Origin: a phage | Sequence record: PZ452579.1 | Reading direction: 5' to 3' (one strand) | Length of the DNA stretch: 64,000 bases | Part shown: piece by piece, positions 1 to 64,000 of the stretch | How positions within the stretch are numbered: position 1 is the first letter of the stretch | Layout: the number at the start of each line of letters is the position of its first letter | Notes under the pieces: generated by a model | Databases searched by the model: none | Told to the model about the DNA's origin: nothing | What the model saw: only the letters and a program-made list of their open reading frames with translations | Made by a program: the position numbers and the translations under genes

Positions 1-631
1 CAAGGCCAAGCGCATAACGCTGAGCATATTTTAACATCAAAATATCTTTAGCACAATCATGAATACTATCATGGGCAACGAATCCTTTTAGCGTACCCAT
101 CGGTAATGGACACATACTTAATCCTCGTGTCAACGAGTAAGCTTCGATTGCCGTACGAATATCGCGTTGAGCCCAGAATTTAACCGGTTCTAATTTATCA
201 GTATCAATCTCTGGTTCAAGAACACCTTCATCACGATAGAGGTCACGAATCAAATCGACCAATATCGGGAAGTCAAAGCTCATACCACGGCACCACATCT
301 GTGATTTCCATTGGTCAACTTTATTAGCTCGACAATAATCTAAAAAGATTTTAATGCCTTCAAGCGTAGTGACATCGTCTTCAGACGGAGCCAAGTTTTT
401 ACGCGCTTCAGTCGATTGTTCTTTCCACCATTTCATAGTGGATTTAGCGAAAACTCGCTTCCCTTTCTGAGAAGCTAAATTAAATTTAATTCGCTTACCT
501 CGTTGAACAAGTTCTTCAAATGATTCAACAACTTCAGGGTCAGAATTATATGCAATAACCGCAAGGTCGATAACAGCCGCTTTTGATGTATTGCCGAATG
601 TTTCAAAATCTATAATAACATCAGTGCTCAT
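1..631 (-). CDS. dexA: Exonuclease A (DexA), partial; N-terminus at 631, C-terminus runs past window start
   Basis: Manual minus-strand translation from ATG at 631..629 gives MSTDVIIDFETFGNTSKAAVIDLAVIAYNSDPEVVESFEEL..., closely matching remembered T4 DexA; not in ORF track because no stop lies in window. Confidence 0.8.
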   Translation of the reverse strand, partial: MSTDVIIDFETFGNTSKAAVIDLAVIAYNSDPEVVESFEELVQRGKRIKFNLASQKGKRVFAKSTMKWWKEQSTEARKNLAPSEDDVTTLEGIKIFLDYCRANKVDQWKSQMWCRGMSFDFPILVDLIRDLYRDEGVLEPEIDTDKLEPVKFWAQRDIRTAIEAYSLTRGLSMCPLPMGTLKGFVAHDSIHDCAKDILMLKYAQRYALGL

Positions 632-640
632 AATTTTCTC

Positions 641-1954
641 TCAAATAAAATGGACGTCAAAACGACCACGAGTCGTGCCGACATACAATAACTGTTTAGC
701 TAATTCTGAATCAGCATAATGGATACACGGTGTATAAACAAAGGCCGTGTCAACAGACATACCCTGGGCCTTATGGAAGGTTGATACCGGTAGTGCCTTC
801 ACCTTAGTGAACATACGTTTAGCATCCCAGAATTCGCTCCATGGGGCTTTACCACCTTTATTCCAGAATTTGTATGTTTCTGCGGTCTTAGCCAAAAACA
901 AATTGAATTTATAAAGCTCTTCTTCAGAAGAAATAACCTTTATATCTTCGCGGATGTATTCTTCATCATCGCCATATGTTTCTACTGTAAGATTCCAGTA
1001 TCGTATCATATACTCGCCTGAAACACCACGTGCTTTAACGAATGTAGACGTTTCTACAGCATCTCGAATACGAACGAATTGCCCGTTATTGAAAAGCATT
1101 TCGGTCATATTTTTACCATCTAGCTTATATGTCTTAGTAAATGGCTCTTGTAGAACAATGACTTCGTCTTTAATAAATGGTTTTTCTGTTTCAAAAAGTT
1201 TTCGTCGAATAATTGAATTTAACTTGTCCACCGACTTATTTGTGAATGCCATCATTCGATTTTCGAAAAGGTCTTCAGGAGTTTTAACGACGTTAAAATA
1301 GTTCATCATATACGATTTAAGGTCTGTATATCCATGAACACCGTGCCCATCAACTACTTTATCGTAAATCCATTTGCCATTACGAATATCAGTCGCAACA
1401 TCAATAATTGGTGCATTGCTACGTTTAACTTCTGTAAGGTCGCATTGCACGAAGTCTTTGTGAGTGAAGAAAGGACTTAGATACGCAGTTGATTCGCCTG
1501 GGTCTACCGGTCGAATCTGGCATCGGTCACCAATTCCAATTACTGTGCACCATTTAGGGATACTAGCTAACATTATTTTAAACAGAGAACGGTCGCACAT
1601 TGACGCTTCATCAAATAACAGTACACGACACAAGGCTAAGTCGGGAACCTTTTTCTGTTCAAACAATACGTTTTCTTCGTATGTAGTTGGGTTGATTTTA
1701 AGAATGCTATGAATAGTCGATGCTTCTTGACCCGCAAGTTTGCTTAGAACCTTTTTAGCAGCATGTGTAGGGGCTGCTAAAATAATACCTGATTCTCCAG
1801 AAGAAATAAGGGCTTCAACGATGAATCTAGTAAGGGTTGTTTTACCTGTACCAGCGGGACCATTAATAGTTACGTGATGTTTCTTTTCTTTAATAGCGTT
1901 CATAACAACGTTGAAGGCGTTTTTCTGGCCTTCAGTCAAATCATCAAATGTCAT
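641..1954 (-). CDS. dda: Dda DNA helicase (SF1)
   Basis: 437 aa; MTFDDLTEGQKNAFN... and Walker A GPAGTGKTT; near-identical N-terminus to T4 Dda. Confidence 0.93.
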   Translation of the reverse strand: MTFDDLTEGQKNAFNVVMNAIKEKKHHVTINGPAGTGKTTLTRFIVEALISSGESGIILAAPTHAAKKVLSKLAGQEASTIHSILKINPTTYEENVLFEQKKVPDLALCRVLLFDEASMCDRSLFKIMLASIPKWCTVIGIGDRCQIRPVDPGESTAYLSPFFTHKDFVQCDLTEVKRSNAPIIDVATDIRNGKWIYDKVVDGHGVHGYTDLKSYMMNYFNVVKTPEDLFENRMMAFTNKSVDKLNSIIRRKLFETEKPFIKDEVIVLQEPFTKTYKLDGKNMTEMLFNNGQFVRIRDAVETSTFVKARGVSGEYMIRYWNLTVETYGDDEEYIREDIKVISSEEELYKFNLFLAKTAETYKFWNKGGKAPWSEFWDAKRMFTKVKALPVSTFHKAQGMSVDTAFVYTPCIHYADSELAKQLLYVGTTRGRFDVHFI

Positions 1955-2262
1955 CGTAAAGTCCCTGCAATTGGAATACTAACAATACGGCCTGTGTCCA
2001 GAATTCGTTGATACAATCTTTGCGTCTCCGCATCTAGTTTAACGTGTTTCATTTCAAGCTTATTAAACCAGAACTTACGCGGAGTTTCGACCATTCTTAG
2101 AACTCCCATTTTTAAATCTGTTTTATACTGTGTTTTCAAAGTATCGAAAACTTTATCTGCAATATCCTTTCTAAAAAATACTGCAGGACGATGCTCATCA
2201 AGTGGAACCGGGACAGTAAATCCTTCCATATCTCGATAAACTATTGCATATACATAAACCAT
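1951..2262 (-). CDS. Hypothetical protein (dda.1 position)
   Basis: 103-aa ORF in T4 dda.1 syntenic slot; 4-nt stop/start overlap with dda. Confidence 0.5.
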   Translation of the reverse strand: MVYVYAIVYRDMEGFTVPVPLDEHRPAVFFRKDIADKVFDTLKTQYKTDLKMGVLRMVETPRKFWFNKLEMKHVKLDAETQRLYQRILDTGRIVSIPIAGTLR

Positions 2263-2264
2263 AA

Positions 2265-3011
2265 TTAACCTTTAATCAGTTGGAATAATGATGCGCTAAG
2301 TGGTAAGCCACGTTTCAATTTTAATTTACCAATGAAACCAATCTTTTCAAAACGTTGCAGACCTTGGATAACTTTATCATATGTATCGAAAAGCGATTCA
2401 GCGTCAGTTAATTTAGTTTTAGTTTTCCAGTCAGAGCCTTTAAGAAGAACGTTGAGTTTAGTAAGTTCATGGCCTTCTGCTTGATGTGAGCCATTAATGC
2501 GTGCTTTCAAAGCAACAATTCTAAGTTTAGATTCGTTAGATAAAGGTTGATTTTTCATCATGTTCGCCATATGCTTAACACGATTTTCACGTTTTGCTCG
2601 GATTTTTAAAATAGTGTCATAAACCTTTTTAATTTGGGCCCATTTCTTCTCGTCGAGATTAAGTTTCTCTACTTTACGGGCAGAAGGATTAGCGATACGT
2701 CTTGCAATGGCATCACGTTTCCTAATAAGTTCTTCTAATGTTAAATCAGAACGAGCCGTGTTATATTTTTTCTTAACTGGGATAACATTACCTTTAATGT
2801 AGCCTATATCATTATTAAAACGTTCTAAGGATAATTTCTCACCTTCAACAGAGTTATTAAAAGATTCACCTGAGTAAGCGCAGACCTTTTGATCAAGAAT
2901 GTTTTTAAGGTAATTAAAGTCTAAGTTAAAATCCTTAGAGCGTCTCTTCGCAGAAGCTCTGGTGTGGTCAAGACGACGATTGATTTTGTTAATTTTATTA
3001 TTTGATAACAT
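2265..3011 (-). CDS. Srd-like protein (assigned by synteny and size)
   Basis: 248 aa, basic, between dda.1 and modA as T4 srd (about 250 aa); no motif check possible. Confidence 0.45.
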   Translation of the reverse strand: MLSNNKINKINRRLDHTRASAKRRSKDFNLDFNYLKNILDQKVCAYSGESFNNSVEGEKLSLERFNNDIGYIKGNVIPVKKKYNTARSDLTLEELIRKRDAIARRIANPSARKVEKLNLDEKKWAQIKKVYDTILKIRAKRENRVKHMANMMKNQPLSNESKLRIVALKARINGSHQAEGHELTKLNVLLKGSDWKTKTKLTDAESLFDTYDKVIQGLQRFEKIGFIGKLKLKRGLPLSASLFQLIKG

Positions 3012-3164
3012 AATATTTTCCTCTGTCTTATGGACGTTAGGTCATTTAGCTGATAAGCTTTATAATATCATGCCCTCAGGTAGTGTACACTCTTTTTTCG
3101 TAAAATGCTTTAATTTTTTATGTGTTATAATGGTTCTGAGTTCCATCCGGTTATTCCAATTCAG

Positions 3165-3773
3165 TCAGTAACTGACAATAGACAGATTCCAGATTGTATA
3201 ACGCCCATCTTGAATAATAGAATCTACACGCAGTGTAGTCCCTATAGGGAGCATAAATTCACATTCGTCAGATATAAGTCTAGCATTAGACCGTCTTGTC
3301 GCTTCAGGGAAAGCTCCATTGAACTCACAAGATGGCGCAGCCAGAATCATGTTAAGCATATGTTCACGGAAGTTGAAAGCAAATGGTGCATCTTTGATGC
3401 AGAACATATTAAATGTTCCGTAAAAATTATACGAAGCAAAGTTACGTGCTACACCGAACACTGGACTGAAGCTCATTACTCTGTCAAATTTAATAATACT
3501 ACCAATGCCTTTATCATCGAGTGTGGCCATAGTTTTCTTAGAGATTCCACGATACATTGTCTCAGGAACAGAAGACGACCAATTTCTACGAACAATTGCA
3601 CTTAAATCTTGTTGGATGCTATCAGGCTTGTTTTCCATACACTGCCACAGTACACTTTGTTCAATGTCGCTGAATTGCTCATCGATTTTGTACTGAAGCA
3701 TATCTTGATAATCTGGACATTGAGCACGACGAACCATTTCTTCAATTTCACACTCGTTATACGGCATAAACAT
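3165..3773 (-). CDS. modA: ADP-ribosyltransferase, ModA-like
   Basis: 202 aa; R-S-E ART signature (YRG ... SFS ... DECEF); T4 modA position. Confidence 0.7.
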   Translation of the reverse strand: MFMPYNECEIEEMVRRAQCPDYQDMLQYKIDEQFSDIEQSVLWQCMENKPDSIQQDLSAIVRRNWSSSVPETMYRGISKKTMATLDDKGIGSIIKFDRVMSFSPVFGVARNFASYNFYGTFNMFCIKDAPFAFNFREHMLNMILAAPSCEFNGAFPEATRRSNARLISDECEFMLPIGTTLRVDSIIQDGRYTIWNLSIVSY

Positions 3774-3830
3774 TTAGGTTTCTCCTGTGGTTGATAAAGG
3801 TATAGTATCATCGTCTGTAGAGTTTGTACA

Positions 3831-4412
3831 CTAAAAATTCAACATTTTCAAATGAATGATTTTGTATAATCGAGATAAAGGGTCATATTCTAAGTCTTCA
3901 ATTTCCACAATCTCAAATCGAGAGATGCCTGAGACCATGTACTCTTGTTCAGATTCAATCATATCTAGGACGTCAACACGCGTTTCTTCCATAACATGCT
4001 TAGGGTTCTTTCCGGCAAGTACAATGTTAATCATGTTTTGGTAGTAATCAAAAATGAATGGAGCATTCCTGAGACTAAGAATAGTGTACGTCTGATATTC
4101 CCATCTCCCGGAGAATTGACGAGCTGTACTGAAATCAGTTGTGAACGATGTTACTCGTCCAGGAGACCAATGGCATCCAACAGAAAGAAGGGAAAGACGT
4201 TCTACTTCTTCTGGAGTTACACCACGGTAGAGTTCTACTGGTACTGTAGAAGTCATATGCTTACGAACAAGATGGTCTAATTCATAGTGGAAATCCGGGT
4301 CTTCCTTAGAATCGGTGCAAGCCCAGAGAATGTTTTGTTCTTGGCGGGTGAATTTGCTATCAATCAGATTTGTTAGGTATTCGCGTTCTTGAAGTTCAGA
4401 TTGACATGTCAT
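3831..4412 (-). CDS. modB: ADP-ribosyltransferase, ModB-like
   Basis: 193 aa; paralogous to preceding ORF with LYRG, SFTTDFS and ExE-type motifs. Confidence 0.7.
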   Translation of the reverse strand: MTCQSELQEREYLTNLIDSKFTRQEQNILWACTDSKEDPDFHYELDHLVRKHMTSTVPVELYRGVTPEEVERLSLLSVGCHWSPGRVTSFTTDFSTARQFSGRWEYQTYTILSLRNAPFIFDYYQNMINIVLAGKNPKHVMEETRVDVLDMIESEQEYMVSGISRFEIVEIEDLEYDPLSRLYKIIHLKMLNF

Positions 4413-4809
4413 GATAGACCTCCATTTAAAGATAAGCCTATCATAACATGAGAGGAGGGAATGTAAACTACTTTTTAAGCTTTCCTACTAAAGGTCCATC
4501 AGGGCCAGGTTGTTCTAACATGAATAAGGACGCTTTAAAAAGCAATGTCAACCCTTTCACCATTCGATACCATGTCTCAAAGTCTTTTTCCTTGATTTCT
4601 AGTAAGAATTTCTCTTTAAATTTCTCTTTCATTTCCAAGGACTCCATGGTGGAGGGTCGTCATAATAAGAGGCAAGGTCTTTCAGGGCTTCAACAGGTAA
4701 ACTAAAGCCGTGTCGTTGTATAATACTATCTAGTTCATCAACAAGTTCACTACGATGCACTTTAGGAGCCTCAACTTCAGGCTCGTCAAACATACTCATA
4801 AGGTCCATA

Positions 4810-5274
4810 TTATTCACCTAAATAAAAACTAGGCTGCTCGGAGAATGTTTCTAGCGCTACACCTTTTGTCTTAAAAAATTTCCAAATAGCTCGTTGCAAA
4901 TGGATTAAATCTGCTAATGATGTAATAAAGTATTTTTTGGCAAAATACTTGTGGTCTCGCTTTTCAAACAAGTCTAAACGCTTTTCAGGATTCGCATAAA
5001 CGGCATTTTCCGTAGATTCATAACCTAAGTCCTTTATGCCTTCTTCAAGACTAAACGGAGAATTTTTAGAATGAGTAATAGCTCCAACTCGCTCTACACG
5101 AATTTTGTAACCTTTAGGAATCTGCAATTTGCAGAATTCTTCTACGATATATTGCGGATTATTTAGACTTTTGTTAATGAGAATAGCTATTTCTAGTGGA
5201 GTCTTATCTTCCACTGGTATATGTTTAAATGACTTGGCTTCAAGCAAATACATTTTAAATAACATAGCATCCAT
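4810..5274 (-). CDS. Hypothetical protein (mrh locus)
   Basis: 154-aa ORF between modB-like and soc. Confidence 0.45.
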   Translation of the reverse strand: MDAMLFKMYLLEAKSFKHIPVEDKTPLEIAILINKSLNNPQYIVEEFCKLQIPKGYKIRVERVGAITHSKNSPFSLEEGIKDLGYESTENAVYANPEKRLDLFEKRDHKYFAKKYFITSLADLIHLQRAIWKFFKTKGVALETFSEQPSFYLGE

Positions 5275-5957
5275 TATAATTTCCTCGATGGTTCACCCAT
5301 ATAAAGTTTTACAATACGTTCGCCTTCATCTTCGACGAGCTTTTCTTCATGTTTCTGGAATTCTTTAGCCATATTCTCTTCAAGAACATCCAGCCAATCT
5401 TCTGGACCGACACCATCGTCCCAGCTTTTAAACCATTTAACTATCTTGTTCATTCGCAGCTCCCTGAGCTTGAACCACAATCAGAATAACTTGACCCAGA
5501 ATCACCAGGCCAAGACGATACGTATGAATGATTATAACTTGAAGAGCTTGAAGCATTAACATGTTTTGTTTTTGGACGAACAACTTCTTCCATCATTCCG
5601 TCACCGATATATTCCCAACTTTTTTCGTGTGTATCAGGAATAGGCATCATACCTTCGCCTGGCTTAACAGCAAACAACTTCTTCAGTATCGTAAGCATTA
5701 ATTGTTCCTCGAACAAAACGAACACCACCATCATCCCAACGGATTTCGGCATTAAATTTGACGTCTTCACCATCCATCATGAATGAGTGTACGACTACAT
5801 CATCATAATATCCAAGACCGTATTTCAACGAAACTTCTTGAGCAATCAAAGCACCTAATGTGTTATTAGGTTTAATCCAACGATTTACCATATTGTTCTC
5901 CTCTTGAGTAAGTAAGAATATCTTAACACAGTTTTTAGTGGTTGTAAACTATAGAAA

Positions 5958-5987
5958 CAAAAAAAAAAAGGAATCCCGAAGGATTCC
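5958..5987 (-). terminator. Intrinsic terminator after soc; C(UUCG)G tetraloop hairpin plus U-run
   Basis: Plus strand A12 then GGAATCC-CGAA-GGATTCC; on minus strand a 7-bp stem, UUCG loop and T-run just 3' of soc stop. Confidence 0.7.
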
Positions 5988-5996
5988 TTAAATTAT

Positions 5997-6233
5997 TTAA
6001 CCACTTACTGGTGTAGGGGTAAACATTGCAGCGTTCTTAGTTTTCCAGTCAGCTGCATCAGAAACTACAGTAGAATATGCCGCCTTTTCAGAAGGAAAGG
6101 TCTGATAATGAGAATCTGCAATCCGATGTTCGTTTGAATAAATTTCAAACGGTACAGAAACTTCCATACCTTTAACTTCTTTGCCTTCACCAGCCGGACG
6201 TGTAAAGGTTTTGATATTAACGTAACCACCCAT
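5997..6233 (-). CDS. soc: Small outer capsid protein Soc
   Basis: 78 aa; GYVNIKTF...HYQTFPSEKAAYSTV matches remembered T4 Soc. Confidence 0.9.
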   Translation of the reverse strand: MGGYVNIKTFTRPAGEGKEVKGMEVSVPFEIYSNEHRIADSHYQTFPSEKAAYSTVVSDAADWKTKNAAMFTPTPVSG

Positions 6234-6264
6234 AATTAACTCCTTTGTTGTTTAATTACAGGTG

Positions 6265-6272
6265 TATTTATA
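6265..6272 (-). promoter_or_regulatory. T4-type late promoter TATAAATA upstream of soc
   Basis: Plus-strand tatttata = minus TATAAATA, about 32 nt upstream of soc ATG. Confidence 0.6.
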
Positions 6273-6278
6273 ACTCAA

Positions 6279-6800
6279 TCAGTAACCATTATCCTGACGT
6301 TCAAAGTTGTGTTGGTTTTTCAAGTAGTAAAGTTTAAAGATTTCTTCAGCAGAAAGACCCAGACCTTGGAACATATTCAGAACAAAGTGGAGGATATCAA
6401 TCATTTCAAATTTAATTTCAAGCTGGTCTTCAGGAGACAGTTCATCGATACGACGATTTCGATATTCAGTATGTTGTGCTTTCCAAGGCTTCCATACAGA
6501 GCTAGCGGCTTTTTCACCATTGCTCATACCGCCGAGAGAAGTCAGCAGTTCACGGAATTCATCATCAATATAATCTTTCTGATTACGCAGCCAATCAACA
6601 ACATCACCGGCAGTAGCCAATTCATCAGGATGTTTGTTATGTTCAGGCTTGTCATTTGCCAGACGAACCTGTAAAGATTTCTGCATATCAAGCATTACCT
6701 GCAGTGGGTCTTTATCTTCGTGAATAAGAGCATTAAAATAAGCTTCTTCTGCTTTATCAACACCAGAAATAAGTTGTGAACATTCGTTAAAGTGCGCCAT
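6279..6800 (-). CDS. 56: dCTPase/dUTPase gp56 (dCTP pyrophosphatase)
   Basis: MAHFNECSQLISGV... matches T4 gp56 start; track start at 6815 is upstream of the homologous Met. Confidence 0.85.
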   Translation of the reverse strand: MAHFNECSQLISGVDKAEEAYFNALIHEDKDPLQVMLDMQKSLQVRLANDKPEHNKHPDELATAGDVVDWLRNQKDYIDDEFRELLTSLGGMSNGEKAASSVWKPWKAQHTEYRNRRIDELSPEDQLEIKFEMIDILHFVLNMFQGLGLSAEEIFKLYYLKNQHNFERQDNGY

Positions 6801-6888
6801 TATTTTTCCTTTCAATTCAGTATAAGAGAGTTAATTCTAACATTAATTTTATAAAGCGTAATAAATAATAGGTAACTAAGGAGATATT

Positions 6889-7086
6889 ATGTTTAAACTT
6901 CCATCGTTAATCAACGCTATTAAAGGCAATAAAAAGAAAACTGCTATCGCTGCAATAGTTGTAGGTGGCATTATTTCATGGAACTTCGGGATTGCACCAT
7001 TGTTAGTTGCCCATGGTATTATAGTTCCTTCTGTTCCATTGGATACTGTAGTTGATTTGGCCTTTGCTATTATAGGGCTTGTTTAA
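6889..7086 (+). CDS. Small hydrophobic (two-TM) protein, plus strand
   Basis: 65 aa with strong SD AAGGAG 5 nt before ATG; intergenic between 56 and 61; 4-nt overlap with gene 61 3' end. Confidence 0.45.
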   Translation: MFKLPSLINAIKGNKKKTAIAAIVVGGIISWNFGIAPLLVAHGIIVPSVPLDTVVDLAFAIIGLV

Positions 7087-8105
7087 ATCTTCGAATAACG
7101 AGATAATCTCATTTTAGCATGCAACCCACTTGAAATATTCTGTTTCATATATTCTAAAATTTCTTGTGGTGTTGCATTTTCTTTCATTACCATATCATTC
7201 ACATCCTTTGATCTCCATGGAGCTCGATCCCAGAACATGACACGTTCGCCTGCATCAACTAATCGCTTCATACGAGCTATAGTATCCGGATGCCTAGGTT
7301 CATTATCCATTACCCATACCCGACGTTCTTTAAATGGTACCACATCTAAATCTATTGAGCCGCCTGTAATAGCGATTGCATTGGGTATGAATAAACTATC
7401 AATAGGACCTTCCATTACCCAGACGTCTCCTTCCTTAACACGTTCAACACCATAAATTTTTGTTGCAGACTCAAACGCTTTAATAGTGATATATTTCTGA
7501 GGAGCATCTTTACGAAGTGCACGTCCTTGGAATGACTCGGCCTTCCCATCTTTATTAAAAATAGGAATCACTAAACGCGGTTCAGGAATCTCTTTCTTAT
7601 ACGTACCCGGTTGAATCTTGTTGACCAATTTAGGCCATTCTAATGTGAACCATAATCTGTTCCATGATTCTTTAGGAATACACCGAGACTTAACATATTT
7701 CACAATAGGATGCTCTTCAGGCAGCTTGTCCAGACGAGAACAAGACGGCAAAGAATTTATAGTCTTTTTCTCCGGTTCTGGTTTATGTTCAGGAACCTTT
7801 TCAATCTTTGGTTCCATTCTAGCTTTTTCTTTACGAACTTCCATTAGATATTCGCGATAAAGCTCTTCATCATACTCTTTTAAGTATCCGGAAATTGTAT
7901 TGTGGTATTGACAATTATAGCAATGTACATTACCAGGAGTACCACCGTAATACCATCCGCGGGCTTTCATTGCATCTGTCTGAGAGTCGCCACAAACTGG
8001 ACAACGAAACGTTAATTTAAATGTGCTTGAATTATTGATTTGTCTAAAACGAGGGAGGTGAGAAAACGCACGATAAGCAAATTCATTATCTATCCATTCA
8101 GCCAT
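7083..8105 (-). CDS. 61: DNA primase gp61
   Basis: 340 aa; zinc ribbon CPVCGDS...CYNCQYH and TOPRIM-like core; T4 gp61 length and position. Confidence 0.9.
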   Translation of the reverse strand: MAEWIDNEFAYRAFSHLPRFRQINNSSTFKLTFRCPVCGDSQTDAMKARGWYYGGTPGNVHCYNCQYHNTISGYLKEYDEELYREYLMEVRKEKARMEPKIEKVPEHKPEPEKKTINSLPSCSRLDKLPEEHPIVKYVKSRCIPKESWNRLWFTLEWPKLVNKIQPGTYKKEIPEPRLVIPIFNKDGKAESFQGRALRKDAPQKYITIKAFESATKIYGVERVKEGDVWVMEGPIDSLFIPNAIAITGGSIDLDVVPFKERRVWVMDNEPRHPDTIARMKRLVDAGERVMFWDRAPWRSKDVNDMVMKENATPQEILEYMKQNISSGLHAKMRLSRYSKI

Positions 8106-8144
8106 AGTATTCTCCAGAGGCCTTAAATTAATAAGGCCATCATA

Positions 8145-8639
8145 TCACAACTTATTAATATTTACTTTAATTCGCTTTCTTTTCTTGGAAGGAATTTGTT
8201 CTGGACCTTTATTTACGACTGCACCTGTAGTTGTTCCTGATGCAATAGCTTGAGGACTACCGCCTGAATCACCAGCAACCATATCCTCAAATAAAGGGAG
8301 TTCTTTAAATATTTCTTTCTGTTGTTCTTCCGTAATGTTATAGCGTGAAGCTACAGCACTCCAGGCAGACATCATTGAGGCCATTCCATTAAGACCTGGA
8401 ACAGTGCTCATCATTCGCTTCATTGAACGAACTGAAGCATGAAAAGGTGTATACGCCGCTTTTTCTTCGGGAGTAGAAGGACGTTTAAGAACACTTCCAC
8501 GTTCATCGATGATTTTGGCTTCGTATGCTTTCCATTCGGTAAAAGGTTTTTGCATTAGTCGAATAAACTTATATGCATAAACAGAATCTATTGCAGTGTT
8601 AATAATACCCATAGGTACCTCCTGAGTATATTTAATCAA
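8145..8639 (-). CDS. Hypothetical protein (61.1 region)
   Basis: 164-aa ORF; synteny only. Confidence 0.5.
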   Translation of the reverse strand: MIKYTQEVPMGIINTAIDSVYAYKFIRLMQKPFTEWKAYEAKIIDERGSVLKRPSTPEEKAAYTPFHASVRSMKRMMSTVPGLNGMASMMSAWSAVASRYNITEEQQKEIFKELPLFEDMVAGDSGGSPQAIASGTTTGAVVNKGPEQIPSKKRKRIKVNINKL

Positions 8640-8829
8640 TTACAAAGATTGCTTTGTCACCATTTATATCTGTGACTTCATATGTAGTGCCTTCATACTG
8701 TGGAATATTCCAAATTACACCATCATTAGCTTTTACACTAATATGGTATTGGTGTTTTGAAACAACTTCATAATCTTCAAAACTTGTAAAAACACTAATT
8801 TTAGAACCAGTGCAAATTGCAGTAGTCAT
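8632..8829 (-). CDS. Hypothetical small protein
   Basis: 65-aa ORF tightly packed between neighbours. Confidence 0.4.
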   Translation of the reverse strand: MTTAICTGSKISVFTSFEDYEVVSKHQYHISVKANDGVIWNIPQYEGTTYEVTDINGDKAIFVID

Positions 8830-8830
8830 T

Positions 8831-9490
8831 TTAACCTCGATTCATAAATGCATTAAATATTTGGTCATCAACAGAAATTTCTAATTCGACTTCAATTGCT
8901 TCAGCCTTTTCTTCAGGTGGTAATTCGTATCCACACACTACAATTTTTTCATCGATATCAAAATATACAGAAGCAATACGATTAATGTTATTTTCAGTTA
9001 AGTCTAAATCAACATCAACATCTTTTTGACCTACACTTAAAGGATAACTAATACGGGTTATTTTATTATCTTTAACAAAGAGACCACCAACATACTCTGT
9101 ACTACGTTTGAAGTTTACACGTTTCCGAATCGAAAGATATGATGCATCTTTACCGTGAGCTCGGCTCATAGGACATAATGAATAGCTAGAATAAGAGATG
9201 TCAAATCCTACACCTTCAATATGAGCCAACGTGTCATGATTAAACCAATTATAGTCATATGCCAAATCCATTATATTGTAATATGTGAAAGGCACAGGAT
9301 TAACATCATATGTTGTACCTTTAAAATCTGCCCAGGCAACGATTTCGTTATCTTTAACAATTACAAAAATTACACCGAGATGGTATCCGTTATTATTTTC
9401 ATTCGGCGTTATATTATAACATTGTGCATTAGGAAATTTACCATATTTAAATGGCGCATTTTTGTGCATATAATAAATCATATTATTCAC
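8831..9490 (-). CDS. Hypothetical protein
   Basis: 219-aa ORF; no recognisable motif. Confidence 0.5.
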   Translation of the reverse strand: MNNMIYYMHKNAPFKYGKFPNAQCYNITPNENNNGYHLGVIFVIVKDNEIVAWADFKGTTYDVNPVPFTYYNIMDLAYDYNWFNHDTLAHIEGVGFDISYSSYSLCPMSRAHGKDASYLSIRKRVNFKRSTEYVGGLFVKDNKITRISYPLSVGQKDVDVDLDLTENNINRIASVYFDIDEKIVVCGYELPPEEKAEAIEVELEISVDDQIFNAFMNRG

Positions 9491-9776
9491 CTGTGATTTC
9501 GGTTACGATATCTTTGTTATCGAAATTAGGGTCACAATACAAAACATAGTTGTACTGCATGATACCGCCAGACTTAAGTTGTTCAACAACTTTATTAACC
9601 ATATTAGGACGGTCTCGTTTAGTGATGTTCATGATATCAGAGAAGATTTGTTGTTCAACATCTTCTTGATTTGCAGTCATTGACCACTCACAGAGGTCTT
9701 TATCATAACCTGCCGTAACTGGAGCCGGTGCACATGATACTGCAAGTAAGATTGCTGCCAATGATAACTTTTTCAT
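9483..9776 (-). CDS. sp: Spackle periplasmic protein Sp
   Basis: 97 aa with N-terminal signal peptide MKKLSLAAILLAVSCAPAP; T4 Sp is 97 aa in this position. Confidence 0.75.
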   Translation of the reverse strand: MKKLSLAAILLAVSCAPAPVTAGYDKDLCEWSMTANQEDVEQQIFSDIMNITKRDRPNMVNKVVEQLKSGGIMQYNYVLYCDPNFDNKDIVTEITGE

Positions 9777-9839
9777 TTTAACTCCTTAGTTGATTTGATA
9801 GGACTACTATACTATAGTCCATCTATAATGTAAACAAGT

Positions 9840-10088
9840 TTATTCTTTTTCGCGAATAATAATTACTTGTTGAGGCTGCTGAGCAGATTTCTTTTCGGCA
9901 ACGATAGACCAAATTAAAGTTCCAATCCAACCAATCATCGTCCAGTTAAAGAGTAAAGATACAAAGAAGATTGCTGTTGTGCTTTTTGTGCCACGAATAA
10001 GTGCGATTACCCAAGGCAACATGTAAATGATGATTGAACCAATACCTGCGATTAAAACTGCTACTGAACTAGCTACGAATAATTCCAT
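9840..10088 (-). CDS. Small membrane protein (two TM)
   Basis: 82 aa, hydrophobic. Confidence 0.5.
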   Translation of the reverse strand: MELFVASSVAVLIAGIGSIIIYMLPWVIALIRGTKSTTAIFFVSLLFNWTMIGWIGTLIWSIVAEKKSAQQPQQVIIIREKE

Positions 10089-10149
10089 GTTAATTTCCTC
10101 TTGATTTGTTATGTTTATAGTATCTTGTTTTAACTTTGGTGTAAACCAA

Positions 10150-10518
10150 TTAATTAAATTTGTTTAAACGTTCAATACGCTGGACGTAGTTATTCGCGAT
10201 TTGTTTCTGGGTAGGCTCTTTACCAGTTGTTTCAACATAGCGAATGAATGCGATTTCAGTAGCCTGTAAGCAATGTTCTTTAACGCGCTGTTCTTTTGAC
10301 ATAGCTACAGTATCAGAATCACGATAACGTTGAGCATGAGCATCAGCTTGAATCATTCGATTACCTACAGTAACCGGGTCTTCCACTTCAACTTTAGGTT
10401 GTTCATATTGTTTAACATTCGGATTGTAAATCAGTTGGCCAACGTTATTAGGAATAAAGCCATGGGCACCACATCCGGTTAATCCAAATACCATTGCTAA
10501 AGCGATTAATTTTTTCAT
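10150..10518 (-). CDS. Putative lipoprotein
   Basis: 122 aa; signal peptide with lipobox LTGC. Confidence 0.55.
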   Translation of the reverse strand: MKKLIALAMVFGLTGCGAHGFIPNNVGQLIYNPNVKQYEQPKVEVEDPVTVGNRMIQADAHAQRYRDSDTVAMSKEQRVKEHCLQATEIAFIRYVETTGKEPTQKQIANNYVQRIERLNKFN

Positions 10519-10589
10519 TTCAATTTCCTCTGTAGTTGATAGAAAGATAGTAACACAGTATGCGGTGCTTGTAAACAGTTATTTTAAAA

Positions 10590-10778
10590 TTATCGAAAAT
10601 CTGCTTCGAAAACTTTCTCGTCATTAACAAATGCTTTAACTAATGCGTTGTTCACTTCAGCAAGTTGTACCGCAACCCACTCGATTTCTTCGCGATCACC
10701 TGATAACATGATATCTTTAGTGAACATATTATCATTTTTAAACCAGCCAATAAAAGTAACTTTAGTTAATTTGCTCAT
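10590..10778 (-). CDS. dmd: Dmd, discriminator of mRNA degradation (antitoxin against RnlA/LsoA)
   Basis: MSKLTKVTFIGWFKNDNMFTKDIM... resembles T4 Dmd (60 aa); start moved to homologous Met. Confidence 0.8.
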   Translation of the reverse strand: MSKLTKVTFIGWFKNDNMFTKDIMLSGDREEIEWVAVQLAEVNNALVKAFVNDEKVFEADFR

Positions 10779-11092
10779 ATTTCCTCGCAAAATGCCCATT
10801 CAGCGTGATAAACTGTAGCGCCTTTAGTATCATTCATTTGAACTACGTCTACCGGAGAAATTACTCGATAGAGACGTGGTTCACCTCCATAAGAGCGTGC
10901 TGCTCGTCCTGCATAAATCTTTGCTAAACCGATATCTTCAGTAAAGAATACACGATCCAAGTTTTTCTTACGTCCAGTTTCAGACAGAACTCCTGTTTCC
11001 TCAGGAGGACAAAGCATGTTTTCGATGTTAGCTGAACTACTTGAACCGTGATAAAAAATCTTAAATTCTGCTTTACAATCGATGGTTTTCAT
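10775..11092 (-). CDS. Hypothetical protein
   Basis: 105-aa ORF; early-promoter cassette immediately upstream. Confidence 0.5.
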   Translation of the reverse strand: MKTIDCKAEFKIFYHGSSSSANIENMLCPPEETGVLSETGRKKNLDRVFFTEDIGLAKIYAGRAARSYGGEPRLYRVISPVDVVQMNDTKGATVYHAEWAFCEEI

Positions 11093-11098
11093 TTTGTT

Positions 11099-11147
11099 CT
11101 CCAGTAGTTGATAGGTCTATAATAACACAACTACTGGAGAAGTAAAC
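11099..11147 (-). promoter_or_regulatory. Early-promoter/inverted-repeat cassette (PeSL-like)
   Basis: Minus strand GTTTAC (-35), 12-bp perfect inverted repeat CTCCAGTAGTTG / CAACTACTGGAG around TGTTATTATAGACCTAT; 36 bp identical to 52932..52968. Confidence 0.6.
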
Positions 11148-11522
11148 TTAAAAACGTAATTTAGATATATCTGCGTTGATTTCGTTTTGGTTTGCATCGT
11201 ATGCAATTAAACGAACCGCTTTAGATGGGTCATTCAATGCATAGAAATGATGGAACATTGCTCGAACGATATCACCATTTACGAGTTCTACTTGGATAGG
11301 AGAACCTTTTTCGAGTTGGAAATGTTCATAAGCTTTGATGGTTCGTAGATAATCAAGTTTTTGATTTCCGGCTCCAACTATTTGTACGATACGTTTGCCC
11401 ATGTTTTCCATACGAGATACAATAGTTTTAGGAGCAAGAATAACGTAGGTTGCCAGTGGAGAAACTACTTCAACAGTTGTGTTTTCGGTGATTGCAGTAA
11501 AAATTGCTTGAGACATATTCAT
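11148..11522 (-). CDS. Hypothetical protein
   Basis: 124-aa ORF. Confidence 0.5.
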   Translation of the reverse strand: MNMSQAIFTAITENTTVEVVSPLATYVILAPKTIVSRMENMGKRIVQIVGAGNQKLDYLRTIKAYEHFQLEKGSPIQVELVNGDIVRAMFHHFYALNDPSKAVRLIAYDANQNEINADISKLRF

Positions 11523-11588
11523 AATGTTTTCCTCTTGGTTGGTGTAAGTTCATCATATCATGCCTAGAGGAAGATGTAAACACCGAAA

Positions 11589-11610
11589 GGAGACCGAAGT
11601 CTCCTTTTTA
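11589..11610 (-). terminator. C(UUCG)G hairpin immediately 3' of gene 41 (possibly bidirectional)
   Basis: GGAGAC-CGAA-GTCTCC palindrome followed by T5 on plus strand; abuts gene 41 stop. Confidence 0.5.
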
Positions 11611-13053
11611 TTAAAATTTTAACTCATTGGCTAAGCTATCTAGGTCAGCACGTGTTGCTTTGGCTTTACCTACGCGTTCCGTACGATTCACCTCTGCCTG
11701 ACGCATCTGAGCACCTGCGTTTTCATTTACTGTGTTAGGTGTGTTCATGCCTTCTTGCTCAATCTCAATCCATTTCTGGTTGCCTTTACGTACACCCATC
11801 AGGAATTTATTCCACTTATTCTTATCGCCGTATCGTGATTTGATTTGTTTGATAAGTTGTTGTTCAGCTTGTGCAAGTTCTTCGGTTTCAATTACGGCCA
11901 ACATGAAATCTGCCGTTGCTGGTAAACCTGCTGATTCTGCAATATCACTCATGTTCATATCCGAAGCATCCCATGCTGCACGTCCTACTTGAGCTGCAGT
12001 CCATAGAACTGTTTCAGATTCTACTGCTAATGCACGAAGTTCTTCTGCGATAGCTTTAACTAATGTGTAGCTATTTTCAGTGTAAACTCTGATACGACAA
12101 GACCCACAAATACCTAAGTAATCAACCATGATTACAGATGGCACAAAGTTCTTCTTAAGTTTTAACTCATTAAGCAATGCACGAAATGTATTAGCATTAG
12201 CTCCACCAGTAGGATACTGTTTAACTACTAAACGTCCTAATGTTGTTTTTGAACGCCATTTTTCCATCTTGGCTTTATATTCAGCATAAGATACGTTACC
12301 ATCATCGATATCATCGAGCGATACGTCAAGCATGTTTGCATCTATACGCTTAGCACAAACTTCTTCAGCCATTTCCATAGAAATATAAAGAACGTTATGA
12401 CCTGTTTGAAGATAATCTGCAGCAAGTGAACAAAGGCCTAAAGATTTACCAACGTTAACACCGGCCATTAAAACATTCAGTGTACCGGTTTCAGCACCAC
12501 CTTTAGTGATTTTATTTAGAATGTTTAATTTGAACGGGACCTTACGTGCTTTGTTCAGATAAGAAAGCCAGCGTGCTTCATAGTCTTCCATCCAGTCGTG
12601 TCCAACATAACTATCGAACGAAATTGAAAGTGCTTGACGCATAATATCAGGAATAGCTCCTACATCAGGCATTTTCTTGTTACGTTGTTCTGGAGGTAGT
12701 TCAGCATTAGACTGAATCTCAATGATTTTGGATGTAGCATTATACATCGCTTTTTGCTGGACATATTTCTCAGTTTCTTTAACCAACCATTCGTGGTCTT
12801 CAGGAGTATCAGCCAATTTTTCAATTAGGTCTGAAGTTCCTTTATATTCGGCTTCAGTTAAAGAACTGTTATCTAAAGCCACCTTTAATGCATTGATAGA
12901 TGGCATTGCATTATATTCGTTAACGTGGCTCTTTATAATTTTAAAGACATTTTTTGCCGGTCCACGCTCAAAATACTCAGAATCCATATAAGGCCAGACC
13001 TTAGAAAAATAAGCCTGGTCATATACTAGATGAGACAAAATAATTTCTACCAC
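11611..13053 (-). CDS. 41: Replicative DNA helicase gp41
   Basis: 480 aa; MVEIILSHLVYDQAYFSKVWPYMDSEYFE... and Walker A GVNVGKS; matches T4 gp41. Confidence 0.95.
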   Translation of the reverse strand: MVEIILSHLVYDQAYFSKVWPYMDSEYFERGPAKNVFKIIKSHVNEYNAMPSINALKVALDNSSLTEAEYKGTSDLIEKLADTPEDHEWLVKETEKYVQQKAMYNATSKIIEIQSNAELPPEQRNKKMPDVGAIPDIMRQALSISFDSYVGHDWMEDYEARWLSYLNKARKVPFKLNILNKITKGGAETGTLNVLMAGVNVGKSLGLCSLAADYLQTGHNVLYISMEMAEEVCAKRIDANMLDVSLDDIDDGNVSYAEYKAKMEKWRSKTTLGRLVVKQYPTGGANANTFRALLNELKLKKNFVPSVIMVDYLGICGSCRIRVYTENSYTLVKAIAEELRALAVESETVLWTAAQVGRAAWDASDMNMSDIAESAGLPATADFMLAVIETEELAQAEQQLIKQIKSRYGDKNKWNKFLMGVRKGNQKWIEIEQEGMNTPNTVNENAGAQMRQAEVNRTERVGKAKATRADLDSLANELKF

Positions 13054-13062
13054 GATAACTCC

Positions 13063-13404
13063 TTAAAAGAATTTAAATTTTTTCTTGGTTCGTTCATTAA
13101 AAGCTTGTTGTACTTGCATTGTAACACATTTTTCAACATGTGGTGCAAGTTCTGCTTTTCTGTCCTGGTCAAGAACTGCAAAGTCCATTACGATTTTACC
13201 ATCAACCCAGTCTAGTTTTGTAATATAGACTATATGATGGGAACCGTCTTCAAGTGTAATCAGAATCTCTTGAATGACATTTTCCATTGCTGAACGGATA
13301 ATTTTAAGAGATTCATTAAACACTCGTTCTTTGCGAATGTCTTCCCCTTCCGAAGAAGGGGATTCATCAACGATTTCTAGATTTAAATCATCGAGATTAT
13401 TCAT
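13063..13404 (-). CDS. 40: gp40 head vertex assembly protein (by synteny)
   Basis: ORF between 41 and uvsX; track start is TTG at 13425, first ATG at 13404. Confidence 0.6.
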   Translation of the reverse strand: MNNLDDLNLEIVDESPSSEGEDIRKERVFNESLKIIRSAMENVIQEILITLEDGSHHIVYITKLDWVDGKIVMDFAVLDQDRKAELAPHVEKCVTMQVQQAFNERTKKKFKFF

Positions 13405-14569
13405 CGAAATCTTCCATTTCGTCAAGGTCGTTTTCTATATCTGCTGCAGACGGAGCATCAGAAGTTTTAACCGGAACTTTAGTTGTTGCTTTGCAATTAA
13501 TAAGGTCGTTAACAGCGTCATCAACTTCTTTAATAGAAGAGATAGCACCTAGTTTATATTTAGTTTCAATTGCATCTCGGAAAGGTTTGTGTTTAAACAA
13601 AGGTCCCCAGAATTCTACACAATCAGTAGCTTTAGCACGCCATGATTTTTCTTCACGAATCATTTCACCTGTTTCTTCGTCAAGGAATTCGCGAGCATAC
13701 CAACCGGCTTTAGGCTTAACTACAAAACCAATTTCAGTTGCCATTTCTAACAAGCCACTGAATGGGTCAATACCGCCATCAAAATTAACCGTGATCGGGA
13801 AAGTAGATTTCTCTTTAACTGTGCGAGATTTTTCTGCTTTCAACGTGAAGTCATAACCGGTCAATTCTGTACCTTCTTTAACCTGACGTTTAGAGATAAA
13901 AAATACCGTGTTGGCAGAATAAAGAATACCTGTACCACCGCCCATAATCTCTTTAGGATACAATCCGCCGATTTCCATTGCTGTATGGTTAATTGCAACA
14001 CACGGAATATCTTTAATAGTCAAATACGGGGTCACAATACGGAAAAGAGATTTAAGTGCCTTAGCACGAGACATATCACCTACGACTTTCTCGTTCAATG
14101 CATCTTCGGTTTCTTTCTTAGATGCAGTATTACCAATCGAGTCAATAAAGATAATAACTTTATCACCGCGTTCAATAGCGTCAAGCTGATTAGTCATATC
14201 AACTTTAAGTTGTTCGACAGATTGAATCGGAGTATGAACTACACGGTCTAAATCAACACCCATTGAACGAAAATAAGATTCTGAAGCACCGAATTCTGAG
14301 TCATAAAACAAACAGATTGCATCTTTATATTTCTTCATATACGCTGCAACCATAGTTAGTCCAAACAACGTTTTAAAGTGTTTAGAAGGAGCAGCAAAAA
14401 TAGTTAAGCCTGATTGCAACCCTGCATTCAGAGCACCACCTAGTGCAATATTCAACATCGGAATACGAGTAGGGACTTCATCACGATTATTAAACAGCTT
14501 AGACTTAGTCAAGTCTGCAGTCATTTTAGAAGTAGAAGCTTTAATCAGACGAGATTTTAAATCAGACAT
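13397..14569 (-). CDS. uvsX: UvsX recombinase (RecA-like)
   Basis: 390 aa; MSDLKSRLIKASTSKMTA... and RecA fold motifs; matches T4 UvsX. Confidence 0.95.
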   Translation of the reverse strand: MSDLKSRLIKASTSKMTADLTKSKLFNNRDEVPTRIPMLNIALGGALNAGLQSGLTIFAAPSKHFKTLFGLTMVAAYMKKYKDAICLFYDSEFGASESYFRSMGVDLDRVVHTPIQSVEQLKVDMTNQLDAIERGDKVIIFIDSIGNTASKKETEDALNEKVVGDMSRAKALKSLFRIVTPYLTIKDIPCVAINHTAMEIGGLYPKEIMGGGTGILYSANTVFFISKRQVKEGTELTGYDFTLKAEKSRTVKEKSTFPITVNFDGGIDPFSGLLEMATEIGFVVKPKAGWYAREFLDEETGEMIREEKSWRAKATDCVEFWGPLFKHKPFRDAIETKYKLGAISSIKEVDDAVNDLINCKATTKVPVKTSDAPSAADIENDLDEMEDFDE

Positions 14570-14667
14570 TGTATTTTTCCATAGGCATCATTATATTTTA
14601 CTCATGTTTAAAAGATAAGATGATTATATACTAAGGGTTATACAGCATTTAAAACTTTAAATGGCTC

Positions 14668-15216
14668 TTAACGAGCCCATTTGATGATTTCTGTAATCAA
14701 ATCATTACGTTCGCTTGCATTAAATCCTATAACTTTGTTAGCACCATCATGATTAAGTAATTGATACGTTTGGATTTTGTTATGAATTGCAAACTCTTCA
14801 AAATGTGAAATGACTGTATTAAAACCGAATGAAGACAAAGTAATAAGGTCGTCTTCAAAACTTTCAGTCATTTCGTTACGTGTTAAAATAATTGTGAACA
14901 CATCATGGTTTTGGCAAAGACGAATATAATCCTGTTCATAAACGTCAAGAACCGAGTCCGCATCTTGTCGAATACGTCCATAAACCCAGTTACTAATATA
15001 TCCACGGTCTAACAGATAAATCTTAGTAGGGTCTAAATAATTCAACATCGTTTCGAAACAGCCAACTTCGTTTCGAGACTTAACATCGAAACGTCCATCA
15101 ACTGTTCGTTTAGGGAAATCAATCTTTACATATCTTTCACTAATTTCCATTATGTCATTAATGAAAGTTGTTTTACCAGCATTATCCGGGCCATCTACTA
15201 AAATAATTTTAGCCAT
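14668..15216 (-). CDS. P-loop kinase (dNK/dNMP-kinase or small sugar-kinase-like)
   Basis: 182 aa; Walker A GPDNAGKTT and LLDRGY (DR motif); occupies part of T4 beta-glucosyltransferase slot. Confidence 0.6.
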   Translation of the reverse strand: MAKIILVDGPDNAGKTTFINDIMEISERYVKIDFPKRTVDGRFDVKSRNEVGCFETMLNYLDPTKIYLLDRGYISNWVYGRIRQDADSVLDVYEQDYIRLCQNHDVFTIILTRNEMTESFEDDLITLSSFGFNTVISHFEEFAIHNKIQTYQLLNHDGANKVIGFNASERNDLITEIIKWAR

Positions 15217-15217
15217 T

Positions 15218-16117
15218 TTATTCCTCGATTACGACATCTTCGTATTTAGGTATATTATACGGCGAAGAAATTAAAGCATTAAAGTAGATGAACTCACCAA
15301 GACCTGGATGGAATACTTCTTCAGGATTTTCGAAATATTGAATCTTCGGACGTCCTTTAAGAATTTGATAGTACTCAGTTTTAGTCGGTTTAAAAATTCG
15401 AATCAGCGCTTCTTCAGGATACTTATTTCTGTCGAAGCTATTATTTGGATCGGTTATATAAAGCGGTTGACCTAATTGAATTGCACATTCAACCACTTGT
15501 TCAAAACGATAGCATGGGTCACTAATTCGAAATGGATGAAAAATACCATCTAGATGAATAGGAGCCAAATCACCTACAAGACGCTGCATGATGGAAGGAC
15601 GTATAACTTTCTGGGTTATGATAATCTTATTACCATCGGCACCAGCGTTAACCAGCACTTCCTTTTGACGTTTATTCAACACAGTTGTTTGGATTGAACG
15701 ATTAACCGACAACATGTCGGTTTTTAAGAATTCGTCAATATAAAAACGTGGTTTATTAGGGTCTGCGGTGATATTGAAATTGAATTCTACATCAAAAGCG
15801 CCGTCATATCCAGTGATATCTGTGATTAGAAAATCACAATCATAATAAGCAATTAATGAATCAACCACAAATTCATTTTCAGACCAGAAATATTTACGAG
15901 TGTTATACGCGTTATCTTTATACCATAATGGAACAAACTTAAATTCTGGGAAAAGACGTTCACATTCTTTAATATCAGATGCATTACGTGGATATGTAAT
16001 CACATCACCTGGATTAGCACGGTGCAAATGAAGTTGGAAGTTGCCATCCTTAAGGATAGCATACTGTCCAGTTTCATAAGACCGCATACTCAAGATAGGT
16101 ACGCGGAAAATAGCCAT
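15218..16117 (-). CDS. Hypothetical protein at bgt locus (candidate hmC sugar transferase)
   Basis: 299-aa ORF, tightly coupled to flanking genes; no recognisable motif; function inferred only from position. Confidence 0.5.
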   Translation of the reverse strand: MAIFRVPILSMRSYETGQYAILKDGNFQLHLHRANPGDVITYPRNASDIKECERLFPEFKFVPLWYKDNAYNTRKYFWSENEFVVDSLIAYYDCDFLITDITGYDGAFDVEFNFNITADPNKPRFYIDEFLKTDMLSVNRSIQTTVLNKRQKEVLVNAGADGNKIIITQKVIRPSIMQRLVGDLAPIHLDGIFHPFRISDPCYRFEQVVECAIQLGQPLYITDPNNSFDRNKYPEEALIRIFKPTKTEYYQILKGRPKIQYFENPEEVFHPGLGEFIYFNALISSPYNIPKYEDVVIEE

Positions 16118-16833
16118 TAGTCAAGGAATCCTTTAACATAATCAAAATCACGTTCAAACACATGGGCACTTACCATGGTATGAGTATAATCACCAACTTC
16201 TACACCACATTCGTTAGCGATATAATGAAGTAATTTTCCTTGGAGATAAAAATCCAACTGCATAACAACAGCACAGTTCTGAGAACGCATATGACAGTGG
16301 GTATAAAGCTTACCATCGCGAATATAATAAGTCACTGAGTCAGTACATGGATATTCAAGTGTTTCGTCCGAATCAAGCAAAGCCTGATCAGAACTTTCTA
16401 GAATTTGGAACACAACTCTTCGAGAGTTAGGCTTCTCTTTAAGTTCTTTTAGAAGAGCTGGTAATTGGGCTGCAATGCGAGGACCATAGAAAGTGTTGAA
16501 GTTCGCAGGCAAAGCATCTGATTTTGGTTTAGAAATAAATTTAGCGACATTAGGATATGCCTTAAACGCTTCTTCTGCATCAGTACCACCAGAAATCATA
16601 AATTTCCAGAAGTCTTCGGCATATTCATAAGAGATGCGGTTAATACGTGGGTCGGTCATTTTGAATGATGATGGAGTGTCAACAACTACTGTCATAGACC
16701 CAATTTCATTACAACGTCCAATACGAGAATCAGTTACGAATTCCGGGTTTTCTAAAATTTCACGATTGACTGCTTTAAATGCGGCTTGAAAATCTGCGGC
16801 TTTGATATATTTCATTGTGTTATGTTTTCCCAT
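16117..16833 (-). CDS. 42: Thymidylate-synthase-fold pyrimidine hydroxymethylase (gene 42-like dCMP hydroxymethylase)
   Basis: 238 aa; catalytic Cys in YPCTDS, RSQN...QLDFY segment alignable to T4 gp42 RSND...FRNDYA with Asp retained at the cytosine-specificity position; divergent from T4. Confidence 0.75.
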   Translation of the reverse strand: MGKHNTMKYIKAADFQAAFKAVNREILENPEFVTDSRIGRCNEIGSMTVVVDTPSSFKMTDPRINRISYEYAEDFWKFMISGGTDAEEAFKAYPNVAKFISKPKSDALPANFNTFYGPRIAAQLPALLKELKEKPNSRRVVFQILESSDQALLDSDETLEYPCTDSVTYYIRDGKLYTHCHMRSQNCAVVMQLDFYLQGKLLHYIANECGVEVGDYTHTMVSAHVFERDFDYVKGFLD

Positions 16834-16874
16834 GTTTACCTCAATACAGTTATTATATACTCAATTCATAAAGC

Positions 16875-17114
16875 TTATTTGAATTTCTTGGCAATGTTGA
16901 TATAACGTAAAGCTTCAGCATCGATACTTCCAAGAACACTATGAAGAAATGCATCAGCGTAATATTCTAGTTGAACAGGTTCTTTAATCACTTTAGCCGC
17001 TTTGGTTTCAAACAGGCCCATAAGGGCCTTTTTAAGAATTTGTTCGTTAGTGTTCAGTTTCATAGTCAAAATCTCTTCATTAAGTTGGTGGTTAAAAGTT
17101 TTTCTAGAAATCAT
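16875..17114 (-). CDS. Hypothetical soluble protein (imm position, not Imm-like)
   Basis: 79 aa, no TM segment. Confidence 0.45.
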   Translation of the reverse strand: MISRKTFNHQLNEEILTMKLNTNEQILKKALMGLFETKAAKVIKEPVQLEYYADAFLHSVLGSIDAEALRYINIAKKFK

Positions 17115-18271
17115 TCTGGGTACCTCAAAGCGTCGTCAGAGTTAGTTATATCAATAATAGATATAGAATTTTCTGATAACCCGTTTTTAGATAACTGACG
17201 TTTATAATATCTTTCACAATATGTACACGTCGTCCCGCAGATTTCATTAGCACAATCGAAATCTGGATGTCTGAACCACCTTTTTTCTAAAAAGCCATCT
17301 AACAAAGAGGTTTCAATATTTACTGTATGTGAAAACTCGGTCTCATTTTCAAGAGTGAAAATAGTCTCTAAAGGCTTCCACAGTTCTAACAAATTACCTT
17401 CAAACTTTTCAGAAGCGTATGCTTCAAGAACTTTCAAAATGTAGTCTGTGCTACCTGTACGTCCTGAAACTTTGAATTGAGTGATACCGATATCATTATA
17501 AAGTTTCAAATCTTGAGGACGAACAAAACGAGTTCTCAACCAGTTAAATGGGTCTGTATCACGAGCTTTAATACAGTGCTGCATTGGATATCCGTTTAAG
17601 GATTTAGCATCATCAGCTGTAACATCAGTACTATGGAAAATATAGCAAGAGTCACGATAGCTACAATGTGTTGTATACCCTTTACCAGCATTAGAACAGA
17701 ACTCATTTACAAGAACTTCAAATATTATATTGTTCTTATTGCAAAACTCTGCTGCACGCTTCAGGAAAGAAACTGAACGGTTCTTATGAATTCCGCAACA
17801 GACCTTTTTGATATTATATTGGTCATGCAAGTATTTGATTTGAGTTACAGCATCGACATGTAGAATTGTTGAAACTTCAATCTCAATGTCTTTATTGACT
17901 TCACGAACAATTTCCATAACAACAGGGTTAGCGATAGTAATACGCCATACGCCTATTGACCAAAGATACTGAACATAATCCTGAATAGCTTTCTTCTTCC
18001 ACTCAACTAGTTCTCTTTTTGAACCAGGATTTATCGTGTTGAGCGTATAGTTAAAGCAAATACCTAATTCGTTACAACGTTTAACGTAATCTTCTAACAT
18101 CTTTTTGTCAACGTCAGGAAGCCTAAAATCAGGTCTGGCTGCTACAAAAGCCATTTCTCTTGTAGAGCCGTATACTTCGTTTATCAAGCTATTAGGATAA
18201 GTTTTATTGAGCTCTACGATTTTATCAAGAAGAGCTAAATCAAAATTCGTTCCGATTTTAAAAGTATTCAT
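17111..18271 (-). CDS. Hypothetical Cys-rich protein within sugar cassette (candidate transferase)
   Basis: About 386 aa from MNTFKIG...; C-terminal CANEICGTTCTYC cluster; no confident family. Confidence 0.5.
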   Translation of the reverse strand: MNTFKIGTNFDLALLDKIVELNKTYPNSLINEVYGSTREMAFVAARPDFRLPDVDKKMLEDYVKRCNELGICFNYTLNTINPGSKRELVEWKKKAIQDYVQYLWSIGVWRITIANPVVMEIVREVNKDIEIEVSTILHVDAVTQIKYLHDQYNIKKVCCGIHKNRSVSFLKRAAEFCNKNNIIFEVLVNEFCSNAGKGYTTHCSYRDSCYIFHSTDVTADDAKSLNGYPMQHCIKARDTDPFNWLRTRFVRPQDLKLYNDIGITQFKVSGRTGSTDYILKVLEAYASEKFEGNLLELWKPLETIFTLENETEFSHTVNIETSLLDGFLEKRWFRHPDFDCANEICGTTCTYCERYYKRQLSKNGLSENSISIIDITNSDDALRYPE

Positions 18272-18327
18272 TTTTTTGCATCTCACGTTAATTGATGCGA
18301 TGGTTTTTGCAGGTCTTACTTAAATTA

Positions 18328-18714
18328 TTATAGATTCGGTTTATATGATTTAAATGTTTCGAATTCGCCTTTATTCATAAGAGCTTTGAATTCGTCAGGA
18401 CGCATAGCTTTGTCGTCGATAATCCAATCATATACTGGTTTATGTGTTAGCAAATTATGGTACTTTAAGCCAATGTTTGCCAAGTTCTGGATCAGACTTG
18501 GGAGAATGTCAATTGCTATACGACCAGGACCTACTGACTTCATACCGCGAGCAGTGTAAAGCGTTATGGTATGCCCTGCATCATACAGGGCATTAATGGC
18601 AGACACCATTTCGACGTCTGGTTTGAAGTTCACGTAATCACGATTGTTATTCCACTCTGTTATACAATCATCGACATCAAAACAAAGATTAAGCATGTTT
18701 TCTACACGGTGCAT
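18328..18714 (-). CDS. HAD-superfamily phosphatase (small, C0-type)
   Basis: FDVDDCIT (motif I), YTARG (motif II), KP...IIDDK (motifs III/IV); start ATG shares a base with upstream stop (TAATG). Confidence 0.7.
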   Translation of the reverse strand: MHRVENMLNLCFDVDDCITEWNNNRDYVNFKPDVEMVSAINALYDAGHTITLYTARGMKSVGPGRIAIDILPSLIQNLANIGLKYHNLLTHKPVYDWIIDDKAMRPDEFKALMNKGEFETFKSYKPNL

Positions 18715-20399
18715 TAGATTCGTTCCCATTGATGAGTGATATCGCCACCGATTGGACGATAGGAAACACCAGTTTCTTTATCAGTTAGTACCCATTTACC
18801 AGGATTTTTTGTAATCAGAGTAGCCGTTACAGGTTCTGCTACGTCATAACTAATAGAGCCGTCTTGAAGTACACGGCCCATATTACGTAATTGCTTAGTC
18901 AGAAGTTCCATACCTTTATAATATGCGGCTACCGCTTTAAGTGGATTATTCTTGAAATAACCACCTAATGCAATCCAGATAATTGCCACTGCCAAATGAT
19001 GATACTCGTTAAACGAACTCATCTTTCCATATTTGTAAACTAATGGATTGATGTTAATAGTCACATTACAAGTTGTTTCATCAATAGTAAACTGTCCCCA
19101 GGTCGGATTAGCGTTGAATTCATCATAACCTGAAACAGCATAAAGCACTTTAGCTTCATCGTACAATTTTGGCCCGTAAATCTTGGTTTCGCCAAAATAT
19201 CCACGAGGGTCGATAAACTTGACTTCGCCGTTATCAGTAATCATAGTATTACTGAAGTTCGGGTCACCATGAATAACAGAGTACTGTCCCTGAGAACGGT
19301 TATGATAACGAATAAGGTGTTCTAAAGCTTGTTTCAGCATTGGCTTCAGACGTCCAATCTTAGTGTAGTTCACATGTGTGATTTTACCAAATGAATCAAT
19401 CAATGGTTGAATGCTTTCACAACGATCAATAACTTTCGTATAGAATTCTTTAGTGAAATCACGACGAACAGTTTCAGGACTTACAAAATAAGTGTCTGTG
19501 CTGAATTTCAGTGCATCTAAAATTGCATCAACAATTTGTGGACGAGCAAGACTTGATTTGGATTTAATATATTCAAATGCCGGCTTACCTTTAATGCGTT
19601 CCATTTCAAAGTTATTTTCATTAACAGAAACTAACTGAGGAACTGAATCTGATTTCACTTTAAGATACCATGAAATCTCATCTTTCTGAAGAGCTCGGCC
19701 CTGTTCGGTTAATGCGAATTTAGTTACAGTTTCTTCACCAATTTCAACTGCATTAAAACTACGATTAAGTTCACGAACTTCATGAGCTTTTTCAAGTTTA
19801 GGCATATCACCTAAATCAATTAGATTCATAAGCTCTGATTTATTGAATGCACTGCCGTAAAGGAATTCTACGAAATCACGTCCTTTGCAGTATTCGTGAA
19901 TTTCCTCATCAGTAGAACCCATGTAGAATTCCCAGTCTTTGAACTGATAAATTCCTACAACATTACCACCTGTTGAACCTACGTTAGTGATATTTTCACC
20001 GTCGAAATTATATCGACATTCGTCACCCTTAACATAGATTGCGTTAACATTCCAAGACCATGAACCAAAATCAGGAATAATATCACACCAGTTAACAATT
20101 ACATTATGGCCGTCTAAATCTTTGTGTAATTTAGCAAGAGCATAAGCAGAACCATACGCTTCATCAACTGTACGAATAGTCACATTGAACCCTTCTTGCT
20201 CACAATAAGCTCGAACAGTTTCAGCAAATTTTGAATGAACTACTACAATAATTTCATCTGCGCCAAGGTCAGAATAAATTGTATACAAATTGCTCAGAAT
20301 AGTGTCTTGTTTATAGTTCACAAGAACTTTTGGAATATGGTGAGTAATTGGATATAAACGAGTTGCCAGTCCAGCACCAAGAATAACAGCTTTTTTCAT
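18714..20399 (-). CDS. Bifunctional sugar-1-phosphate nucleotidyltransferase / sugar kinase
   Basis: 561 aa; N-terminal ILGAGLATRL (GxGxR NTase motif), C-terminal IHGDPNFSNTMITDNGEVKFIDPRGYFG (APH/choline-kinase-like catalytic loop). Confidence 0.75.
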   Translation of the reverse strand: MKKAVILGAGLATRLYPITHHIPKVLVNYKQDTILSNLYTIYSDLGADEIIVVVHSKFAETVRAYCEQEGFNVTIRTVDEAYGSAYALAKLHKDLDGHNVIVNWCDIIPDFGSWSWNVNAIYVKGDECRYNFDGENITNVGSTGGNVVGIYQFKDWEFYMGSTDEEIHEYCKGRDFVEFLYGSAFNKSELMNLIDLGDMPKLEKAHEVRELNRSFNAVEIGEETVTKFALTEQGRALQKDEISWYLKVKSDSVPQLVSVNENNFEMERIKGKPAFEYIKSKSSLARPQIVDAILDALKFSTDTYFVSPETVRRDFTKEFYTKVIDRCESIQPLIDSFGKITHVNYTKIGRLKPMLKQALEHLIRYHNRSQGQYSVIHGDPNFSNTMITDNGEVKFIDPRGYFGETKIYGPKLYDEAKVLYAVSGYDEFNANPTWGQFTIDETTCNVTININPLVYKYGKMSSFNEYHHLAVAIIWIALGGYFKNNPLKAVAAYYKGMELLTKQLRNMGRVLQDGSISYDVAEPVTATLITKNPGKWVLTDKETGVSYRPIGGDITHQWERI

Positions 20400-20426
20400 G
20401 TTGAAGTCCTCATTGGTAAGTAGGAG

Positions 20427-20453
20427 TATTGTACACTATTCTAGTTAAAGCAT
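20427..20453 (-). promoter_or_regulatory. Candidate T4 middle promoter (MotA box + -10) upstream of the NTase/kinase gene
   Basis: Minus strand aATGCTTTAa then 11 nt then TACAAT, about 20 nt before RBS GAGGA and ATG at 20399. Confidence 0.4.
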
Positions 20454-20584
20454 TCATACTTTGCTTGTAGTCCAATCATAATCCATCCAATTACAAGTGT
20501 TGGAATCATTACTGGAGCCGTTAAGCTCCAGTAGATAGTCATGACAAGCATCAATAGTAAAAGTCCTATTGTTATTGCTTTCAT
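20441..20584 (-). CDS. 47-aa hydrophobic peptide (single TM)
   Basis: Manual translation MKAITIGLLLLMLVMTIYWSLTAPVMIPTLVIGWIMIGLQAKYECFN; ATG overlaps SIS gene stop (ATGA); below track size cut-off. Confidence 0.35.
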   Translation of the reverse strand: MKAITIGLLLLMLVMTIYWSLTAPVMIPTLVIGWIMIGLQAKYECFN

Positions 20585-21216
20585 TGTTCGCCTCGTAACA
20601 TGGCACCTAGTGCACCGCCTGGATGGAACTTAAGGAAATCATTAGAGGTAAATCCGCGTTCAGACGAAAGGTTGATAGCGAACGTATCGATAAGCGCTAA
20701 CAACAATGTAGTAGACATTGTCGGAGCTAAAGAGTTCTCGTCAACTTCTACCGCGATACCGGTACAGAACGTATAATCAAAAAGAGCTTCGTATTCTTGT
20801 GGAATGTCAGGGTTACAATGTAACAGAATCTGTTTAACCTGAGGACGAATCATACGAAGATGTTTAGCAACACCTATCATTTCTTCAGTCTTACCAGAAC
20901 GACTGATGTGAATCAACACATCATTAGGTGCAATAAATCCTGCGTCACCATGAGAATAATGCCCAGTGTTCAAATACATGCTAGGAATACCTAGTGAAGC
21001 AAAAGTCTCGGAAGCTTTAGTTGCGATATTAGCATTCTTACCAACACCTGTAATAATTACACGACTTTCATAATTACTCAGTCCAGGGCGACGAAGAGTT
21101 TCAAGAATAGCATTATATCGGGCAGGGTTTTGACTAATTACTTTAGCCATAGTGGCAAGAGATGAAGCTTGTTTTACGATTGCGTCAATAGCGATAGTGA
21201 TTGGTGTAGTTTTCAT
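20581..21216 (-). CDS. SIS-domain phosphosugar isomerase (KdsD/GutQ-like arabinose-5-phosphate isomerase, SIS domain only)
   Basis: 211 aa; ITGVGKNANIATK ... HGDAG ... SRSGKTEE pattern matching KdsD SIS domain rather than GmhA. Confidence 0.75.
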   Translation of the reverse strand: MKTTPITIAIDAIVKQASSLATMAKVISQNPARYNAILETLRRPGLSNYESRVIITGVGKNANIATKASETFASLGIPSMYLNTGHYSHGDAGFIAPNDVLIHISRSGKTEEMIGVAKHLRMIRPQVKQILLHCNPDIPQEYEALFDYTFCTGIAVEVDENSLAPTMSTTLLLALIDTFAINLSSERGFTSNDFLKFHPGGALGAMLRGEQ

Positions 21217-21256
21217 ATTTCTCTCATTTAATTAGTTGGCCGTCCTTGGCATTATA

Positions 21257-23968
21257 TCAAAAATCAAACATATCGAACAGAGATGCTTTCTTCTCGTAAT
21301 CGAGTTTCGCTGCTGATGTGAATCCTTCAAGCGGTTTAATAAATGTCTTCTCAAGGAGAACAGTGTAGTCCATCCAATGAAGTACATCATCTTTGATTAA
21401 ATCAGTGATTTCCGTACCAGAAGGCCATGCGATACATTTATCACCGAATGGGTTTCCTTCACGTAAAGGCAGAACATATACTTTTTCACCTTCTACAACT
21501 TGTGGAGCATCAATATTACCTTTGATAGCCCGGTTATATGTCAGAATTCCACGAATATGGAACGGGCATTTAGGTCCTGGATATCCACCTACATCATATT
21601 TAGCAATGTTATTCGCAGAAGATACCGACGCGATGCTAATATAATTCAATTGACGGAATTCTTTTTCAAACTCTTTAAAATATTCTTGTAATGATTCTTC
21701 ACCTTCTTGAAGCATACGACGAATACATTCTTTAAGAGCTTTCTGTACTGCTTTAGGAGTCGAAGATTTCTGAGTCTCTAGACCCATGATTTTGAGTTTA
21801 GGCTCAGCGTATCTGGTTCCTTCCATATCCCACACGTTTAATGCATAACGTTTCTTACCAGTCCAGAATCCACCAATACCTTTAGAACCGAGCGGAGGAC
21901 CAGCGATAGCTTCTCGGTCCATGAACATTAAGTGTTGTTTATTGTTCATGTATTCACACATTTCACGGAAACCTTTATCAATAGCTGGTTCCATACGTTC
22001 ACGTGCAAACTTATCTAAGAAGTCTACCCAATGGTTGGTATCACGGAATTTAGATTCACCAACCTTATCGATAATTTTATCAGCAGATACGTAAATAGAG
22101 TCTGTATCACCATAAAGAACGAAAGCTTCACCTTCTGTACCACAAACTTCATTCAGATATTCATTAACTTTACGTTCAATCCACTGTAAAGCCATTTGAC
22201 CAAATGTTGTGATTGCAGTAGCATTACGCAAATCATAATAACGGAACCAAACGTTGCCAAGTGCACCATAAAGTGAGTTGATAAGCAATTTACGGTTAAT
22301 CTGTGCAGTCATACCTGCAACTTCAGTACGTTGAGCTCTAAACAACATTTCATTAAGAGATTTAGCAGACAACTTTTTAATCTTTTCTTTAATCTCATCA
22401 CTGAAGTCGAAACGATAATCAACATCTAATGGTTCGTCAACAGAAAGATTAGGATTATGTAAGGCCTCTTTAATTATTTCACCATTACGTTGAGCCGCAA
22501 GCATATAACCTTTATGTTCTTTACGTTGATTAAAGACTTTAGTGATTTCAGTTGGAACAACACCGTCACGGTCTTTATAATACATCATGCCGTTAGGAGA
22601 ACAACTGTACACATCAGAAGGACGTTCAGCAACAGCGTTAATATAATCATGTAATGGAGCTACTTTAAACGTTCCTGCTATTGTTTCTGGGCTAATATTC
22701 ACTTGGCGAATGATGCTTGGATACAGAGATGTTAGGTCGAAGCTCATCACATATTTGTATCGATTTGGAATAGGTTCCTTAACAAAAGCACCCGGGTAAG
22801 GTTGAACTGGATGCGAACGACCTTGTGGAATCACCTTGTTTTGTTCTTTAAGGCTATTAAAAATAATAGCGTCCCACGTTTTAATTGGGCTAAACACAGA
22901 TTGAATCTGTATCTTAGCATAATAACCCATGTCCAAGCTCAAGTTAATGAACTGACGCTTAGCATCAATTTGCAATACACGATACACGTCGATAATGTTA
23001 TAAGAAATATATCGTTGGTGATTGCTTTCACGAAGCTTAGAAATAGGGCCATCATATTTCAGTTTACCAACGTTCAATTCAAATTCTGAAATGTAATCCA
23101 GAGAATACGACGGTTGATTGGTAAAAGAGAATTTTTTGTAAAGGTCGATGTAATCAAGAACAGAGATACCGAACAATGTAATGATTTCTCGTGAACCATA
23201 CATGTTTTCAATAACTTTAACACGAGTCTTGCGATGTGGTGACAACCGTTTTGCTGTGGATTCGCCAAAAATATTCTTGATTCGGTTATACACATATGGA
23301 ATATCAAATGACTCAACGTTCCATCCAGTCAAAATGACAGGAGTTTTCTGTTGCCAGAAGTTGAGATATTCCATCAACAATTCTTTTTCGTTATCGAACG
23401 GCATATAAATGATTTTATCGATAATTTCAGATGGAACTTCATCACCGCCTTGTTCTTGAAGCTTAGCAGCGATTTCAATAGACCATTCTTCTACATTACC
23501 ATATGGAGAATTCAATAGATCAAATACGTAGAACCTGTCGTCAATTGAGTCATAATGGGTGATAGCATCAATCGGATGTTTTGCTTGTGACGGCTCAGGG
23601 AACCCGTCCGGAGATGTTACTTCGATGTCGAAGTTAGCCACACGAATTTTTGTATGGTCGTATTTGATTTCATAGTTATAAGTGTCAGACAAATACGCCA
23701 ATTTGAAATCGTCCATGCCAAGTGCTTCAAGTCCGATATCTTCCATGCGTTTAATCCATTGTGAGGCATCACGCATATTAGCGAACAACTTACGAGTACA
23801 CGGCTTACCGTAGATATCGAAATATTTCGTAGCCTGACTTTCTGGACAATGAGCAAACAGTGATGGTTTATATTCTACTTCACGAGTACGTTCACGGCCG
23901 TTAGAATCGATGTAACGTTCAAAAATTGAATCACCGATCTGTTCAACCGTTAAGTAAAATTCTTTCAT
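21257..23968 (-). CDS. 43: DNA polymerase gp43 (family B)
   Basis: 903 aa; exonuclease and polymerase motifs including YGDTDS; T4 gp43 size and position. Confidence 0.95.
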   Translation of the reverse strand: MKEFYLTVEQIGDSIFERYIDSNGRERTREVEYKPSLFAHCPESQATKYFDIYGKPCTRKLFANMRDASQWIKRMEDIGLEALGMDDFKLAYLSDTYNYEIKYDHTKIRVANFDIEVTSPDGFPEPSQAKHPIDAITHYDSIDDRFYVFDLLNSPYGNVEEWSIEIAAKLQEQGGDEVPSEIIDKIIYMPFDNEKELLMEYLNFWQQKTPVILTGWNVESFDIPYVYNRIKNIFGESTAKRLSPHRKTRVKVIENMYGSREIITLFGISVLDYIDLYKKFSFTNQPSYSLDYISEFELNVGKLKYDGPISKLRESNHQRYISYNIIDVYRVLQIDAKRQFINLSLDMGYYAKIQIQSVFSPIKTWDAIIFNSLKEQNKVIPQGRSHPVQPYPGAFVKEPIPNRYKYVMSFDLTSLYPSIIRQVNISPETIAGTFKVAPLHDYINAVAERPSDVYSCSPNGMMYYKDRDGVVPTEITKVFNQRKEHKGYMLAAQRNGEIIKEALHNPNLSVDEPLDVDYRFDFSDEIKEKIKKLSAKSLNEMLFRAQRTEVAGMTAQINRKLLINSLYGALGNVWFRYYDLRNATAITTFGQMALQWIERKVNEYLNEVCGTEGEAFVLYGDTDSIYVSADKIIDKVGESKFRDTNHWVDFLDKFARERMEPAIDKGFREMCEYMNNKQHLMFMDREAIAGPPLGSKGIGGFWTGKKRYALNVWDMEGTRYAEPKLKIMGLETQKSSTPKAVQKALKECIRRMLQEGEESLQEYFKEFEKEFRQLNYISIASVSSANNIAKYDVGGYPGPKCPFHIRGILTYNRAIKGNIDAPQVVEGEKVYVLPLREGNPFGDKCIAWPSGTEITDLIKDDVLHWMDYTVLLEKTFIKPLEGFTSAAKLDYEKKASLFDMFDF

Positions 23969-24023
23969 TTAATTTCCTTTAGACGAGTTATTGTCTTTTG
24001 TTTGTTGATGAACTTATTATACT

Positions 24024-24046
24024 CCAAATGGGACCGAAGTCCCATT
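24024..24046 (-). terminator. C(UUCG)G hairpin between regA and 43
   Basis: AATGGGAC-CGAA-GTCCCATT 8-bp stem; immediately 3' of regA stop. Confidence 0.5.
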
Positions 24047-24049
24047 GCT

Positions 24050-24418
24050 TTAATTACCAATTGTATATTTTGCTTTCAAAGTCCAGTCATCTTTCTGTTT
24101 AAAAGAGATAACTCGGAAGTTATTAGTCAGGCTAAATAGATCTTCACGAGCAGAGTCTTCAATAACAATCAATCCCCAGTCTTCAAGCAACTGGGCAATC
24201 GAATCACGTCGCTGATAGTCTTCACCGTCAATATCAACCTGACGTCCATCCATACGCAACATTTCTTTAAAGTGGACGATATAGTACTTACCTTGCTTTT
24301 GGAGGATATGACAAGACTGGTAAAGGACTTTATCCTTGTTATTAGCGATGCCCATACGGGTCAAAGTCTCTTTGACTTTCAGAAAATCTTCAGGGTTCTT
24401 CAATTTAATTTCAATCAT
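24050..24418 (-). CDS. regA: Translational repressor RegA
   Basis: MIEIKLKNPEDFLKVKETLTRMGIANNKDKVLYQSCHILQK... near-identical to T4 RegA; start at homologous Met. Confidence 0.9.
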   Translation of the reverse strand: MIEIKLKNPEDFLKVKETLTRMGIANNKDKVLYQSCHILQKQGKYYIVHFKEMLRMDGRQVDIDGEDYQRRDSIAQLLEDWGLIVIEDSAREDLFSLTNNFRVISFKQKDDWTLKAKYTIGN

Positions 24419-24420
24419 TT

Positions 24421-24984
24421 TTACCATTCCAATGCTATTTTTTTAAATTGTTTTTGTTCTTTCACATTTTTTGTAACTTCTTTGAGAAACTCATCAGTGA
24501 CCATGGCCTTCAGTTCTTTAAGGACTATTGGCAACTTGTTATTTTTTTCAAGGAGCCGCTTATACTCGGTAGCATCATTCATGTTGATTGTGTAATGTTT
24601 CATCAACAGTTTGATAACTAGTAACTCTGAAGTGTCTTCGACTAGTTTAGCCCATTTAGAGAATCGACGACCACGCGGAATTGCCGCCATCATATAGTTG
24701 AAGTGCGCTTCATCACTTAATTCAGAACCGACTAAGTTCATCATGTAAACAGCTGGCATACATTCTGGGAACTGTGATAATGAGTTCTCAACCATAAATT
24801 TTGAGTAGTCGACCTGAGCAATTGACATAGATTTCTTTTCATTAATAGCATTAATGATTTTAAAGAATTCATTCTCAGGTTTTTCTTTAAACATATCAGC
24901 ACATTTTTGAATCGCATCAGCGTCATTAGACTTCCATGCAATTTGGTGCTCGTTAAGCCGGACGTCATCATCAAATAAGTTCAT
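24421..24984 (-). CDS. 62: Clamp loader subunit gp62
   Basis: 187 aa; matches T4 gp62 along its length. Confidence 0.88.
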
Positions 24985-24985
24985 A

Positions 24986-25948
24986 TTATTTCCAAGTCAG
25001 TTCGCAGGTCAGTTGAAGAAGCATATACATAACATGTAATTCAATATTACTTGCTAATCCATGAAACTTATTGTTTTCGCCTGCAATTTCATAAAGCGAA
25101 ATAATACTTTTACCAGGTGCAACTTGGTCATAACATTCTGAAACTAATTTATCGATGAACCATGAATAATCTGCAGCGTATTTTGGAGCTAATGCACGAA
25201 GCTGTTTGATATCTTTGTTCTTCATTGCTTCGATAACATCAGAGACTGTGCCACGGTCATTAGTTACGATAGACAAAATACCCGCATCAAGAACACCTTT
25301 AGACGAGTACTGGTCTAATTGACCAATTGTACGACGAAAGTCCGGGAAGTTCTTTTTAACCAGAGCTGCAACAACTTTCATATCGGCGATTTCGATATTT
25401 TCATTCTTACAGATTTCAACCATACGATGAATCATTTTCTTCATCATCGAGATTTTATCTTCTTCGGTTGGACGACCGAATTCGATAACTCGACAACGAC
25501 TACGTAATGGTTCAATAATTCCATCGATGTTGTTAGCAGTAATAACAATAGAGCAGTTACTAGAGAATTCTTCCATAAACGTACGAAGGTGTCGTTGTGA
25601 TTCGGCGAGGCCACTACGGTCAAATTCATCGATAACGATAACTTTAGGCTTGCCTTCCATTGAGACCGAACGAGCGAATGCAGTTAACGGACCACGCACA
25701 AAATCAATCTTACAATCAGAACCGTTGACGAACATCATTTCGGCATTGATATCATTACATAATGCTTTTGCTACGGTTGTTTTACCTGTACCAGGAGAAG
25801 GAGAGTGCAAAATAATATGAGGAAGTTTTCCTTTAGATACTAAAGACTTGAATGTTTCATGGTCATACTCAGGCAGAATACATTCGTCAATGGAAGAAGG
25901 ACGATATTTCTGTTCTAGAATGTGTTCTTTGGAATTGATAGTAATCAT
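24986..25948 (-). CDS. 44: Clamp loader ATPase gp44
   Basis: 320 aa; Walker [14 protein letters not shown]+ motifs. Confidence 0.92.
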
Positions 25949-26023
25949 GTAATTTTCCTCATTATCATTAAACTGGAGGATTTCTCCTCCATAATCGTAT
26001 CACAATAAACGTAAAGCTTTGAC

Positions 26024-26710
26024 TTAGAAGTCGTGAGTAGAATCGGCTTCCATCGCAATAACATAACTTACTTGAGAGCTTTCAAACTTGGCTGCAACTT
26101 TATCACCAGCTCCCCACAACATTACTTTATAGTTACCTGGCTGGATTTTCATATTAGCCATATTGATTACGAAGTTAAAGTTGTTAGAACCATCATAATC
26201 GGTAAGAGTCAAAGAATACTTAGGACGAGTTAGTCCAGAATCTTCAACTTTATTATAGCCATTGATAACAATTTTACCATCTTTATTTGTAATAGCAATT
26301 GTATCAATCTGAAGACCACGTGAAACTCGAAGTAATTGTTGAAGGTCTTCAGCTTTAATTTCAGTAATCACAGAAGCCACTGGGAATTGAATTGGCTTAT
26401 TAGGAAAAACAATGGTGCTCTTGTCAGCGGCAGGCCAATAAACTGTGGAACGTGTATCTGCAATTTTAATATTGCCATCAGTGTGCATTGAAATTTCAGC
26501 ATCGTCAGACACTAGACTCAAAATGCTTAAGAAGCTATTCAAATCATAAAGTGCTACGTCAAAATCAATTTCATCGGAGATATTTGCTTCCGCATAAGTG
26601 GTGCCATTAACTGCACGAGTCATAATAAATTTACCTTGACTCAGCAGAATGCCGGAGTTAATAGAGGCAAAGTTTTTCAGAATAGCGATAGTATCTTTAG
26701 ACAGTTTCAT
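26024..26710 (-). CDS. 45: Sliding clamp gp45
   Basis: MKLSKDTIAILKNFASINSGILL... matches T4 gp45; start at homologous Met. Confidence 0.92.
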   Translation of the reverse strand: MKLSKDTIAILKNFASINSGILLSQGKFIMTRAVNGTTYAEANISDEIDFDVALYDLNSFLSILSLVSDDAEISMHTDGNIKIADTRSTVYWPAADKSTIVFPNKPIQFPVASVITEIKAEDLQQLLRVSRGLQIDTIAITNKDGKIVINGYNKVEDSGLTRPKYSLTLTDYDGSNNFNFVINMANMKIQPGNYKVMLWGAGDKVAAKFESSQVSYVIAMEADSTHDF

Positions 26711-26752
26711 TTTATTTCCTTTCAAGACAATTCAAAGTTTATAACAAATTTA

Positions 26753-27169
26753 TTATGCAGCAACCATCTGCTTTTTAATAGCTTCAGGCAGTGATTCAAT
26801 ATATTCTGGAATTTTAGAAGCAACAATTTCGCCAGCTGCAATTAGTTGTTCGTCGGCATCAACACAGTAGAAATCTTCTAGACGCTCAGAACCGTCTTTA
26901 TCAAGAACGATTTTTCCGCCAGCTTCAATAGAATCTTTATAGTGCTTACGCATTAGATGAATCCACATATCAGATACATCGTTATCAATAAAACCATAAA
27001 TCATAAAACGAGTTTCTTGTGGCAAAGATTGGAGTTTTTTAGCACTTGCGTCATCACAATGCAGGACCCATGCTTTACGAACACGATTATGGTTATGTGG
27101 GTTAGAGTCAGTACGGATAGAAGTAACTTTCAGATCAGCAGCAGTGAAACCTTTAGCAGTAGTAAACAT
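26753..27169 (-). CDS. rpbA: RNA polymerase binding protein RpbA (by synteny and similarity)
   Basis: 138-aa ORF directly downstream of gene 45. Confidence 0.65.
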   Translation of the reverse strand: MFTTAKGFTAADLKVTSIRTDSNPHNHNRVRKAWVLHCDDASAKKLQSLPQETRFMIYGFIDNDVSDMWIHLMRKHYKDSIEAGGKIVLDKDGSERLEDFYCVDADEQLIAAGEIVASKIPEYIESLPEAIKKQMVAA

Positions 27170-27181
27170 ATTATTTCTCTC

Positions 27182-27373
27182 TTATTCGTAGAAGTCGGTA
27201 ACTGTCCATGCGGTATTGCGATTAGACATTATTTTATTATACTCGTCTTTAAAAGCAGATTTGAGCATTTGTTCAGTAACAATATGTTCTTCACCTGAAA
27301 ACGTATTGGTCAAAACATATTTTTTAATTTCAGGGACAACGAGAAGATGTTGGCCGGTTGAATACTCCGCCAT
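27182..27373 (-). CDS. Hypothetical protein (45.2 position)
   Basis: 63-aa ORF. Confidence 0.45.
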   Translation of the reverse strand: MAEYSTGQHLLVVPEIKKYVLTNTFSGEEHIVTEQMLKSAFKDEYNKIMSNRNTAWTVTDFYE

Positions 27374-27393
27374 TATAAATCTCCGAGATTAAA

Positions 27394-27401
27394 GCAATAT
27401 A
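27394..27401 (+). promoter_or_regulatory. Plus-strand late promoter TATAAATA upstream of the HNH endonuclease gene
   Basis: Exact tataaata about 50 nt upstream of ATG at 27451. Confidence 0.5.
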
Positions 27402-27450
27402 AATAGGTTTATCAATTTATCTGTTGCTGTATCAAATAAGGATTTAGTAA

Positions 27451-28167
27451 ATGAATTATAACTCAATATACGAAAAGCTTATCACCAATGCTAAATCAAG
27501 AAGTTTAGATGGTTATACAGAACGTCATCACATTATACCACAATGTTTAGGTGGAAGTGATGATGCTTTAAACTTAGTAGACTTAACACCGGAAGAACAT
27601 TATTTGGCACATCAACTGTTGGTAAAAATCCATCCAGATAATGCCTCTTTAATATATGCCGCTCGTATGATGACCATATCATCTCCTAAAGCAGATAGAA
27701 GCAAAAACAAATTATTTGGATGGCTTCGACGTAAGAATCAAGAAGTTCAAAAGAACAAAGAATTCACTGCTGAAACCCGTAAGAAAATGTCTGAGTCTGC
27801 AAAAAATAAACCAAAGATTACATGTCCACACTGCGGTTTAACCGGCACTGAAGGAAACATGAGACGTTGGCATTTTGATAACTGTAAACAAGGCCCTACG
27901 CCTAAAATAGTAAAACTTGATCAAGAAACAAAAGATAAAATAATTAAAACCATGGCCACGAAAATTTGGAAAGAAGATTCTTGCCCGTTTTGTGGCTTAA
28001 CTACTAAGTTATCGGCGTTAAAGCCACATATAAAATTCTGTAAATCAAATCCTAACAGAAAGAAAAAAGAGGACAAGAAAATTAAATGTCCTCATTGCGA
28101 TAAAATAGGGATCCCTGCTAATATGCATCGTTGGCATTTTGATAACTGTAAACATAAGCCTCATTAA
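27451..28167 (+). mobile_element. Free-standing HNH homing endonuclease with three C-terminal zinc-binding repeats
   Basis: 238 aa; ERHHIIPQCLGGSDDALNLVDLTPEEHYLAHQ (HNH); three CxxC...RWHFDNCK-type modules; only sizeable plus-strand gene in this block. Confidence 0.8.
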
Positions 28168-29852
28168 GAGGCTTTCATTACAGTAAATCGTCCAACTTTG
28201 CTCATTTGCAAATGTTGTCCATAAGCTTGTGGGTCATGGTCTCTGTGACTAATTATAAACACGTTTGCATCGGTTAGAGAGTTAAGAATTGTTGAAATAG
28301 CTTTAATACCTTCAGAATCAGTCGCGGAATCCATGACTTCGTCCATAATTAATGTATTGATTCTAACACCAGAGACCTTTTCAGCAATATCTCGCCATGT
28401 AAACAACAATGCGATATCGATACGTGCCTTTTCACCTTGACTAAACGAAGCATAACTGAATTCTTCACGACCACGTGATTTTATAGATTCATTGAATTCT
28501 TCGTCAATAGAAAACACGTAATCAGCTTCCATGATTTTAAGATAATGGTTAATCTGCTTATTGAACAAAGGCACATATTTTTTAATGATAGCACCTTTAA
28601 TACCAGAATCTTTTAACATATCTGTGATAATACCACGATGGTATTTTTCAAGAACGATATCCGATTTTGTTTTAATGATTTTATCAAGTTCTTTTTGAAG
28701 CAAAGCTATCTCATCGGCATGGTCGATAAATTCCGCCGAGGCTTGTTCTATTGCCGCTTTAACTTTCTTAGCTTTATCAATAGTGGCAATCATTGCTTGT
28801 TTCTTGGTACGAATATCAGATGCAAGGTCCTGTTTAGTCTTAACATTAGCTCTATATTCGTCCACTAGGACACTCAGATTATCTCTGTGACATGTAAGTT
28901 GCTCGAATGAGTGATTACATTCGTGAAGCTTATCGGTAATCTTAGAGACAATAGGATCACCCTGGTGTAACTGTGATGCACAAGTAGGACATGTACCGCC
29001 ATCATGATACATCTTAATAACTTTGTTATATGAGTCAATTTTAGATTTAATCAAGAATGCTTCTTGTCCTATCTTGTTGAATGCCTCAGTAGGGTCTTCA
29101 TCAAGAACGATATTAAGTAGTCGCTCATTAGCTTCTTCGATTTCTGCTTTTAATGAACGAGCTTCTTTGGCTAGGTCGTCATACATATTCTGTAGACGCG
29201 CTACATTATCACCAGATAATTTCTTTTGACGTTCGATATTCTCGTTATAAATCTTAATTTGTTGGATAACACCATCTTTCTTGGCATCAAGAACTTGTCC
29301 CTGAGAATTAAGTTCGCGAACTTGAGACTTATTGATTTTATCCATTTCAGCGAGTGTGCCGACTTCTAAAAGGTCTTCGACAAGTTTTCTACGAGCAGGG
29401 GTGCTAAGAGCCATGAAAGGGGTATACCCTGCCGTCCCAAGCACAACGATTTGTTTAAAAGACGCGTATGACATTCCGATGCTACGTTCAAATTCTTCTT
29501 GGAAGTCACGACTGCTGGCAGATTCATCAAGACGAACGCCGTCAACGGAGATTTCGAAAATATTGGGCTTTTGACCACGTCTAATGAAGTATTTTTTATC
29601 ATCGAATTCCATCCAAAGCTCAACTAAGAGCTCTTTCTTGTTCGTGCTATTAATGATTTGCCCTTTCTTAACATCACGAAATGGTTTACCGAAAAGTCCG
29701 AAAGTAATGGCTTCTAACATCGTAGATTTACCGCCGCCATTTTTACCGGTGATTAATGTCTTTTGGACTTTATCTAATTGGATATCAATAGGATTCCCAC
29801 CTACCGACATGATGTTTTGATAACGAACACGATTTAATTTAAATGATTTCAT
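28164..29852 (-). CDS. 46: Recombination nuclease subunit gp46 (Rad50/SbcC-like)
   Basis: 562 aa; Walker A GKNGGGKSTMLEAI, coiled-coil middle, signature/Walker B at C-terminus. Confidence 0.92.
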   Translation of the reverse strand: MKSFKLNRVRYQNIMSVGGNPIDIQLDKVQKTLITGKNGGGKSTMLEAITFGLFGKPFRDVKKGQIINSTNKKELLVELWMEFDDKKYFIRRGQKPNIFEISVDGVRLDESASSRDFQEEFERSIGMSYASFKQIVVLGTAGYTPFMALSTPARRKLVEDLLEVGTLAEMDKINKSQVRELNSQGQVLDAKKDGVIQQIKIYNENIERQKKLSGDNVARLQNMYDDLAKEARSLKAEIEEANERLLNIVLDEDPTEAFNKIGQEAFLIKSKIDSYNKVIKMYHDGGTCPTCASQLHQGDPIVSKITDKLHECNHSFEQLTCHRDNLSVLVDEYRANVKTKQDLASDIRTKKQAMIATIDKAKKVKAAIEQASAEFIDHADEIALLQKELDKIIKTKSDIVLEKYHRGIITDMLKDSGIKGAIIKKYVPLFNKQINHYLKIMEADYVFSIDEEFNESIKSRGREEFSYASFSQGEKARIDIALLFTWRDIAEKVSGVRINTLIMDEVMDSATDSEGIKAISTILNSLTDANVFIISHRDHDPQAYGQHLQMSKVGRFTVMKAS

Positions 29853-30103
29853 ATGTATTCTCTTCGAATGAAGTCCTCTACATATTTTAACATGTCATCC
29901 CTATCAGCAAAATATTCATCTAGTTCTGCATACATAACAACACCTGGTGCGTACTCACAGGTAACATACATTGTTCCAAAGAAACGAGGAGTTGATTCCT
30001 CGTAATTCTCAGTCCATTCAACGATACCAATATAACCGTCACCAATACTAAATTCATGACGATGGATTTCATAATCAGTCTTCGTCATTATACGCATCCT
30101 CAA
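29849..30103 (-). CDS. Hypothetical protein (46.1 position)
   Basis: 84-aa ORF. Confidence 0.45.
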   Translation of the reverse strand: MRMRIMTKTDYEIHRHEFSIGDGYIGIVEWTENYEESTPRFFGTMYVTCEYAPGVVMYAELDEYFADRDDMLKYVEDFIRREYI

Positions 30104-30332
30104 TACACGCTTCAGCCATTTTAAGAATAGAGCCAGGAGTATCGTTGTCCATTATATTAAAGCTAAATTCAATAGCCCAGTCGGTGCAGACATGAACTGC
30201 TTTAACTTCATTGCCTTCAACGCGTAATGGCTCAATCCAATACTTGATAGTGTTCTCGAATCCATCATCATCTTTAACGTCCATTTCAACTTCAAGCCTG
30301 AGTCCAGCATTGTTAAATTCATCTAAAGTCAT
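30075..30332 (-). CDS. Hypothetical acidic protein (46.2 position)
   Basis: 85-aa ORF. Confidence 0.45.
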   Translation of the reverse strand: MTLDEFNNAGLRLEVEMDVKDDDGFENTIKYWIEPLRVEGNEVKAVHVCTDWAIEFSFNIMDNDTPGSILKMAEACIEDAYNDED

Positions 30333-31348
30333 TGTGTTGCCTCAATATAAAGTTCGTTGGAATATTTGACCAGCGCTTCTCTGTCTTCGTCTGAGATATC
30401 TGGAATCGCGTCAATATATTCTTTAATGATATCTTGAAGTGATTTAATCTCGATTTCCTGGTCGTCATCAGATTCAACACTGTTATCAACTTTAGAAACC
30501 ATACGAAGAGAGTGAACTACTTTTTCAAGTTCAGATTCAAACTTAGTCAACTCTGAATCAATTTCTGATACTATAACACGTACGGCTAGATTGGTATAAT
30601 CAGAATAATTGATTTTGCCTTTAAATGGATAAGTGATTCGTCGATGCCATGTTGTTTCATTAGGAATAAATTCCATACGTTCAACATCAGTGTCAAATAC
30701 CCAGAATCCGCGCGGGTCGTTCTCATCACCTGCAGTAAGGGTCCATGGTGTCCCAATATATTTGACGTTAGCAGCTTCAGAGATTGTGTGGAAGTGGCCG
30801 GACCAGACTTGTTTATAGGTCTTTAAGAAATCAGGTTCAAGCCCATGAGACTTCATTCCTTTATAGAAATAAAAGCCATTCAGTTCCCAGTGACCAACAC
30901 AATACGCAGCAGAAGAAGTCTTGATGTGCTCTAAGATTTCACCTGTATTTTCTTCACACATCCATGGAACGATATCAATCAGACATCCATCAAAATCTAC
31001 AGTAGTTGGATGCTCGTAAATAGTAAAGTTTTCAAATTGAGTTAACAATTCAGAAACAGTGTTAGGTGTTATTGTATTCTTAAACGCCATGTCATGGTTT
31101 CCTATCGTGACATGAACGTGAATGCCTGCTTTAGAAATCATATCAACGATTTCACGATTGAATTCCATTGTACGATGTGTTATTGCTTTACGGACGTCAA
31201 ACCAATCACCGTACTGAATCCAAGTTTTAATCCCGTGTTTCTTAGAGTATTCAATTGCTTGTCGAATACCATCACGTTGAATATCTTGAACCCATGGGTC
31301 GTCTTGTTTGACTCCGATATGGAAGTCGCCTAAGTGCAAAATTTTCAT
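30329..31348 (-). CDS. 47: Recombination nuclease subunit gp47 (Mre11/SbcD-like)
   Basis: 339 aa; phosphoesterase motifs MKILHLGDFH, GNHD. Confidence 0.92.
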   Translation of the reverse strand: MKILHLGDFHIGVKQDDPWVQDIQRDGIRQAIEYSKKHGIKTWIQYGDWFDVRKAITHRTMEFNREIVDMISKAGIHVHVTIGNHDMAFKNTITPNTVSELLTQFENFTIYEHPTTVDFDGCLIDIVPWMCEENTGEILEHIKTSSAAYCVGHWELNGFYFYKGMKSHGLEPDFLKTYKQVWSGHFHTISEAANVKYIGTPWTLTAGDENDPRGFWVFDTDVERMEFIPNETTWHRRITYPFKGKINYSDYTNLAVRVIVSEIDSELTKFESELEKVVHSLRMVSKVDNSVESDDDQEIEIKSLQDIIKEYIDAIPDISDEDREALVKYSNELYIEATQ

Positions 31349-31394
31349 ATTATTTCCTCATTAGTTAATTCATTCTATCATCCGTTTATAAAGC

Positions 31395-31422
31395 AAAAAA
31401 AAAAGGAACTCCGAAGAGTTCC
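31395..31422 (-). terminator. Intrinsic terminator, C(UUCG)G hairpin plus U-run
   Basis: A10 then GGAACTC-CGAA-GAGTTCC on plus strand; sits between a small upstream ORF and gene 47. Confidence 0.65.
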
Positions 31423-31815
31423 TATCCACATAGTACACCGTACAGAGGCTCATTTGAACTTTTAAATCGAATGGGCTTGTATGTAATAGTTCCTTCGGCT
31501 TTAGCTTTATCATAAGACTCTTTAAAACGTCTCATTCTTTCTGCTTTGCCTTTACGGATTTTATCGAAATTTTCAGAAGTCGGGATGTTCGTCATGCATA
31601 AGCACCTCTCAGAAAATGCCTAAATCAATTTCTCTCATCGTTTCCACCATTTCTTAACTTGAAACGAATCAACCCACACGAGTTGTTTTGGGTCTGCCTT
31701 TACAATAGGCGGACAAATTTCTGTAATAGAACCGTCGTGATATTCCTTTTCAGAAATTTTAACACAAAGAGGACCTCCCAATTTAAGGGTGAACCCTGCG
31801 TTCAGCTTCAGACGT

Positions 31816-32139
31816 TTAAACTTTGTTTGAACTAGCGCCATTAATGATGTCCTCAATAGCCTGACGAGTAGTAACCCACTGGATTTTAATTAACTTGTCA
31901 TTATATGGTTGTCGTAGAATATCCCGAGATTTCTTAATAGCATATTCGTAAGCTTCGAAGTTGTTTTGAATTGCTGCTTCTTGAGCATGAGCATAAAGAC
32001 GGTTTAGTTCAAAACGATTCTTTTTAAGAATCTTTTCGGATTTTTTACGTGCTTCAGCTTCATTTTTCTTTTGGATTTCTTGTAGCATTTTAGCTACTGC
32101 ATCTTCTGCTTCTTTATTTTCAATAATCTCGGTAGTCAT
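31816..32139 (-). CDS. Hypothetical protein
   Basis: 107-aa ORF in the T4 alpha-glucosyltransferase interval. Confidence 0.45.
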   Translation of the reverse strand: MTTEIIENKEAEDAVAKMLQEIQKKNEAEARKKSEKILKKNRFELNRLYAHAQEAAIQNNFEAYEYAIKKSRDILRQPYNDKLIKIQWVTTRQAIEDIINGASSNKV

Positions 32140-32140
32140 A

Positions 32141-32350
32141 TTATCTCATTAAATTAAAATAAAAACGTCCATCCTCTTCAATACAGAACTCGTACTCAAC
32201 CGGAGTCCCATTTATTGAAAATGACACGTCATGTGGGTTCAAAGGGTCGATGTCAAAATTAATTTTAAATTCTCGACCCAACAGTTTTACCAAATAAGGG
32301 ATTGCTTCGTCAAAAGGTTCTTCTAAGTAGTTAGAGATGTCAATTGTCAT
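32141..32350 (-). CDS. Hypothetical protein
   Basis: ORF upstream of gene 55; start moved to an internal Met near the gp55 stop. Confidence 0.4.
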
Positions 32351-32897
32351 CCTCATATAAAAAATCCAAACTAGGCGAATCGCTAACAACTTCCTTCTTT
32401 TCAGCCCCAGGAGCTTTATAAGCGGATTCTTCATAATGCGTCATTTTATCGTAGATGTCTTGAATAAACGTTTCATCTACCAACGCTACCATATCATCGT
32501 CATGACTGTCGTAGACATTATGAACGAAGTAACTATATTTCTTTGCAACTTCCTTACGTTCTTTTTTGATACGTTGGACAAAAGCATTAAAACAAGCTCG
32601 AGTTATGTATGCATGTGGGTTATTGTACTTAGTTTCGTCGAAATTATGAAGTCCCTTAATAGAGGCTTCAATCCCATCTGCAATCATCTCCTGCTTCCAA
32701 GACTGGGTATATCCTGAAAAGTTGAAACGTTTGGACAGGCCTTCGGCGATAAGCATAATTGCTAAACCGATGGTATCATTCTGACGAATAATTTTGTTTG
32801 GGTCTTTATTATTTAAGAGCTCCTTTTTCCACTCGATTATAGCGGCGAGAAGCTCTTTATTATTCACATAGTTATTTTTAGGTTTTTGTTCAGTCAT
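32340..32897 (-). CDS. 55: Late sigma factor gp55
   Basis: [27 protein letters not shown]... matches T4 gp55; track start appears non-ATG so start set at 32897. Confidence 0.9.
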
Positions 32898-33459
32898 AAG
32901 TACCTCTTGGCTCAATTCATAGGTCTATTATATCATAATATTTAGAGACCTATCTTAAAGCACGAGATACTATCGGAGCAAACAATAAGCCTGAAACACT
33001 TTTTCCATTAAACGTTTGAACTCATGGATATCGATATAAAGATCAGTAAGACCGGCATTATAAAGAAAATCTAAAAAGTTCTCATGTGTTTCGTTATAGT
33101 CGCCTTCGTTTAATTGAGATACATGAGTTTCCCAAAAACCAACACCTTTAACGAATGGAAAATACGTGACTTTCATGTATTCGTCAACATAAAATTCGCC
33201 CAGCTTTTCTTCAGTTATACTGATTCGAGTTAATTTCATTCTAGTTCCTTTGCTGCTTCAAGAGCAGCATCCAGCGAATCAAATTGGTCAACGAAATCAA
33301 TATTCAACGCATCGTCAACCGTAGCATATAACCACCATTGTTTGAATTCATATTCTAGGATAAATCCAGGCCCTTCAATCTGAGGAAGACCTAGGCTATT
33401 TGTACCAACTTCGTAACCAGCTAGACGCAGGTCATTAATCAAAGTTTCTGTTAATACGC

Positions 33460-33792
33460 TCATTTTACCGCCTTAACAATTTTCAGGTCAACGAATTTTT
33501 TCTTACGTTGATTTTTCATACGACGGATAGTCTTTTCAGAGATTTCATGTTTCTGATAAGCTTTAGATTCAACACCAAATGCAGCAACGTCAAATTCAGA
33601 AAGAATATATTGTACTAGAATTTCACGAATAGAATTACGTCCAATTTTCTGGTCGTGTTTTTGCATGATTTCATAAAGACGGAATTCCCACGCGTCAAGA
33701 ACTTGAGGAGTAACAATATTGCCGGATTCCAGAAGAGCAACAACTTTATCGAAAGCGAAAGAATTAACTACGTTTTTGATTTTAGTAGACAT
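33460..33792 (-). CDS. Hypothetical protein
   Basis: ORF with ATG at 33792 and GAGG RBS; promoter cassette at 33813..33855 upstream. Confidence 0.45.
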   Translation of the reverse strand: MSTKIKNVVNSFAFDKVVALLESGNIVTPQVLDAWEFRLYEIMQKHDQKIGRNSIREILVQYILSEFDVAAFGVESKAYQKHEISEKTIRRMKNQRKKKFVDLKIVKAVK

Positions 33793-33812
33793 ATTATTTT
33801 CCTCGGTTATTT

Positions 33813-33855
33813 TATTATCCAACGAGAGAATTATACTCATCTCTCAAGAGTTTGT
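33813..33855 (-). promoter_or_regulatory. Early-promoter/inverted-repeat cassette (GAGAGA/TCTCTC type)
   Basis: Near-identical to 63361..63405 except a compensatory arm change; minus strand TTTACA ... TATAAT. Confidence 0.5.
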
Positions 33856-35395
33856 ATACTATTTTTTAAGCATGAAAAGTAAGTAATTTGTATCACGTGG
33901 AGTAATATCAACACCCATATCAAAGATGCCTTTATAGATTGGGTATTTGTTTTCGGTTGTATCGAAGCTGAAACTATTTCCATCACAACTAACAGTAATA
34001 GCATCTGTTAAAATGTCATACTCAATCCTAACAATTGAATCCCCAATTTTAACGTCGAGGTGTTTTTTGAATTTGATAAAATCTAATTCTTGGGCCATGA
34101 TATTTTCCTCATTTTAAGACGATAGGAAGATAATAACATGTCTTCCTATCGTTGTACATTATTAACCGAACTTTTTAGCGCCTTTCCAGCCTTCATACAT
34201 AACTGCGCAAGTCAATAGCACAGCATGTTGGCATTCTTTGTATTTGTAAATCCAGAACCAGCGTAAGAAGTCTTCGTCCTCAACACCGTTGAGTTTCATA
34301 TTGGCAAAGAATTCGGCACGTTCTTCACGAAGCTTTTGCGATAACATAGATTCAGGATTCATTTTGTGTTCCACGCCCCATTTTCATCGATGAACTTAAT
34401 CCAGTCATTTACAGACCATTTAGTTGTATCACCCTTTGGATTAACATTTAAAGTATATAATCCCTGCTTAAAAAGCATTCGTTTGATATTCATAATTTCC
34501 TCAACTGTAACGATAACATTCGTTAGCTTTACGTTTGGCTTCAGTATGAGAAGTATTATAATCATAATCTTCTTTACTGTAAACATCTTTTTTCAACTTA
34601 CGAACTTCTTTGCGGAGTTGTCGATTCATTTCATTCTTGACTTCAGAATCAACGCCTTTCATACGTTTCCATTTATCTGAGCGGAAAATGTTTTCAACCA
34701 TGTCTTTGTGGCTAACACCGTCAGGAGCTTTACGCTTACCAAAATAGTCGTAATCGCGAACTTTCAAATCTTTACGACGATATGTTTTACCCATAAGTAC
34801 CTCAGAGGTTGATTGATACAATGCGTTTGATAAAATTCACTTCACTTACTGAAAGGTCTTTAAGACCGATTGATTCTAAACGCTGAGTAAGCGTCAACAT
34901 CGGGATATAGTCCCAATGTGTTTTAGACGTTTGATAAGTACGGACGCCATTAGCAATTTCAACATGCAAATCGGAAATGGTAACGAATACCGGTCGCTCG
35001 TCATTAACTTTAAGGGTTAGAACAACTTTCTTTGAATCTAAACTAATCATGACTTAATTTCCTTCGCAATTGAACAGAAGATACCACGGTCACAAAGCAT
35101 TTCGCCAATTTCTGGATATTTGATTGAACGGTACCAAACATCCAGGCTTGAAACTCTGGTTATCTGTACTGCATTACCGTTGACAGAATAGTACTGGTCA
35201 ACCTTAATTTCTTTATCTTCAATTGTCATTTTTATTTTCCTCTATAGTAGATGGTTTAATCTTAACACATCTATTGAGGATGTAAACTGTTTTATGAAAA
35301 TATTTTTGATTTGAGAGTGGCACAAGGAGATAGTGAAGTGAAGATTCCAATGGATTATATTAGAAATGGGATAAAGAAGACCAGGCGGCACCTGG

Positions 35396-35716
35396 TCAAT
35401 CTTCTATGATATCAGAGTCATATCCTAATGAAATCAAGGACTTTTTAAACTCTGCAATATTCTTTTGTTTCTTATCATTTAAAAATATGACAGGATAACG
35501 AATATTAAGTGAAGTGAATCCTGCACGTTTAGCAAGAGATACGATTAAAGGACGGTCATATTCAATCTTACCATTATTAGTGAGGACTTTATAAAATGTA
35601 TAAGGAGCGTTGAGCTCCTTTAAAAGTTTTGTAACAGTATAACATCCTGGACAACGTCCAACTTCTTCAGGGATGCCATAGATTTCAATCTTGTTCTTTA
35701 AGTTCGAGTTTTGTTC
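35396..35716 (-). CDS. Glutaredoxin-like NrdH-type redoxin (start uncertain)
   Basis: IEIYGIPEEVGRCPGCY redox CxxC motif; no in-frame ATG near the domain start, GTG at 35716 proposed. Confidence 0.5.
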   Translation of the reverse strand, partial: EQNSNLKNKIEIYGIPEEVGRCPGCYTVTKLLKELNAPYTFYKVLTNNGKIEYDRPLIVSLAKRAGFTSLNIRYPVIFLNDKKQKNIAEFKKSLISLGYDSDIIED

Positions 35717-36002
35717 CACGAGAAATAATTCCTTGGTAAGCCCAATAAGGAGGATTAACAGAATCCTCACCAGAGTTTTCTTCAGGAAAATAAACCTGGA
35801 TAACAAATCCAGATGCATCAAAGGTAAAATAAACCGTAGGTAGTTCACCTAACAATTCGGCACGAGCATTAATTTCTTCGAGATCTCGTTCACGTCCAGC
35901 CCAAAAACTAGGATTTAGATTACATTCGTAAAAATAATAGTCATTACCGAACATATCAAAACCCTTCCAACTCTCTACCACATACCGCTCAAAACTAATC
36001 AT
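35685..36002 (-). CDS. Hypothetical protein
   Basis: 105-aa ORF overlapping the nrdH-like upstream region. Confidence 0.4.
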   Translation of the reverse strand: MISFERYVVESWKGFDMFGNDYYFYECNLNPSFWAGRERDLEEINARAELLGELPTVYFTFDASGFVIQVYFPEENSGEDSVNPPYWAYQGIISRGTKLELKEQD

Positions 36003-36004
36003 AA

Positions 36005-36220
36005 TTAAGCCTTTTTATCAAGAACAGAATTCAGCTTGTTAGTAATTTTATCCAAACGTTCATTGAATTCGCTGGAGGATAAACCCTTTTCCGGAGAAAT
36101 TAAACTAATCACGAAAAATACACCAGTAAAAGGAATAAGAAAAATAACTCCAACTGCCATAAACAAAAAGAACGTTACAGTTGTAAGAAAATCAGCTAAA
36201 CCTTTACGAAATTTATACAT
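36005..36220 (-). CDS. Small membrane protein
   Basis: 71 aa with one long hydrophobic stretch. Confidence 0.45.
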   Translation of the reverse strand: MYKFRKGLADFLTTVTFFLFMAVGVIFLIPFTGVFFVISLISPEKGLSSSEFNERLDKITNKLNSVLDKKA

Positions 36221-36330
36221 ATTTACCCTTAATTAACTAAGCATTGATAAGCACTAAACTATATTGCGAATAAAATTCTGGACCAAAATGAAAAATCATA
36301 TCATTTATAGTATCCATAATGTAATTCAAT

Positions 36331-36801
36331 TTAATCATGTTTCCACACCCCATCGGTATTTGACCAAAGTCTCTGATTATCTGATCCTCGCCACAGTTTT
36401 TTGGTCGGAAGATTTTTCTCATACTTCCCATCAATAATAACATCAACATATTTAAGCATTTCTAGTTGTTTAATATCTTCAAACTTATATCCTGTCCACA
36501 ACCAAATGCTTTTATTGGGATAAAGATTTTTTACTGTTTGAACAATGCAATGAATGACGTCTCGATTGTCAGGATAGAGAGGGTCTCCTCCGGTTATAGT
36601 CAATCCTTCTATATAATCATTATTCAAATATTCAATCAATTGTTCTAGTGTTTCACCGGTGAATGGAATACCATTTCTAGCATTCCATGTTGATTTATTA
36701 TAACACCCTTCGCATTTATGCAAACAACCTGTAACGAAAAGAACGACCCTGCAACCAGGGCCATTCACAAAATCGCAAGGATAAAATCTATCATAATTCA
36801 T
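36331..36801 (-). CDS. nrdG: Anaerobic ribonucleotide reductase activating protein NrdG (radical SAM)
   Basis: 156 aa; CDFVNGPGCRVVLFVTGCLHKCEGC cluster; T4 NrdG size. Confidence 0.9.
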   Translation of the reverse strand: MNYDRFYPCDFVNGPGCRVVLFVTGCLHKCEGCYNKSTWNARNGIPFTGETLEQLIEYLNNDYIEGLTITGGDPLYPDNRDVIHCIVQTVKNLYPNKSIWLWTGYKFEDIKQLEMLKYVDVIIDGKYEKNLPTKKLWRGSDNQRLWSNTDGVWKHD

Positions 36802-38615
36802 TGATGCTTAACCCTATGCATGATTTCTTTATTTTTACCGAGATTAAATCCGCGTTCGTTCGGATTTCCCAAATAACCGCATGTTCTTCTTATGGTGTTC
36901 ATCTTTTTAGGATCAGTTTCTCCGCAAACTGAACAAACAAATCCGTTTTCAGTAGGAGTCATTTCATGGGTACTTCCACATGTAAAACATTTATCTACCG
37001 GCATGTTAACACCAAAATAATCTAAATGTTGTGCAGCATAATCCCATACGGCCTCAAGACCTTTTAAGTTATTTTTCATATCGGGAAGTTCAACATAAGA
37101 AATGTGACCGCCGGTCGCAATGAAATGATATGGTGCTTCACGAGAAATCTTTTCAAACGGAGTAATATTTTCTTCTACTGAAACATGGAAACTGTTAGTG
37201 TACCAGCCTTTATCGGTAACATCCTTTACACTTCCATATTTTTCTGTATCGAGTTTACAGAAGCGATAACAAAGGTTTTCAGCAGGAGTCGAATATAAAC
37301 TAAAAGCAAATCCAGTTCTTTCAGTCCACTGTTTAAGATGAGCATTCATTTTAGTTAAAATTTCTCGTCCAATATCACGTCCGACAAGAATATTCAATTC
37401 GTGAATACCAATGTATCCCAAAGACACTGAACTTCTACCGTTTTTAAATAACTCAATTATGTCGTCATCAGGTTTAAGACGGACCCCGAATGCACCTTCT
37501 TGGTAAAGAATAGGAGCAACAGTAGCTTTAACTCCTTTTAGGGAACTAATTCTACACATCAAAGCTTCAAAACACAAATCCATTCGTTCATTGAATAATT
37601 CAACAAATTTCTGTTCATTGAACTGTGTTCCAATATAAGAATCTAACGCGATGCGAGGAAGATTCAGTGTTACAACACCAAGATTATTACGTCCATCAAG
37701 AATTTCATTACCAGTCGAATCTTTCCATACGCTCAAGAAACTACGGCAACCCATTGGAGAAACAGGAACAGATGAACCAGTGATAGCTTTATTGTTCTTA
37801 GCTGAAATAATATCAGGATACATTCTTTTGCTTGCGCACTCTAGAGCAAGCTGTTTAATATCATAGTTCGGATCATCTTTATAAAGATTAACACCTTCTT
37901 CAACAAACATAACAAGTTTAGGAAAAATAGGAGTTATTCCATCACGACCAAGACCTTTAACACGATTTTTCAGAATTGCTTTCTGAATCATTCGTTCAGT
38001 CCAGTCAGTTCCCGTACCAAATGTAATTGTTACAAAAGGAGTCTGTCCGTTTGAACTAAAGAGAGTATTTACTTCATATTCATAAGCTTGGAATGCATCG
38101 TATACGTCTTTTTCTGTTTTAGATTGAGCATAATTCAACGTATCAGCGATTTGCCATTTTTCTGCATCCTCAATATGTTTTGCATAGGTGCGTTTAACAT
38201 AAGGAGAAAGTACTTTATCTACATTAGCAAAAGTCGTTCCGCCGTATTGGTGAGAAGCAACCTGTGCAGTAATTTGTGCCATAATTGCAGTAGCAACACC
38301 AATCGATTTAGGCGTTTCAATCTGCGCATTACCTAGCTTAAATCCGTTTTCAAGCATTCCTTTTAAATCTACTAAACAGCAATTAGTAAATGGAAGAGCA
38401 GGGGAATAATCAATATCATGGAAATGGATAATTCCGCTTTCATGCGCTTTCATAATAAAAGACGGGACCATATTTTTGGCAATGTGTTTAGACACAATAC
38501 CAGCCATAAGGTCCCGTTGAGTTGGAAAAACACGAGAATCTTTATTAGCATTCTCGTTTAAAAGGTCTTTATTAGTTTTATGAATCAATCCTTCAATTTC
38601 TTTTTCAATTGTCAT
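36798..38615 (-). CDS. nrdD: Anaerobic ribonucleoside-triphosphate reductase NrdD (glycyl radical)
   Basis: 605 aa, continuous ORF; C-terminal zinc ribbon CFTCGSTHE...CSVCGETD and glycyl-radical motif RTCGYLG. Confidence 0.95.
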   Translation of the reverse strand: MTIEKEIEGLIHKTNKDLLNENANKDSRVFPTQRDLMAGIVSKHIAKNMVPSFIMKAHESGIIHFHDIDYSPALPFTNCCLVDLKGMLENGFKLGNAQIETPKSIGVATAIMAQITAQVASHQYGGTTFANVDKVLSPYVKRTYAKHIEDAEKWQIADTLNYAQSKTEKDVYDAFQAYEYEVNTLFSSNGQTPFVTITFGTGTDWTERMIQKAILKNRVKGLGRDGITPIFPKLVMFVEEGVNLYKDDPNYDIKQLALECASKRMYPDIISAKNNKAITGSSVPVSPMGCRSFLSVWKDSTGNEILDGRNNLGVVTLNLPRIALDSYIGTQFNEQKFVELFNERMDLCFEALMCRISSLKGVKATVAPILYQEGAFGVRLKPDDDIIELFKNGRSSVSLGYIGIHELNILVGRDIGREILTKMNAHLKQWTERTGFAFSLYSTPAENLCYRFCKLDTEKYGSVKDVTDKGWYTNSFHVSVEENITPFEKISREAPYHFIATGGHISYVELPDMKNNLKGLEAVWDYAAQHLDYFGVNMPVDKCFTCGSTHEMTPTENGFVCSVCGETDPKKMNTIRRTCGYLGNPNERGFNLGKNKEIMHRVKHQ

Positions 38616-39085
38616 TTTAAACTCTTTCTAAGCTGCTTCTTAAATGAAGCTATTAACTGTGTTTTTGTGTCAGATTCATTATATTCAAATCCTCTTTGAA
38701 GCATCTCAGCCATCATTTCCTCTTTACCTAGTCTTGAGAACTCTTTAGTTTTGTCTGGAACAAAATTAGGATGGATATTATTATCAGAATAATCTTGTTT
38801 CAAATAAGCAAGAAGAGCTTCAAGCCATTCTAGGTAGTCGACATCACGTCCTTTAAGACCGGAACGATTGAACTTATGCTTCATTTGGCCTTCTGCTGCG
38901 TTGCACAGATTACAGAGTAATCCACGAACTCTACCGGCTTTTAGCCCGTTTAATTCATGGTCGTGGTCAAGATGGTTACCTTGAACGTCAGGGTCTAATT
39001 CACGGTGGCAAATAGGACACTTACCATTCTGTGCATCATAAAATTTTTGTTTTTCTTCTTTATATTTTGCGCCTGATAATAACAT
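38612..39085 (-). CDS. 49: Endonuclease VII gp49 (Holliday junction resolvase)
   Basis: 157 aa; zinc motif CPICHRELD...HLDHDHE...CNLCN; T4 gp49 is 157 aa. Confidence 0.9.
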   Translation of the reverse strand: MLLSGAKYKEEKQKFYDAQNGKCPICHRELDPDVQGNHLDHDHELNGLKAGRVRGLLCNLCNAAEGQMKHKFNRSGLKGRDVDYLEWLEALLAYLKQDYSDNNIHPNFVPDKTKEFSRLGKEEMMAEMLQRGFEYNESDTKTQLIASFKKQLRKSLK

Positions 39086-39114
39086 GATAAACCCTTACCT
39101 TAAATAGATAAGGG

Positions 39115-39122
39115 TATTTATA
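39115..39122 (-). promoter_or_regulatory. Late promoter TATAAATA upstream of gene 49, followed by a 5' UTR hairpin
   Basis: Plus tatttata; hairpin CCCTTA...TAAGGG at 39092..39116 lies between promoter and the gene 49 start. Confidence 0.55.
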
Positions 39123-39755
39123 ATTTAGTAAACGTTATAAAAGTTACGATGAGAACGTTTAGCTTTGCGAAGCTGACGTTTAGTAGGACGAACTGTAAAT
39201 GGTTGTCCAGAGAAAAAATTCGGATCGGTTTTAATAAGCAAATACCAATCATGTTTGCCATTTTTTAATAAACGGTACAATAATTTAACTTGCATAATAA
39301 TCTCTTCCCATTTCCATATCAATTAATTCATTTATTGAAGGTTCATCATAACACGTTTCTTCGTCGTTGTAAACTGTTTCGACGTCTGGCTCGACTGTCT
39401 CCCATCGAGCCGAATACCATGGTTTAACCGCGGAGCTTATTGAGCTCTTCATAATCAACCCAGGATTCTAGCCCAGATGGCAAATCAGATTCAACATTCC
39501 ACAGAAGCTCTTCGATGGCTTGTAGGCGATTATATTCTTCAACAGTAATAGTAACCATTGTTTCAGGCTTTTTAACCATCATGTCATTCATCAGAATGTA
39601 CAGGTCTTCACAAACAGCTGGGTCGTCCCATGTCCATATTTCAGCATCTCTAACCAATGAAGTCGGAATCGAATTTAAAACTTCAAGCTTAGTAGGAGCG
39701 TCAGGGCCGAGAAGAGTTGCTACAAATTTATATGCTTTGGCGAAATCAATATTGT

Positions 39756-40019
39756 TCATTTAAAATATTCTCGCAGTTGGTCAAATCCACCAATGTGACT
39801 TCCGTCAGGAGCAAACACTTGAGGCATAGTCAATCCGACTTGTGATTCACGTCCAAGCTTAACCAGAAGCTCAGCAATTTTCTCATCATCAAAAACACCT
39901 TTTTCTGGCATAACATTAATGAATTCGAATGGCTGTTTCTTAACAGTCAGCAATCGTTTCGCATTATCACAGAAAACGCAACGGTGAATAGTAGAGTCAT
40001 ACCCGTACACTTTAAACAT
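39756..40019 (-). CDS. nrdC: Thioredoxin/glutaredoxin NrdC
   Basis: MFKVYGYDSTIHRCVFCDNAKRLLTVKKQPFEFINVMPEKG... near-identical to remembered T4 NrdC; start at homologous Met. Confidence 0.88.
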   Translation of the reverse strand: MFKVYGYDSTIHRCVFCDNAKRLLTVKKQPFEFINVMPEKGVFDDEKIAELLVKLGRESQVGLTMPQVFAPDGSHIGGFDQLREYFK

Positions 40020-40425
40020 TATTTTTCCTTTCATCGATTAAATATGCAACACCAAATACAATACATGTAATAAAACCTGTTATACAGATAGAAACCAACA
40101 ACACTGTACCAAAGAACCAAATCAGGTTATCTTTAGTAGTTTGTTTGATATCCATCTCACGAATTTCTATAGCTATCGTATCACCTTTATTCAGAAGCGT
40201 ATAAAACGACGGTGATACATGCCTGTCAAAAACACGACCTTGTTCATCTTTATAAACTGCAATAAATTCTAATTTAGAATATTTTCCTGTAGATTGACCT
40301 GAAATTAATTCCACCACCTCCACAGGAATTACTTTAGTTTCCATGTAAGTATTCTGGCTGTTCCAAATGAATGGAATGATGGCAAAAACTAAAGCTGCAA
40401 TAAAACAACGAAGGCTATATCTCAT
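40012..40425 (-). CDS. Membrane protein (two TM)
   Basis: 137-aa ORF with N- and C-terminal hydrophobic segments. Confidence 0.5.
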   Translation of the reverse strand: MRYSLRCFIAALVFAIIPFIWNSQNTYMETKVIPVEVVELISGQSTGKYSKLEFIAVYKDEQGRVFDRHVSPSFYTLLNKGDTIAIEIREMDIKQTTKDNLIWFFGTVLLVSICITGFITCIVFGVAYLIDERKNNV

Positions 40426-40730
40426 TATAATGTTCTCTCAAATTTGTGGAAGCATTTACGGCATTTCAATTTCAAGTTATCAGTGGTCCAGTTAACCAGT
40501 TGGACTTGGATAGTTCCACATTCCGGGCATGGATGTTTTGCTGCCGATTTGGCAGCATTTTCACGTCGTTCAACCATTTTCATGATTTCGTTCCATGCCG
40601 GAGGAACGAACTCTTCTTCACCGTGGATTTTATCTCGCTGAACAAATTCAATCTTTGAACTATCGTCAATAAACTTAACCAAGCGGTGATTAGTGCTCAT
40701 ATCAATATCCTCTAAAAGACGTAGTTTCAT
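40425..40730 (-). CDS. Zinc-ribbon protein
   Basis: 101 aa; CPECG...CRKC. Confidence 0.5.
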   Translation of the reverse strand: MKLRLLEDIDMSTNHRLVKFIDDSSKIEFVQRDKIHGEEEFVPPAWNEIMKMVERRENAAKSAAKHPCPECGTIQVQLVNWTTDNLKLKCRKCFHKFERTL

Positions 40731-41680
40731 TATAACACCTCAATGGCATTTCGTAAACCATCCGCTTTCGCATTCAGAGCTTTTAACGATTTAGTCTGTT
40801 CTGCAATCTGGGCTTCGACTTCTTTCAGACGAGATTTGAGATATTCGCGTTCTTCTCTTAAGTTATCAACTTTTTCTACTTTAGGTTCTTTAATAGGCTT
40901 AGGCTTAAACACATTAGGGTTCTTCAGTTTAATTTGAATTCGAGAACTGAATAACATTGAACCGTTATCTTCGATTTCGTCAAACATTTCAACAACATCC
41001 ATAGTCTGTAACATCATGCGAAGTTTATAAGACAACGAACGAACGGTTTTGTTGCGCTTATTAATTTCTTCGGCTTTCATGGTACCGAGATTACGTGAGT
41101 AGTAATAAGGAACCTGGATATCAATTGATAATGATGCGTTACCATTACCGGTTGGTTTGAATACTGCAGTAACCCAATCTTTAACATGAACTTTATTTGT
41201 ACGACCATCACCGCCTGTGAATAATTTACGAGAATGTTTAAAAAGCATATTCACTTGGTTATTGAATTCACAAGCAAATTTATCAGCAAATTTAGTTTCA
41301 GGAATGGTAGAGAACCAATCAGCCAAATGAGTCTTTTTAACATCATTAACAATAGTGAATTCAACCAAATCGGTTTTAGATGTCACAGATTTAATAAAGT
41401 TCGGCTTCATAAAGTTTTTGATGTTATCACGAGCCACAGTAGAAGATAATAAACGAGAACGTTTGAACCATTGAAGCAGTGTCCCTAATGAATGAGAATA
41501 CGCATTTTGAGTATCTTTACAGATATGATTTTCTTGACCTGTGTATGTACCAAAATCACGAAGAATACCACTTACTACATCTCGGTGTTGAACATCAAAT
41601 CCTAGTGCACCAGCAGCGCGCTGAGCATGAACGTTAGCGATAAGACCGGCAAAGTATTCAATGTAATGTGAACGTGTCAT
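40730..41680 (-). CDS. Hypothetical protein with C-terminal coiled coil
   Basis: 316-aa ORF, own promoter cassette upstream. Confidence 0.55.
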   Translation of the reverse strand: MTRSHYIEYFAGLIANVHAQRAAGALGFDVQHRDVVSGILRDFGTYTGQENHICKDTQNAYSHSLGTLLQWFKRSRLLSSTVARDNIKNFMKPNFIKSVTSKTDLVEFTIVNDVKKTHLADWFSTIPETKFADKFACEFNNQVNMLFKHSRKLFTGGDGRTNKVHVKDWVTAVFKPTGNGNASLSIDIQVPYYYSRNLGTMKAEEINKRNKTVRSLSYKLRMMLQTMDVVEMFDEIEDNGSMLFSSRIQIKLKNPNVFKPKPIKEPKVEKVDNLREEREYLKSRLKEVEAQIAEQTKSLKALNAKADGLRNAIEVL

Positions 41681-41708
41681 AATATTTTCCTCTCGTTAAG
41701 ATAGAAAG

Positions 41709-41738
41709 ATTATACTCCAACCATCCTTGGTTGTAAAC
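41709..41738 (-). promoter_or_regulatory. Early promoter with spacer hairpin (CCATCCTTGG family)
   Basis: Minus strand GTTTAC-AACCAAGGATGGTTGGAG-TATAAT; same palindrome at 42713..42730 and 63875..63890. Confidence 0.6.
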
Positions 41739-41742
41739 TGAT

Positions 41743-42678
41743 TTATGATTTTAATGCATTCATTGCGTTAAAAAGTTTAGAGTACTGCAACTGGAGCTTG
41801 GTAACTACTTGTTGAGCATCACGAAGCTTAGCTTGTGCTTTGTCAAGTTCAACAGACAGTTGGTCCATAGTGGCCTTGATTTGATTATAATAGTAATCTT
41901 CAGCAGGAAGAAGACCGTTAGAGATTTCCAATTTAGTCGACGGTGAAGTGTATATAGATGGAGCAGTAGAATATGCACCTAGAACTTCAGCATTGCCAAT
42001 TGGGGTTGCAGTAATTGATGCTTCGAACGTTGCATTTTCCTTTTTAAGATTTTGATAGTATTCAGAGTCTTTGTGCCACCATGGCGCAGGAACCTTTTTA
42101 CCAATAGATACACGAGCCTGGATAGCGATATGGCCCTTATTCTTGATAGGGTCGATAATATTAAGCTCACGAGAATAAATTGCTTTAATCTGGTGGATAT
42201 TATCACCTAAAACTTCCAACGCTTGGTGGAATACACGAGCAACGTTATCATTCTTAGGTTTATACGTAAGAGTGAACTCGTTCTCACTGATAACCATGAT
42301 TTCTAACTTATCGTAAGTATATTTCAAATGTTTCATGTTAATTGCTTGAGGACGAATACGAGAAGCAATGGCCATCAGATTGTTAAGGTTATTTCTGAAC
42401 TGTTTAGCAAAATATTGTCCGTAACCGCCAATACAAAAATTACGAAGTTTCTGCTTGGCTAATAAACGGCTGAACTCACCATTTTTAATGAACTCTTTAA
42501 CGGGTGTGTTAGTAACGCATTCAAATTGAGTAAACTTACGAGAAGTAATCCCATAATATGAACAGATTTCCTCAATCTCTTCAGGAGTCTTTACAGGCAT
42601 ACGGATGGGATTAGGTCCTGGGGTATATGCATTCGAGGTAAATTCTTTGATAAGTTCTCTACGTGTAATAGAAGCCAT
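41743..42678 (-). CDS. Hypothetical protein with C-terminal coiled coil
   Basis: 311-aa ORF. Confidence 0.55.
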   Translation of the reverse strand: MASITRRELIKEFTSNAYTPGPNPIRMPVKTPEEIEEICSYYGITSRKFTQFECVTNTPVKEFIKNGEFSRLLAKQKLRNFCIGGYGQYFAKQFRNNLNNLMAIASRIRPQAINMKHLKYTYDKLEIMVISENEFTLTYKPKNDNVARVFHQALEVLGDNIHQIKAIYSRELNIIDPIKNKGHIAIQARVSIGKKVPAPWWHKDSEYYQNLKKENATFEASITATPIGNAEVLGAYSTAPSIYTSPSTKLEISNGLLPAEDYYYNQIKATMDQLSVELDKAQAKLRDAQQVVTKLQLQYSKLFNAMNALKS

Positions 42679-42704
42679 TTTATATTCCTCATGTTGAAAA
42701 ATTT

Positions 42705-42733
42705 ATTATACTACAACCATCCTTGGTTGTACA
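42705..42733 (-). promoter_or_regulatory. Early promoter with spacer hairpin (CCATCCTTGG family)
   Basis: Minus strand TGTACA-ACCAAGGATGGTTG-TAGTATAAT. Confidence 0.55.
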
Positions 42734-43729
42734 TCATTCCTTAAGAAGTTTTACTACTTGAATAAGATTAGCTCGTTCTGTTTTATTTTTACCGTTTAAG
42801 CCTGCTAATCGTGAGATTTCATCGTCAGTCTGTTGAATAGTTACATTAAGTTCGTTAATCAAAGCTTCAAAGTATTTGATTTGCTCAGCATGTTTTGATT
42901 CAAATTTCTGAACCGGAATAACGTCTTGGTTCAGTTCATCAATAAGGTCTTTAAGAGCATCTTCTTGGTTGATATCATATTCAACTTCTTTTATTTCTTC
43001 AGCGAGCTCGTCTTTATATCTAACATCTTTTAGTCCTGGAGCTGGACCTAAAATCTCTTCTTTAAGAGTACAAACATATCCAATACGATATCCAATGCCG
43101 TCTCGCTTGATATCAACTTCGTCGATAAATCCACAATGTTTAAGCCCGGAGCCAATTAGGTCAAAATATCCTTGACGACGTCCTTCAAACGTTACACGAA
43201 CTACTAAGACGGTTTTGCCACCGACCTTTTGAAGCTCACATTTATAAAAGTCTGTTGAACCTGAATAACGTGGATGAGTTTTAAAGTTCATCTGACGATC
43301 TAGGCCCATTTGTAAGCGTGCTGATACGGCCAGAAAACGTGTTTGGTTCTCGTTAAGATGAGCAACAATCCATTTCAAAGGCATTTTACCATGTTCACGA
43401 CCGAACAAATCAGTACGTCCTAAATTACGCAGGATATTGTTAGAGTTAATCATCGACAGAACGTTAAGTTTATTCAGCGCGCTGAAGATTCCATCGGCCA
43501 TTGATTTTCCGTAACCTTTACATGCTTTAATAAGCGCTCGCGGTAGATTAGTATAGATTTCAGACGGCATATGAAAATCAAATTTACTAACCAGTAATTG
43601 ATGAACTTGGATAGCAATTTGTTCATAATTAAGTGCTCTGCGATCATTATGGTCTTTAAACCACACTTTAATCTGTGAAGCACATAAACCGTTAATTTCA
43701 TGTTTTACCGCATCAGATGTAATGCTCAT
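42734..43729 (-). CDS. Hypothetical protein with C-terminal coiled coil
   Basis: 331-aa ORF. Confidence 0.55.
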   Translation of the reverse strand: MSITSDAVKHEINGLCASQIKVWFKDHNDRRALNYEQIAIQVHQLLVSKFDFHMPSEIYTNLPRALIKACKGYGKSMADGIFSALNKLNVLSMINSNNILRNLGRTDLFGREHGKMPLKWIVAHLNENQTRFLAVSARLQMGLDRQMNFKTHPRYSGSTDFYKCELQKVGGKTVLVVRVTFEGRRQGYFDLIGSGLKHCGFIDEVDIKRDGIGYRIGYVCTLKEEILGPAPGLKDVRYKDELAEEIKEVEYDINQEDALKDLIDELNQDVIPVQKFESKHAEQIKYFEALINELNVTIQQTDDEISRLAGLNGKNKTERANLIQVVKLLKE

Positions 43730-43791
43730 AACTATTTCCTCAGATTGAATTGGAACTCAAAACCATTATAACCCGTCCTTGGGTAAAGCGT

Positions 43792-44319
43792 TTATGCGTG
43801 AACCGTCTTTAAACGTTCTTCAAATTTCCGAAGAGTACTAATACGTTCTGCTTTCTGTTTTGTATAGTTTGCAATACGTTCTGAAGTGAGAGCGTATCGT
43901 TCGTTTACTGTTTCTTTCATGAAGTCAGGGATTTCACGAGAAGCTTTAATTTCATCAAACTTATCGAGTACTGCCTGGTCTTCAGCGATTAAATTTTCGT
44001 ACATCTCGATATCTTTCTTAATGAAGTCGATATCTTCCTGGGTTACTTTGGATAAACGAGATGCTTTATCCTTTTTGTACTGCTCGTTAGTTTCGCGAGA
44101 CCAGAATAACGTACGTTTTTTGTTAGTGTTTTTGTAGACTTCCACAATTCCAACTGAATCGATGATAACAATCCAATTCCAGCGAGATTTGAAAATCTGA
44201 CCTCCGTCCACGGTAATCTCGTTACCATAAGCAACGTCGTTAAAGAACTTGCTTTGTGCTTCAGATTTAAATTTACCGTCGTTATAATTTACCAGGTTGA
44301 AAATATCTTTAGCGTTCAT
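43792..44319 (-). CDS. Hypothetical protein
   Basis: 175-aa ORF. Confidence 0.5.
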   Translation of the reverse strand: MNAKDIFNLVNYNDGKFKSEAQSKFFNDVAYGNEITVDGGQIFKSRWNWIVIIDSVGIVEVYKNTNKKRTLFWSRETNEQYKKDKASRLSKVTQEDIDFIKKDIEMYENLIAEDQAVLDKFDEIKASREIPDFMKETVNERYALTSERIANYTKQKAERISTLRKFEERLKTVHA

Positions 44320-44922
44320 GTTTTACCTCCAGTAGTTGATAGGTCTATAATAACATAACCATAGACCTTGTAAACAACTAAAAGAAACTTTTTTCGGTAT
44401 TTTTTCCACTGAACCAAACCGACTTCGGTATTTTCTGTAATTTTTCAGATTTAAGTTTCTCTTCCTGTTCTTTCTTATATACACCCTTGTCGTACTGGAG
44501 CATCTCTATGGCATTCTTTTGCAAACGATCTAAGGTAATTAAGGCTTTAGTTTTTCCTTTCAAGGAAGAGTCCTGGCGAACCTCCTCGCTATATTGCATC
44601 GTAGAACTAACCATACGATGAGCATAGAGTTCGACTGCGGCTTTAATTTTTTGCATAAAATCCATAACATATCCTCTTTGATTTGTACATCATTATTTTT
44701 AAATATTTCTATGCCCTCAGTAGGTTCCTGGTGTCCTTCTTTGAGGTAAGCCATATGATTATTCATCTTTATGGCTTTTGTTACCTCAGAACTTCCTATA
44801 AGCTTATTTCAGTAAAGTAACTTCCGAGATTTCTTCCCAACCATCTTTATCAGTTGAAATAAAATCTGCTACATAAAGAGCCGTACGTAATGATACATTG
44901 CGAAGACGAGATACGTTAGCCT

Positions 44923-45774
44923 TCATCCAGGACAATGCTTTATACGTTTCTGCATCATGTCAGTAGATAATATTACATCTTCAACTCGAACCATAATCTC
45001 TTCATTAGAGTGTACTCCAAGGTCCAAATACACTGAACGAGATACTAAAGCTTGAAGGTGGGGAGCAAGTTTCGAACCGCGTTCTAACTCTTTATCGATA
45101 TCAACGTTTGTAATGAAAACAATAGTACCTTCAAACTCAAATTCTTTATCAATACCCTTATCATCGAGATAAGATGACGCAGTGCTCCAACAAACTTTGC
45201 GTTTATCTCCGGTATCTAATGCTGCTTTAAGAAGGTTCAAGATGTCCATATCTGAGAATACGTCAACGTCGTCGATTAAGAGAACGCTGTCTGCATCACG
45301 GTTGAGCCAAAGTTGTTCGTAAAGGCCAATACCAGAGATTTTACCATTAATACTTTTGTATTTGATGAAACCATTATCATTAGCATTATTAAGTGCTTTA
45401 TCCAGAGAATACGTCTTACCAATACCGGCTGCACCTGAAATAATGAGTGAACGAATTTTGCCATCGATAATACCATTCGTCATCATGTTCATTACTTTAA
45501 AGCGTTTGTTGATACGAGTTTTCATATCTTCAGTGCTTTCAACAACTGCAACTGGTGATGTCTCAACTCCTTCCATTACGATGTCTGATTTGAAGACCCA
45601 TACTCCACGTTCAGAACCATCAATCATAACGAAAATTTTACCGTCACCTAAGTGGGAACATTCAGGATTAAGCTTTGCCGGGAACCATGTCTTTGTGGCA
45701 ACATAAGAACCAGAGATTTCGTTATTACGATAGATACCTTTTTTGATTTGAACGTTGAACATTTTATTCTCCAA
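44923..45774 (-). CDS. P-loop ATPase
   Basis: 283 aa; Walker A SGAAGIGKTYS and Walker B-like LLIDDVD. Confidence 0.6.
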   Translation of the reverse strand: MENKMFNVQIKKGIYRNNEISGSYVATKTWFPAKLNPECSHLGDGKIFVMIDGSERGVWVFKSDIVMEGVETSPVAVVESTEDMKTRINKRFKVMNMMTNGIIDGKIRSLIISGAAGIGKTYSLDKALNNANDNGFIKYKSINGKISGIGLYEQLWLNRDADSVLLIDDVDVFSDMDILNLLKAALDTGDKRKVCWSTASSYLDDKGIDKEFEFEGTIVFITNVDIDKELERGSKLAPHLQALVSRSVYLDLGVHSNEEIMVRVEDVILSTDMMQKRIKHCPG

Positions 45775-45832
45775 ATTTACTCATTTCGTTTCGATAGGTC
45801 TATAATAACATGTTTAAAGCAAAAGTAAACAA

Positions 45833-46051
45833 TTATTTGCGACGAGATTTTTTGGTAAGAGGTTGAAAGAACACTGCTTTACCAGCAGGAGTCAAAGTGA
45901 CTCGTAATGCATTACCGATTCCCAAGGATGCTTTAACAAGACCTTTAGATTTCAGTTCACCGAATGCTTGACGTTGGTCTGCATCACGAGTGTTAACCAT
46001 AAGACCTTTATCACCAGCTTCACGAATCATTTCTAACATTTTGGTTTTCAT
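45833..46051 (-). CDS. Small basic protein
   Basis: 72-aa ORF. Confidence 0.45.
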   Translation of the reverse strand: MKTKMLEMIREAGDKGLMVNTRDADQRQAFGELKSKGLVKASLGIGNALRVTLTPAGKAVFFQPLTKKSRRK

Positions 46052-46138
46052 TTTGTTTTCTCCTCTTGTTTTGATAGGTCTATAATAACATATCCTAAAA
46101 GCATGTACACTACTTTTTAAAAATATTTTGACCCCCTA

Positions 46139-46156
46139 AAGGGCCCGAAGGCCCTT
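46139..46156 (-). terminator. C(UUCG)G hairpin 3' of the nucleotidyltransferase gene
   Basis: AAGGGCC-CGAA-GGCCCTT; directly after stop at 46158. Confidence 0.5.
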
Positions 46157-46157
46157 A

Positions 46158-47156
46158 TCATTTATAATACGAATTGTGGTTTTCTAAGTAGACTTGCTCA
46201 AGGAAATCATCCCAGAAACTCATATCTACTTTTTGTTGCATACCGTTCTTAGCGGCTTGTTCTGATGCTTGTTCAACTTGTTCAACTTGTTCAACGATAT
46301 CTTCTAGGAATTCTTGCACAGTTTTAAACGTATGTTTACCAAGCTTAACATCGAGAATAAATGGAGCATCCTGAAGTGGGTAAACCAGGTCGCCGGTTTT
46401 GTAAATTTCCAATAGTTGAAGTCCACCACGGCATGCATGACTCAATGCTTTCCAATCAATACCTTCATTGGCTTCTGCCTTACGAGCACGTTCACCGTAG
46501 TTCTCTTCAAGTTTAACCAGGATGGCATTGAACTCTTTGTTAGTTAACGTATCTTGGAATTTACGGTCCAACAGACTATAGAATGTTTGCTTACCTGTTT
46601 TCTCGTTTTCAGTTTCAACCCATGAAGCAAATTCACCTATAGGCAGAACATTCTTCATATGTGATAAACGAATTACTGCACCGTTATCAAAGTATTGTCC
46701 CCATTCATTAGAACGTTTAAGGGCTTGACGAAGAACAGCCAGTCGAGAACCCTTGACACCGTATTTAGAAGCTTGCTTACGGACATACCCTAAATAAGAT
46801 TTCATGTTAGTGGTATAGAAACGAGACCTGTTATCTTGAATATACTTCCATACATCAGGCAAATCAGATTTAACTACTAGACTTTGTGGAGTGTGAAGCA
46901 TATCTAATGCGACGGTTTCACCATCCGCAGCTAGTTTAAAGAAATATTTGAGACTATACAACTCATGGTCTACGTCGTCTTTTGTGTTCTTAGAAGATGT
47001 GTTATTCGTGTTCTTGCTCATGTGTTCTTTAACGTTACCGGTCAAGATATCACGAGCATGAGGGACATAAATTTCTTTAAAATCGACGTCAGATTCAGGA
47101 GTAGACGTTCCATAAAGGTGGCTACCAAAGTAGCCTTTCATAATTGTTTTCATCAT
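46158..47156 (-). CDS. Pol-beta-superfamily nucleotidyltransferase-like protein
   Basis: 332 aa; N-terminal GSHLYGTSTPESDVDF (GS-x10-DxD) minimal NTase motif. Confidence 0.55.
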   Translation of the reverse strand: MMKTIMKGYFGSHLYGTSTPESDVDFKEIYVPHARDILTGNVKEHMSKNTNNTSSKNTKDDVDHELYSLKYFFKLAADGETVALDMLHTPQSLVVKSDLPDVWKYIQDNRSRFYTTNMKSYLGYVRKQASKYGVKGSRLAVLRQALKRSNEWGQYFDNGAVIRLSHMKNVLPIGEFASWVETENEKTGKQTFYSLLDRKFQDTLTNKEFNAILVKLEENYGERARKAEANEGIDWKALSHACRGGLQLLEIYKTGDLVYPLQDAPFILDVKLGKHTFKTVQEFLEDIVEQVEQVEQASEQAAKNGMQQKVDMSFWDDFLEQVYLENHNSYYK

Positions 47157-47626
47157 TTAGCCTTATATTCAATAACAGGACACACTTTAGCTTTACGAGC
47201 TTTTAAAAATTCAACGATAATCGATTTCTTGGGTTGAATAGGCTCAAGTCCATTTTTGATTCGTTCTTCGTTTTGTACAATGATCTCAATTTCTTTATTG
47301 AGCTTTCGGTCGTTATATTTGTCTAACAACCAGGAAGGACCAATTACCGCCCCGACAGCAATAAGAACCATTACTGATAATGTTAAAATGCCTATACCAA
47401 TTGAAGCCGGAACTAATGTCCATAGACTACTAAAGACAAAGAATTTAATTAAAATTTCTTGGCCAATGATTGCGGCACCTGCTAAAGTTGCAAATCCAAC
47501 AATTGAAACAGCTAATACCGGGAGAAACGTTTTCCAAAAATAAGCACACAACGTTTTCGGACGATTCCATGTACTATTGAACGCGGCATAAATTTTAAAG
47601 TGCCAAGAGTTTTCATTGATAATCAT
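47153..47626 (-). CDS. Membrane protein (multi-TM)
   Basis: 157-aa ORF. Confidence 0.5.
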   Translation of the reverse strand: MIINENSWHFKIYAAFNSTWNRPKTLCAYFWKTFLPVLAVSIVGFATLAGAAIIGQEILIKFFVFSSLWTLVPASIGIGILTLSVMVLIAVGAVIGPSWLLDKYNDRKLNKEIEIIVQNEERIKNGLEPIQPKKSIIVEFLKARKAKVCPVIEYKAK

Positions 47627-47635
47627 AATAATTCC

Positions 47636-48178
47636 TTATTTCAAAGTTGGGATAATAGAATCAAGATAAGCTTTAAGAGCAACTGCTTCATCTTTGTCTA
47701 ATGTAATGATATGTTGACGAAGGTCATCAATTTGGCGAATAACTACGACATCACCGTCTTCATAAGAAGGATTAACTCCCAGGACTGTTGTATAGTCAGG
47801 GCGGTCCTGATTTGTAATAAAAGCATTACGGCATTTAGCCCATTGAAGTTTGGCCTTTTTGGCTGTTTCAGATTCCATGAATTCTTTCACCTTAGCGACA
47901 AATGTTTTCCAATTATTAATAGAAAAACATTCATCTTCGGTTTCGATATTAACCCCACTATAAAGTCCGTGATAAAAACGAACTTGAAGGTCTTCATCAA
48001 TGTTAATTACAGATGCATGACCGGGTGGATTGAGTTTCAAAATCTTGTCTAGTTCCATAGGAAGAATAGTAACAACATCATCTTCTTGCGTCAGAACGTA
48101 CGCATAACCACGTTTTTCGATACATAAATCACCAAACAACTCAGTCGTTTCAATTACAGTTTTCATATTATTCACCAA
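47636..48178 (-). CDS. Hypothetical protein
   Basis: 180-aa ORF. Confidence 0.5.
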   Translation of the reverse strand: MVNNMKTVIETTELFGDLCIEKRGYAYVLTQEDDVVTILPMELDKILKLNPPGHASVINIDEDLQVRFYHGLYSGVNIETEDECFSINNWKTFVAKVKEFMESETAKKAKLQWAKCRNAFITNQDRPDYTTVLGVNPSYEDGDVVVIRQIDDLRQHIITLDKDEAVALKAYLDSIIPTLK

Positions 48179-48402
48179 TTAAAGTTTCAACAAAATTCAC
48201 CAAATCATTCTGACGAGCATCAATCTGATTTCTATAAAAATTAAATAAGATCCATCAATTTATTAGCTTGTTCACAGGTCATTTTACCATACTCGCTTCA
48301 ATAAGATTCATTACACCATTTACCATGTTATACGTAAACATCGGATAATTGTATTGTACTACAACATAAGCAATAAGCAAAAGTTTCATTTTGTTCTCCG
48401 TT

Positions 48403-48445
48403 TGTTTTGGTAGGACTACTATAACATAGTCCTACCAAGATGTAA
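48403..48445 (-). promoter_or_regulatory. Early-promoter/inverted-repeat cassette
   Basis: Minus strand GTTTAC, inverted repeat TTGGTAGGACTA / TAGTCCTACCAA bracketing GTTATAG. Confidence 0.55.
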
Positions 48446-48910
48446 ACTACCGATTGTGTTTTAAATGTTGATAAAGTTCTTCAACTTGTTTAGGGTCCAA
48501 AACAATTAAGTCATTTTCTTGGCGAAGATAAATCCATCCCTTATCCCCAGGGCCATTTTTACAAAACATCACTGCCGCCATATCATCATCTTCAGCGCTT
48601 TCAGGTAAAAGTTCAAGTACACCGTCTTCAGATTTTCCAGTATAATCGTAAAGCATAATATCCTCACATAATCTCGTTAACATACATTTGCAATTCAGTG
48701 TGCGTATCAGCCATCTTTTTCATTGCCTTATTGATATCGATATCACCGTCTTCACACCCGTGGGCATTTTCCCAATCGGATACAGCGTTAGCGTACTCTT
48801 CAATCAAAAACATTAACTTAGAAATTTTTTCTTTACGTGACATAACGTTCTCCTCTAGTAAGTAAGGTCTACTATAACACAACCTGAGGAGAAGTAAACT
48901 GCTAAATGCA

Positions 48911-48940
48911 AAAAAGCCCCAACCTTTCGGAAGGGGCTTT
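48911..48940 (-). terminator. Intrinsic terminator (GAAA-loop hairpin plus U-run), repeat copy A
   Basis: AAAAAAGCCCCAACCTTTCGGAAGGGGC; 28 bp identical to copy at 49533..49562. Confidence 0.65.
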
Positions 48941-48942
48941 GA

Positions 48943-49500
48943 TTAGTTTTTGTAATATCGTAAAGGGTTGATATGGAATGAAAGCATTGCGCGTGGAATA
49001 GGACGACTCAAAAGACTCTTAAGTTTCCAACCACAGTAAACACGCAGATAAAATGTAATACCACCAACCTTAAGATAAGGTATAGCAGCGAATAATCCCC
49101 ATGCAGACTCGTTCCAAACTAAAAGATATCCATGATGTGCCGGATCAGGAGATCCAGATTTAGTTTCGGCGTTGCCTTTATAGTGCCATTCTGATGAAGC
49201 TTCGCGACCTAAAACATGATACGAAAAATTATATGCTTTGTTGCGCCATAGCCAAGCTACGCGTTGAGCATATTTACCTATAACAGGAATTTTACGTATT
49301 TTAGACCAACGTTCAACATGGCCGTGGTCACCATCGATAGGATTATCGTAAGTCATCATCCAGTCAAAGCCATAAGGTAGTTTACCGGTTTTTTCACTAT
49401 GGAATGGAACTACAAATGGTGCTAGAATAATTGCTAAAATCGCTGCGATCCAATCTATAGGAACAAGAACAACCCAACTTATGTATTTTAAAAATTTCAT
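48943..49500 (-). CDS. Membrane protein
   Basis: 185-aa ORF with N-terminal TM segments; flanked by identical terminator repeats. Confidence 0.55.
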   Translation of the reverse strand: MKFLKYISWVVLVPIDWIAAILAIILAPFVVPFHSEKTGKLPYGFDWMMTYDNPIDGDHGHVERWSKIRKIPVIGKYAQRVAWLWRNKAYNFSYHVLGREASSEWHYKGNAETKSGSPDPAHHGYLLVWNESAWGLFAAIPYLKVGGITFYLRVYCGWKLKSLLSRPIPRAMLSFHINPLRYYKN

Positions 49501-49525
49501 ATATCCTCTCTTAGTTTACAAGGAT

Positions 49526-49533
49526 ATTTATAC
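49526..49533 (-). promoter_or_regulatory. Late promoter TATAAATA
   Basis: Plus tatttata about 26 nt upstream of ATG at 49500, immediately after terminator copy B. Confidence 0.55.
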
Positions 49534-49562
49534 AAAAAGCCCCAACCTTTCGGAAGGGGCAG
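49533..49562 (-). terminator. Intrinsic terminator (GAAA-loop hairpin plus U-run), repeat copy B
   Basis: CAAAAAGCCCCAACCTTTCGGAAGGGGC directly 3' of the ORF ending at 49568. Confidence 0.65.
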
Positions 49563-49567
49563 GTAAA

Positions 49568-49870
49568 TTAGATAGATGTAGGCTCTAATTTTATTTTCAT
49601 GAACTCGGCAAATTGTCTGGCAGTTTTTATGCCTTGTTCATGACATTCAAATGCATCATCACAGGGGCTATTTTTGTAATGCTTTGCCATATACTTATAA
49701 AATTTTTCAGAATTCTCAACATTTTGAATTTCGAACAAAGTATATACGTTTTTAATCCCTGATTCCATAAAGTTGTCAAAGTACGGGTCGACATATGCAG
49801 TGCCAACGATAGGAGTTGTTGCTGCAAAAAACCCCAGCATCGCCACAATGGCTATCGCTCTTAAGGCCAT
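49568..49870 (-). CDS. Secreted small protein
   Basis: 100 aa with signal-peptide-like N-terminus. Confidence 0.5.
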   Translation of the reverse strand: MALRAIAIVAMLGFFAATTPIVGTAYVDPYFDNFMESGIKNVYTLFEIQNVENSEKFYKYMAKHYKNSPCDDAFECHEQGIKTARQFAEFMKIKLEPTSI

Positions 49871-50119
49871 ATAGGCCTCCTGTTAATTTTGGCCAGTATT
49901 TATTTTTCGCCTTTGGACGGCCTTAACATCTGCGAGGTATTTTTCCAGCTTACGCTTACGAGTATAATCTGCTTTAGAACCAGTTTGACGGATATCCTCA
50001 TTTAAATGAGAAATAGAATGTCCTAATTCTCTTCGGATTTCATCCAATTGGGTTACAGTAAGATTACGAAGTTGTCTTTCGTTTAATTGCTGCATATATA
50101 CCTCTTGGTTAGATATTAG

Positions 50120-50127
50120 TATTTATA
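50120..50127 (-). promoter_or_regulatory. Late promoter TATAAATA
   Basis: Plus tatttata about 25 nt upstream of ATG at 50095. Confidence 0.5.
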
Positions 50128-50704
50128 ACAACCCTGTCAAATCATTCCAATGCTTCCGGCATAATGACACATATTTATCGGTATCACCAATTTCAATTTG
50201 TCCGCCATCTATAATTGGAAGTCCATCTTCCGTGACTCTAGCTACCATTGTGGCTTTTTTACCGCAATGACAGACACCTTTAAGTTCAACAAGCTTATCG
50301 GCGATAGCCATTAATGCTTGAGAACCTTCAAATAGATTACCTTTAAAATCTGTTCGTAGCCCATATGCCATTACCGGCACATTGTATACGTCAACAATGC
50401 GACTAAGTTGATACACCTTTTCAGTAGTTAAGAACTGAGCTTCGTCAACAAATACACAGTGAATATCCTTTTGTGCTGCGGCCCATTTATAGAATTCAAA
50501 GATATCCATGTCTTTTGTAATTATATTGGCATCCTGACGAATACCAATACGAGAGACTATTTCACCTTTTGAATCACGAGTATCAATAGCCGGTTTAAGA
50601 ACTAATACACCCATGCCACGTTCTTTATAGTTATGTGCGGCGGTAAGTAATGAAGCAGACTTACCAGCGTTCATAGCGGCATAGGTAAAAATTAAACTAG
50701 CCAT
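50123..50704 (-). CDS. tk: Thymidine kinase
   Basis: 193 aa; MASLIFTYAAMNAGKSASLL P-loop and C-terminal zinc motif CHCGKKA; T4 Tk is 193 aa. Confidence 0.92.
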   Translation of the reverse strand: MASLIFTYAAMNAGKSASLLTAAHNYKERGMGVLVLKPAIDTRDSKGEIVSRIGIRQDANIITKDMDIFEFYKWAAAQKDIHCVFVDEAQFLTTEKVYQLSRIVDVYNVPVMAYGLRTDFKGNLFEGSQALMAIADKLVELKGVCHCGKKATMVARVTEDGLPIIDGGQIEIGDTDKYVSLCRKHWNDLTGLL

Positions 50705-51095
50705 AAGAGCCCCTTATAGTGAATTCACATAGTCAATGAGTTCTTGTTCTTTCCTGTCAAATGATTCCATCAATGCTTGATATTCTTCATCTGTTAAAGG
50801 AGCATATTCATCGTACGCATTGGTGGCTGTTTGCTCATCCAATAGGTCATGGATAAGTTCGAACAGTTTAGTTTTCTCTTCTTTAGTCAATTTCATTTAG
50901 GTTCACCTTCTTTAACGAAATCTGGGTAAGGGTAAAATCCTGAGTAAAACCCTTCACCTTTATGATTGCTACAACCTTTGTTCGAACAGTAACACCAATA
51001 ATCAAAATCACAAGCCATTTCGTCATTGCATAAAGCAAAAACTACAGGCCATTCGCATTTTTCGCATTTAGCACCTGTAAGAATTTTTGTTTGGC

Positions 51096-51593
51096 TCATA
51101 ACAATGGTTCCCAATCAACAATCACAATTTCTAGTTTAGTGGAATATGTATCTAAAATCTCTTCGATGACATCCCAATTTCCACCACCGATACCTGCACC
51201 AATTCTTGGCATATAAATTACAGGCTTTGTTATCTTATTCTTTCCGAATTCATTTAATTCTATTATACAATTCATTAAAGCAGAGTACTCAAAATTAGGT
51301 CCCGGCTCAAACTGTGTATAAAGATTAAAGCAATAAGCTTTATGGGTCTTAAAATATTTTTCATAAACCGAATAAGTCCCGAGTTTAGACTCGTCTCCGA
51401 ATTCGGTTTGAAGTTTATCGGCTTCCAGAATTTTTGGATAAGCCTTTGCTAATTGTCCTGCCACACCGGCGCCCATTGTATGAAAACAATTACACCCATG
51501 AGCAATATTATTACCTTTAGAAAACAGGGCGACAATATCGCCCTTGATATAGTTTTTAATCACTTGCTGCAAGTCCTCTAGTATAAGAGTCAA
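51096..51593 (-). CDS. Macro-domain protein (ADP-ribose binding/hydrolase)
   Basis: 165 aa; NCFHTMGAGVAG and RIGAGIGGG glycine-rich loops typical of macro domains. Confidence 0.7.
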   Translation of the reverse strand: MTLILEDLQQVIKNYIKGDIVALFSKGNNIAHGCNCFHTMGAGVAGQLAKAYPKILEADKLQTEFGDESKLGTYSVYEKYFKTHKAYCFNLYTQFEPGPNFEYSALMNCIIELNEFGKNKITKPVIYMPRIGAGIGGGNWDVIEEILDTYSTKLEIVIVDWEPLL

Positions 51594-51903
51594 CTAGACG
51601 GTCCACCATAGAATTGCATGCTGCCTTATCTTTAGGTTCCGCCACCGAGCATTCTAATATTTGCCATTTTTTATAGTATCTTTTAATTAAGGTAGACGCC
51701 TTGAACCTACTAGACGCCCCATCTTTTTCTCCGTCTTTATATGCGTATAACAATTTTTGTGAAAAATCTACTTTACACTCTTGACTTTTACCACAATAAT
51801 CAGACGCCGTTCTGTTTGTATACTCCGTTACATCAGTATATGTAGTATTAGCAAGAGCGTTAAATGAAACCAAGCCAACTATTAAAGCCAACATTTTGGT
51901 CAT
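51556..51903 (-). CDS. Secreted Cys-containing small protein
   Basis: 115 aa with signal peptide MTKMLALIVGLVSFNALA. Confidence 0.5.
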   Translation of the reverse strand: MTKMLALIVGLVSFNALANTTYTDVTEYTNRTASDYCGKSQECKVDFSQKLLYAYKDGEKDGASSRFKASTLIKRYYKKWQILECSVAEPKDKAACNSMVDRLVDSYTRGLAASD

Positions 51904-52442
51904 TCTTTTATTTCCAGTAGTTTATTTGATTTAAGGTAATTAGCCTTTTCTAGGACTTCAGAAGCATATTTACTTCCAGCACTTGTCTTCCATCCCGCAT
52001 TATATGAGGATATAGCTTTTCTTATATCCCCATTATGTATATTTAACCAATAAGAAAATTCGATATAAGCCCATCTGGCTGAATTAGACCGCTTAGATAG
52101 CATTTTCTTAATTTGGGCATCAGTCATATTATAACCAAGCTGGTTAATTCTTTCCCTCATTGTTGGTAGATAGTTTTGGAACATTCCATACGCATGGTGA
52201 CCTTTCTTATCTTTAAGATTAATACCGGCAGATGATTCCTGCCATAGTATTGCGGCCATTATGTATCCAAGTCCTTTCTTATGCATATTTTCATGCGTTT
52301 TAAATTTTCCATCCTTAGAAAACTGTTCCCCAAACTGATAAGCATAATTCAAGTTATCGAGTTGGACATTACTAAAAGTATGCTCGGAGCCATGTGCTGA
52401 TAACGAAAGAGCAAATAGACCAGCGAGTAGTGCTTTTCTCAT
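51900..52442 (-). CDS. Secreted lytic-transglycosylase-like protein (SLT domain)
   Basis: 180 aa; signal peptide, then WQESS, AYGMFQ, YNAG motifs. Confidence 0.6.
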   Translation of the reverse strand: MRKALLAGLFALSLSAHGSEHTFSNVQLDNLNYAYQFGEQFSKDGKFKTHENMHKKGLGYIMAAILWQESSAGINLKDKKGHHAYGMFQNYLPTMRERINQLGYNMTDAQIKKMLSKRSNSARWAYIEFSYWLNIHNGDIRKAISSYNAGWKTSAGSKYASEVLEKANYLKSNKLLEIKE

Positions 52443-52450
52443 GTTTACCT

Positions 52451-52909
52451 CTAGATTTTAATCACTGCTTTAGAAGCTTTTCCTGGTAGTCGTTTACTGT
52501 TAATAATAGCCATTCTGCATTGAAGAGTCTTCATTTTGAATGCTGGATTTTCGCGACAAACTGTAAGTCCTAACCAAAGATTTCCATCAGTTATTTCTAA
52601 ACGGCCTGGGCGATATTCGACACCTTCGACAAAATCTTCATCAACATCTGGACGTGCCGGCATTGATAAAAATTCTGCAACTTCTTTAACATGATTTTTT
52701 ACTTTACGAAATAATTCAAAAACGTAATTCTCATCTATTTCTCTCTGGATGGCACGATCTAAGAGATGTTGAGAATACTTGATATGAAAGCCTGGTAGTC
52801 CAAGAGACTTTGCAGCATCTTTTATACAGGCATTGATTTGACGAAACTCCGTTTCAAAGATTCGACGGAGTTTATTGCGACGGATAAAAACTTCCGAATT
52901 GATAGTCAT
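52451..52909 (-). CDS. regB: Endoribonuclease RegB
   Basis: 152 aa; MTINSEVFIRRNKLRR... consistent with T4 RegB size and sequence as remembered. Confidence 0.75.
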   Translation of the reverse strand: MTINSEVFIRRNKLRRIFETEFRQINACIKDAAKSLGLPGFHIKYSQHLLDRAIQREIDENYVFELFRKVKNHVKEVAEFLSMPARPDVDEDFVEGVEYRPGRLEITDGNLWLGLTVCRENPAFKMKTLQCRMAIINSKRLPGKASKAVIKI

Positions 52910-52918
52910 TTTTATTTC

Positions 52919-52968
52919 TCCTCTAGTTGACAGGTCTATAATAACACAACTACTGGAGAAGTAAACTA
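52919..52968 (-). promoter_or_regulatory. Early-promoter/inverted-repeat cassette, second copy of the 11099..11147 element
   Basis: AGGTCTATAATAACACAACTACTGGAGAAGTAAACT identical to 11113..11148. Confidence 0.6.
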
Positions 52969-53185
52969 CTTTATTGATAAAATGGAGTTAAAGCCCAAGA
53001 TTCTTTAGATACCATATCGGCGAAATGCCTCATCTCTTCGATTTGGCGACGACGCTGGTCAGCATAGTCTTCTTCGCCTTCTTCCTTACAGTCTTCAAGG
53101 TCTTCTTCAAGATACTTTAAGTATTCACTACAAATTTTGTTGACCTTTTCTTGAAAGTCCAATAACCCAGTAATAGTAGAAGCCA

Positions 53186-53620
53186 TTAGTATTTTTCCTC
53201 AGGTCGAAATACTGCACGACACGCCCACATGCTGGCTTCTTTTAGATGTTGCTTAGCATACTTAAGAGCCTGCACTGCATCCATATCTTCTTTGGTTTGT
53301 TGCTCTGTTTCATTTTCTTTCAAGATATATGCTTCTTCAATCAGAGCATCAAACATCAATCCAAGACGGACTTCTGCATCTTTAATAGCGTTCACTTTAC
53401 CGATTTTATCGTCGGTATGTGGCTTGTAGCCTTTAATATCTTCAATCGACATAAGGAATTTCCTCATCTGTGGCAAGGTCATATTCGACCAATTGGATAG
53501 GCTCATTAATACCATATCCACGTACAGTGATATCAGTTGTCGGATAGTTTCCAGTAATATCACCCGTTCTAAATGCTTCAATGAATGATTGCTCGCCTGA
53601 GCAACTAAACCAGGCGGCAA
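53186..53620 (-). CDS. Hypothetical protein
   Basis: 144-aa ORF. Confidence 0.5.
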   Translation of the reverse strand: MPPGLVAQASNHSLKHLERVILLETIRQLISLYVDMVLMSLSNWSNMTLPQMRKFLMSIEDIKGYKPHTDDKIGKVNAIKDAEVRLGLMFDALIEEAYILKENETEQQTKEDMDAVQALKYAKQHLKEASMWACRAVFRPEEKY

Positions 53621-53665
53621 AACATTTTAAAACATCTTCAGACCCTTCTATAATCAATTTAGACA

Positions 53666-54028
53666 TTATAGACTCTCAGTAAAGGTACGAGCGATAACGT
53701 CGCGCTGCTGTTCTGGAGTCAGAGAGTTAAAGCGAACTGCATAACCGGATACACGGATGGTCAGCTGCGGATATTTTTCCGGATGCTTAACTGCATCTTC
53801 CAGAGTTTCACGACGCAGAACGTTAACGTTCAGATGTTGACCACCTTCAATTTTAACTTTAGGTTGATGTTCAATTTCAATTTCACGGGCATTCAAACCG
53901 TAGAAAATTTCCGGGTCTACAATAGCGTCTTCTTTAAAAGTCTTAGAGACAATAATCCGGGCTTGAGTGCCGTCTTCAAAATAAATAGTGCCTTTATGTG
54001 CACCTTCAAGAATTTGATATGCTTTCAT
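53666..54028 (-). CDS. Autonomous glycyl-radical cofactor (GrcA/YfiD-like)
   Basis: 120 aa; C-terminal half ...[59 protein letters not shown] matches remembered E. coli GrcA; glycyl-radical motif RVSGYAV. Confidence 0.85.
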
Positions 54029-54339
54029 ATAACCTCAATTAGAAAATAAATTTATCCAAGTTTTTTCTTTAATCAAAAATGGGTCGGAATTAAACGCCAT
54101 TAAACTTTGAGTGATTAATCCCTTAAATGGCCCATCAATAAATTCCATTTTGAAATGCGGAATACTAGTCATCAACCGTGCATTAGGAGCAGTACAAAGA
54201 ACTTGCTGCCCTGCGAACGGACCTTTAGTCAAACGATATCGTTTAGGTTTAAAATGGTAAATCTCATAATTTTCTACAAGGGCCCTTTTATTGCATACTG
54301 GGCTGTTATATCAATACTCAAAAACTTCAATAGTGGTCA

Positions 54340-54879
54340 TCATTGCATTCCAATCACAAAAAATTGAGGACGAGCATTACCGCCGATGCAATATTTGCTT
54401 TTGCAGCAGTGCTGTAATGTTTTAATGTGGACGTTGTAAATCTTATCCATATCAGGAGCTTTAATAGGCTCGTCAATTATATACAGAATACGAGAAAGCG
54501 TTAATCCACGGAATTTAGAACCTTCATTGCCAATAAAACTACGAACAGAATCAGTAAATAAACGGAATCGAATATCATCGCTAGAATAACGAGAAAATTC
54601 TTTTTCAATGTTGCCAGCAGAAATTTTAGCATAAGCTGAAGTATTAGAAAGAACAATAACTGTTCCGCCATCATACAACCAATTAGCAGCAAAGTTAGTC
54701 ACAGCAATTGATTTACCGGATTGACGTCCACCGTCTAAACGAAGTGTACAGTACTGTTTGAGTACGTCTTCAAACGGTGGGATATAACCATTCTTACAAA
54801 TTTCTTCTACTCTAGCATCAGAATGGTGTGTAAAAGCATTCATCAGGGATAGATAAGGACCAGTTAAAAATGTTCTCAT
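54340..54879 (-). CDS. Small P-loop NTPase
   Basis: 179 aa; Walker A GGRQSGKS, Walker B-like LYIIDEP. Confidence 0.55.
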   Translation of the reverse strand: MRTFLTGPYLSLMNAFTHHSDARVEEICKNGYIPPFEDVLKQYCTLRLDGGRQSGKSIAVTNFAANWLYDGGTVIVLSNTSAYAKISAGNIEKEFSRYSSDDIRFRLFTDSVRSFIGNEGSKFRGLTLSRILYIIDEPIKAPDMDKIYNVHIKTLQHCCKSKYCIGGNARPQFFVIGMQ

Positions 54880-55052
54880 TTAGTTTCTCTTTTAGGTTGG
54901 GGCCATTCCGTGGCACATGTTAGGTCCTTCGACTCGCTATGTAAACCCATTACCGCATTGCGCTCGACCTTATTACAGGTTGGAAAAGGTACATCACTCA
55001 GAGGACTCGACGTTCATGAGGAGAGGTTGCGTTTCCCTTTATTAGGCAAGAA

Positions 55053-55382
55053 TTATACTCTAGGCTTTTGAGCTTGTTTGGTATTGGATTCCCATGCGGC
55101 TTTGGTAATTTTGTTAGCGGCATAACCAAAGGCATTAGATAGAACACCTTTAGAGTTGAATACATCCAATCCAATAAGTACACCGGCTGTGTTAAATTTA
55201 GGAGCAAAGTACGCATTAGTTTTAGAAAGAGCTTTTTTCAATTCAGGGTCTTGAACCAAGCCATCAAAAACGCCTTTACTATTTACTTTATATGTTACTT
55301 TGGGATTTTTACCTTCTTCGATAGCAGCTTTCTGTTCCGCAGATAATGTAACTTCAGTGATAAACTCTTGATACGTTTTCAT
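55053..55382 (-). CDS. Internal head protein (IP) with capsid targeting sequence
   Basis: N-terminus MKTYQEFITE matches T4 IP CTS (MKTYQEFIAE). Confidence 0.7.
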   Translation of the reverse strand: MKTYQEFITEVTLSAEQKAAIEEGKNPKVTYKVNSKGVFDGLVQDPELKKALSKTNAYFAPKFNTAGVLIGLDVFNSKGVLSNAFGYAANKITKAAWESNTKQAQKPRV

Positions 55383-55407
55383 TTTGTTCCTATTGTTTTA
55401 ATTTATG

Positions 55408-55722
55408 TTATTCTTTAGGGAAGTTTTTAGAGTATGCGTCATAAAGTTTATTACCGATGCGACGGAAGACTTTAGCTGCAAAACGGTTTTCAGGGTTTTT
55501 AATCATGATTTGCATCATGTAAGTTCCTGCATCCGAAAGAGCTTCTTCGTAGTACCCATTAATTTCTTTAAGAGTCCTACGTTTACCACCAGGACCATCA
55601 ACAGTAATTTTCCATTTACCTGTAGAAGTGCGGCTCGGTGGCTCAACTTGTTCAATCCAAATATAACCACCTTCAACGCGTTGGTTGGCGGATTCTGCAA
55701 TAAATTCTTTATATGTTTTCAT
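55408..55722 (-). CDS. Internal head protein (IP) with capsid targeting sequence
   Basis: N-terminus MKTYKEFIAE. Confidence 0.7.
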   Translation of the reverse strand: MKTYKEFIAESANQRVEGGYIWIEQVEPPSRTSTGKWKITVDGPGGKRRTLKEINGYYEEALSDAGTYMMQIMIKNPENRFAAKVFRRIGNKLYDAYSKNFPKE

Positions 55723-55786
55723 TTTTTGTTTCCTTGTTTGTTTTGATAGAGTAATTATACCATATTAATACTTAAGCGTAAACAAT

Positions 55787-56047
55787 TTAAGCTTTACCGC
55801 CAGAAATAATTCCGAAGTTGTTAAAATCGTATCCAATATCGTCAACATCTACTTTAGGACTTACTACAACATAAGCAATTTCACTACGTTTTGCATAGGT
55901 GTTGATTTCTTTACCATCGCCACCTAAGAAAGAATACCCATTACGTTTTAATGAGCCAAAGTCTTCCGCATCACCAATGAAAGCTTTAACTTTAAATTTG
56001 GGGTCTTTGGCATCTGCTTCAGCTATAAATTCTTGATACATTTTCAT
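55787..56047 (-). CDS. Internal head protein (IP) with capsid targeting sequence
   Basis: N-terminus MKMYQEFIAEA. Confidence 0.7.
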   Translation of the reverse strand: MKMYQEFIAEADAKDPKFKVKAFIGDAEDFGSLKRNGYSFLGGDGKEINTYAKRSEIAYVVVSPKVDVDDIGYDFNNFGIISGGKA

Positions 56048-56053
56048 TTTTCC

Positions 56054-56467
56054 TTAGTAAATTGATTTACCATAGTATTTGTACCAAGTCGGACGTTGAG
56101 CAATTTTTTCATCTAAGCGTGCTTGACTTATCGCAATGGACGCTTCGGACGGGACGTAATTATTACGAAATTCTACAGGGATGTCGGAAATATCCTGGAC
56201 AGTCGTGTCCTTGATTTTGAAACCACGTTTCAAACATTCGGCGATTAGCTCGATTTGTCGTAAACGTAAAAATTCAAGTTTGTCGTAAAAGAATGTTACG
56301 TGACCTGTGCCTAAGATAAATGTTGGAGAGATTTTAAAATCCTTTACACGTTTACCGTTTTGAACATGTTTACGGACTGCACCAAATACGCGTGGTAATT
56401 CACGATACTCAGCCATAAGATGTTGGTCGGTCAGTTCAGAAACAAGTGTTAAATTGATACGGGTCAT
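56054..56467 (-). CDS. denV: Endonuclease V (pyrimidine dimer DNA glycosylase) DenV
   Basis: [35 protein letters not shown]... near-identical to T4 DenV; start at homologous Met. Confidence 0.92.
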
Positions 56468-56477
56468 AATTTCCTCC

Positions 56478-56525
56478 AAGTAGTTGATGAATGTATAGTA
56501 TCAAAACCCTTGGAGGAAGTAAACA
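56478..56525 (-). promoter_or_regulatory. Early-promoter/inverted-repeat cassette upstream of denV
   Basis: Minus strand GTTTAC, inverted repeat CCTCCAAG / CTTGGAGG around TACTATACA. Confidence 0.55.
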
Positions 56526-56807
56526 CTATTTTTCTGAAGCGCCTGAAATATATTTTTCAAGTCGTTGCTTCATTAGCGAGCCGTTCTTAGCGATTTCTTC
56601 CGGTTTATCGCACATACGTAACAAGGCTTCAAGCTTAGCGATATCGCTGGTACGTTCAAATTTGCGAGTATCTATCTTACTAGCAAGTTCAGAAATACGT
56701 GCTAATAGACTTTCGGCTTCAACCAAAGCTGCACCTAGCTTAGTTGCAAATGTGTCAGTAGCTTCGTTAAGAATAGATTCTGATAAAAATTCACTATATG
56801 TTTTCAT
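56526..56807 (-). CDS. Internal head protein (IP) with capsid targeting sequence
   Basis: [10 protein letters not shown] from ATG at 56807; its ATG overlaps the e stop codon (ATGA). Confidence 0.65.
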
Positions 56808-57292
56808 ATATACGCTTTCCAAGTTCCTGTTTTAAATGTTGAGATTACGCGTTTCGCGCGATTAGGTGTCTGACGATACCATTTAGATTGGGCTAGATTT
56901 ACTGCCGCCTCGTCCCAACGTTTCTGTTGAAGCATACGAAGAGAATTAGTAAAACCGGCGACGCCTGCTACACCCATTTGGAAGACCATATTGACCAATG
57001 CACATCGACGAACCGCATCTAAAGAATCATATACCGGTTTAAGTTTAGCATTACCCAAGATTCCGCGAACGGCTTTATCAACGTCTTCATTAAATAGCTT
57101 TTCAGCCTCATCAAGGGTAATTGTACCGTTGCATTTACGTCCGATCATTCTGTCAAGTTCAGCTTTAGCTACGGCTAAAGACGGGTTCTTTGTTACTAAA
57201 TGGCCTATGCCAATCGTCCAAAAGCCTTCAGTGTCTTTGTATAAAGTCAGTCTAAGACCTTCGTCATTACGAAGCATTTCAAATATATTCAT
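56804..57292 (-). CDS. e: Lysozyme (endolysin) e
   Basis: [32 protein letters not shown]... near-identical to T4 lysozyme; start at homologous Met. Confidence 0.95.
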
Positions 57293-57296
57293 AATA

Positions 57297-57316
57297 CCTC
57301 CCACGTTTATAGGAGG
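57297..57316 (-). promoter_or_regulatory. RBS-sequestering hairpin in the lysozyme 5' UTR
   Basis: CCTCC...GGAGG inverted repeat where the GGAGG arm is the SD 4 nt before the e ATG; matches the known T4 e regulatory arrangement. Confidence 0.5.
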
Positions 57317-57326
57317 TATTTATTAC

Positions 57327-57785
57327 TTATAGGAGGGTAGTGAGCACCTTATATAATGATTTGCCCATTACATATTCCCATTGAGAAGGTTTAATTAAAG
57401 CGAATGCATCAAATTCAGGAATCTGTCGTCCGTCTGGGAATGTATGATAGGAATTACAAACACTGTTTCTGAATTGCTCGTGCTCTACAGGGATGGTATA
57501 TTGGAACAGATGAATATTCTTATTGTCTGAGTAATGATGTTCACCTAGGTCTTTCAGGAAGGCAGGGTCATATTGTGTAAACCCAGTTTCTTCTTCGCAT
57601 TCACGAATAGCGGCTTCAATAGGAGATTCGCCAGGTTCGACACGGCCTTTAGGAATATCCCACCGATGAGCTAATGCACCTTTAGGACGAGAACCAGTTA
57701 CACGCCCCATGAATAATTCTTTATCTTCGGTAAGGAAAATAATACCGGCTGATAGTTCTTTCACTTTATTTTTCTTACTCATCAT
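57327..57785 (-). CDS. nudE: Nudix hydrolase NudE
   Basis: 152 aa; Nudix box GRVEPGESPIEAAIRECEEETGF. Confidence 0.8.
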   Translation of the reverse strand: MMSKKNKVKELSAGIIFLTEDKELFMGRVTGSRPKGALAHRWDIPKGRVEPGESPIEAAIRECEEETGFTQYDPAFLKDLGEHHYSDNKNIHLFQYTIPVEHEQFRNSVCNSYHTFPDGRQIPEFDAFALIKPSQWEYVMGKSLYKVLTTLL

Positions 57786-58026
57786 CTCGGTCCCATGATT
57801 TGGCCATTAATTCGGACATAAATTCTTCAATACGCGTTTCTTTAGATGGACTTTCACTATTAGAGACCGCAAGTTTGTAATCTGCAATAGGACAGAACAT
57901 ATCAAGGTCCATATTAAGGTCGTCTTTGATTTTTTCTTCTGACACATCTTTATCGTATGTGTACAGATAACTATCACATGATTCTGATTTAATGTAAATT
58001 GCTATACTCATCTCAAATTCCTGCAT
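57775..58026 (-). CDS. Hypothetical acidic protein
   Basis: 83-aa ORF. Confidence 0.45.
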   Translation of the reverse strand: MQEFEMSIAIYIKSESCDSYLYTYDKDVSEEKIKDDLNMDLDMFCPIADYKLAVSNSESPSKETRIEEFMSELMAKSWDRDDE

Positions 58027-58487
58027 TCGGTAATAAAACGTTCAACTTCATTATTCTTGGCTTTTATCTTGTCTTTATGTTCTTGTAAACTACTTTTAAC
58101 AAGATTAATAATGATGCCTACAGCACCTCCACCAATAATACCACCAATAATACTTACGATAGTAGATGCTAATACGATAGCGATAATATCTAGTACAGCA
58201 AAGGCACTTACTTTAGTACTAAAAAACCATACCGACGGTACAAATATAATCCATCCTGTTATCCATTGACACTTATTGAAAAACTTTTCAAGCTCAGCTT
58301 GAGTTGTTCGTATTACTTCATCGATAGGTTGATATCCATTAATGTATCTGTTCACGATAATACCTGCTGGCTGGTCGATTTTAAATTCTTGGCAAATATG
58401 TTTCACTAAGTAGGATGGACATCCTGTCCAATCTACTGAATAATACGAAATACCTTCGTTGCCATCATCTATATTATTGTTAATCAT
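58008..58487 (-). CDS. Membrane protein
   Basis: 159 aa; central hydrophobic segments with glycine-zipper-like IIGGIIGGGAVGII. Confidence 0.5.
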   Translation of the reverse strand: MINNNIDDGNEGISYYSVDWTGCPSYLVKHICQEFKIDQPAGIIVNRYINGYQPIDEVIRTTQAELEKFFNKCQWITGWIIFVPSVWFFSTKVSAFAVLDIIAIVLASTIVSIIGGIIGGGAVGIIINLVKSSLQEHKDKIKAKNNEVERFITECRNLR

Positions 58488-59173
58488 TACCAGCCTTCCA
58501 TAGGGAATTCCAGATAAACTTGAGCGTTGACACGAATTTCATTGGTAATCTTTTTAACTCGGTCTGTATTACGAGATACACGCCCGAACCAACGCCATCC
58601 ATTACTAATTGCACGAGAACCAGTGTGCCATGTTTGCCAATCAAACTGAAGAAGAGTACGGTCTGGAGCTTCCCATTTCTCTAGTTCGCCTTTTTCGATT
58701 TTTTCGAGGACTTCTTTGTGCCACTGACGATAGATAAGTTCGCCATCAGGAATCTGACTGAACTCTGCAGTTCCTGTTGCAAAATGAGTAGGACACACAT
58801 CAGCGTTAACAAGACCAAGAATATGTTCAGAATGGTAACGAGGGTTGTCATAATCAGGTTGTCCTGCAGTAATAAAGTGTTGACCAACCGGAATATCCGG
58901 GCGTGGTACATCGTCATGGTGATATCCAGGAATAGCAGGGTACCAACCAGGCATCAGCATGTGGACTCGTGAATCAAATACAACCTGGTCGGTGTTCCAA
59001 TCATCCGGCAAGTTCATGATAAAGCTACGAGTAATTGGGCCGCCATTATCAAAAGCAAAATTCAAATCGCAGTTAAAGAACATAGGCTCGTTTTTAATCT
59101 GGTCGTTTTTAATCGCATGAGCAAAACCACCTACTGCACGAGCTTGACTATTAAACACTTTAGAACTATTCAT
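58487..59173 (-). CDS. Hypothetical protein
   Basis: 228-aa ORF. Confidence 0.5.
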   Translation of the reverse strand: MNSSKVFNSQARAVGGFAHAIKNDQIKNEPMFFNCDLNFAFDNGGPITRSFIMNLPDDWNTDQVVFDSRVHMLMPGWYPAIPGYHHDDVPRPDIPVGQHFITAGQPDYDNPRYHSEHILGLVNADVCPTHFATGTAEFSQIPDGELIYRQWHKEVLEKIEKGELEKWEAPDRTLLQFDWQTWHTGSRAISNGWRWFGRVSRNTDRVKKITNEIRVNAQVYLEFPMEGW

Positions 59174-59174
59174 A

Positions 59175-59480
59175 TTATTTTCCTCGACATTCTTTAATGA
59201 AATTTTCTAGATTGGTAGATTCAATAGCTTTTTTACGAGCTTCTGCGTGTTCTTCTTCAGACAATTTACGTTTATAATTGACCCAGACATTATGGTCGAA
59301 ACTAGTCGTGGCATATAATAACAAAGCTCCGACGAATAATAAAAACGGTGATAAGAATACAAAACCAGGAACACCATCCATACTGTAAGCCTTTTGTAAT
59401 ACTGCAACAGAAAGAGTTGCGTAAAAAAGTGATGCAAATATTGTTAAAAGACCAATTCGGTTGGTTTCGCCTAATTTCAT
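59175..59480 (-). CDS. Membrane protein
   Basis: 101 aa, two TM. Confidence 0.5.
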   Translation of the reverse strand: MKLGETNRIGLLTIFASLFYATLSVAVLQKAYSMDGVPGFVFLSPFLLFVGALLLYATTSFDHNVWVNYKRKLSEEEHAEARKKAIESTNLENFIKECRGK

Positions 59481-59550
59481 AATATTCTCCTCATGTTTTA
59501 ATAGGACTACTATAACATAATCCTATAATTGTGTAAACAGTTTTGCGAAA

Positions 59551-60507
59551 TTATTTGAAAGGTTTTACCATATGGAAATTTTGTTTGAAACGTTTGACGT
59601 AATCGTCATGTCCTAAGCTTTGGTACATACTTACTACTTTGCTGTAGTTTTCCCAGGCATACTCACGGAACCAACCGGAGGTGATGCTTGTACAGACTTT
59701 TTCCAATGCCATCATGAAACTGGCTTCAGGGTTAATTTTAAAGTCATTAGGAATTTGAGAACGTTCTAATGCTAGTACACATGATTCTTCGTATACACCA
59801 GCCAGTTTAATCATTTCCGGTAACGATTCGAACTTCTCGCGTGAGGTCATGACTTCAGAACCGTCTTTCATATAAAATGTATACGCTGGACGGTCTGTTA
59901 GTGCAATGGCTTCGTGAATAGTATCATGGTCATATGTATAGATGTCATCTTTAAAGAACGCACTTTTAGAAGTGTCAAGAACTGGGTGAGCATAGTTCAA
60001 GGTTTCTTTCTGGCGTTTCAGCATAATTTCAGTAAGTTCATCGTTCAGTGTAACACCTTTACCACGAAGATACTGAATATGGTTCATAGTCTTTAAAAAG
60101 AATGGATTATTTTTCTTGAAACGATGAGACATCTTAATTGCAAGACATATCTCAGGAGTTGCCCAGTAAAACCCGTTCAAACGGTCTTTAGTCAAATTTT
60201 TCTTGGCGTATTTTAAAAGGTCATAAGAAGACGTGAAATCTTCGGGAGTGAGTTCACCAACTAATTCACGGACATTAGTGATTGCCGGAACAATATATGC
60301 TTCAAAATGAGTTTCGCGTCCATTATGGAAGCATTTGAAAACTTGGACATCAGGGTTATCTTGGTGGACATATACACCCATCATTTGATTTTTGAATGCA
60401 TTCCAAGAACATTGGTCCGCAATAAAGTCCCAGTCACTATTTTTGATAGCGCTAGAATCAATAAGACCATGATAGTGAAGTGCACGAGAACCAATAACTA
60501 ACATCAT
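59551..60507 (-). CDS. Hypothetical protein
   Basis: 318-aa ORF. Confidence 0.5.
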   Translation of the reverse strand: MMLVIGSRALHYHGLIDSSAIKNSDWDFIADQCSWNAFKNQMMGVYVHQDNPDVQVFKCFHNGRETHFEAYIVPAITNVRELVGELTPEDFTSSYDLLKYAKKNLTKDRLNGFYWATPEICLAIKMSHRFKKNNPFFLKTMNHIQYLRGKGVTLNDELTEIMLKRQKETLNYAHPVLDTSKSAFFKDDIYTYDHDTIHEAIALTDRPAYTFYMKDGSEVMTSREKFESLPEMIKLAGVYEESCVLALERSQIPNDFKINPEASFMMALEKVCTSITSGWFREYAWENYSKVVSMYQSLGHDDYVKRFKQNFHMVKPFK

Positions 60508-60535
60508 AATATTTTCCTCGGATTAATTCATTAAC

Positions 60536-60787
60536 TTAAATTTCACGACATGCGATATTATATTCATCCCAGAGGTCATCATGTGAAGCCTCTACCAATG
60601 GAACGATTGTACCGTTTATGTCTTCATTATAAGGGCAAATTGTACAGTGCGCATCTTCGAATCGGATGCCTTTGTGTTCAGATTTTTTATAACGCATATC
60701 GAATATCTTTGCAAACTTTTCACGAGTAATGGTTTTAGCAACCACTTCGGTTCCAATACTTTCGTAATAAATCATTGTGGACTCCAT
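60536..60787 (-). CDS. Hypothetical Cys/His-containing small protein
   Basis: 83-aa ORF. Confidence 0.45.
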   Translation of the reverse strand: MESTMIYYESIGTEVVAKTITREKFAKIFDMRYKKSEHKGIRFEDAHCTICPYNEDINGTIVPLVEASHDDLWDEYNIACREI

Positions 60788-60837
60788 TTAATTTGATAGG
60801 ACTACTATAACATAGCCCTATCTTGTTGTAAACTGTT

Positions 60838-61035
60838 TTAGCAAGAATAACTAGATGATACCCAGCCTTGAACAGTAATACTATTATTTGATAACGAGAT
60901 TGCGTCCTGGAGATTCAGACCTGCGTTATCTTCAATCCATAATGTAACTTCTTCGCGTTCTTCTGTTGCAATTTGGAACAGGTTTTCCAGAGCAGCTACT
61001 GCCGTACGTACAGCACAATCTAATTCACGAGACAT
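60838..61035 (-). CDS. Small protein, WVSSSxxC C-terminal family (paralog 1)
   Basis: 65 aa ending QGWVSSSYSC. Confidence 0.5.
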   Translation of the reverse strand: MSRELDCAVRTAVAALENLFQIATEEREEVTLWIEDNAGLNLQDAISLSNNSITVQGWVSSSYSC

Positions 61036-61044
61036 ATGGTTTCC

Positions 61045-61317
61045 TTAGCAAGTGTGAGAAGATGCAACCCAACCGCCATCTTCAAGGCTCAAGTTGTAGT
61101 CGTATTGGTAAACGTCAGCCCATTCAGCATAGCCGTTTTTTGTACAACGTTCAAGATCGGCTTTAAGATGTCCGGGTGAATGATAGGTTCCACCCATACC
61201 ATAAGCTGGATACAAGTCGAATGTTGTGTTTTGTTTATCAGCAATTTCTTTGGCGGCCTCAATAGCTGCATAGATTTTTGCTACAGCTTCAGCCAGTTCG
61301 GTTTGTTCTTTAGACAT
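61045..61317 (-). CDS. Small protein, WVSSSxxC C-terminal family (paralog 2)
   Basis: 90 aa ending GGWVASSHTC. Confidence 0.5.
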   Translation of the reverse strand: MSKEQTELAEAVAKIYAAIEAAKEIADKQNTTFDLYPAYGMGGTYHSPGHLKADLERCTKNGYAEWADVYQYDYNLSLEDGGWVASSHTC

Positions 61318-61326
61318 AATAATTCC

Positions 61327-61632
61327 TTAGCACAACGCAGAAGACGAAACCCAAGCACCTTCAGTAATAACGTAACCATTACCTTCACGCTTAACATCGC
61401 CACCATTATTTTCAATTTCATCTTTCATCCACTGGGATACGATTTCACCCTTAGGATAATAAGTACGACCGCTACCATAATCACCTACAGAAAATGATAC
61501 GGCATATTGGTCTGCGATCTTTGTTGCTTCTTCTTCGATACGTTCAGCTTGATTCAGAAGTTTATAAATTGCATCTGAAGCGGATTTGGCATCATTAAAC
61601 TCTGGCACTTTAATTTCAATAATCTTACTCAT
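61327..61632 (-). CDS. Small protein, WVSSSxxC C-terminal family (paralog 3)
   Basis: 101 aa ending GAWVSSSALC. Confidence 0.5.
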   Translation of the reverse strand: MSKIIEIKVPEFNDAKSASDAIYKLLNQAERIEEEATKIADQYAVSFSVGDYGSGRTYYPKGEIVSQWMKDEIENNGGDVKREGNGYVITEGAWVSSSALC

Positions 61633-61730
61633 TTTCTACATTCCTTAATAAAGTTTTCGATTGTTTCATTTTCACGTTTAGCTAGGAGTTCATTATAACT
61701 AATCATTTGAGAAGCGTAAACAGCATAAAT

Positions 61731-62153
61731 TCAGTTCAGGCTTTTGCATCTTATCTCCTTAACGAATTCCATGGCTTCGTCATATTCATACTTTTTAACA
61801 GCTTCATCATACTGAGCTTGGGCTTTTGCACATTGAATTTTCCATTCGCGTACTCGAGCTCTATAATGACGTCCTTGGTACCAATATCCCACCCAATTAA
61901 TAGGCATTAATAAAAATGGCACAATAAACGACCCGGCTATAATAAGTAAAAACACTGCATCAGACGATATAACTTCACTAGAATCTAAAACAGCTCCTAT
62001 AATCATAAGGATTAAAAATGCTAAAGCTAAAATAGGGCCAAATAGTACTTCGTTTGGGATTAATTTACGTTTGTATTCGTATGCCCAGGGCTTAATTGGC
62101 ATGTACAGGGTTGGCTTTGACATATTCTCTACATTCCATAATAAATTGCTCAA
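61731..62153 (-). CDS. Membrane protein
   Basis: 140 aa, two TM. Confidence 0.5.
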   Translation of the reverse strand: MSNLLWNVENMSKPTLYMPIKPWAYEYKRKLIPNEVLFGPILALAFLILMIIGAVLDSSEVISSDAVFLLIIAGSFIVPFLLMPINWVGYWYQGRHYRARVREWKIQCAKAQAQYDEAVKKYEYDEAMEFVKEIRCKSLN

Positions 62154-62715
62154 GGATTAAATTGTTAGTGAAATTAGGACTAACAACCATAGTTTCATAA
62201 AGCGCATCAATAGCACTTAAAGCATCAACTCTTTTAAGCAAAGGCTTGCCTTCATACATAGTTTCAGAATCGATGATTAACGTAAAGTAATATTTTTTAT
62301 TATCGACTAGAACTTCTGTATCAATATAAAACATATTAGACCTCAGAAGCTTATCTCTAAAACCATAATAATCTTTAGAGCGTTCGCTGATATATTCCCA
62401 TTCAGTGTTTAAACAACAAACAGACCATGTAGGAGCAACGAAATCGGTGAATCTAATATCATGGTCTGCAACTAGTTTAGCAATAGCTCCGATATCATGA
62501 ATCATAATACCTGGGGCTAATAAAGATTTTCTGCTATGGCTAGCCGTTTTCTCAGTAGTCTCATAAGAAGACGACCAGTACCATTTACGTCCAGTTGCAA
62601 CATATCGTAATGAATCAACTAAAGACGTAGGTGGATTTACCTTATCTCGGAACTCTTCGAACATTGAGTCAATATCATTATTTTGGTTTCGCATGTTAAC
62701 TCCTTTATTATCCAA
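62092..62715 (-). CDS. Hypothetical protein
   Basis: 207-aa ORF; true start probably internal. Confidence 0.45.
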   Translation of the reverse strand: MDNKGVNMRNQNNDIDSMFEEFRDKVNPPTSLVDSLRYVATGRKWYWSSSYETTEKTASHSRKSLLAPGIMIHDIGAIAKLVADHDIRFTDFVAPTWSVCCLNTEWEYISERSKDYYGFRDKLLRSNMFYIDTEVLVDNKKYYFTLIIDSETMYEGKPLLKRVDALSAIDALYETMVVSPNFTNNLILEQFIMECREYVKANPVHAN

Positions 62716-62743
62716 AAGGAGGACCGGAGTCCTCCGTATTATT

Positions 62744-63337
62744 TTATTTCAAAGAGTTAATATATTCTTGTACATCAGCAGAAGTGGTTTCGACACCGGC
62801 TGGAGTGCCATTGAACGTTTCAACACGAGTCAGAGTGTCTTCGATATCAACCTTAGTCAGTGCAGCGATTTCAATTACATCATCAGCCGTAGAGATACCA
62901 AGGGCATTGGCTGCTCGAGTTTCACGAATGTATTCGAGTTTGATTGCCAGGTTCTGACGAGCATCGTCAAGTTCAACCACCTTACGAGCAATTTCAATTC
63001 GCATAGCGGCATACCCGTCAGCTTTTGTATTAAGTTGTTCGGCAGTTCGACGATACAGAAGACCAAGCTTAGCATGCATGGTAACATCTTGTCCTTCGGC
63101 CAGGAGCTTACGAATTTCACGTTCCTTAGAAGCGGCTTGCTTGTTCTTTTCATTAACAAGTTCGCGAATACGTTTTTCTTCATTAATAGATTTAACAGAA
63201 GCCGTTTTTAGTTCTTTGATTTGGGTAATCAACTTATCTGCAGCTGCGTTATACTGTTCTTCGACAGTCAGATTTTTAGCCATAGCAGTACCCAGTTTAG
63301 TGCGGATGAATTCAACAAGTTTCTTCAGTGTGTTCAT
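62744..63337 (-). CDS. Coiled-coil protein (possibly PspA/IM30-like)
   Basis: About 197 aa, predominantly heptad-like helical sequence; promoter cassette 63361..63405 upstream. Confidence 0.5.
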
Positions 63338-63360
63338 ATTATTACCTTTCAATTGGTGGT

Positions 63361-63405
63361 TTATTATCCAACGAGAGCATTATACTCTGCTCTCAAGAGT
63401 TTGTA
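63361..63405 (-). promoter_or_regulatory. Early-promoter/inverted-repeat cassette (GAGAGC/GCTCTC type)
   Basis: Copy of 33813..33855 with compensatory arm substitution. Confidence 0.5.
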
Positions 63406-63407
63406 AA

Positions 63408-63635
63408 TTATTTTTTAATCAAATTGACATAAAACTTGGCGTCTTCGGGGTGCATGCCTTCGCAGTATTCTTCAACCATGAACTTCTTAATAGCTTCATA
63501 AGGACCACTCAGATTAAGCTCAGTTGTCCAGAACTTGGAATCTTGGGCTGAATCGATACGAACTTCAGGGTGGCGGTTGCGAATAACTTCTTCAGTGTAT
63601 TCATAATCAACGACATCAATACTAACTTTAGCCAT
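63408..63635 (-). CDS. Hypothetical small protein
   Basis: 75-aa ORF. Confidence 0.45.
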   Translation of the reverse strand: MAKVSIDVVDYEYTEEVIRNRHPEVRIDSAQDSKFWTTELNLSGPYEAIKKFMVEEYCEGMHPEDAKFYVNLIKK

Positions 63636-64000
63636 TTTGTTTTCCTCTTGATTTGATGTGATTACTATAACATAAACTTACTTAGATGTAAATTATTTCA
63701 ACGTCACCTTTAGCTGCTTTATAACCTTCAGCCCAAGATACAACAGAGTTTTTATCTGAGGATTCAAATTCAGGCATTGGACTTTCACCAATATTCACAC
63801 AATATGTTTCTTCATTTTCATCGAACCAAATAATTAAAGTAGTCATTTTGTTTACTCCTCTGTAGTTGATAAGTCTATAGTATCACCATCCTTGGTGCTT
63901 GTACATCATTATTTTTAATTTTTCCAACTTAACAACTTGTAGTGTCCTTCATTCATACGTGGTTTATCCCAAGAAATACTAATATATGATTCGCTGTCAA

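What the first reader, a model, noticed from the sequence alone, without database searches (positions are those of the whole stretch)
51096..51593. Macro-domain protein encoded alongside ModA/ModB ADP-ribosyltransferases
The 165-aa ORF has hallmark macro-domain glycine-rich loops (NCFHTMGAGVAG; RIGAGIGGG). Macro domains bind or remove ADP-ribose, so this could reverse or tune the phage's own ADP-ribosylation (modA/modB at 3165..4412) or counter host ADP-ribosylation-based defenses such as DarT-type DNA ADP-ribosylation.
Basis: partly seen in the sequence, partly recalled or inferred. Interest (0 to 1): 0.5.

Follow-up and report, generated by a model that had tools for sequence, protein, structure and literature searches.

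The report
T4 tk.4/adfM macrodomain, anti-DarTG2 gene
This is the well-conserved macrodomain gene tk.4 of a T4-like phage, whose T4 counterpart was recently shown by knockout to protect the phage from the bacterial DarTG2 defence that ADP-ribosylates DNA, so the finding is correct but already known.

Summary
The ORF is real and encodes a macrodomain protein. Pfam Macro scores above its cut-off. The AlphaFold model has pLDDT 95.8, and its best structural matches are TARG1, Poa1p, BT1257 and DarG macrodomains. The true start is probably the GTG at 51563 (155 aa), not the TTG at 51593.

The window is a Tequatrovirus. The gene sits between vs and tk, as T4 tk.4 does, and is 85% identical to it. 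A 2025 preprint found tk.4 to be the only T4 gene needed on DarTG2-expressing hosts; a clean knockout sensitised T4, and the gene was renamed adfM. The link to ModA/ModB is not: those genes lie 47 kb away, and the macrodomain occurs in far more phages than Mod-like enzymes do.

One refinement: this family has an invariant Gln where DarG and TARG1 have their catalytic Lys. Streptomyces SCO6735 has the same substitution and still cleaves thymidine-linked ADP-ribose from DNA. PhiKZ "AdfM" is a separate, Lys-type, DarG-like lineage. No one has yet shown enzymatic activity for the T4-type protein.

Verdict: already known, low to moderate interest.

The parts
51096..51563 (-). tk.4 / adfM coding sequence: GTG start, 155 aa, TGA stop. 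A standalone macrodomain protein.
   Evidence: ORF listing. Same length and position as annotated T4 tk.4 and JK45 'macro domain-containing protein'. 85% identity to T4 Tk.4 over all 155 aa. Pfam Macro. AF2 pLDDT 95.8. Foldseek matches to macrodomains.
51564..51593 (-). It is probably not part of the protein and lies inside the 3' end of vs.
   Evidence: T4's ATG aligns with the window's GTG at 51563. Homologues below about 84% identity align only from residue 11. The JK45 and T4 annotations are 155 aa.
51575..51578 (-). Shine-Dalgarno-like GAGG, 11 nt upstream of the GTG start.
   Evidence: Read directly from the sequence. GAGG is also present at the same place in T4.
51486..51500 (-). Codons 22-26, HGCNC. 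This covers the His and Asn of the ribose-binding pocket. N25 matches the Asn that was mutated in PhiKZ AdfM (N23A), and, through the DarG Asn, SCO6735 Asn27 (N27S).
   Evidence: H22 and C26 are invariant and N25 is present in 60 of 61 in alignment A2. N25 aligns to PhiKZ N23 and to the DarG Asn. Mutant data are in PMC13309987 and PMC9411070.
51456..51476 (-). Codons 30-36, MGAGVAG: glycine-rich loop 1, the macrodomain GxG phosphate and ribose loop.
   Evidence: G33 and A35 are invariant and G31 is nearly so. Aligned with the MGAG/MGKG loop of TARG1 and DarG.
51312..51326 (-). Codons 80-84, NLYTQ. Q84 occupies the position of the catalytic Lys of TARG1 (K84) and DarG (K80), as Gln85 does in SCO6735.
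   Evidence: N80, Y82 and Q84 are invariant in 61 phage and metagenome homologues and in 80 bacterial homologues. The profile alignment to TARG1 pairs Q with K. hhalign against a DarG profile pairs NLYTQ with NFPTK. The SCO6735 Gln85 equivalence and the dead Q85A mutant are in PMC9411070.
51174..51209 (-). Codons 119-130, PRIGAGIGGGNW: glycine-rich loop 2, the diphosphate-binding loop. G126 sits where TARG1 has catalytic D125.
   Evidence: P119, I121, G122 and G124 are invariant; G128 and W130 are nearly so. Alignment to TARG1 GCGLDRLQW.
51556..51903 (-). vs (valyl-tRNA synthetase modifier), the upstream neighbour. Its last 8 nt overlap the tk.4 start, so the two genes sit on one transcription unit.
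   Evidence: ORF listing. Synteny with T4 and JK45.
50893..51099 (-). Downstream 68-aa zinc-binding small gene. Its ATG overlaps the tk.4 stop (ATGA). The tk.3 gene that T4 and JK45 carry here is absent.
   Evidence: Pfam PF23895, E 5e-29. 100% identical to JK45 gene L001:2893-3099; a tk.3 homologue is missing.

Best explanation
The gene is the orthologue of phage T4 tk.4, recently renamed adfM (anti-DarT factor, macrodomain). It encodes a small standalone macrodomain, made from the leftward vs-to-tk gene block.

**Proposed mechanism.** The host DarT2 toxin of a DarTG2 defence system attaches ADP-ribose to thymidines in single-stranded phage DNA and blocks replication. The macrodomain binds the ADP-ribose through its two glycine-rich loops and cleaves it off the base, restoring replicable DNA.

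**Likely chemistry.** It probably does not use the lysine-based chemistry of DarG or TARG1, because an invariant glutamine (Q84) occupies that position and is held by N25. Streptomyces SCO6735 has the same arrangement. There the Gln positions the distal ribose and a water molecule starts hydrolysis.

**Shown here:** macrodomain identity, orthology with T4 tk.4, and the active-site make-up.

**Shown by others, for T4:** tk.4 is needed for growth on DarTG2 hosts.

**Inferred:** the same phenotype in this phage, and enzymatic removal of ADP-ribose from DNA as the mechanism.
For: - **Fold.** Pfam Macro scores above its cut-off. The AF2 model has pLDDT 95.8. The top Foldseek hits are TARG1, Poa1p, BT1257 and Taq/Mtb DarG macrodomains, all at probability 1.00.
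- **Defence-related models.** DarG is the only PADLOC hit (E 9e-9) and the only NCBIfam hit.
- **Orthology.** The window is 98% identical in DNA to Tequatrovirus genomes, with the same vs / tk.4 / tk order. The protein is 85% identical to T4 Tk.4 over its full length. None of the 24 differences falls on an invariant family position.
- **Function of the orthologue.** tk.4 was the single significant hit of the T4 transposon library on a DarTG2 host, and a clean knockout sensitised T4 (bioRxiv 10.1101/2025.11.20.689424). Before that, T4 lacking adfA and adfN was reported to remain DarTG2-resistant, which pointed to a further factor (PMC11825919).
- **Chemistry is feasible without the Lys.** SCO6735 has Gln85 at the Lys position and cleaves dT-linked ADP-ribose from DNA. 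Its Q85A and N27S mutants are inactive or nearly so (PMC9411070). Q84, N25 and H22 are invariant or nearly invariant here.
- **Precedent in another phage lineage.** PhiKZ AdfM removes DarT2-made ADP-ribose from DNA in vitro (PMC13309987).
- **Consistency check.** Phage T5, reported as DarTG2-sensitive, has no detectable macrodomain of either type. Its best profile E-value is 0.14, against 2.7e-65 for the T4 control.
Against: - No biochemical assay exists for T4-type AdfM. The preprint itself says only that enzymatic removal 'seems likely'. It is not peer reviewed, and the text I read does not mention catalytic mutants or complementation.
- The catalytic Lys of DarG/TARG1 and the Asp of TARG1 are both absent: Q84 and G126.
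- The protein fails the NCBIfam DarG equivalog cut-off, 31.9 bits against 250. It also lacks DarG's C-terminal domain.
- The link to SCO6735 rests on a published equivalence plus my alignments to TARG1 and DarG. I could not obtain a direct alignment to SCO6735.
- The window allele differs from T4's at 24 positions and has not itself been tested.
- Predicted pI is 5.6, which is not what one expects of a DNA-binding surface. This is a weak argument.
Confidence: 0.72

Rival explanations
1. The protein neutralises DarT2 mainly by binding the toxin or its substrate site stoichiometrically. Hydrolysis of the DNA adduct would be absent or secondary.
For: Catalytically dead SCO6735 (Q85A), DarG (K80A) and TARG1 (K84A) all inhibit DarT in vitro, and SCO6735 does so most strongly (PMC9411070). 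The T4-type protein lacks the DarG catalytic Lys. The T4 genetics do not separate binding from catalysis.
Against: The whole ADP-ribose pocket (H22, N25, G31/G33, Q84, G122/G124) is invariant across 61 phage and 80 bacterial homologues. A pure binder of one toxin would not need that. Most bacterial homologues sit in housekeeping contexts with no DarT nearby. The protein has no equivalent of DarG's C-terminal DarT-binding domain.
Confidence: 0.12
2. The protein reverses or tunes the phage's own protein ADP-ribosylation or RNAylation by Alt, ModA and ModB.
For: The phage encodes ModA/ModB-type ARTs in the same window. Macrodomains are erasers. At least one macrodomain class (Legionella MavL) is described in its paper's title as arginine-specific (PMC10951314, listed).
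Against: There is no linkage: the genes are about 47 kb apart. The phyletic ranges do not match: 2801 phage records carry the macrodomain, including many genera outside the T4-like enterobacterial phages that hold most Mod-like ART hits, against 1064 with a Mod-like ART. The nearest structural relatives are TARG1, DarG, SCO6735 and Poa1p, and MavL is not in the top 50. The T4 screen text I read reports the DarTG2 phenotype for tk.4 and no other. Two literature searches found no supporting paper.
Confidence: 0.05
3. The protein is a small-molecule enzyme. It could be an ADP-ribose-1''-phosphate phosphatase or O-acetyl-ADP-ribose deacetylase, as older annotation says, or a degrader of ADP-ribose-derived immune signals or toxic metabolites.
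For: RefSeq calls T4 Tk.4 'phosphatase; A1pp motif' and PHROG 335 is labelled 'phosphatase'. Yeast Poa1p gives the highest TM-scores normalised to the query, about 0.80. A comparative-genomics survey argued that most phage macrodomains target low-molecular-weight ADP-ribose derivatives (PMC9503650).
Against: These labels come from homology only. Poa1p has Ser, not Gln, at the key position (alignment). The only phenotype reported for tk.4 is against a DNA-modifying system. This activity could coexist with the main one.
Confidence: 0.08

Closest known systems
Phage T4 Tk.4 = AdfM (anti-DarT factor macrodomain), bioRxiv 10.1101/2025.11.20.689424
   Same: Same genomic slot between vs and tk, same 155-aa length, 85% identity, and all family-invariant residues shared. 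Proteins 97-99% identical to the window's are already deposited as 'macro domain protein' in many Tequatrovirus records.
   Different: There are 24 substitutions, including K127 in T4 against G127 here in glycine loop 2; the window matches the family consensus at that site. The start codon is GTG here and ATG in T4. The downstream tk.3 gene is missing here.
Streptomyces coelicolor SCO6735 (PDB 5e3b), a standalone macrodomain that cleaves thymidine-linked ADP-ribose from DNA
   Same: A standalone macrodomain of about 160 aa in the ALC1/TARG1-like class. It has Gln at the position of the DarG/TARG1 catalytic Lys. The supporting Asn is conserved, and a His lies three residues before it. It is not encoded next to a DarT (PMC9411070; PDB profile hit E 3.5e-14).
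   Different: Sequence similarity is distant and the gene is bacterial and DNA-damage-inducible. The residue equivalence is transitive, through TARG1 and DarG, not from a direct alignment. The DNA-contacting residues Lys34 and Lys89 of SCO6735 were not mapped here.
DarG antitoxin of DarTG2 (PDB 5m31, 5m3e, 5m3i, 7omu)
   Same: Same macrodomain fold (TM about 0.72-0.78) and profile-profile probability 98.7%. It is the only PADLOC and NCBIfam model hit. It counters the same toxin.
   Different: The catalytic Lys (FPTK) is replaced by Gln (NLYTQ). There is no C-terminal DarT-binding domain: 155 aa against about 330-400. It is not encoded beside darT. It scores 31.9 bits against the 250-bit equivalog cut-off.
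PhiKZ gp104 'AdfM' (chimallivirus DarG2-like macrodomain, PMC13309987)
   Same: A phage-encoded standalone macrodomain that counters DarTG2. Its conserved Asn (N23) aligns with N25 here.
   Different: It is a different lineage. gp104 matches Mtb DarG at E 9e-25 and keeps the FPTK lysine. The window protein matches gp104 only locally, E 6e-4 over 23 residues. Two groups gave the same name to non-orthologous proteins.
Bacteroides BT1257 (PDB 2fg1, 2afc), a structural-genomics macrodomain of unknown function
   Same: The best sequence hit in the PDB (E 6e-17 with the profile). It shares the N-x-x-x-Q motif and the GCGLAGGKW loop.
   Different: It has no known function. It reads HICND and NMIGQ where this family reads HGCNC and NLYTQ.

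Membership tests
Macro domain superfamily (Pfam PF01661) | Profile score at or above Pfam's gathering threshold | tested here: met
   28.1 bits against 22, covering profile positions 2-117 of 118
Macro domain superfamily (Pfam PF01661) | Three-layer alpha/beta/alpha fold with a mixed central sheet, superposable on solved macrodomains | tested here: met
   AF2 pLDDT 95.8, with 6 strands and 5 helices. Foldseek probability 1.00 and TM 0.67-0.81 to TARG1, Poa1p, DarG and viral Mac1.
Macro domain superfamily (Pfam PF01661) | Two glycine-rich ADP-ribose-binding loops and the conserved Asn near the distal ribose | tested here: met
   MGAGVAG, PRIGAGIGGG and N25 are present and conserved in the family
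T4 Tk.4 / AdfM orthologous group | Full-length high identity to T4 Tk.4 and the same position between vs and tk | tested here: met
   85% identity over 155 of 155 residues; synteny
T4 Tk.4 / AdfM orthologous group | Required for phage growth on DarTG2-expressing hosts | not testable with these tools
   Shown only for T4 itself in the preprint
DarG (DarTG2 antitoxin) | NCBIfam equivalog NF048014 score at or above its cut-off | tested here: not met
   31.9 bits against 250; only model positions 4-146 of 338 are matched
DarG (DarTG2 antitoxin) | Catalytic lysine (Taq DarG K80) in the FPTK motif | tested here: not met
   hhalign pairs NLYTQ with NFPTK, so Gln stands at the Lys position. It is invariant in 61 + 80 homologues.
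DarG (DarTG2 antitoxin) | C-terminal DarT-binding domain, and a gene adjacent to darT | tested here: not met
   The protein ends after the macrodomain at 155 aa. Its neighbours are vs and a small Zn-binding gene.
TARG1-type hydrolases | Lys84/Asp125 catalytic dyad | tested here: not met
   The profile alignment to TARG1 gives K84 to Q84 and D125 to G126
SCO6735-type (Gln) DNA ADP-ribosylglycohydrolases | Gln at the catalytic-Lys position, supported by the conserved Asn | tested here: met
   Q84 and N25. Their equivalence to SCO6735 Gln85 and Asn27 goes through the paper's own statements linking those residues to TARG1 and DarG.
SCO6735-type (Gln) DNA ADP-ribosylglycohydrolases | Hydrolysis of thymidine-linked ADP-ribose on ssDNA | not testable with these tools
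   Needs an in vitro assay
Poa1p-type ADP-ribose-1''-phosphate phosphatases | Close structural and active-site match to Poa1p | tested here: inconclusive
   The fold match is good (TM about 0.80). However, Poa1p has Ser where this family has the invariant Gln (alignment), and the activity was not tested.

The most novel reading that the evidence does not exclude
T4-type AdfM is not a captured DarG antitoxin. It would be a second, independent recruitment by phages of a different macrodomain lineage: the standalone, Gln-type BT1257/SCO6735-like proteins found in ordinary chromosomal contexts in many bacteria. On this reading it removes thymidine-linked ADP-ribose from DNA by water-mediated, lysine-independent chemistry. 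'AdfM' would then cover two mechanistically distinct enzyme classes, Lys-type in PhiKZ and Gln-type in T4. The roughly 2800 phages and hundreds of bacteria carrying the Gln type would all have a DNA de-ADP-ribosylation capacity that current DarG models miss.
Probability: 0.45. Interest if true: 0.4.

Novelty: already known. Interest (0 to 1): 0.25.

Why it matters
DNA ADP-ribosylation by DarT toxins is a widespread anti-phage defence. T-even phages now appear to carry a matched pair of erasers: NADAR AdfN for guanine adducts (DarTG1) and macrodomain AdfM for thymine adducts (DarTG2). This window adds one more allele of the second.

The one point beyond the literature is that the T4-type protein has Gln, not the DarG lysine, at the catalytic position. 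That predicts SCO6735-like chemistry and gives mutants to test (Q84A, N25A). The same family is found in about 5% of deposited phage genomes and in many bacterial chromosomes with no DarT partner. If the activity is confirmed, DNA de-ADP-ribosylation would be much more common than DarG annotation suggests.

Tried and rejected
- **The 165-aa reading from the TTG at 51593.** Rejected in favour of GTG 51563.
- **Functional coupling to ModA/ModB.** No linkage and mismatched distribution.
- **Direct alignment to SCO6735.** The PDB tool prints only the five best alignments, and 5e3b ranked 7th or 8th. A 50-residue fragment query found nothing. I therefore used the published equivalence plus my own alignments to TARG1 and DarG.
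- **Promoter and terminator scan of 49.8-54 kb.** It found no more sites than shuffled sequence gives, so I make no claim about transcription signals.
- **First structure job.** It was rerun without it.
- **DarT partner next to bacterial homologues.** The immediate neighbours of 80 loci fall into many small clusters, the largest being 6 of 80. One representative from each of four clusters was run against Pfam, and four more were read by eye. They are mostly housekeeping genes (rpoC, ileS, argC and others by my reading; a PLP-dependent enzyme, a DUF72 protein and an Exo_endo_phos nuclease by Pfam). The only ADP-ribose-related neighbour is a NADAR gene at 4 loci. No DarT turned up among these representatives; most neighbours were not scanned individually.
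- **A second macrodomain in the window.** None found.
- **tRNA and Rfam scans of the whole window.** Both empty.

Full report
**1. Observation.**
The minus strand carries an open frame from TTG 51593 to the stop at 51096. This is far more than chance:
- Pfam Macro (PF01661) scores 28.1 bits against a gathering score of 22.
- PHROG 335 matches at E 7e-67.
- tblastn finds relatives in 2801 of 50,697 phage records.
- An AlphaFold2 model built on 61 homologues has mean pLDDT 95.8 and pTM 0.91.
- Foldseek against the PDB returns only macrodomains at the top: TARG1 (E 2e-10), Poa1p, BT1257, and Taq and Mtb DarG, all at probability 1.00.

**2. Two corrections.**
*Start codon.* The protein most likely starts at GTG 51563, giving 155 aa.
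- T4 tk.4 and the JK45 orthologue are annotated at 155 aa.
- T4's ATG aligns base for base with this GTG, and a GAGG lies 11 nt upstream in both phages.
- Homologues at 84% identity or less align only from residue 11.
- The extra 30 nt are the 3' end of vs.

*Position relative to ModA/ModB.* The gene is not 'alongside' ModA/ModB. The ORFs at 3165..3773 and 3831..4412 are annotated as ModB/ModA-type ADP-ribosyltransferases in phages 98-99% identical in DNA (Pfam has no model that hits them). They lie about 47 kb away.

**3. What the locus is.**
The 3-kb surroundings are 98% identical to Tequatrovirus genomes such as ST2, JK45 and APCEc01. The gene order is regB, vs.1, vs, this gene, small genes, tk, as in T4. 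The protein is 85% identical to T4 Tk.4 (NP_049723) over all 155 residues. It is 97-99% identical to proteins already deposited as 'macro domain protein'. It is the only macrodomain in the window.

**4. What is known about the orthologue.**
A November 2025 preprint on transposon mapping of T4 gene essentiality (bioRxiv 10.1101/2025.11.20.689424) infected a DarTG2-expressing host with the T4 library.
- tk.4 was the single significant hit.
- A clean knockout sensitised T4 to DarTG2.
- The authors renamed the gene adfM.
- They state that enzymatic removal of ADP-ribose from DNA 'seems likely', based on predicted structural similarity to Mtb DarG.

Earlier work had shown that T4 lacking adfA and adfN (gene 30.3, a NADAR enzyme specific for guanine adducts) stays resistant to DarTG2. 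That predicted a further factor (PMC11825919).

Independently, a chimallivirus macrodomain, PhiKZ gp104, was also named AdfM. It was shown in vitro to remove DarT2-made ADP-ribose from an oligonucleotide, with N23A reducing activity (PMC13309987).

**5. Anatomy of the active site (my analysis).**
Across 61 phage and metagenome homologues the following positions are conserved:
- Invariant: H22, C26, G33, A35, D49, G62, N80, Y82, Q84, P119, I121, G122, G124.
- Nearly invariant: N25, T83, K60, G128, W130.

The profile alignment to human TARG1 pairs the family's N-L-Y-T-Q with Y-L-I-T-K, so Q84 stands where TARG1 has catalytic K84. It also pairs G-A-G-I-G with G-C-G-L-D, so G126 stands where TARG1 has D125.

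I built a small DarG-type profile from the Mtb, Taq and Thermosipho DarG macrodomains and PhiKZ gp104. The sequences came, and the alignment is A3. It aligns to the Tk.4 family at 98.7% probability and pairs NLYTQ with NFPTK. So Gln again sits at the DarG catalytic Lys.

The same Gln is present in all 80 bacterial homologues fetched. N80, Y82, T83 and Q84 were not part of the search patterns, so their conservation there is independent of how the loci were found.

Published work on Streptomyces SCO6735 gives the precedent (PMC9411070):
- It cleaves thymidine-linked ADP-ribose from DNA and protects against DarT.
- It is dead as Q85A or Q85E and nearly dead as N27S.
- The authors propose a water-initiated mechanism in which the Gln positions the distal ribose.
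- The dead mutant also inhibits DarT by binding.

The Tk.4 family thus shares the Asn and Gln of SCO6735. It also has a His three residues before the Asn, with the same His-to-Asn spacing as SCO6735 His24 and Asn27. I infer that the T4-type AdfM is a Gln-type enzyme like SCO6735, not a Lys-type enzyme like DarG. The equivalence to SCO6735 is transitive, because I could not print a direct alignment.

None of the 24 differences between the window allele and T4's falls on an invariant position. At position 127 the window (G) matches the family consensus and T4 (K) does not.

**6. Relationship to DarG and to PhiKZ AdfM.**
DarG is the only PADLOC model hit (E 9e-9) and the only NCBIfam model hit. 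Only the N-terminal macro part of each model is matched, and the NCBIfam score is 31.9 bits against an equivalog cut-off of 250. The protein has no C-terminal DarT-binding domain and no darT neighbour.

PhiKZ gp104 matches Mtb DarG at E 9e-25 and keeps FPTK. The window protein matches gp104 only over 23 residues, at E 6e-4. The two 'AdfM' proteins are therefore different macrodomain lineages that converge on the same defence system.

**7. Distribution and origin.**
Relatives occur in phages of Escherichia, Klebsiella, Salmonella, Pseudomonas, Vibrio, Acinetobacter and Aeromonas, among others.

A scan of one genome per bacterial species found 378 loci encoding relatives, and I examined the best 80.
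- The proteins are mostly standalone, 140-180 aa.
- They are 35-45% identical to the window protein and occur in many phyla.
- Their immediate neighbours are heterogeneous; the largest neighbour cluster is 6 of 80.
- One representative from each of four clusters was scanned against Pfam and four more were read by eye. They are mostly housekeeping genes. A NADAR gene lies directly adjacent at 4 loci. No DarT turned up among these representatives.

This fits recruitment from standalone bacterial macrodomains better than capture of a DarG antitoxin. It is an inference, not a phylogeny.

As a consistency check, phage T5, which both papers use as a DarTG2-sensitive phage, has no detectable macrodomain of either type. 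Its best profile E-value is 0.14, against 2.7e-65 for the T4 control.

**8. Rivals.**
- **(a) Stoichiometric inhibition of DarT2.** This is plausible as a contribution, given the SCO6735 data. The invariance of the whole ADP-ribose pocket, and its conservation in bacteria with no DarT nearby, argue for catalysis.
- **(b) Reversal of Alt/ModA/ModB marks.** There is no linkage. The distributions do not match: 2801 records against 1064, with different host ranges. The fold class is not the arginine-specific one. Two literature searches found no support. It remains biochemically untested.
- **(c) A small-molecule role.** This covers Appr-1''-p phosphatase activity, as in the RefSeq note, and degradation of ADP-ribose-derived signals, as proposed generally for phage macrodomains in PMC9503650. 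The support is by homology only, and Poa1p has Ser at the Gln position. It could coexist with the main role.

**9. Verdict.**
The macrodomain call and the DarT-countering idea are right, and the ModA/ModB association is not supported. The gene is an orthologue of an already named and genetically characterised T4 gene, so it counts as already known.

The residual value is the Gln-for-Lys active site. It predicts SCO6735-like chemistry, separates T4-type from PhiKZ-type AdfM, and gives clear mutants for the biochemical assay that is still missing.

Noticed in passing
window 51096..51099 and 50893..51099 (-); compare L001:3096-3308 and L002:3714-3926: The window lacks tk.3, the 70-aa gene that follows tk.4 in T4 and JK45. 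About 209 nt are gone cleanly, from one ATGA stop/start junction to the next. The tk.4 stop now overlaps the ATG of a 68-aa zinc-binding gene (PF23895, 100% identical to the JK45 gene). One database phage, FL31, matched this region in a single BLAST piece and so may share the shorter form.
   Followed up: partly
window 51526..51544 (-), inside tk.4 codons 7-13: An 8-bp GC-rich hairpin (AGGGCGATATTGTCGCCCT) followed by a U-rich run lies about 20 nt into the coding sequence. It is identical in T4, including at synonymous positions. It could be an intragenic attenuator or RNase target, or simply codon conservation. The terminator scan overall found no more sites than shuffles give.
   Followed up: partly
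window 51556..51903 (-): vs (valyl-tRNA synthetase modifier) overlaps the tk.4 start by 8 nt. The same preprint reports vs as the most strongly depleted T4 gene in minimal medium, so two conditionally essential genes sit back to back.
   Followed up: no
L029, L036, L042, L064 (bacterial loci), about 3.4-4.0 kb in each: In 4 of the 80 bacterial loci examined (three Ruegeria and one Bacteroidales), a NADAR-domain gene (Pfam E 3e-36) lies directly upstream of the Tk.4-type macrodomain gene, within -19 to +8 nt, with no DarT among the neighbours checked. This looks like a possible two-enzyme DNA de-ADP-ribosylation cassette covering both guanine and thymine adducts, mirroring the AdfN plus AdfM pair of T4.
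   Followed up: partly
L083-L085 (phage T5, NC_005859): T5, used in the literature as a DarTG2-sensitive phage, has no Tk.4-type or DarG-type macrodomain. Its best profile E-value is 0.14, against 2.7e-65 for T4. T5 is annotated with two Sir2-like genes, T5.102 and T5.105.
   Followed up: yes
L001:4109-4651 (JK45) versus window 51900..52442 (-): The JK45 GenBank record labels the vs.1 orthologue 'Endoribonuclease RegB'. That protein is 180 aa with a weak SLT transglycosylase match (E 0.0015, below the Pfam cut-off). The real regB is the next gene, at window 52451..52909. The annotation is shifted by one gene.
   Followed up: partly
window 1..64000: There are no tRNA genes and no Rfam family at gathering threshold anywhere in the 64-kb window.
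   Followed up: yes
literature: Two groups independently gave the name AdfM to non-orthologous phage macrodomains: T4 Tk.4 (Gln-type) and PhiKZ gp104 (DarG-like, Lys-type). This may cause confusion in annotation.
   Followed up: yes

Follow-up and report, generated by a model that had tools for sequence, protein, structure and literature searches.

Could a set of small phage genes that begin with nearly the same ten codons, and then run into bodies of quite different sequence, encode proteins that travel in the head with the DNA and protect it on arrival in the host? The question is raised by four open reading frames, here named IPa to IPd, in a 64,000-nucleotide stretch of phage DNA (hereafter, the window, meaning the whole stretch that was analysed). 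[quoted passage not shown] In a phage group that has been sequenced this thoroughly they are textbook material. The class is established and named, and its leader, hypervariability and anti-restriction role have already been published, so that the present locus contributes candidates and not a new concept. An IP label is already attached to three of the four genes in public records. In the literature that we searched, RB69ORF123c–127c, the RB69 counterparts, are named in no paper, and no virion proteomics or genetics on IPa–d was found.

An Internal-Protein Locus Interrupted by denV

The window belongs to Mosigvirus (RB69-like, T4-type), and there are dozens of sequenced phages with 98% identity to it. 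A 2.5-kb segment around the ip genes aligns over its full length with the best Escherichia/Shigella phage genomes at 98.0–98.6% identity, and with RB69 at 97.8%. The locus is laid out as follows:

54340-54879, minus strand: vs.8 homolog
54880-55052: 173-nt non-coding stretch downstream of IPa
55053-55382, minus strand: IPa, 109 aa (RB69ORF123c)
55408-55722, minus strand: IPb, 104 aa (RB69ORF124c)
55787-56047, minus strand: IPc, 86 aa (RB69ORF125c)
56054-56467, minus strand: denV (endonuclease V), a conserved landmark between IPc and IPd
56526-56807, minus strand: IPd, 93 aa (RB69ORF127c)
56804-57292, minus strand: e (lysozyme), the landmark upstream of IPd
57327-57785, minus strand: nudE

IPa–d sit where IP genes are known to sit (the e–denV–vs.8 or the 57B–tRNA region), here in e–denV–vs.8, the slot that holds ipIII and ipII in T4 (order e-ipIII-ipII-denV-vs.8). 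The preliminary description had presented an array of four internal-protein genes. The four minus-strand ORFs are indeed there, with the lengths and N-termini that it gave, but the array is not contiguous, because denV separates IPc from IPd. IPc starts 6 nt past the denV stop codon, and the start codon of IPd overlaps the stop codon of e in the sequence ATGA. The mechanically called IPd ORF begins five codons upstream of the 93-aa start, at a TTG.

The spacer 3′ of IPa had no Rfam match and contained no tRNA that we could find. We also considered it as a structured RNA and rejected it, as its folding equalled that of shuffled sequences and the consensus structure was weak and without covariation.

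A Shared Leader of the Capsid-Targeting Type

The N-termini read MKTYQEFITE in IPa, MKTYKEFIAE in IPb and MKMYQEFIAE in IPc, and all four ORFs conform to the consensus MK[T/M]Y.EF[IL].E. The corresponding codons 1–10 are:

55353-55382, minus strand: CTS of IPa
55693-55722, minus strand: CTS of IPb
56018-56047, minus strand: CTS of IPc
56778-56807, minus strand: CTS of IPd

A six-frame search of the 64 kb with MK.Y.EF[ILVM].E, and with two less strict patterns, hit only these four ORFs, and the motif had no match in 200 shuffled windows. Tyr4, Phe7, Ile/Leu8 and Glu10 are present in four of four ORFs and are also kept in relatives of IPa–d from other genera. These are the critical positions: according to PMC9026906, which summarises Mullaney & Black (1996), residues 1–10 of IpIII were enough for encapsidation in truncation and suppressor experiments, residues 4 (Tyr/Phe) and 7 (Phe) matter for targeting, and residues 8 (Ile/Leu) and 10 (Glu) matter for processing by gp21. 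RB69, which is 98% identical over the locus, has genes for the prohead protease gp21 and for core proteins gp22, gp67 and gp68; these genes map outside the window.

The similarity of the leaders extends to the DNA and ends with them. Among six ip genes (IPa–d with T4 ipII and ipIII), mean nucleotide identity is 84% over codons 1–10 and 31% over codons 11–20, and the window genes share 77–93% with T4 ipII and ipIII over codons 1–10.

Two of the proteins carry a second potential cleavage motif. IPd has an L-x-E (L-N-E) at residues 13–15, which aligns ungapped with the I-T-E cleavage motif of a Tequatrovirus relative that lacks Glu10. IPa has an I-x-E (I-E-E) at residues 21–23, and in its RB69 copy Glu10 is replaced by Ala. 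In view of these second motifs, mature IPd and IPa may begin at A16 and G24, respectively, and not at residue 11.

Four Unrelated Bodies

Are the bodies behind the leader related at all? We removed the leader, built small family alignments from related phages for 11 IP body families, and compared them with hhalign; none of the 55 pairs exceeded a probability of 2.6%. Pairwise BLAST after residue 10 among IPa–d and T4 IpI, IpII and IpIII likewise gave nothing significant (best E-value 0.44), so that by both methods the bodies of IPa–d show no detectable similarity to those of T4 IpI, IpII or IpIII. The preliminary description had proposed both a T4-type CTS and bodies unrelated to each other and to T4 IPI/II/III. 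Both statements hold, because the BLAST and hhalign results and the identities of codons 1–10 and 11–20 agree with them. Pfam and PDB sequence searches with IPa–d returned no significant match. The predicted mature sizes are 8.2–10.8 kDa. The pI is basic for IPa (9.7) and IPb (9.6), acidic for IPc (5.2) and near-neutral for IPd (6.3), compared with 9.0–9.7 for T4 Ip1–3.

IPa, with a basic body of 99 aa after the leader, has homologs in 91 phage records (tblastn), 77 of them at 95% identity or more and 13, in Dhakavirus, at ~32%. A phmmer search of 1.84 billion representatives retrieved its own cluster, one 119-aa Dhakavirus cluster and nothing else. The Dhakavirus relative has the same leader and lies at the same locus, and every annotated record listed calls IPa a ‘hypothetical protein’. 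Two apparent leads to a wider family were rejected. First, IPa and IPb both match phrog_3966 over their full length, as remote paralogs would. Without the leader, however, hhalign gave 0.4%, and the phmmer search with IPa retrieved no Ip10-type protein (the type to which IPb belongs), on which grounds we regard phrog_3966 as a composite, probably joined via the leader. Second, a library search matched IPa to a 1060-aa protein with 13 MBG_2 repeats (E 2.8e-9). Against an HMM of those repeats, IPa scored 10.7 bits, a value equalled by one of 5000 shuffled sequences, while the family member P0007 scored 0.3 bits and the Pfam MBG_2 model did not match; we judge this to be a short chance match, inflated by summation over the repeats.

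IPb, with a basic body of 94 aa, is 71% identical over 100% coverage to ‘Ip10’ of Shigella phage SP18 (E 1e-40 by tblastn, 7e-39 by phmmer); proteins encoded at this locus in Karamvirus show 48–55% identity to it. It belongs to the Ip10 family by way of the SP18 annotation, which cites Ip10 of phage Pol.

Structure prediction, which the preliminary description had suggested as a check, succeeded for IPb and failed for IPa. From an alignment of 10 Ip10-family sequences, reaching down to 53% identity, AF2 produced a confident IPb model (pLDDT 84.9, pTM 0.77) with a leader helix at residues 4–11, three strands, a long helix at 58–75 and two further strands (beta3-alpha-beta2). The IPa model, made from near-identical sequences only, had a pLDDT of 52.9 and was unusable. 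Fold searches with the IPb model, two of them against the PDB, brought up no relative, solved or viral, beyond its own family; the solved IPI* structure is absent among the listed matches, its presence in those libraries being unconfirmed.

IPc, with an acidic body of 76 aa, matches phrog_2667 ‘internal head protein’ (E 1.5e-21) and has homologs in 218 phage records. IPd matches phrog_3499, of the same name (E 2e-46), and has homologs in 497 records; 258 of these, in Tequatrovirus and related phages, are below 60% identity (about 47% among those listed). Both are annotated as ‘internal head protein’ in RefSeq for phage APCEc01. In G9062, the one Tequatrovirus genome inspected, the IPd relative (48% identity) adjoins 57B, which is the ipI locus, and has the IPI-type long leader MKTFKEFATKTTITE, which aligns ungapped with IPd and is without Glu10.

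Cassettes That Come and Go at the Leader

Seven phages from five genera have seven different gene orders between e and vs.8:

T4 (Tequatrovirus): e-ipIII-ipII-denV
Window (Mosigvirus): e-IPd-denV-IPc-IPb-IPa
S143_2 (Mosigvirus): the window order plus an ipIII homolog between IPb and IPa
SP18 (Gaprivervirus): e-denV-Ip10-IPc-like-another IP
PSD9 (Dhakavirus): e-ipIII-denV-IPa-like-another IP
CC31 (Karamvirus): e-IP-denV-Ip10-like
PS49 (Karamvirus): e-Ip10-like-denV

Related phages also vary in the presence or absence of individual cassettes. When close homologs (at least 80–95% identity) are counted, IPa is represented in 77 phage records, IPb in 132, IPc in 176 and IPd in 239, and from these graded counts it follows that near relatives differ in cassette content. 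IPa has the most restricted distribution of the four.

How are the cassettes exchanged? The extra ipIII cassette of S143_2 is joined on either side within the 30 nt that code for the leader, and each of its ends aligns with window positions 55359-55391 (the ribosome binding site and IPa leader codons 1–8). Because the two junctions lie inside the CTS, S143_2 is direct evidence that the leader DNA held in common is the recombination joint. The idea itself reportedly goes back to Repoila et al. in 1994. More generally, the leader-coding 30 nt common to all ip genes would supply the homology by which whole cassettes are swapped, added or deleted, both within the e–vs.8 locus and in exchange with the second IP locus beside 57B.

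What Might the Proteins Do?

From the leader and locus of IPa–d and from the T4 proteins of this class, we infer packaging, cleavage, injection and anti-defence activity. Through its 10-residue N-terminal CTS, each protein would attach to the prohead's scaffolding core, where gp21 would cut after Glu10 at I/L-x-E, and possibly also after E15 in IPd and E23 in IPa. The mature 8–11 kDa proteins would remain in the head with the DNA and be injected alongside it. They would then act at once, ahead of phage gene expression, as stoichiometric inhibitors of host defence. The last step would most likely be the specific inhibition of modification-dependent nucleases, with type IV, GmrSD-family enzymes that cut Mosigvirus DNA, with its arabinosylated cytosine, as the most likely targets, and with each unrelated body specific for one nuclease variant.

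This scheme leans on what is known of the T4 proteins. Ip1, Ip2 and Ip3 each inhibit one distinct GmrSD-family type IV enzyme, without cross-protection, and both IP loci were proposed to be dedicated to that family (Silas et al. 2025, PMC12373910). Infection of ECOR17 depends on IpIII, and a leaderless form expressed in the cell is active (bioRxiv 10.1101/2022.04.14.488369). Mosigvirus DNA, for its part, contains mono- and di-arabosylated cytosine (5-ara-dC and 5-ara-ara-dC) and is cut by BrxU, a GmrSD-family enzyme (PMC13390438). The idea that IPs of this kind are candidate injected anti-defence effectors, put forward in the preliminary description, is in keeping with this literature.

Taken as a whole, packaged, processed and injected GmrSD-directed internal proteins of a T4-type phage are, in our assessment, the probable explanation of the locus. 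Its parts differ in strength. Judged by leader and position, IPa–d are very probably packaged IPs; by analogy with T4, the balance tips moderately towards an anti-defence function; and the assignment of GmrSD-type enzymes as their targets is tentative, falling somewhat short of an even chance. Several observations run against this explanation: IPc and IPd are not basic, Ip4–Ip10 were negative on GmrSD variants, the IPb model is unlike any solved structure, and Mosigvirus NP is BrxU-sensitive (PMC13390438) despite carrying IPd at 100% identity.

Could packaged and injected anti-defence proteins of this locus be aimed at something other than GmrSD? The target might, for example, be a modification-dependent nuclease of another kind, a BREX-, Druantia- or Lamassu-type system, or a nuclease that attacks the ends of incoming DNA. 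The charge of IPc and IPd is unlike that of the three proven GmrSD inhibitors, the IPb fold is unlike any solved structure that the two PDB fold searches listed, and Ip4 to Ip10 gave no reproducible inhibition of the further GmrSD variants tested (PMC12373910, supplementary figure 9). These negative tests, however, involved glucosyl-hmC T-even phages and a sample of GmrSD variants only, all three of the IPs whose target is known hit GmrSD, and Silas et al. argue that both IP loci serve that family. We consider targets wholly outside GmrSD unlikely.

Alternatively, the proteins might be packaged without any specific host target, as generic DNA-associated or core ‘filler’ that aids genome condensation or ejection. 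IP genes are non-essential, IPa and IPb are small and basic (pI 9.6–9.7), and a T4 head holds ~1000 IP molecules embedded in its DNA (PMC3012670), all of which would suit such a role. It would fit poorly with IPc and IPd, which are not basic, and would leave unexplained the unrelated bodies, the turnover of cassettes between close relatives and the strict one-target specificity of T4 Ip1–3. We hold the filler role to be decidedly improbable.

Late and Early Expression Signals

When would the four genes be expressed? Three sites on the minus strand bear on this:

57297-57331, minus strand: near-consensus late-promoter motifs TATAAGTA and AATAAATA, with a CCTCC/GGAGG hairpin over the ribosome binding site of e
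56495-56523, minus strand: promoter-like site TTTACT-17-TACTAT between IPd and denV, read from the sequence
55754-55782, minus strand: sigma-70, T4-early-type promoter-like site TTTACG-17-TATAAT with extended TG, between IPc and IPb

Translation of IPd is coupled to that of e, and the two genes presumably share transcripts. At the equivalent place upstream of e, T4 has two exact TATAAATA motifs, and by this analogy the motifs of the window are likely to be the source of late transcripts that reach IPd. Inside the IP locus, there is no exact late promoter TATAAATA, an observation that counts against the preferred explanation; there is also none directly upstream of T4 ipII and ipIII.

The site between IPc and IPb matches at 10 of 12 positions, is joint best among the 12 sites that a promoter scan found in the region, and is conserved in RB69. 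The site between IPd and denV is weaker and below the threshold of the scan, and fits TTTACW-N17-TAYWAT, the PeSL consensus of mobile promoter/stem-loop cassettes of T4-group phages (PMC4122927). Both sites are close to that consensus, and with such early-type sites before IPb and denV, some expression may therefore be early.

One could go further and suppose that the four are non-virion early accessory proteins, which act only after synthesis in the infected cell and keep the leader as an inherited remnant. The strong early-type site directly upstream of IPb and IPa, the lack of an exact late promoter in the locus and the lesions by which three of these ip genes are affected in the RB69 reference record, which suggest dispensability, would agree with this, but we hold it to be very improbable: the four critical leader residues are conserved throughout the four non-homologous genes and in their relatives from other genera, IPd is coupled to the late gene e, and T4 ipII and ipIII are virion proteins although they too have no exact late promoter immediately upstream.

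Implications

It is somewhat unlikely that one or more of the proteins IPa–d are directed at a target outside the GmrSD variants known to be inhibited by T4 Ip1–3. The acidic IPc and the near-neutral IPd would be the best candidates, and the target could be a nuclease specific for arabinosylated-cytosine DNA or a non-GmrSD defence. If true, counter-defence by injected proteins would reach beyond the one enzyme family known. Injected proteins alone among phage counter-defences precede phage gene expression, and they therefore decide whether modified DNA survives the first seconds. Mosigvirus phages are present in phage-therapy collections, and their arabinose-modified DNA is still cut by GmrSD-type enzymes. 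IPa–d are ready candidates for inhibitors of such enzymes, and knowledge of their targets would aid the prediction of host range.

Comparison with Known Internal and Injected Proteins

The closest known systems are the T4 internal proteins. IPa–d share the N-terminal CTS and small size with IpI*, IpII and IpIII (IpII and IpIII begin MKTYQEFIAE), and their genes occupy the slot of ipII and ipIII between e and vs.8. They differ in that their bodies have no detectable similarity to those of Ip1–3 and in that T4 has no denV inside its array. The T4 proteins are basic, whereas two of the four window proteins (IPc and IPd) are not, and each T4 protein has a defined GmrSD target, whereas IPa–d are candidates only. 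The DNA to be protected differs as well, with arabinosylated cytosine in the phage group of the window and glucosyl-hmC in T4.

Two relatives of single proteins link the locus to other genera. Ip10 of SP18 lies at the same locus as IPb, with 38 invariant positions across 10 family members, and Ip10 was negative against GmrSD variants in PMC12373910. The IP of the Tequatrovirus 57B–tRNA (ipI) locus resembles IPd (48% identity, about 258 records) but occupies the other locus and begins with a leader, MKTFKEFATKTTITE, without Glu10, while IPd has both the Glu10 and the Glu15 sites.

Outside the T4-type phages, a parallel is offered by the Dar (defence against restriction) proteins of phage P1, which are not known to use a T4-type 10-residue leader for packaging and have type I R-M systems as their targets. 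The Dar proteins are much larger than IPa–d and unrelated to them in sequence. In PMC12810830, they are described as packaged in the capsid, injected with the DNA and protective against restriction, which is the same route that we propose for IPa–d.

Recombination and Possible Decay in the Internal-Protein Genes

In Escherichia phage S143_2, a sister Mosigvirus, a homolog of ipIII is inserted (positions 993-1578 of the S143_2 sequence) between IPb and IPa, two of the four minus-strand internal-protein genes (IPa-IPd) that have a capsid-targeting leader in common. Both junctions of this insertion are flanked by an identical 33 nt, consisting of the ribosome-binding site and capsid-targeting codons 1-8, whose counterpart in the window lies at 55359-55391. 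The presence of the same 33 nt at both junctions therefore places the crossover within the leader-coding sequence.

A single PHROG family, phrog_3966 ("unknown function"), matches IPa and IPb alike over their full lengths (E about 1e-32 to 1e-34), even though the two proteins have unrelated bodies; the family looks like a composite, held together by their common leader. The C-terminus of IPc additionally matches phrog_35655, a family of only 38 residues. In some phages, vB_EcoM_PhAPEC2 and vB_EcoM-172859UKE1 among them, all that is left of IPc (in the window, the gene at 55787-56047) is its final 23 codons; these remnants may be the reason for the phrog_35655 match, and they suggest partial deletion or replacement of the IPc cassette.

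Three of the four genes are altered in the RB69 reference (AY303349; positions 2653-2982, 3051-3323 and 4126-4407 of that sequence). The leader of RB69 IPa has Ala at position 10 rather than Glu, IPb is shortened to 90 aa by a +1 G frameshift, and the leader of IPd is frameshifted (MKTYMNFYQNLS). These changes may be disabling, and they could be the result of either sequencing errors or laboratory-strain decay.

A Conserved Spacer Downstream of IPa

Between the IPa stop codon and the vs.8-like ORF lies the following stretch:

54895-55040, minus strand, conserved non-coding stretch

This stretch is present in one copy within the window, and the spacer as a whole (54880-55052) is relatively GC-rich (46.8% vs. 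37.0% window-wide). Five Tevenvirinae genera, T4 included, show little or no variation in its core, ACCTGTAATAAGGTCGAGCSCAAGYGCGGTAAWG, which the T4 annotation places within vs.8 as the first 40 codons. In the window and in RB69, the vs.8 frame across the spacer is disrupted by a 1-nt gap and an in-frame TAA. The spacer had no Rfam or tRNA match, folded no more stably than shuffled sequence and showed no covariation. It does contain a promoter-like site, TTTACA-17-TAACAT.

Nearby, a 120-aa minus-strand ORF (53666-54028) is a homolog of T4 vs.6 and carries the name autonomous glycyl radical cofactor GrcA in RefSeq.

Promoter-like Sites at Cassette Boundaries

Two early-type promoter-like sites are located at cassette boundaries:

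55754-55782, minus strand, preceding IPb
56495-56523, minus strand, preceding denV

Gene shuffling in T4-group phages is reportedly mediated by mobile PeSL cassettes (PMC4122927), and the sites before IPb and denV resemble the TTTACW-N17-TAYWAT promoters of these cassettes.

What the first reader, a model, noticed from the sequence alone, without database searches (positions are those of the whole stretch)
60838..61632. Three tandem small paralogs sharing a C-terminal G-W-V-S/A-S-S-x-x-C end
Consecutive ORFs of 65, 90 and 101 aa end in QGWVSSSYSC, GGWVASSHTC and GAWVSSSALC respectively, and have divergent acidic helical N-terminal regions. A conserved C-terminal motif ending in Cys on otherwise diverging tandem paralogs suggests a shared C-terminal function (interaction motif, modification site, or precursor-peptide-like arrangement).
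Basis: seen in the sequence. Interest (0 to 1): 0.55.

Follow-up and report, generated by a model that had tools for sequence, protein, structure and literature searches.

The report
Cys-ended tag proteins beside phage nucleotidyltransferase
Three small acidic phage proteins end in the same eight-residue tail (W-x-x-S-S-x-x-Cys, then stop). In many large virulent phages, genes with this tail sit just upstream of one conserved nucleotidyltransferase-like gene, which suggests an undescribed tag-plus-enzyme pair.

Summary
Three minus-strand ORFs of 65, 90 and 101 aa in an RB69-like (Mosigvirus) window end in GWVSSSYSC, GWVASSHTC and AWVSSSALC. The motif occurs nowhere else in the window.

It is a family signature. 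Of 151 small homologs from 1.84 billion representatives, 136 end exactly in Cys. Of those 136, 135 have W at -7 and S at -4, and 134 have S at -3.

ORF2 and ORF3 are true paralogs. ORF1 shares only the tail, so the tail behaves as a portable tag found on at least 14 sequence clusters.

- In 80 enzyme-anchored loci, the strict tail occurs in 151 upstream same-strand ORFs and in none of 4,388 other ORFs.
- All 30 informative loci found from the small-protein side carry the enzyme downstream.

The system is absent from T4, essentially phage-restricted and unannotated, and I found no paper on it.

Best reading: the tail is the docking and probably acceptor site for the enzyme, with serine nucleotidylation the likeliest chemistry. 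An inhibitor role and an adaptor role remain open. None of the chemistry is shown.

The parts
61327..61632 (-). ORF3, 101 aa. A member of the main 'YG-x-G-x-TYYP ... W-x-S-S-S-x-x-C' family (phrog_899). It ends in AWVSSSALC.
61045..61317 (-). ORF2, 90 aa. A paralog of ORF3 in the same family (phrog_899). It ends in GWVASSHTC.
   Evidence: BLASTP E=1e-6 against ORF3.
60838..61035 (-). ORF1, 65 aa, in a different family (phrog_4882). It ends in GWVSSSYSC and shares only the tail with ORF2 and ORF3.
61327..61353 (-). C-terminal tag of ORF3 (W-V-S-S-S-A-L-C plus the stop codon).
61045..61071 (-). C-terminal tag of ORF2 (W-V-A-S-S-H-T-C plus the stop codon).
60838..60864 (-). C-terminal tag of ORF1 (W-V-S-S-S-Y-S-C plus the stop codon).
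60536..60787 (-). Intervening 83-aa ORF (phrog_3723) with no tag. It is lineage-specific filler, found in only one of 14 enzyme groups.
59551..60507 (-). 318-aa partner enzyme. It has an N-terminal pol-beta nucleotidyltransferase fold (Pfam DUF7277) and a helical DUF7275 domain. Invariant residues are G6-S7, D25-x-D27, E69, K125, H128, H194-D195, H198, E240-E241 and E248-R249.
61692..61720 (-). Sigma-70/T4-early-like promoter match (TTTACG-17-TATAAT) upstream of ORF3.
   Evidence: This is a consensus match only. The number of matches in the region equals the shuffle expectation, so the evidence is weak.
60804..60832 (-). Sigma-70-like promoter match (TTTACA-17-TG-TATAGT) upstream of the 83-aa ORF and the enzyme gene.
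   Evidence: consensus match only.

Best explanation
The eight-residue end W-x-[S/A/P]-S-S-x-x-Cys-COOH is a portable C-terminal tag. It couples a variable set of small acidic phage proteins, here three, to the enzyme encoded just downstream on the same strand. That enzyme is a MenT/AbiEii-like pol-beta nucleotidyltransferase with an extra helical DUF7275 domain.

Proposed mechanism:
- The tag docks on the enzyme. The Trp and the free Cys terminus serve as recognition elements.
- The enzyme transfers a nucleotidyl group (NMP) from an NTP to one of the two invariant serine hydroxyls.
- This covalently switches or marks the small proteins, which are probably early host-directed effectors.

What is shown: the tag, its conservation, the gene linkage, the enzyme fold, and the intact catalytic-type residues.

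What is inferred: physical docking (my estimate about 0.8), and serine nucleotidylation as the chemistry (about 0.4). The role of the terminal Cys is unexplained.
For: 1. Tag conservation. 202 representatives at 50% identity match the family profile. Of 151 small ones, 136 end in Cys and 8 more have Cys plus one residue. Among the 136, 135 have W at -7 and S at -4, and 134 have S at -3. W, S, S and C are the only invariant columns in 87 sequences.

2. Portability. With the tail removed, 215 tailed ORFs fall into 14 BLAST clusters. ORF1 has no detectable similarity to ORF2 or ORF3 without the tail. One tailed protein carries an N-terminal WYL_2 domain. Some members carry extra internal copies, such as W-x-x-S-S-C-Y-G-E.

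3. Linkage, enzyme side. In 80 IMG/VR loci fetched through the enzyme, the strict tail occurs in 151 of 1,493 upstream same-strand ORFs. It occurs in 0 of 1,480 downstream and 0 of 2,908 opposite-strand ORFs. 73 of 80 loci have 1-5 tailed ORFs, and the median gap to the enzyme gene is 352 nt.

4. Linkage, tag side. Of 41 loci found through a YGMGGTY DNA pattern, 30 carry the enzyme downstream on the same strand. The other 11 hold less than 2.4 kb of downstream DNA. A distant metagenomic member is followed after 56 nt by an enzyme homolog. In Aeromonas phage 25 the pair sits next to nrdD instead of near gene e and is still together. Across 14 enzyme groups below 60% identity, only tailed families recur as neighbours.

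5. Enzyme. The model is confident. The best PDB matches are all pol-beta nucleotidyltransferases, and MenT1 is the top hit. GS, DxD and E69 are invariant.

6. Tail-less relatives. Three phages (Streptomyces, Gordonia, Vibrio) have related enzymes but no tailed ORF among the annotated ORFs I translated just upstream. These enzymes keep the catalytic residues. They differ at 11 positions that are invariant in tag-linked enzymes: T140, R165, Y172, H174, Y190, Y212, Y239, C243, C272, S277 and R281. They also lack about 55 aa.

7. Decay without tags. In the one enzyme group without tailed ORFs, the enzyme gene is split in 2 of 4 loci and the invariant D193 is replaced by Q or E.

8. Precedent, from established knowledge. 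Pol-beta nucleotidyltransferases transfer NMP to hydroxyl groups, including protein side chains, as in MNT AMPylation of HEPN toxins.
Against: - No experiment or complex prediction shows binding or modification.
- The 101-aa protein is predicted to be a compact domain with the tail as its last beta-strand plus a short turn. The serines may therefore not be freely accessible.
- Simple O-nucleotidylation does not explain why Cys must be the last residue. It also does not explain why the Ser-Ser to Cys spacing varies (SS-x-x-C, SS-x-C, SS-C).
- The known substrates of the closest structural relatives, the MenT toxins, are tRNA 3' ends, not proteins (PMC10435456).
- One locus (L032) has an intact enzyme with no tailed ORF within about 3.5 kb upstream.
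- The reference RB69 genome has a truncated ORF3 ortholog without the tail (P0002). At least that copy is therefore dispensable, or there is a sequencing error.
Confidence: 0.42

Rival explanations
1. Antitoxin-like inhibitor model. The nucleotidyltransferase is the active agent, for example modifying tRNA or RNA 3' ends as MenT toxins do. The small acidic proteins are MenA1-like inhibitors or regulators that plug its active site with the conserved tail until needed.
For: The top structural match is MenT1. Its antitoxin MenA1 is a 68-aa protein, mainly one long helix, encoded upstream, and it blocks the active site (PMC10435456). The phage proteins are also small and acidic, begin with a long helix and are encoded upstream. 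The enzyme genes often lie near tRNA gene clusters.
Against: One inhibitor would be enough, yet loci carry up to 5 tailed ORFs from unrelated families. Antitoxins usually co-vary with their toxin and do not keep one invariant short motif across enzymes of 38-99% identity. Invariant hydroxyl residues suggest an acceptor. RB69 tolerates loss of one copy.
Confidence: 0.25
2. Adaptor model. Each small protein binds a different host target through its variable part and recruits the shared enzyme through the common tail, so that the host targets are nucleotidylated.
For: The variable regions are diverse and the tail is invariant. There are several per genome. One is fused to a WYL_2 ligand- or nucleic-acid-binding domain.
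Against: There is no evidence for any host partner. The variable parts are short, 50-90 aa. The invariant Ser-Ser and terminal Cys exceed what a docking peptide usually needs.
Confidence: 0.15
3. RiPP-like cross-linking model. The tail is a core peptide. A serine is activated by nucleotidylation, eliminated to dehydroalanine and attacked by the terminal Cys thiol. This gives a lanthionine- or AviCys-like C-terminal ring.
For: S(-3)-x-x-C(0) and S(-4)...C(0) match common lanthionine ring spacings (own knowledge). Tandem multi-copy 'precursors' and internal repeats of the motif resemble multi-precursor RiPP loci.
Against: The protein is predicted to be folded, not a leader plus a floppy core. 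Pfam found no LanB/M/KC/C/D, YcaO, radical SAM, protease or exporter family in the 11 flanking window ORFs scanned, and no such neighbour family recurs across the 14 enzyme groups. Variants with S-S-C directly adjacent cannot form the usual rings.
Confidence: 0.07
4. Structural-only model. The tail is simply the last strand, or a metal- or ligand-binding cap, of a small fold. The neighbouring enzyme gene reflects common inheritance in a hyperplastic region, not function.
For: AF2 places W-V-S in the last beta-strand with high confidence. Small phage genes are often inherited in blocks.
Against: The linkage holds across 14 enzyme groups below 60% identity, across several phage lineages and host genera, and at different genome positions. 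The tail occurs on proteins with no other detectable similarity. There are 0 of 4,388 occurrences outside the upstream same-strand position. Enzyme residues differ systematically between tag-linked and tag-less relatives.
Confidence: 0.08

Closest known systems
MenAT1 / AbiE (DUF1814 nucleotidyltransferase toxin with an upstream antitoxin; type IV/VII toxin-antitoxin systems)
   Different: There is no Pfam DUF1814 match. The enzyme has an extra, highly conserved C-terminal DUF7275 domain. There are one to five upstream proteins from several families, all with one invariant C-terminal tag. The system is found in virulent phages, not in bacterial chromosomes: only 5 MAG contigs in 185,579 species genomes. 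Toxicity and tRNA modification are untested.
HEPN-MNT (HepT/MntA) type VII toxin-antitoxin systems
   Same: A minimal pol-beta nucleotidyltransferase is encoded next to a small partner protein. It covalently (oligo)AMPylates that partner on a side-chain hydroxyl. This is the chemistry proposed here.
   Different: The partner here is not a HEPN protein, since no Pfam family matches it. The candidate acceptor is Ser in a C-terminal tag, not Tyr in the RX4HXY motif. The enzyme is three times larger.
RiPP precursor / tailoring-enzyme loci (lanthipeptides with a C-terminal AviCys; lasso peptides whose C-terminal Ser is phosphorylated and further modified)
   Same: There are several tandem small genes whose only conserved part is a short C-terminal Ser/Cys motif, sometimes repeated, next to one conserved enzyme gene.
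   Different: The products are predicted folded domains of 65-170 aa. No dehydratase, cyclase, decarboxylase, protease or exporter turned up in the window flanks or as a recurring neighbour.
C-terminal sorting-tag systems (LPXTG/sortase, PEP-CTERM/exosortase, T9SS CTD)
   Same: The logic is the same. Unrelated proteins share a short C-terminal tag, and the tag co-occurs in genomes with one dedicated processing enzyme.
   Different: There is no transmembrane segment or signal peptide. The proteins are cytoplasmic and acidic. The enzyme is a nucleotidyltransferase fold, not a transpeptidase.

Membership tests
PHROG phrog_899 (ORF2, ORF3) and phrog_4882 (ORF1) | Significant match to the family profile | tested here: met
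   E=4.8e-19 and 1.3e-22 for phrog_899, and 1.1e-36 for phrog_4882. Both families are annotated 'unknown function'.
Pfam DUF7277 + DUF7275 (318-aa partner) | Score above the Pfam gathering threshold for both domains | tested here: met
   96.7 and 265.4 bits against cut-offs of 27.
MenT/AbiEii (DUF1814) nucleotidyltransferase toxins | Bi-lobed pol-beta nucleotidyltransferase fold | tested here: met
MenT/AbiEii (DUF1814) nucleotidyltransferase toxins | Sequence membership in Pfam DUF1814 | tested here: not met
   The Pfam scan at E<=0.1 returns only DUF7275 and DUF7277. A profile search against PDB sequences finds no MenT.
MenT/AbiEii (DUF1814) nucleotidyltransferase toxins | Four catalytic motifs (I: G-S/G; II: D-x-D; III: Lys; IV: Asp; PMC10435456) | tested here: inconclusive
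   G6-S7 and D25-x-D27 are invariant. K125, K139 and D195 are invariant and D193 nearly so. Their equivalence to motifs III and IV could not be checked, because model coordinates and residue-level superpositions were not available.
MenT/AbiEii (DUF1814) nucleotidyltransferase toxins | Toxicity through nucleotide addition to tRNA 3' ends, neutralised by the upstream gene product | not testable with these tools
   Needs expression and tRNA-seq experiments.
HEPN-MNT type VII toxin-antitoxin | Partner protein is a HEPN-domain RNase | tested here: not met
HEPN-MNT type VII toxin-antitoxin | The nucleotidyltransferase AMPylates its partner | not testable with these tools
   Needs MS or radiolabel assays.
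RiPP (lanthipeptide/AviCys-type) precursor peptides | Co-located class-defining enzymes (LanB/M/KC/L, LanC, LanD, YcaO or radical SAM) | tested here: not met
   Pfam scans of 11 flanking ORFs across 57775-63352 find none. Across 14 enzyme groups, only tailed proteins recur as neighbours.
RiPP (lanthipeptide/AviCys-type) precursor peptides | Leader plus unstructured core peptide | tested here: not met
   AF2 predicts a compact alpha/beta domain with the tail as its last strand, pLDDT 93.3. This is a prediction, not a measurement.
Ubiquitin-like / sulfur-carrier proteins (ThiS, MoaD, Pup-like) | Beta-grasp fold, C-terminal Gly-Gly (or Gln/Glu), and an E1-like adenylating enzyme nearby | tested here: not met

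The most novel reading that the evidence does not exclude
Large virulent phages encode a dedicated protein-tagging or post-translational modification system that has not been described. It consists of a portable C-terminal octapeptide (W-x-x-S-S-x-x-Cys-COOH) on several otherwise unrelated small effector proteins, and a MenT-like nucleotidyltransferase that recognises the tag and covalently modifies it. The modification would be serine nucleotidylation, or chemistry that uses the terminal cysteine. This would be a new enzyme-and-tag pair and a new mode of regulating phage early proteins.
Probability: 0.4. Interest if true: 0.85.

Novelty: new variant of a known kind. Interest (0 to 1): 0.7.

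Why it matters
If the tag is a substrate or docking site for the enzyme, this is a new protein-modification module. It is carried by hundreds of sequenced phages: 734 phage records hold the enzyme, and 2,212 protein clusters at 90% identity match it. Hosts named in those records include Escherichia, Klebsiella, Enterobacter, Aeromonas, Acinetobacter, Pseudomonas and Stenotrophomonas, and several of these phage groups are used in therapy.

It would assign a role to two Pfam DUFs and several 'unknown function' PHROGs. It would also extend the MenT/AbiE nucleotidyltransferase fold from toxin-antitoxin defence into the phage side of the conflict. An eight-residue tag with a dedicated enzyme could become a tool for site-specific protein labelling.

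The system is absent from T4, which may explain why it has gone unnoticed.

Tried and rejected
- **Chance or a DNA element.** Rejected. The motif occurs only three times in six frames of 64 kb, and all six Ser codons are used.
- **Known families for the enzyme beyond the DUFs.** PDB sequence and profile searches found nothing. Only the fold search was informative.
- **The search for related loci with the small-family alignment.** It failed because no stretch was conserved enough. I replaced it with a degenerate DNA pattern for YGMGGTY. About half of those 73 hits were unrelated sequence and were filtered out by HMM.
- **afdb50 fold library.** Unavailable.
- **Two long hits in the exhaustive search.** P0126 (953 aa, helicase-like) and P0136 (1,446 aa, Ig-like repeats) look like repeat-driven false positives.
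- **Literature.** Searches for DUF7275, DUF7277, PF23940, PF23942, the PHROG ids, RB69 ORF names, and nucleotidyltransferase/AMPylation/phage terms found nothing on this system. The first search was badly chosen and useless.
- **RlaP RNA-repair nucleotidyltransferase** (mentioned in PMC7824862). Considered, but no Pfam match supports it.
- **Internal head protein reading.** Considered from neighbouring annotations and dropped. There is no capsid-targeting N-terminus and no support.
- **Bacterial homologs.** Only 5 MAG contigs were found, so there is no cellular context to learn from.

Full report
**Context.** The window is a Mosigvirus (RB69-like, T4-type) phage. The region 60500-62200 is 98.5% identical to Escherichia phage moskry, and 137 phage records cover at least 80% of it at 95-99% identity. 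Annotation of those records shows the finding lies in the variable block between T4-type genes e.4/e.5/e.6 and nudE/e. Every gene in the block is called 'hypothetical protein'.

**The observation.**
- ORFs at 60838-61035 (65 aa), 61045-61317 (90 aa) and 61327-61632 (101 aa) lie head to tail on the minus strand.
- They end in QGWVSSSYSC, GGWVASSHTC and GAWVSSSALC.
- Each has a good Shine-Dalgarno sequence. In ORF3 and ORF2 the TAA stop is part of the next gene's TAAGGA.
- A six-frame scan of all 64 kb for W..SS..C followed by a stop finds only these three.
- The proteins are acidic, with pI 4.05-4.68.
- ORF2 and ORF3 are paralogs: BLASTP E=1e-6, and both match phrog_899.
- ORF1 belongs to another PHROG (4882). 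It matches the others only at E=3e-4 and 6e-4, and those alignments end in the tail.
- With the last 10 residues removed, neither hmmsearch (E=0.22 for ORF1; best ORF1-type relative 0.026) nor hhalign (probability 3%) detects any relationship.

**The tail is a family-wide signature.**
- A profile of ORF2, ORF3 and four orthologs was scored against 1.84 billion representative proteins. It found 202 clusters at E<=1e-3, almost all 68-143 aa long.
- Of 151 small hits, 136 end exactly in Cys and 8 more have one residue after it.
- Among the 136, 135 have W at -7 and S at -4, 134 have S at -3, all but three have S, A or P at -5, and G is usual at -9 or -8.
- In an 87-sequence alignment with 25% mean column identity, only W, S, S and the terminal C are invariant.
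- The rest of the family reads as: N-terminal amphipathic helix, then A-E-x-I-A-D, then F, then Y-G-M/S-G-G/R-T-Y-Y-P, then an acidic variable linker, then the tail.
- Some linkers hold extra copies of the motif, for example RWESSSEGWESSSEGWVSSSSQC and DWDSSGCEWDNSGC.
- In 175 dereplicated tails the three Ser positions use all six Ser codons. Selection is therefore on the peptide, not on a DNA or RNA element.

**The key finding: linkage to a downstream enzyme.**
- Downstream on the same strand lie an 83-aa ORF and then a 318-aa ORF (59551-60507). The 318-aa ORF matches Pfam DUF7277 (N-terminal) and DUF7275.
- A distant metagenomic family member (P0067, 116 aa) is followed after 56 nt by a clear homolog of this 318-aa protein.
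- In Aeromonas phage 25 the cassette lies next to nrdD. It again reads tailed ORF, tailed ORF, then a 301-aa homolog.
- I fetched 80 IMG/VR loci through the 318-aa protein. The strict tail occurs in 151 of 1,493 upstream same-strand ORFs of at least 40 aa. It occurs in 0 of 1,480 downstream and 0 of 2,908 opposite-strand ORFs.
- Allowing shorter variants (W-x-x-S-S-C, W-x-S-S-x-C), 73 of 80 loci have one to five tailed ORFs. The median gap from the last one to the enzyme gene is 352 nt.
- From the other side, a degenerate DNA pattern for YGMGGTY gave 41 loci with true family members. Of these, 30 have the enzyme gene downstream on the same strand. The other 11 all hold less than 2.4 kb of downstream DNA, so there is no informative counter-example.
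- Across 14 groups of loci whose enzymes are below 60% identical, only tailed proteins recur as neighbours. Everything else, including the 83-aa ORF of this window, is lineage-specific.

**The tail is portable.** With the tail removed, 215 distinct tailed ORFs fall into 14 BLAST clusters.
- The main YGMGG family has 160 sequences.
- A family of the form '...DWNxSSCYGE...WxxSSC' has 24.
- The ORF1 type has 16.
- The rest are smaller clusters of proteins of 51-172 aa.
- One tailed protein has an N-terminal WYL_2 domain above the Pfam threshold.

**The enzyme.**
- The family is large: 2,212 clusters at 90% identity and 734 phage records.
- It is found in T4-like phages of enterobacteria, Aeromonas and Acinetobacter, in roughly 150-kb Escherichia and Klebsiella phages, in roughly 95-kb Pseudomonas phages, and on viral contigs of about 355-371 kb.
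- Forty-two diverse sequences share 58 invariant residues. These include G6-S7, D25-x-D27, E69, K125, H128, H194-D195, H198, E240-E241, E248-R249 and the stretch C272-T-S-I-T-S-G-W-F-R.
- AlphaFold2 gives pLDDT 91.6.
- By sequence it is not in DUF1814.
- So it has a MenT/AbiEii-like pol-beta nucleotidyltransferase fold with intact catalytic-type carboxylates and an added conserved domain.

**Tail-less relatives.** Shorter relatives (248-263 aa) in Streptomyces, Gordonia and Vibrio phages show no tail in the annotated ORFs I translated immediately upstream.
- These enzymes keep the catalytic-type residues.
- They differ at 11 positions that are invariant in tag-linked enzymes: T140, R165, Y172, H174, Y190, Y212, Y239, C243, C272, S277 and R281.
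- They also lack about 55 residues of the N-terminal domain.
- These positions are candidate tag-recognition residues. This is an inference from three sequences only.

**Loci without tailed ORFs.** In the one tag-linked-type group that has no tailed ORFs (L052, L053, L055, L078), the enzyme gene is split in two of the four loci. The otherwise invariant D193 is Q or E. This is what functional dependence would predict. One locus, L032, has an intact enzyme and no tailed ORF within about 3.5 kb.

**Distribution.** A scan of one genome for each of 185,579 bacterial and archaeal species found the enzyme on only five contigs, all from metagenome bins. T4 itself has no enzyme homolog, no family member and no tailed frame anywhere in its genome. 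Its syntenic region reads e.4-e.3-e.2-nudE.

**Mechanism.** Four things are shown:
- a short invariant C-terminal peptide on several otherwise dissimilar small proteins;
- near-obligate, oriented linkage to one enzyme gene;
- a nucleotidyltransferase fold with conserved catalytic-type residues;
- enzyme residues that track the presence of the tag.

I infer that the tag is the element through which these proteins meet the enzyme (about 0.8). Pol-beta nucleotidyltransferases transfer NMP to hydroxyl groups, and in HEPN-MNT systems they do so on a partner protein. The tag has two invariant serines. I therefore rate serine nucleotidylation of the tag as the single most likely chemistry (about 0.4).

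The alternatives are:
- a MenA1-like inhibitor role, since MenA1 is a 68-aa helical protein encoded upstream that blocks the MenT1 active site (PMC10435456);
- an adaptor role;
- a RiPP-like Ser/Cys cross-link;
- a purely structural tail.

The strict terminal position of Cys, and the variable Ser-Ser to Cys spacing, are not explained by any model.

Sigma-70-type promoter matches upstream of ORF3 and of the 83-aa ORF fit early expression. They are consensus matches only, at a density equal to the shuffle expectation.

**Novelty.** No paper in the searchable library mentions the DUFs, the PHROGs or the RB69 ORFs, or describes such a tag. The enzyme superfamily and the 'small upstream partner' layout are known from MenAT/AbiE and HEPN-MNT systems. 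The portable Cys-terminal tag, the multi-partner layout, the DUF7275 domain and the restriction to virulent phages are new. I file it as a new variant of a known kind. There is about a 0.4 chance that it is a new protein-tagging or modification system.

Noticed in passing
P0002 (RB69ORF139c; ortholog of window 61327-61632): In the reference RB69 genome the ORF3 ortholog is only 71 aa. It is identical for 67 residues, then diverges (...SQWYEK) and lacks the tail. This is a frameshift or a sequencing error. If real, that copy is dispensable.
   Followed up: partly
L002 5130-5489 (phage vB_Eco_F27) versus window ~61633-61730: Many Mosigvirus genomes match the query in two pieces because they carry an extra 119-aa ORF between ORF3 and the e.4 homolog. 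T4 has e.3 (120 aa) at the corresponding place. This window and phage moskry lack it.
   Followed up: partly
L048 6198-6977, and 15 further loci in 3 enzyme groups: A calcineurin-like metallophosphoesterase (Pfam Metallophos, 65 bits) lies about 1.1 kb downstream of the nucleotidyltransferase gene in jumbo-phage-type loci. It could remove a phospho- or nucleotidyl modification, or it could be coincidental.
   Followed up: partly
L087 3512-4030: A 172-aa tailed protein (...DDSWSSSSMIC) has an N-terminal WYL_2 Sm-like SH3 domain (PF10902, 34.2 bits against a cut-off of 26.7). The tag is therefore also fused to a known ligand- or nucleic-acid-binding domain.
   Followed up: partly
L006 2728-2961 (Aeromonas phage 25 ORF058c); L037 4709-4954; L077 4432-4677; L089 2098-2568: A second tailed family carries an internal W-x-x-S-S-C-Y-G-E copy of the motif followed by a terminal W-x-x-S-S-C. 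The motif can therefore be duplicated, and the internal copy is not at a terminus.
   Followed up: partly
L055 4788-5714 and L078 4686-5714: In a group of ~141-153-kb phage contigs without tailed ORFs, the nucleotidyltransferase gene is split or N-terminally truncated. The invariant D193 is replaced by Q or E.
   Followed up: partly
window 61731-62153 and 62092-62715 (minus strand): The e.4-like (140 aa, with predicted membrane segments) and e.5-like (207 aa) ORFs overlap by 62 nt, as e.4 and e.5 do in T4. One record (F27) annotates the e.4 homolog as 'sulfurtransferase', which no family search here supports.
   Followed up: no
window 62718-62735: A perfect 7-bp GC-rich hairpin (GGAGGAC-CGGA-GTCCTCC) with T-runs on both strands lies between the e.6-like and e.5-like genes. 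It is a terminator-like site readable in both directions.
   Followed up: no
L094 (Gordonia phage Bachita), L091 (Pseudomonas phage phiK7A1), L001 (moskry): The nucleotidyltransferase gene, with or without tagged partners, often lies within a few kb of phage tRNA gene clusters. The closest structural relatives (MenT) act on tRNA 3' ends, so this may or may not be meaningful.
   Followed up: no
L032 ~3900-4500: In the one locus with an intact enzyme but no tailed ORF, the DNA just upstream translates like tRNA genes. There is also an internal-head-protein-like ORF (MKTYQEFINE...) further upstream, which suggests the cassette was replaced or displaced.
   Followed up: no
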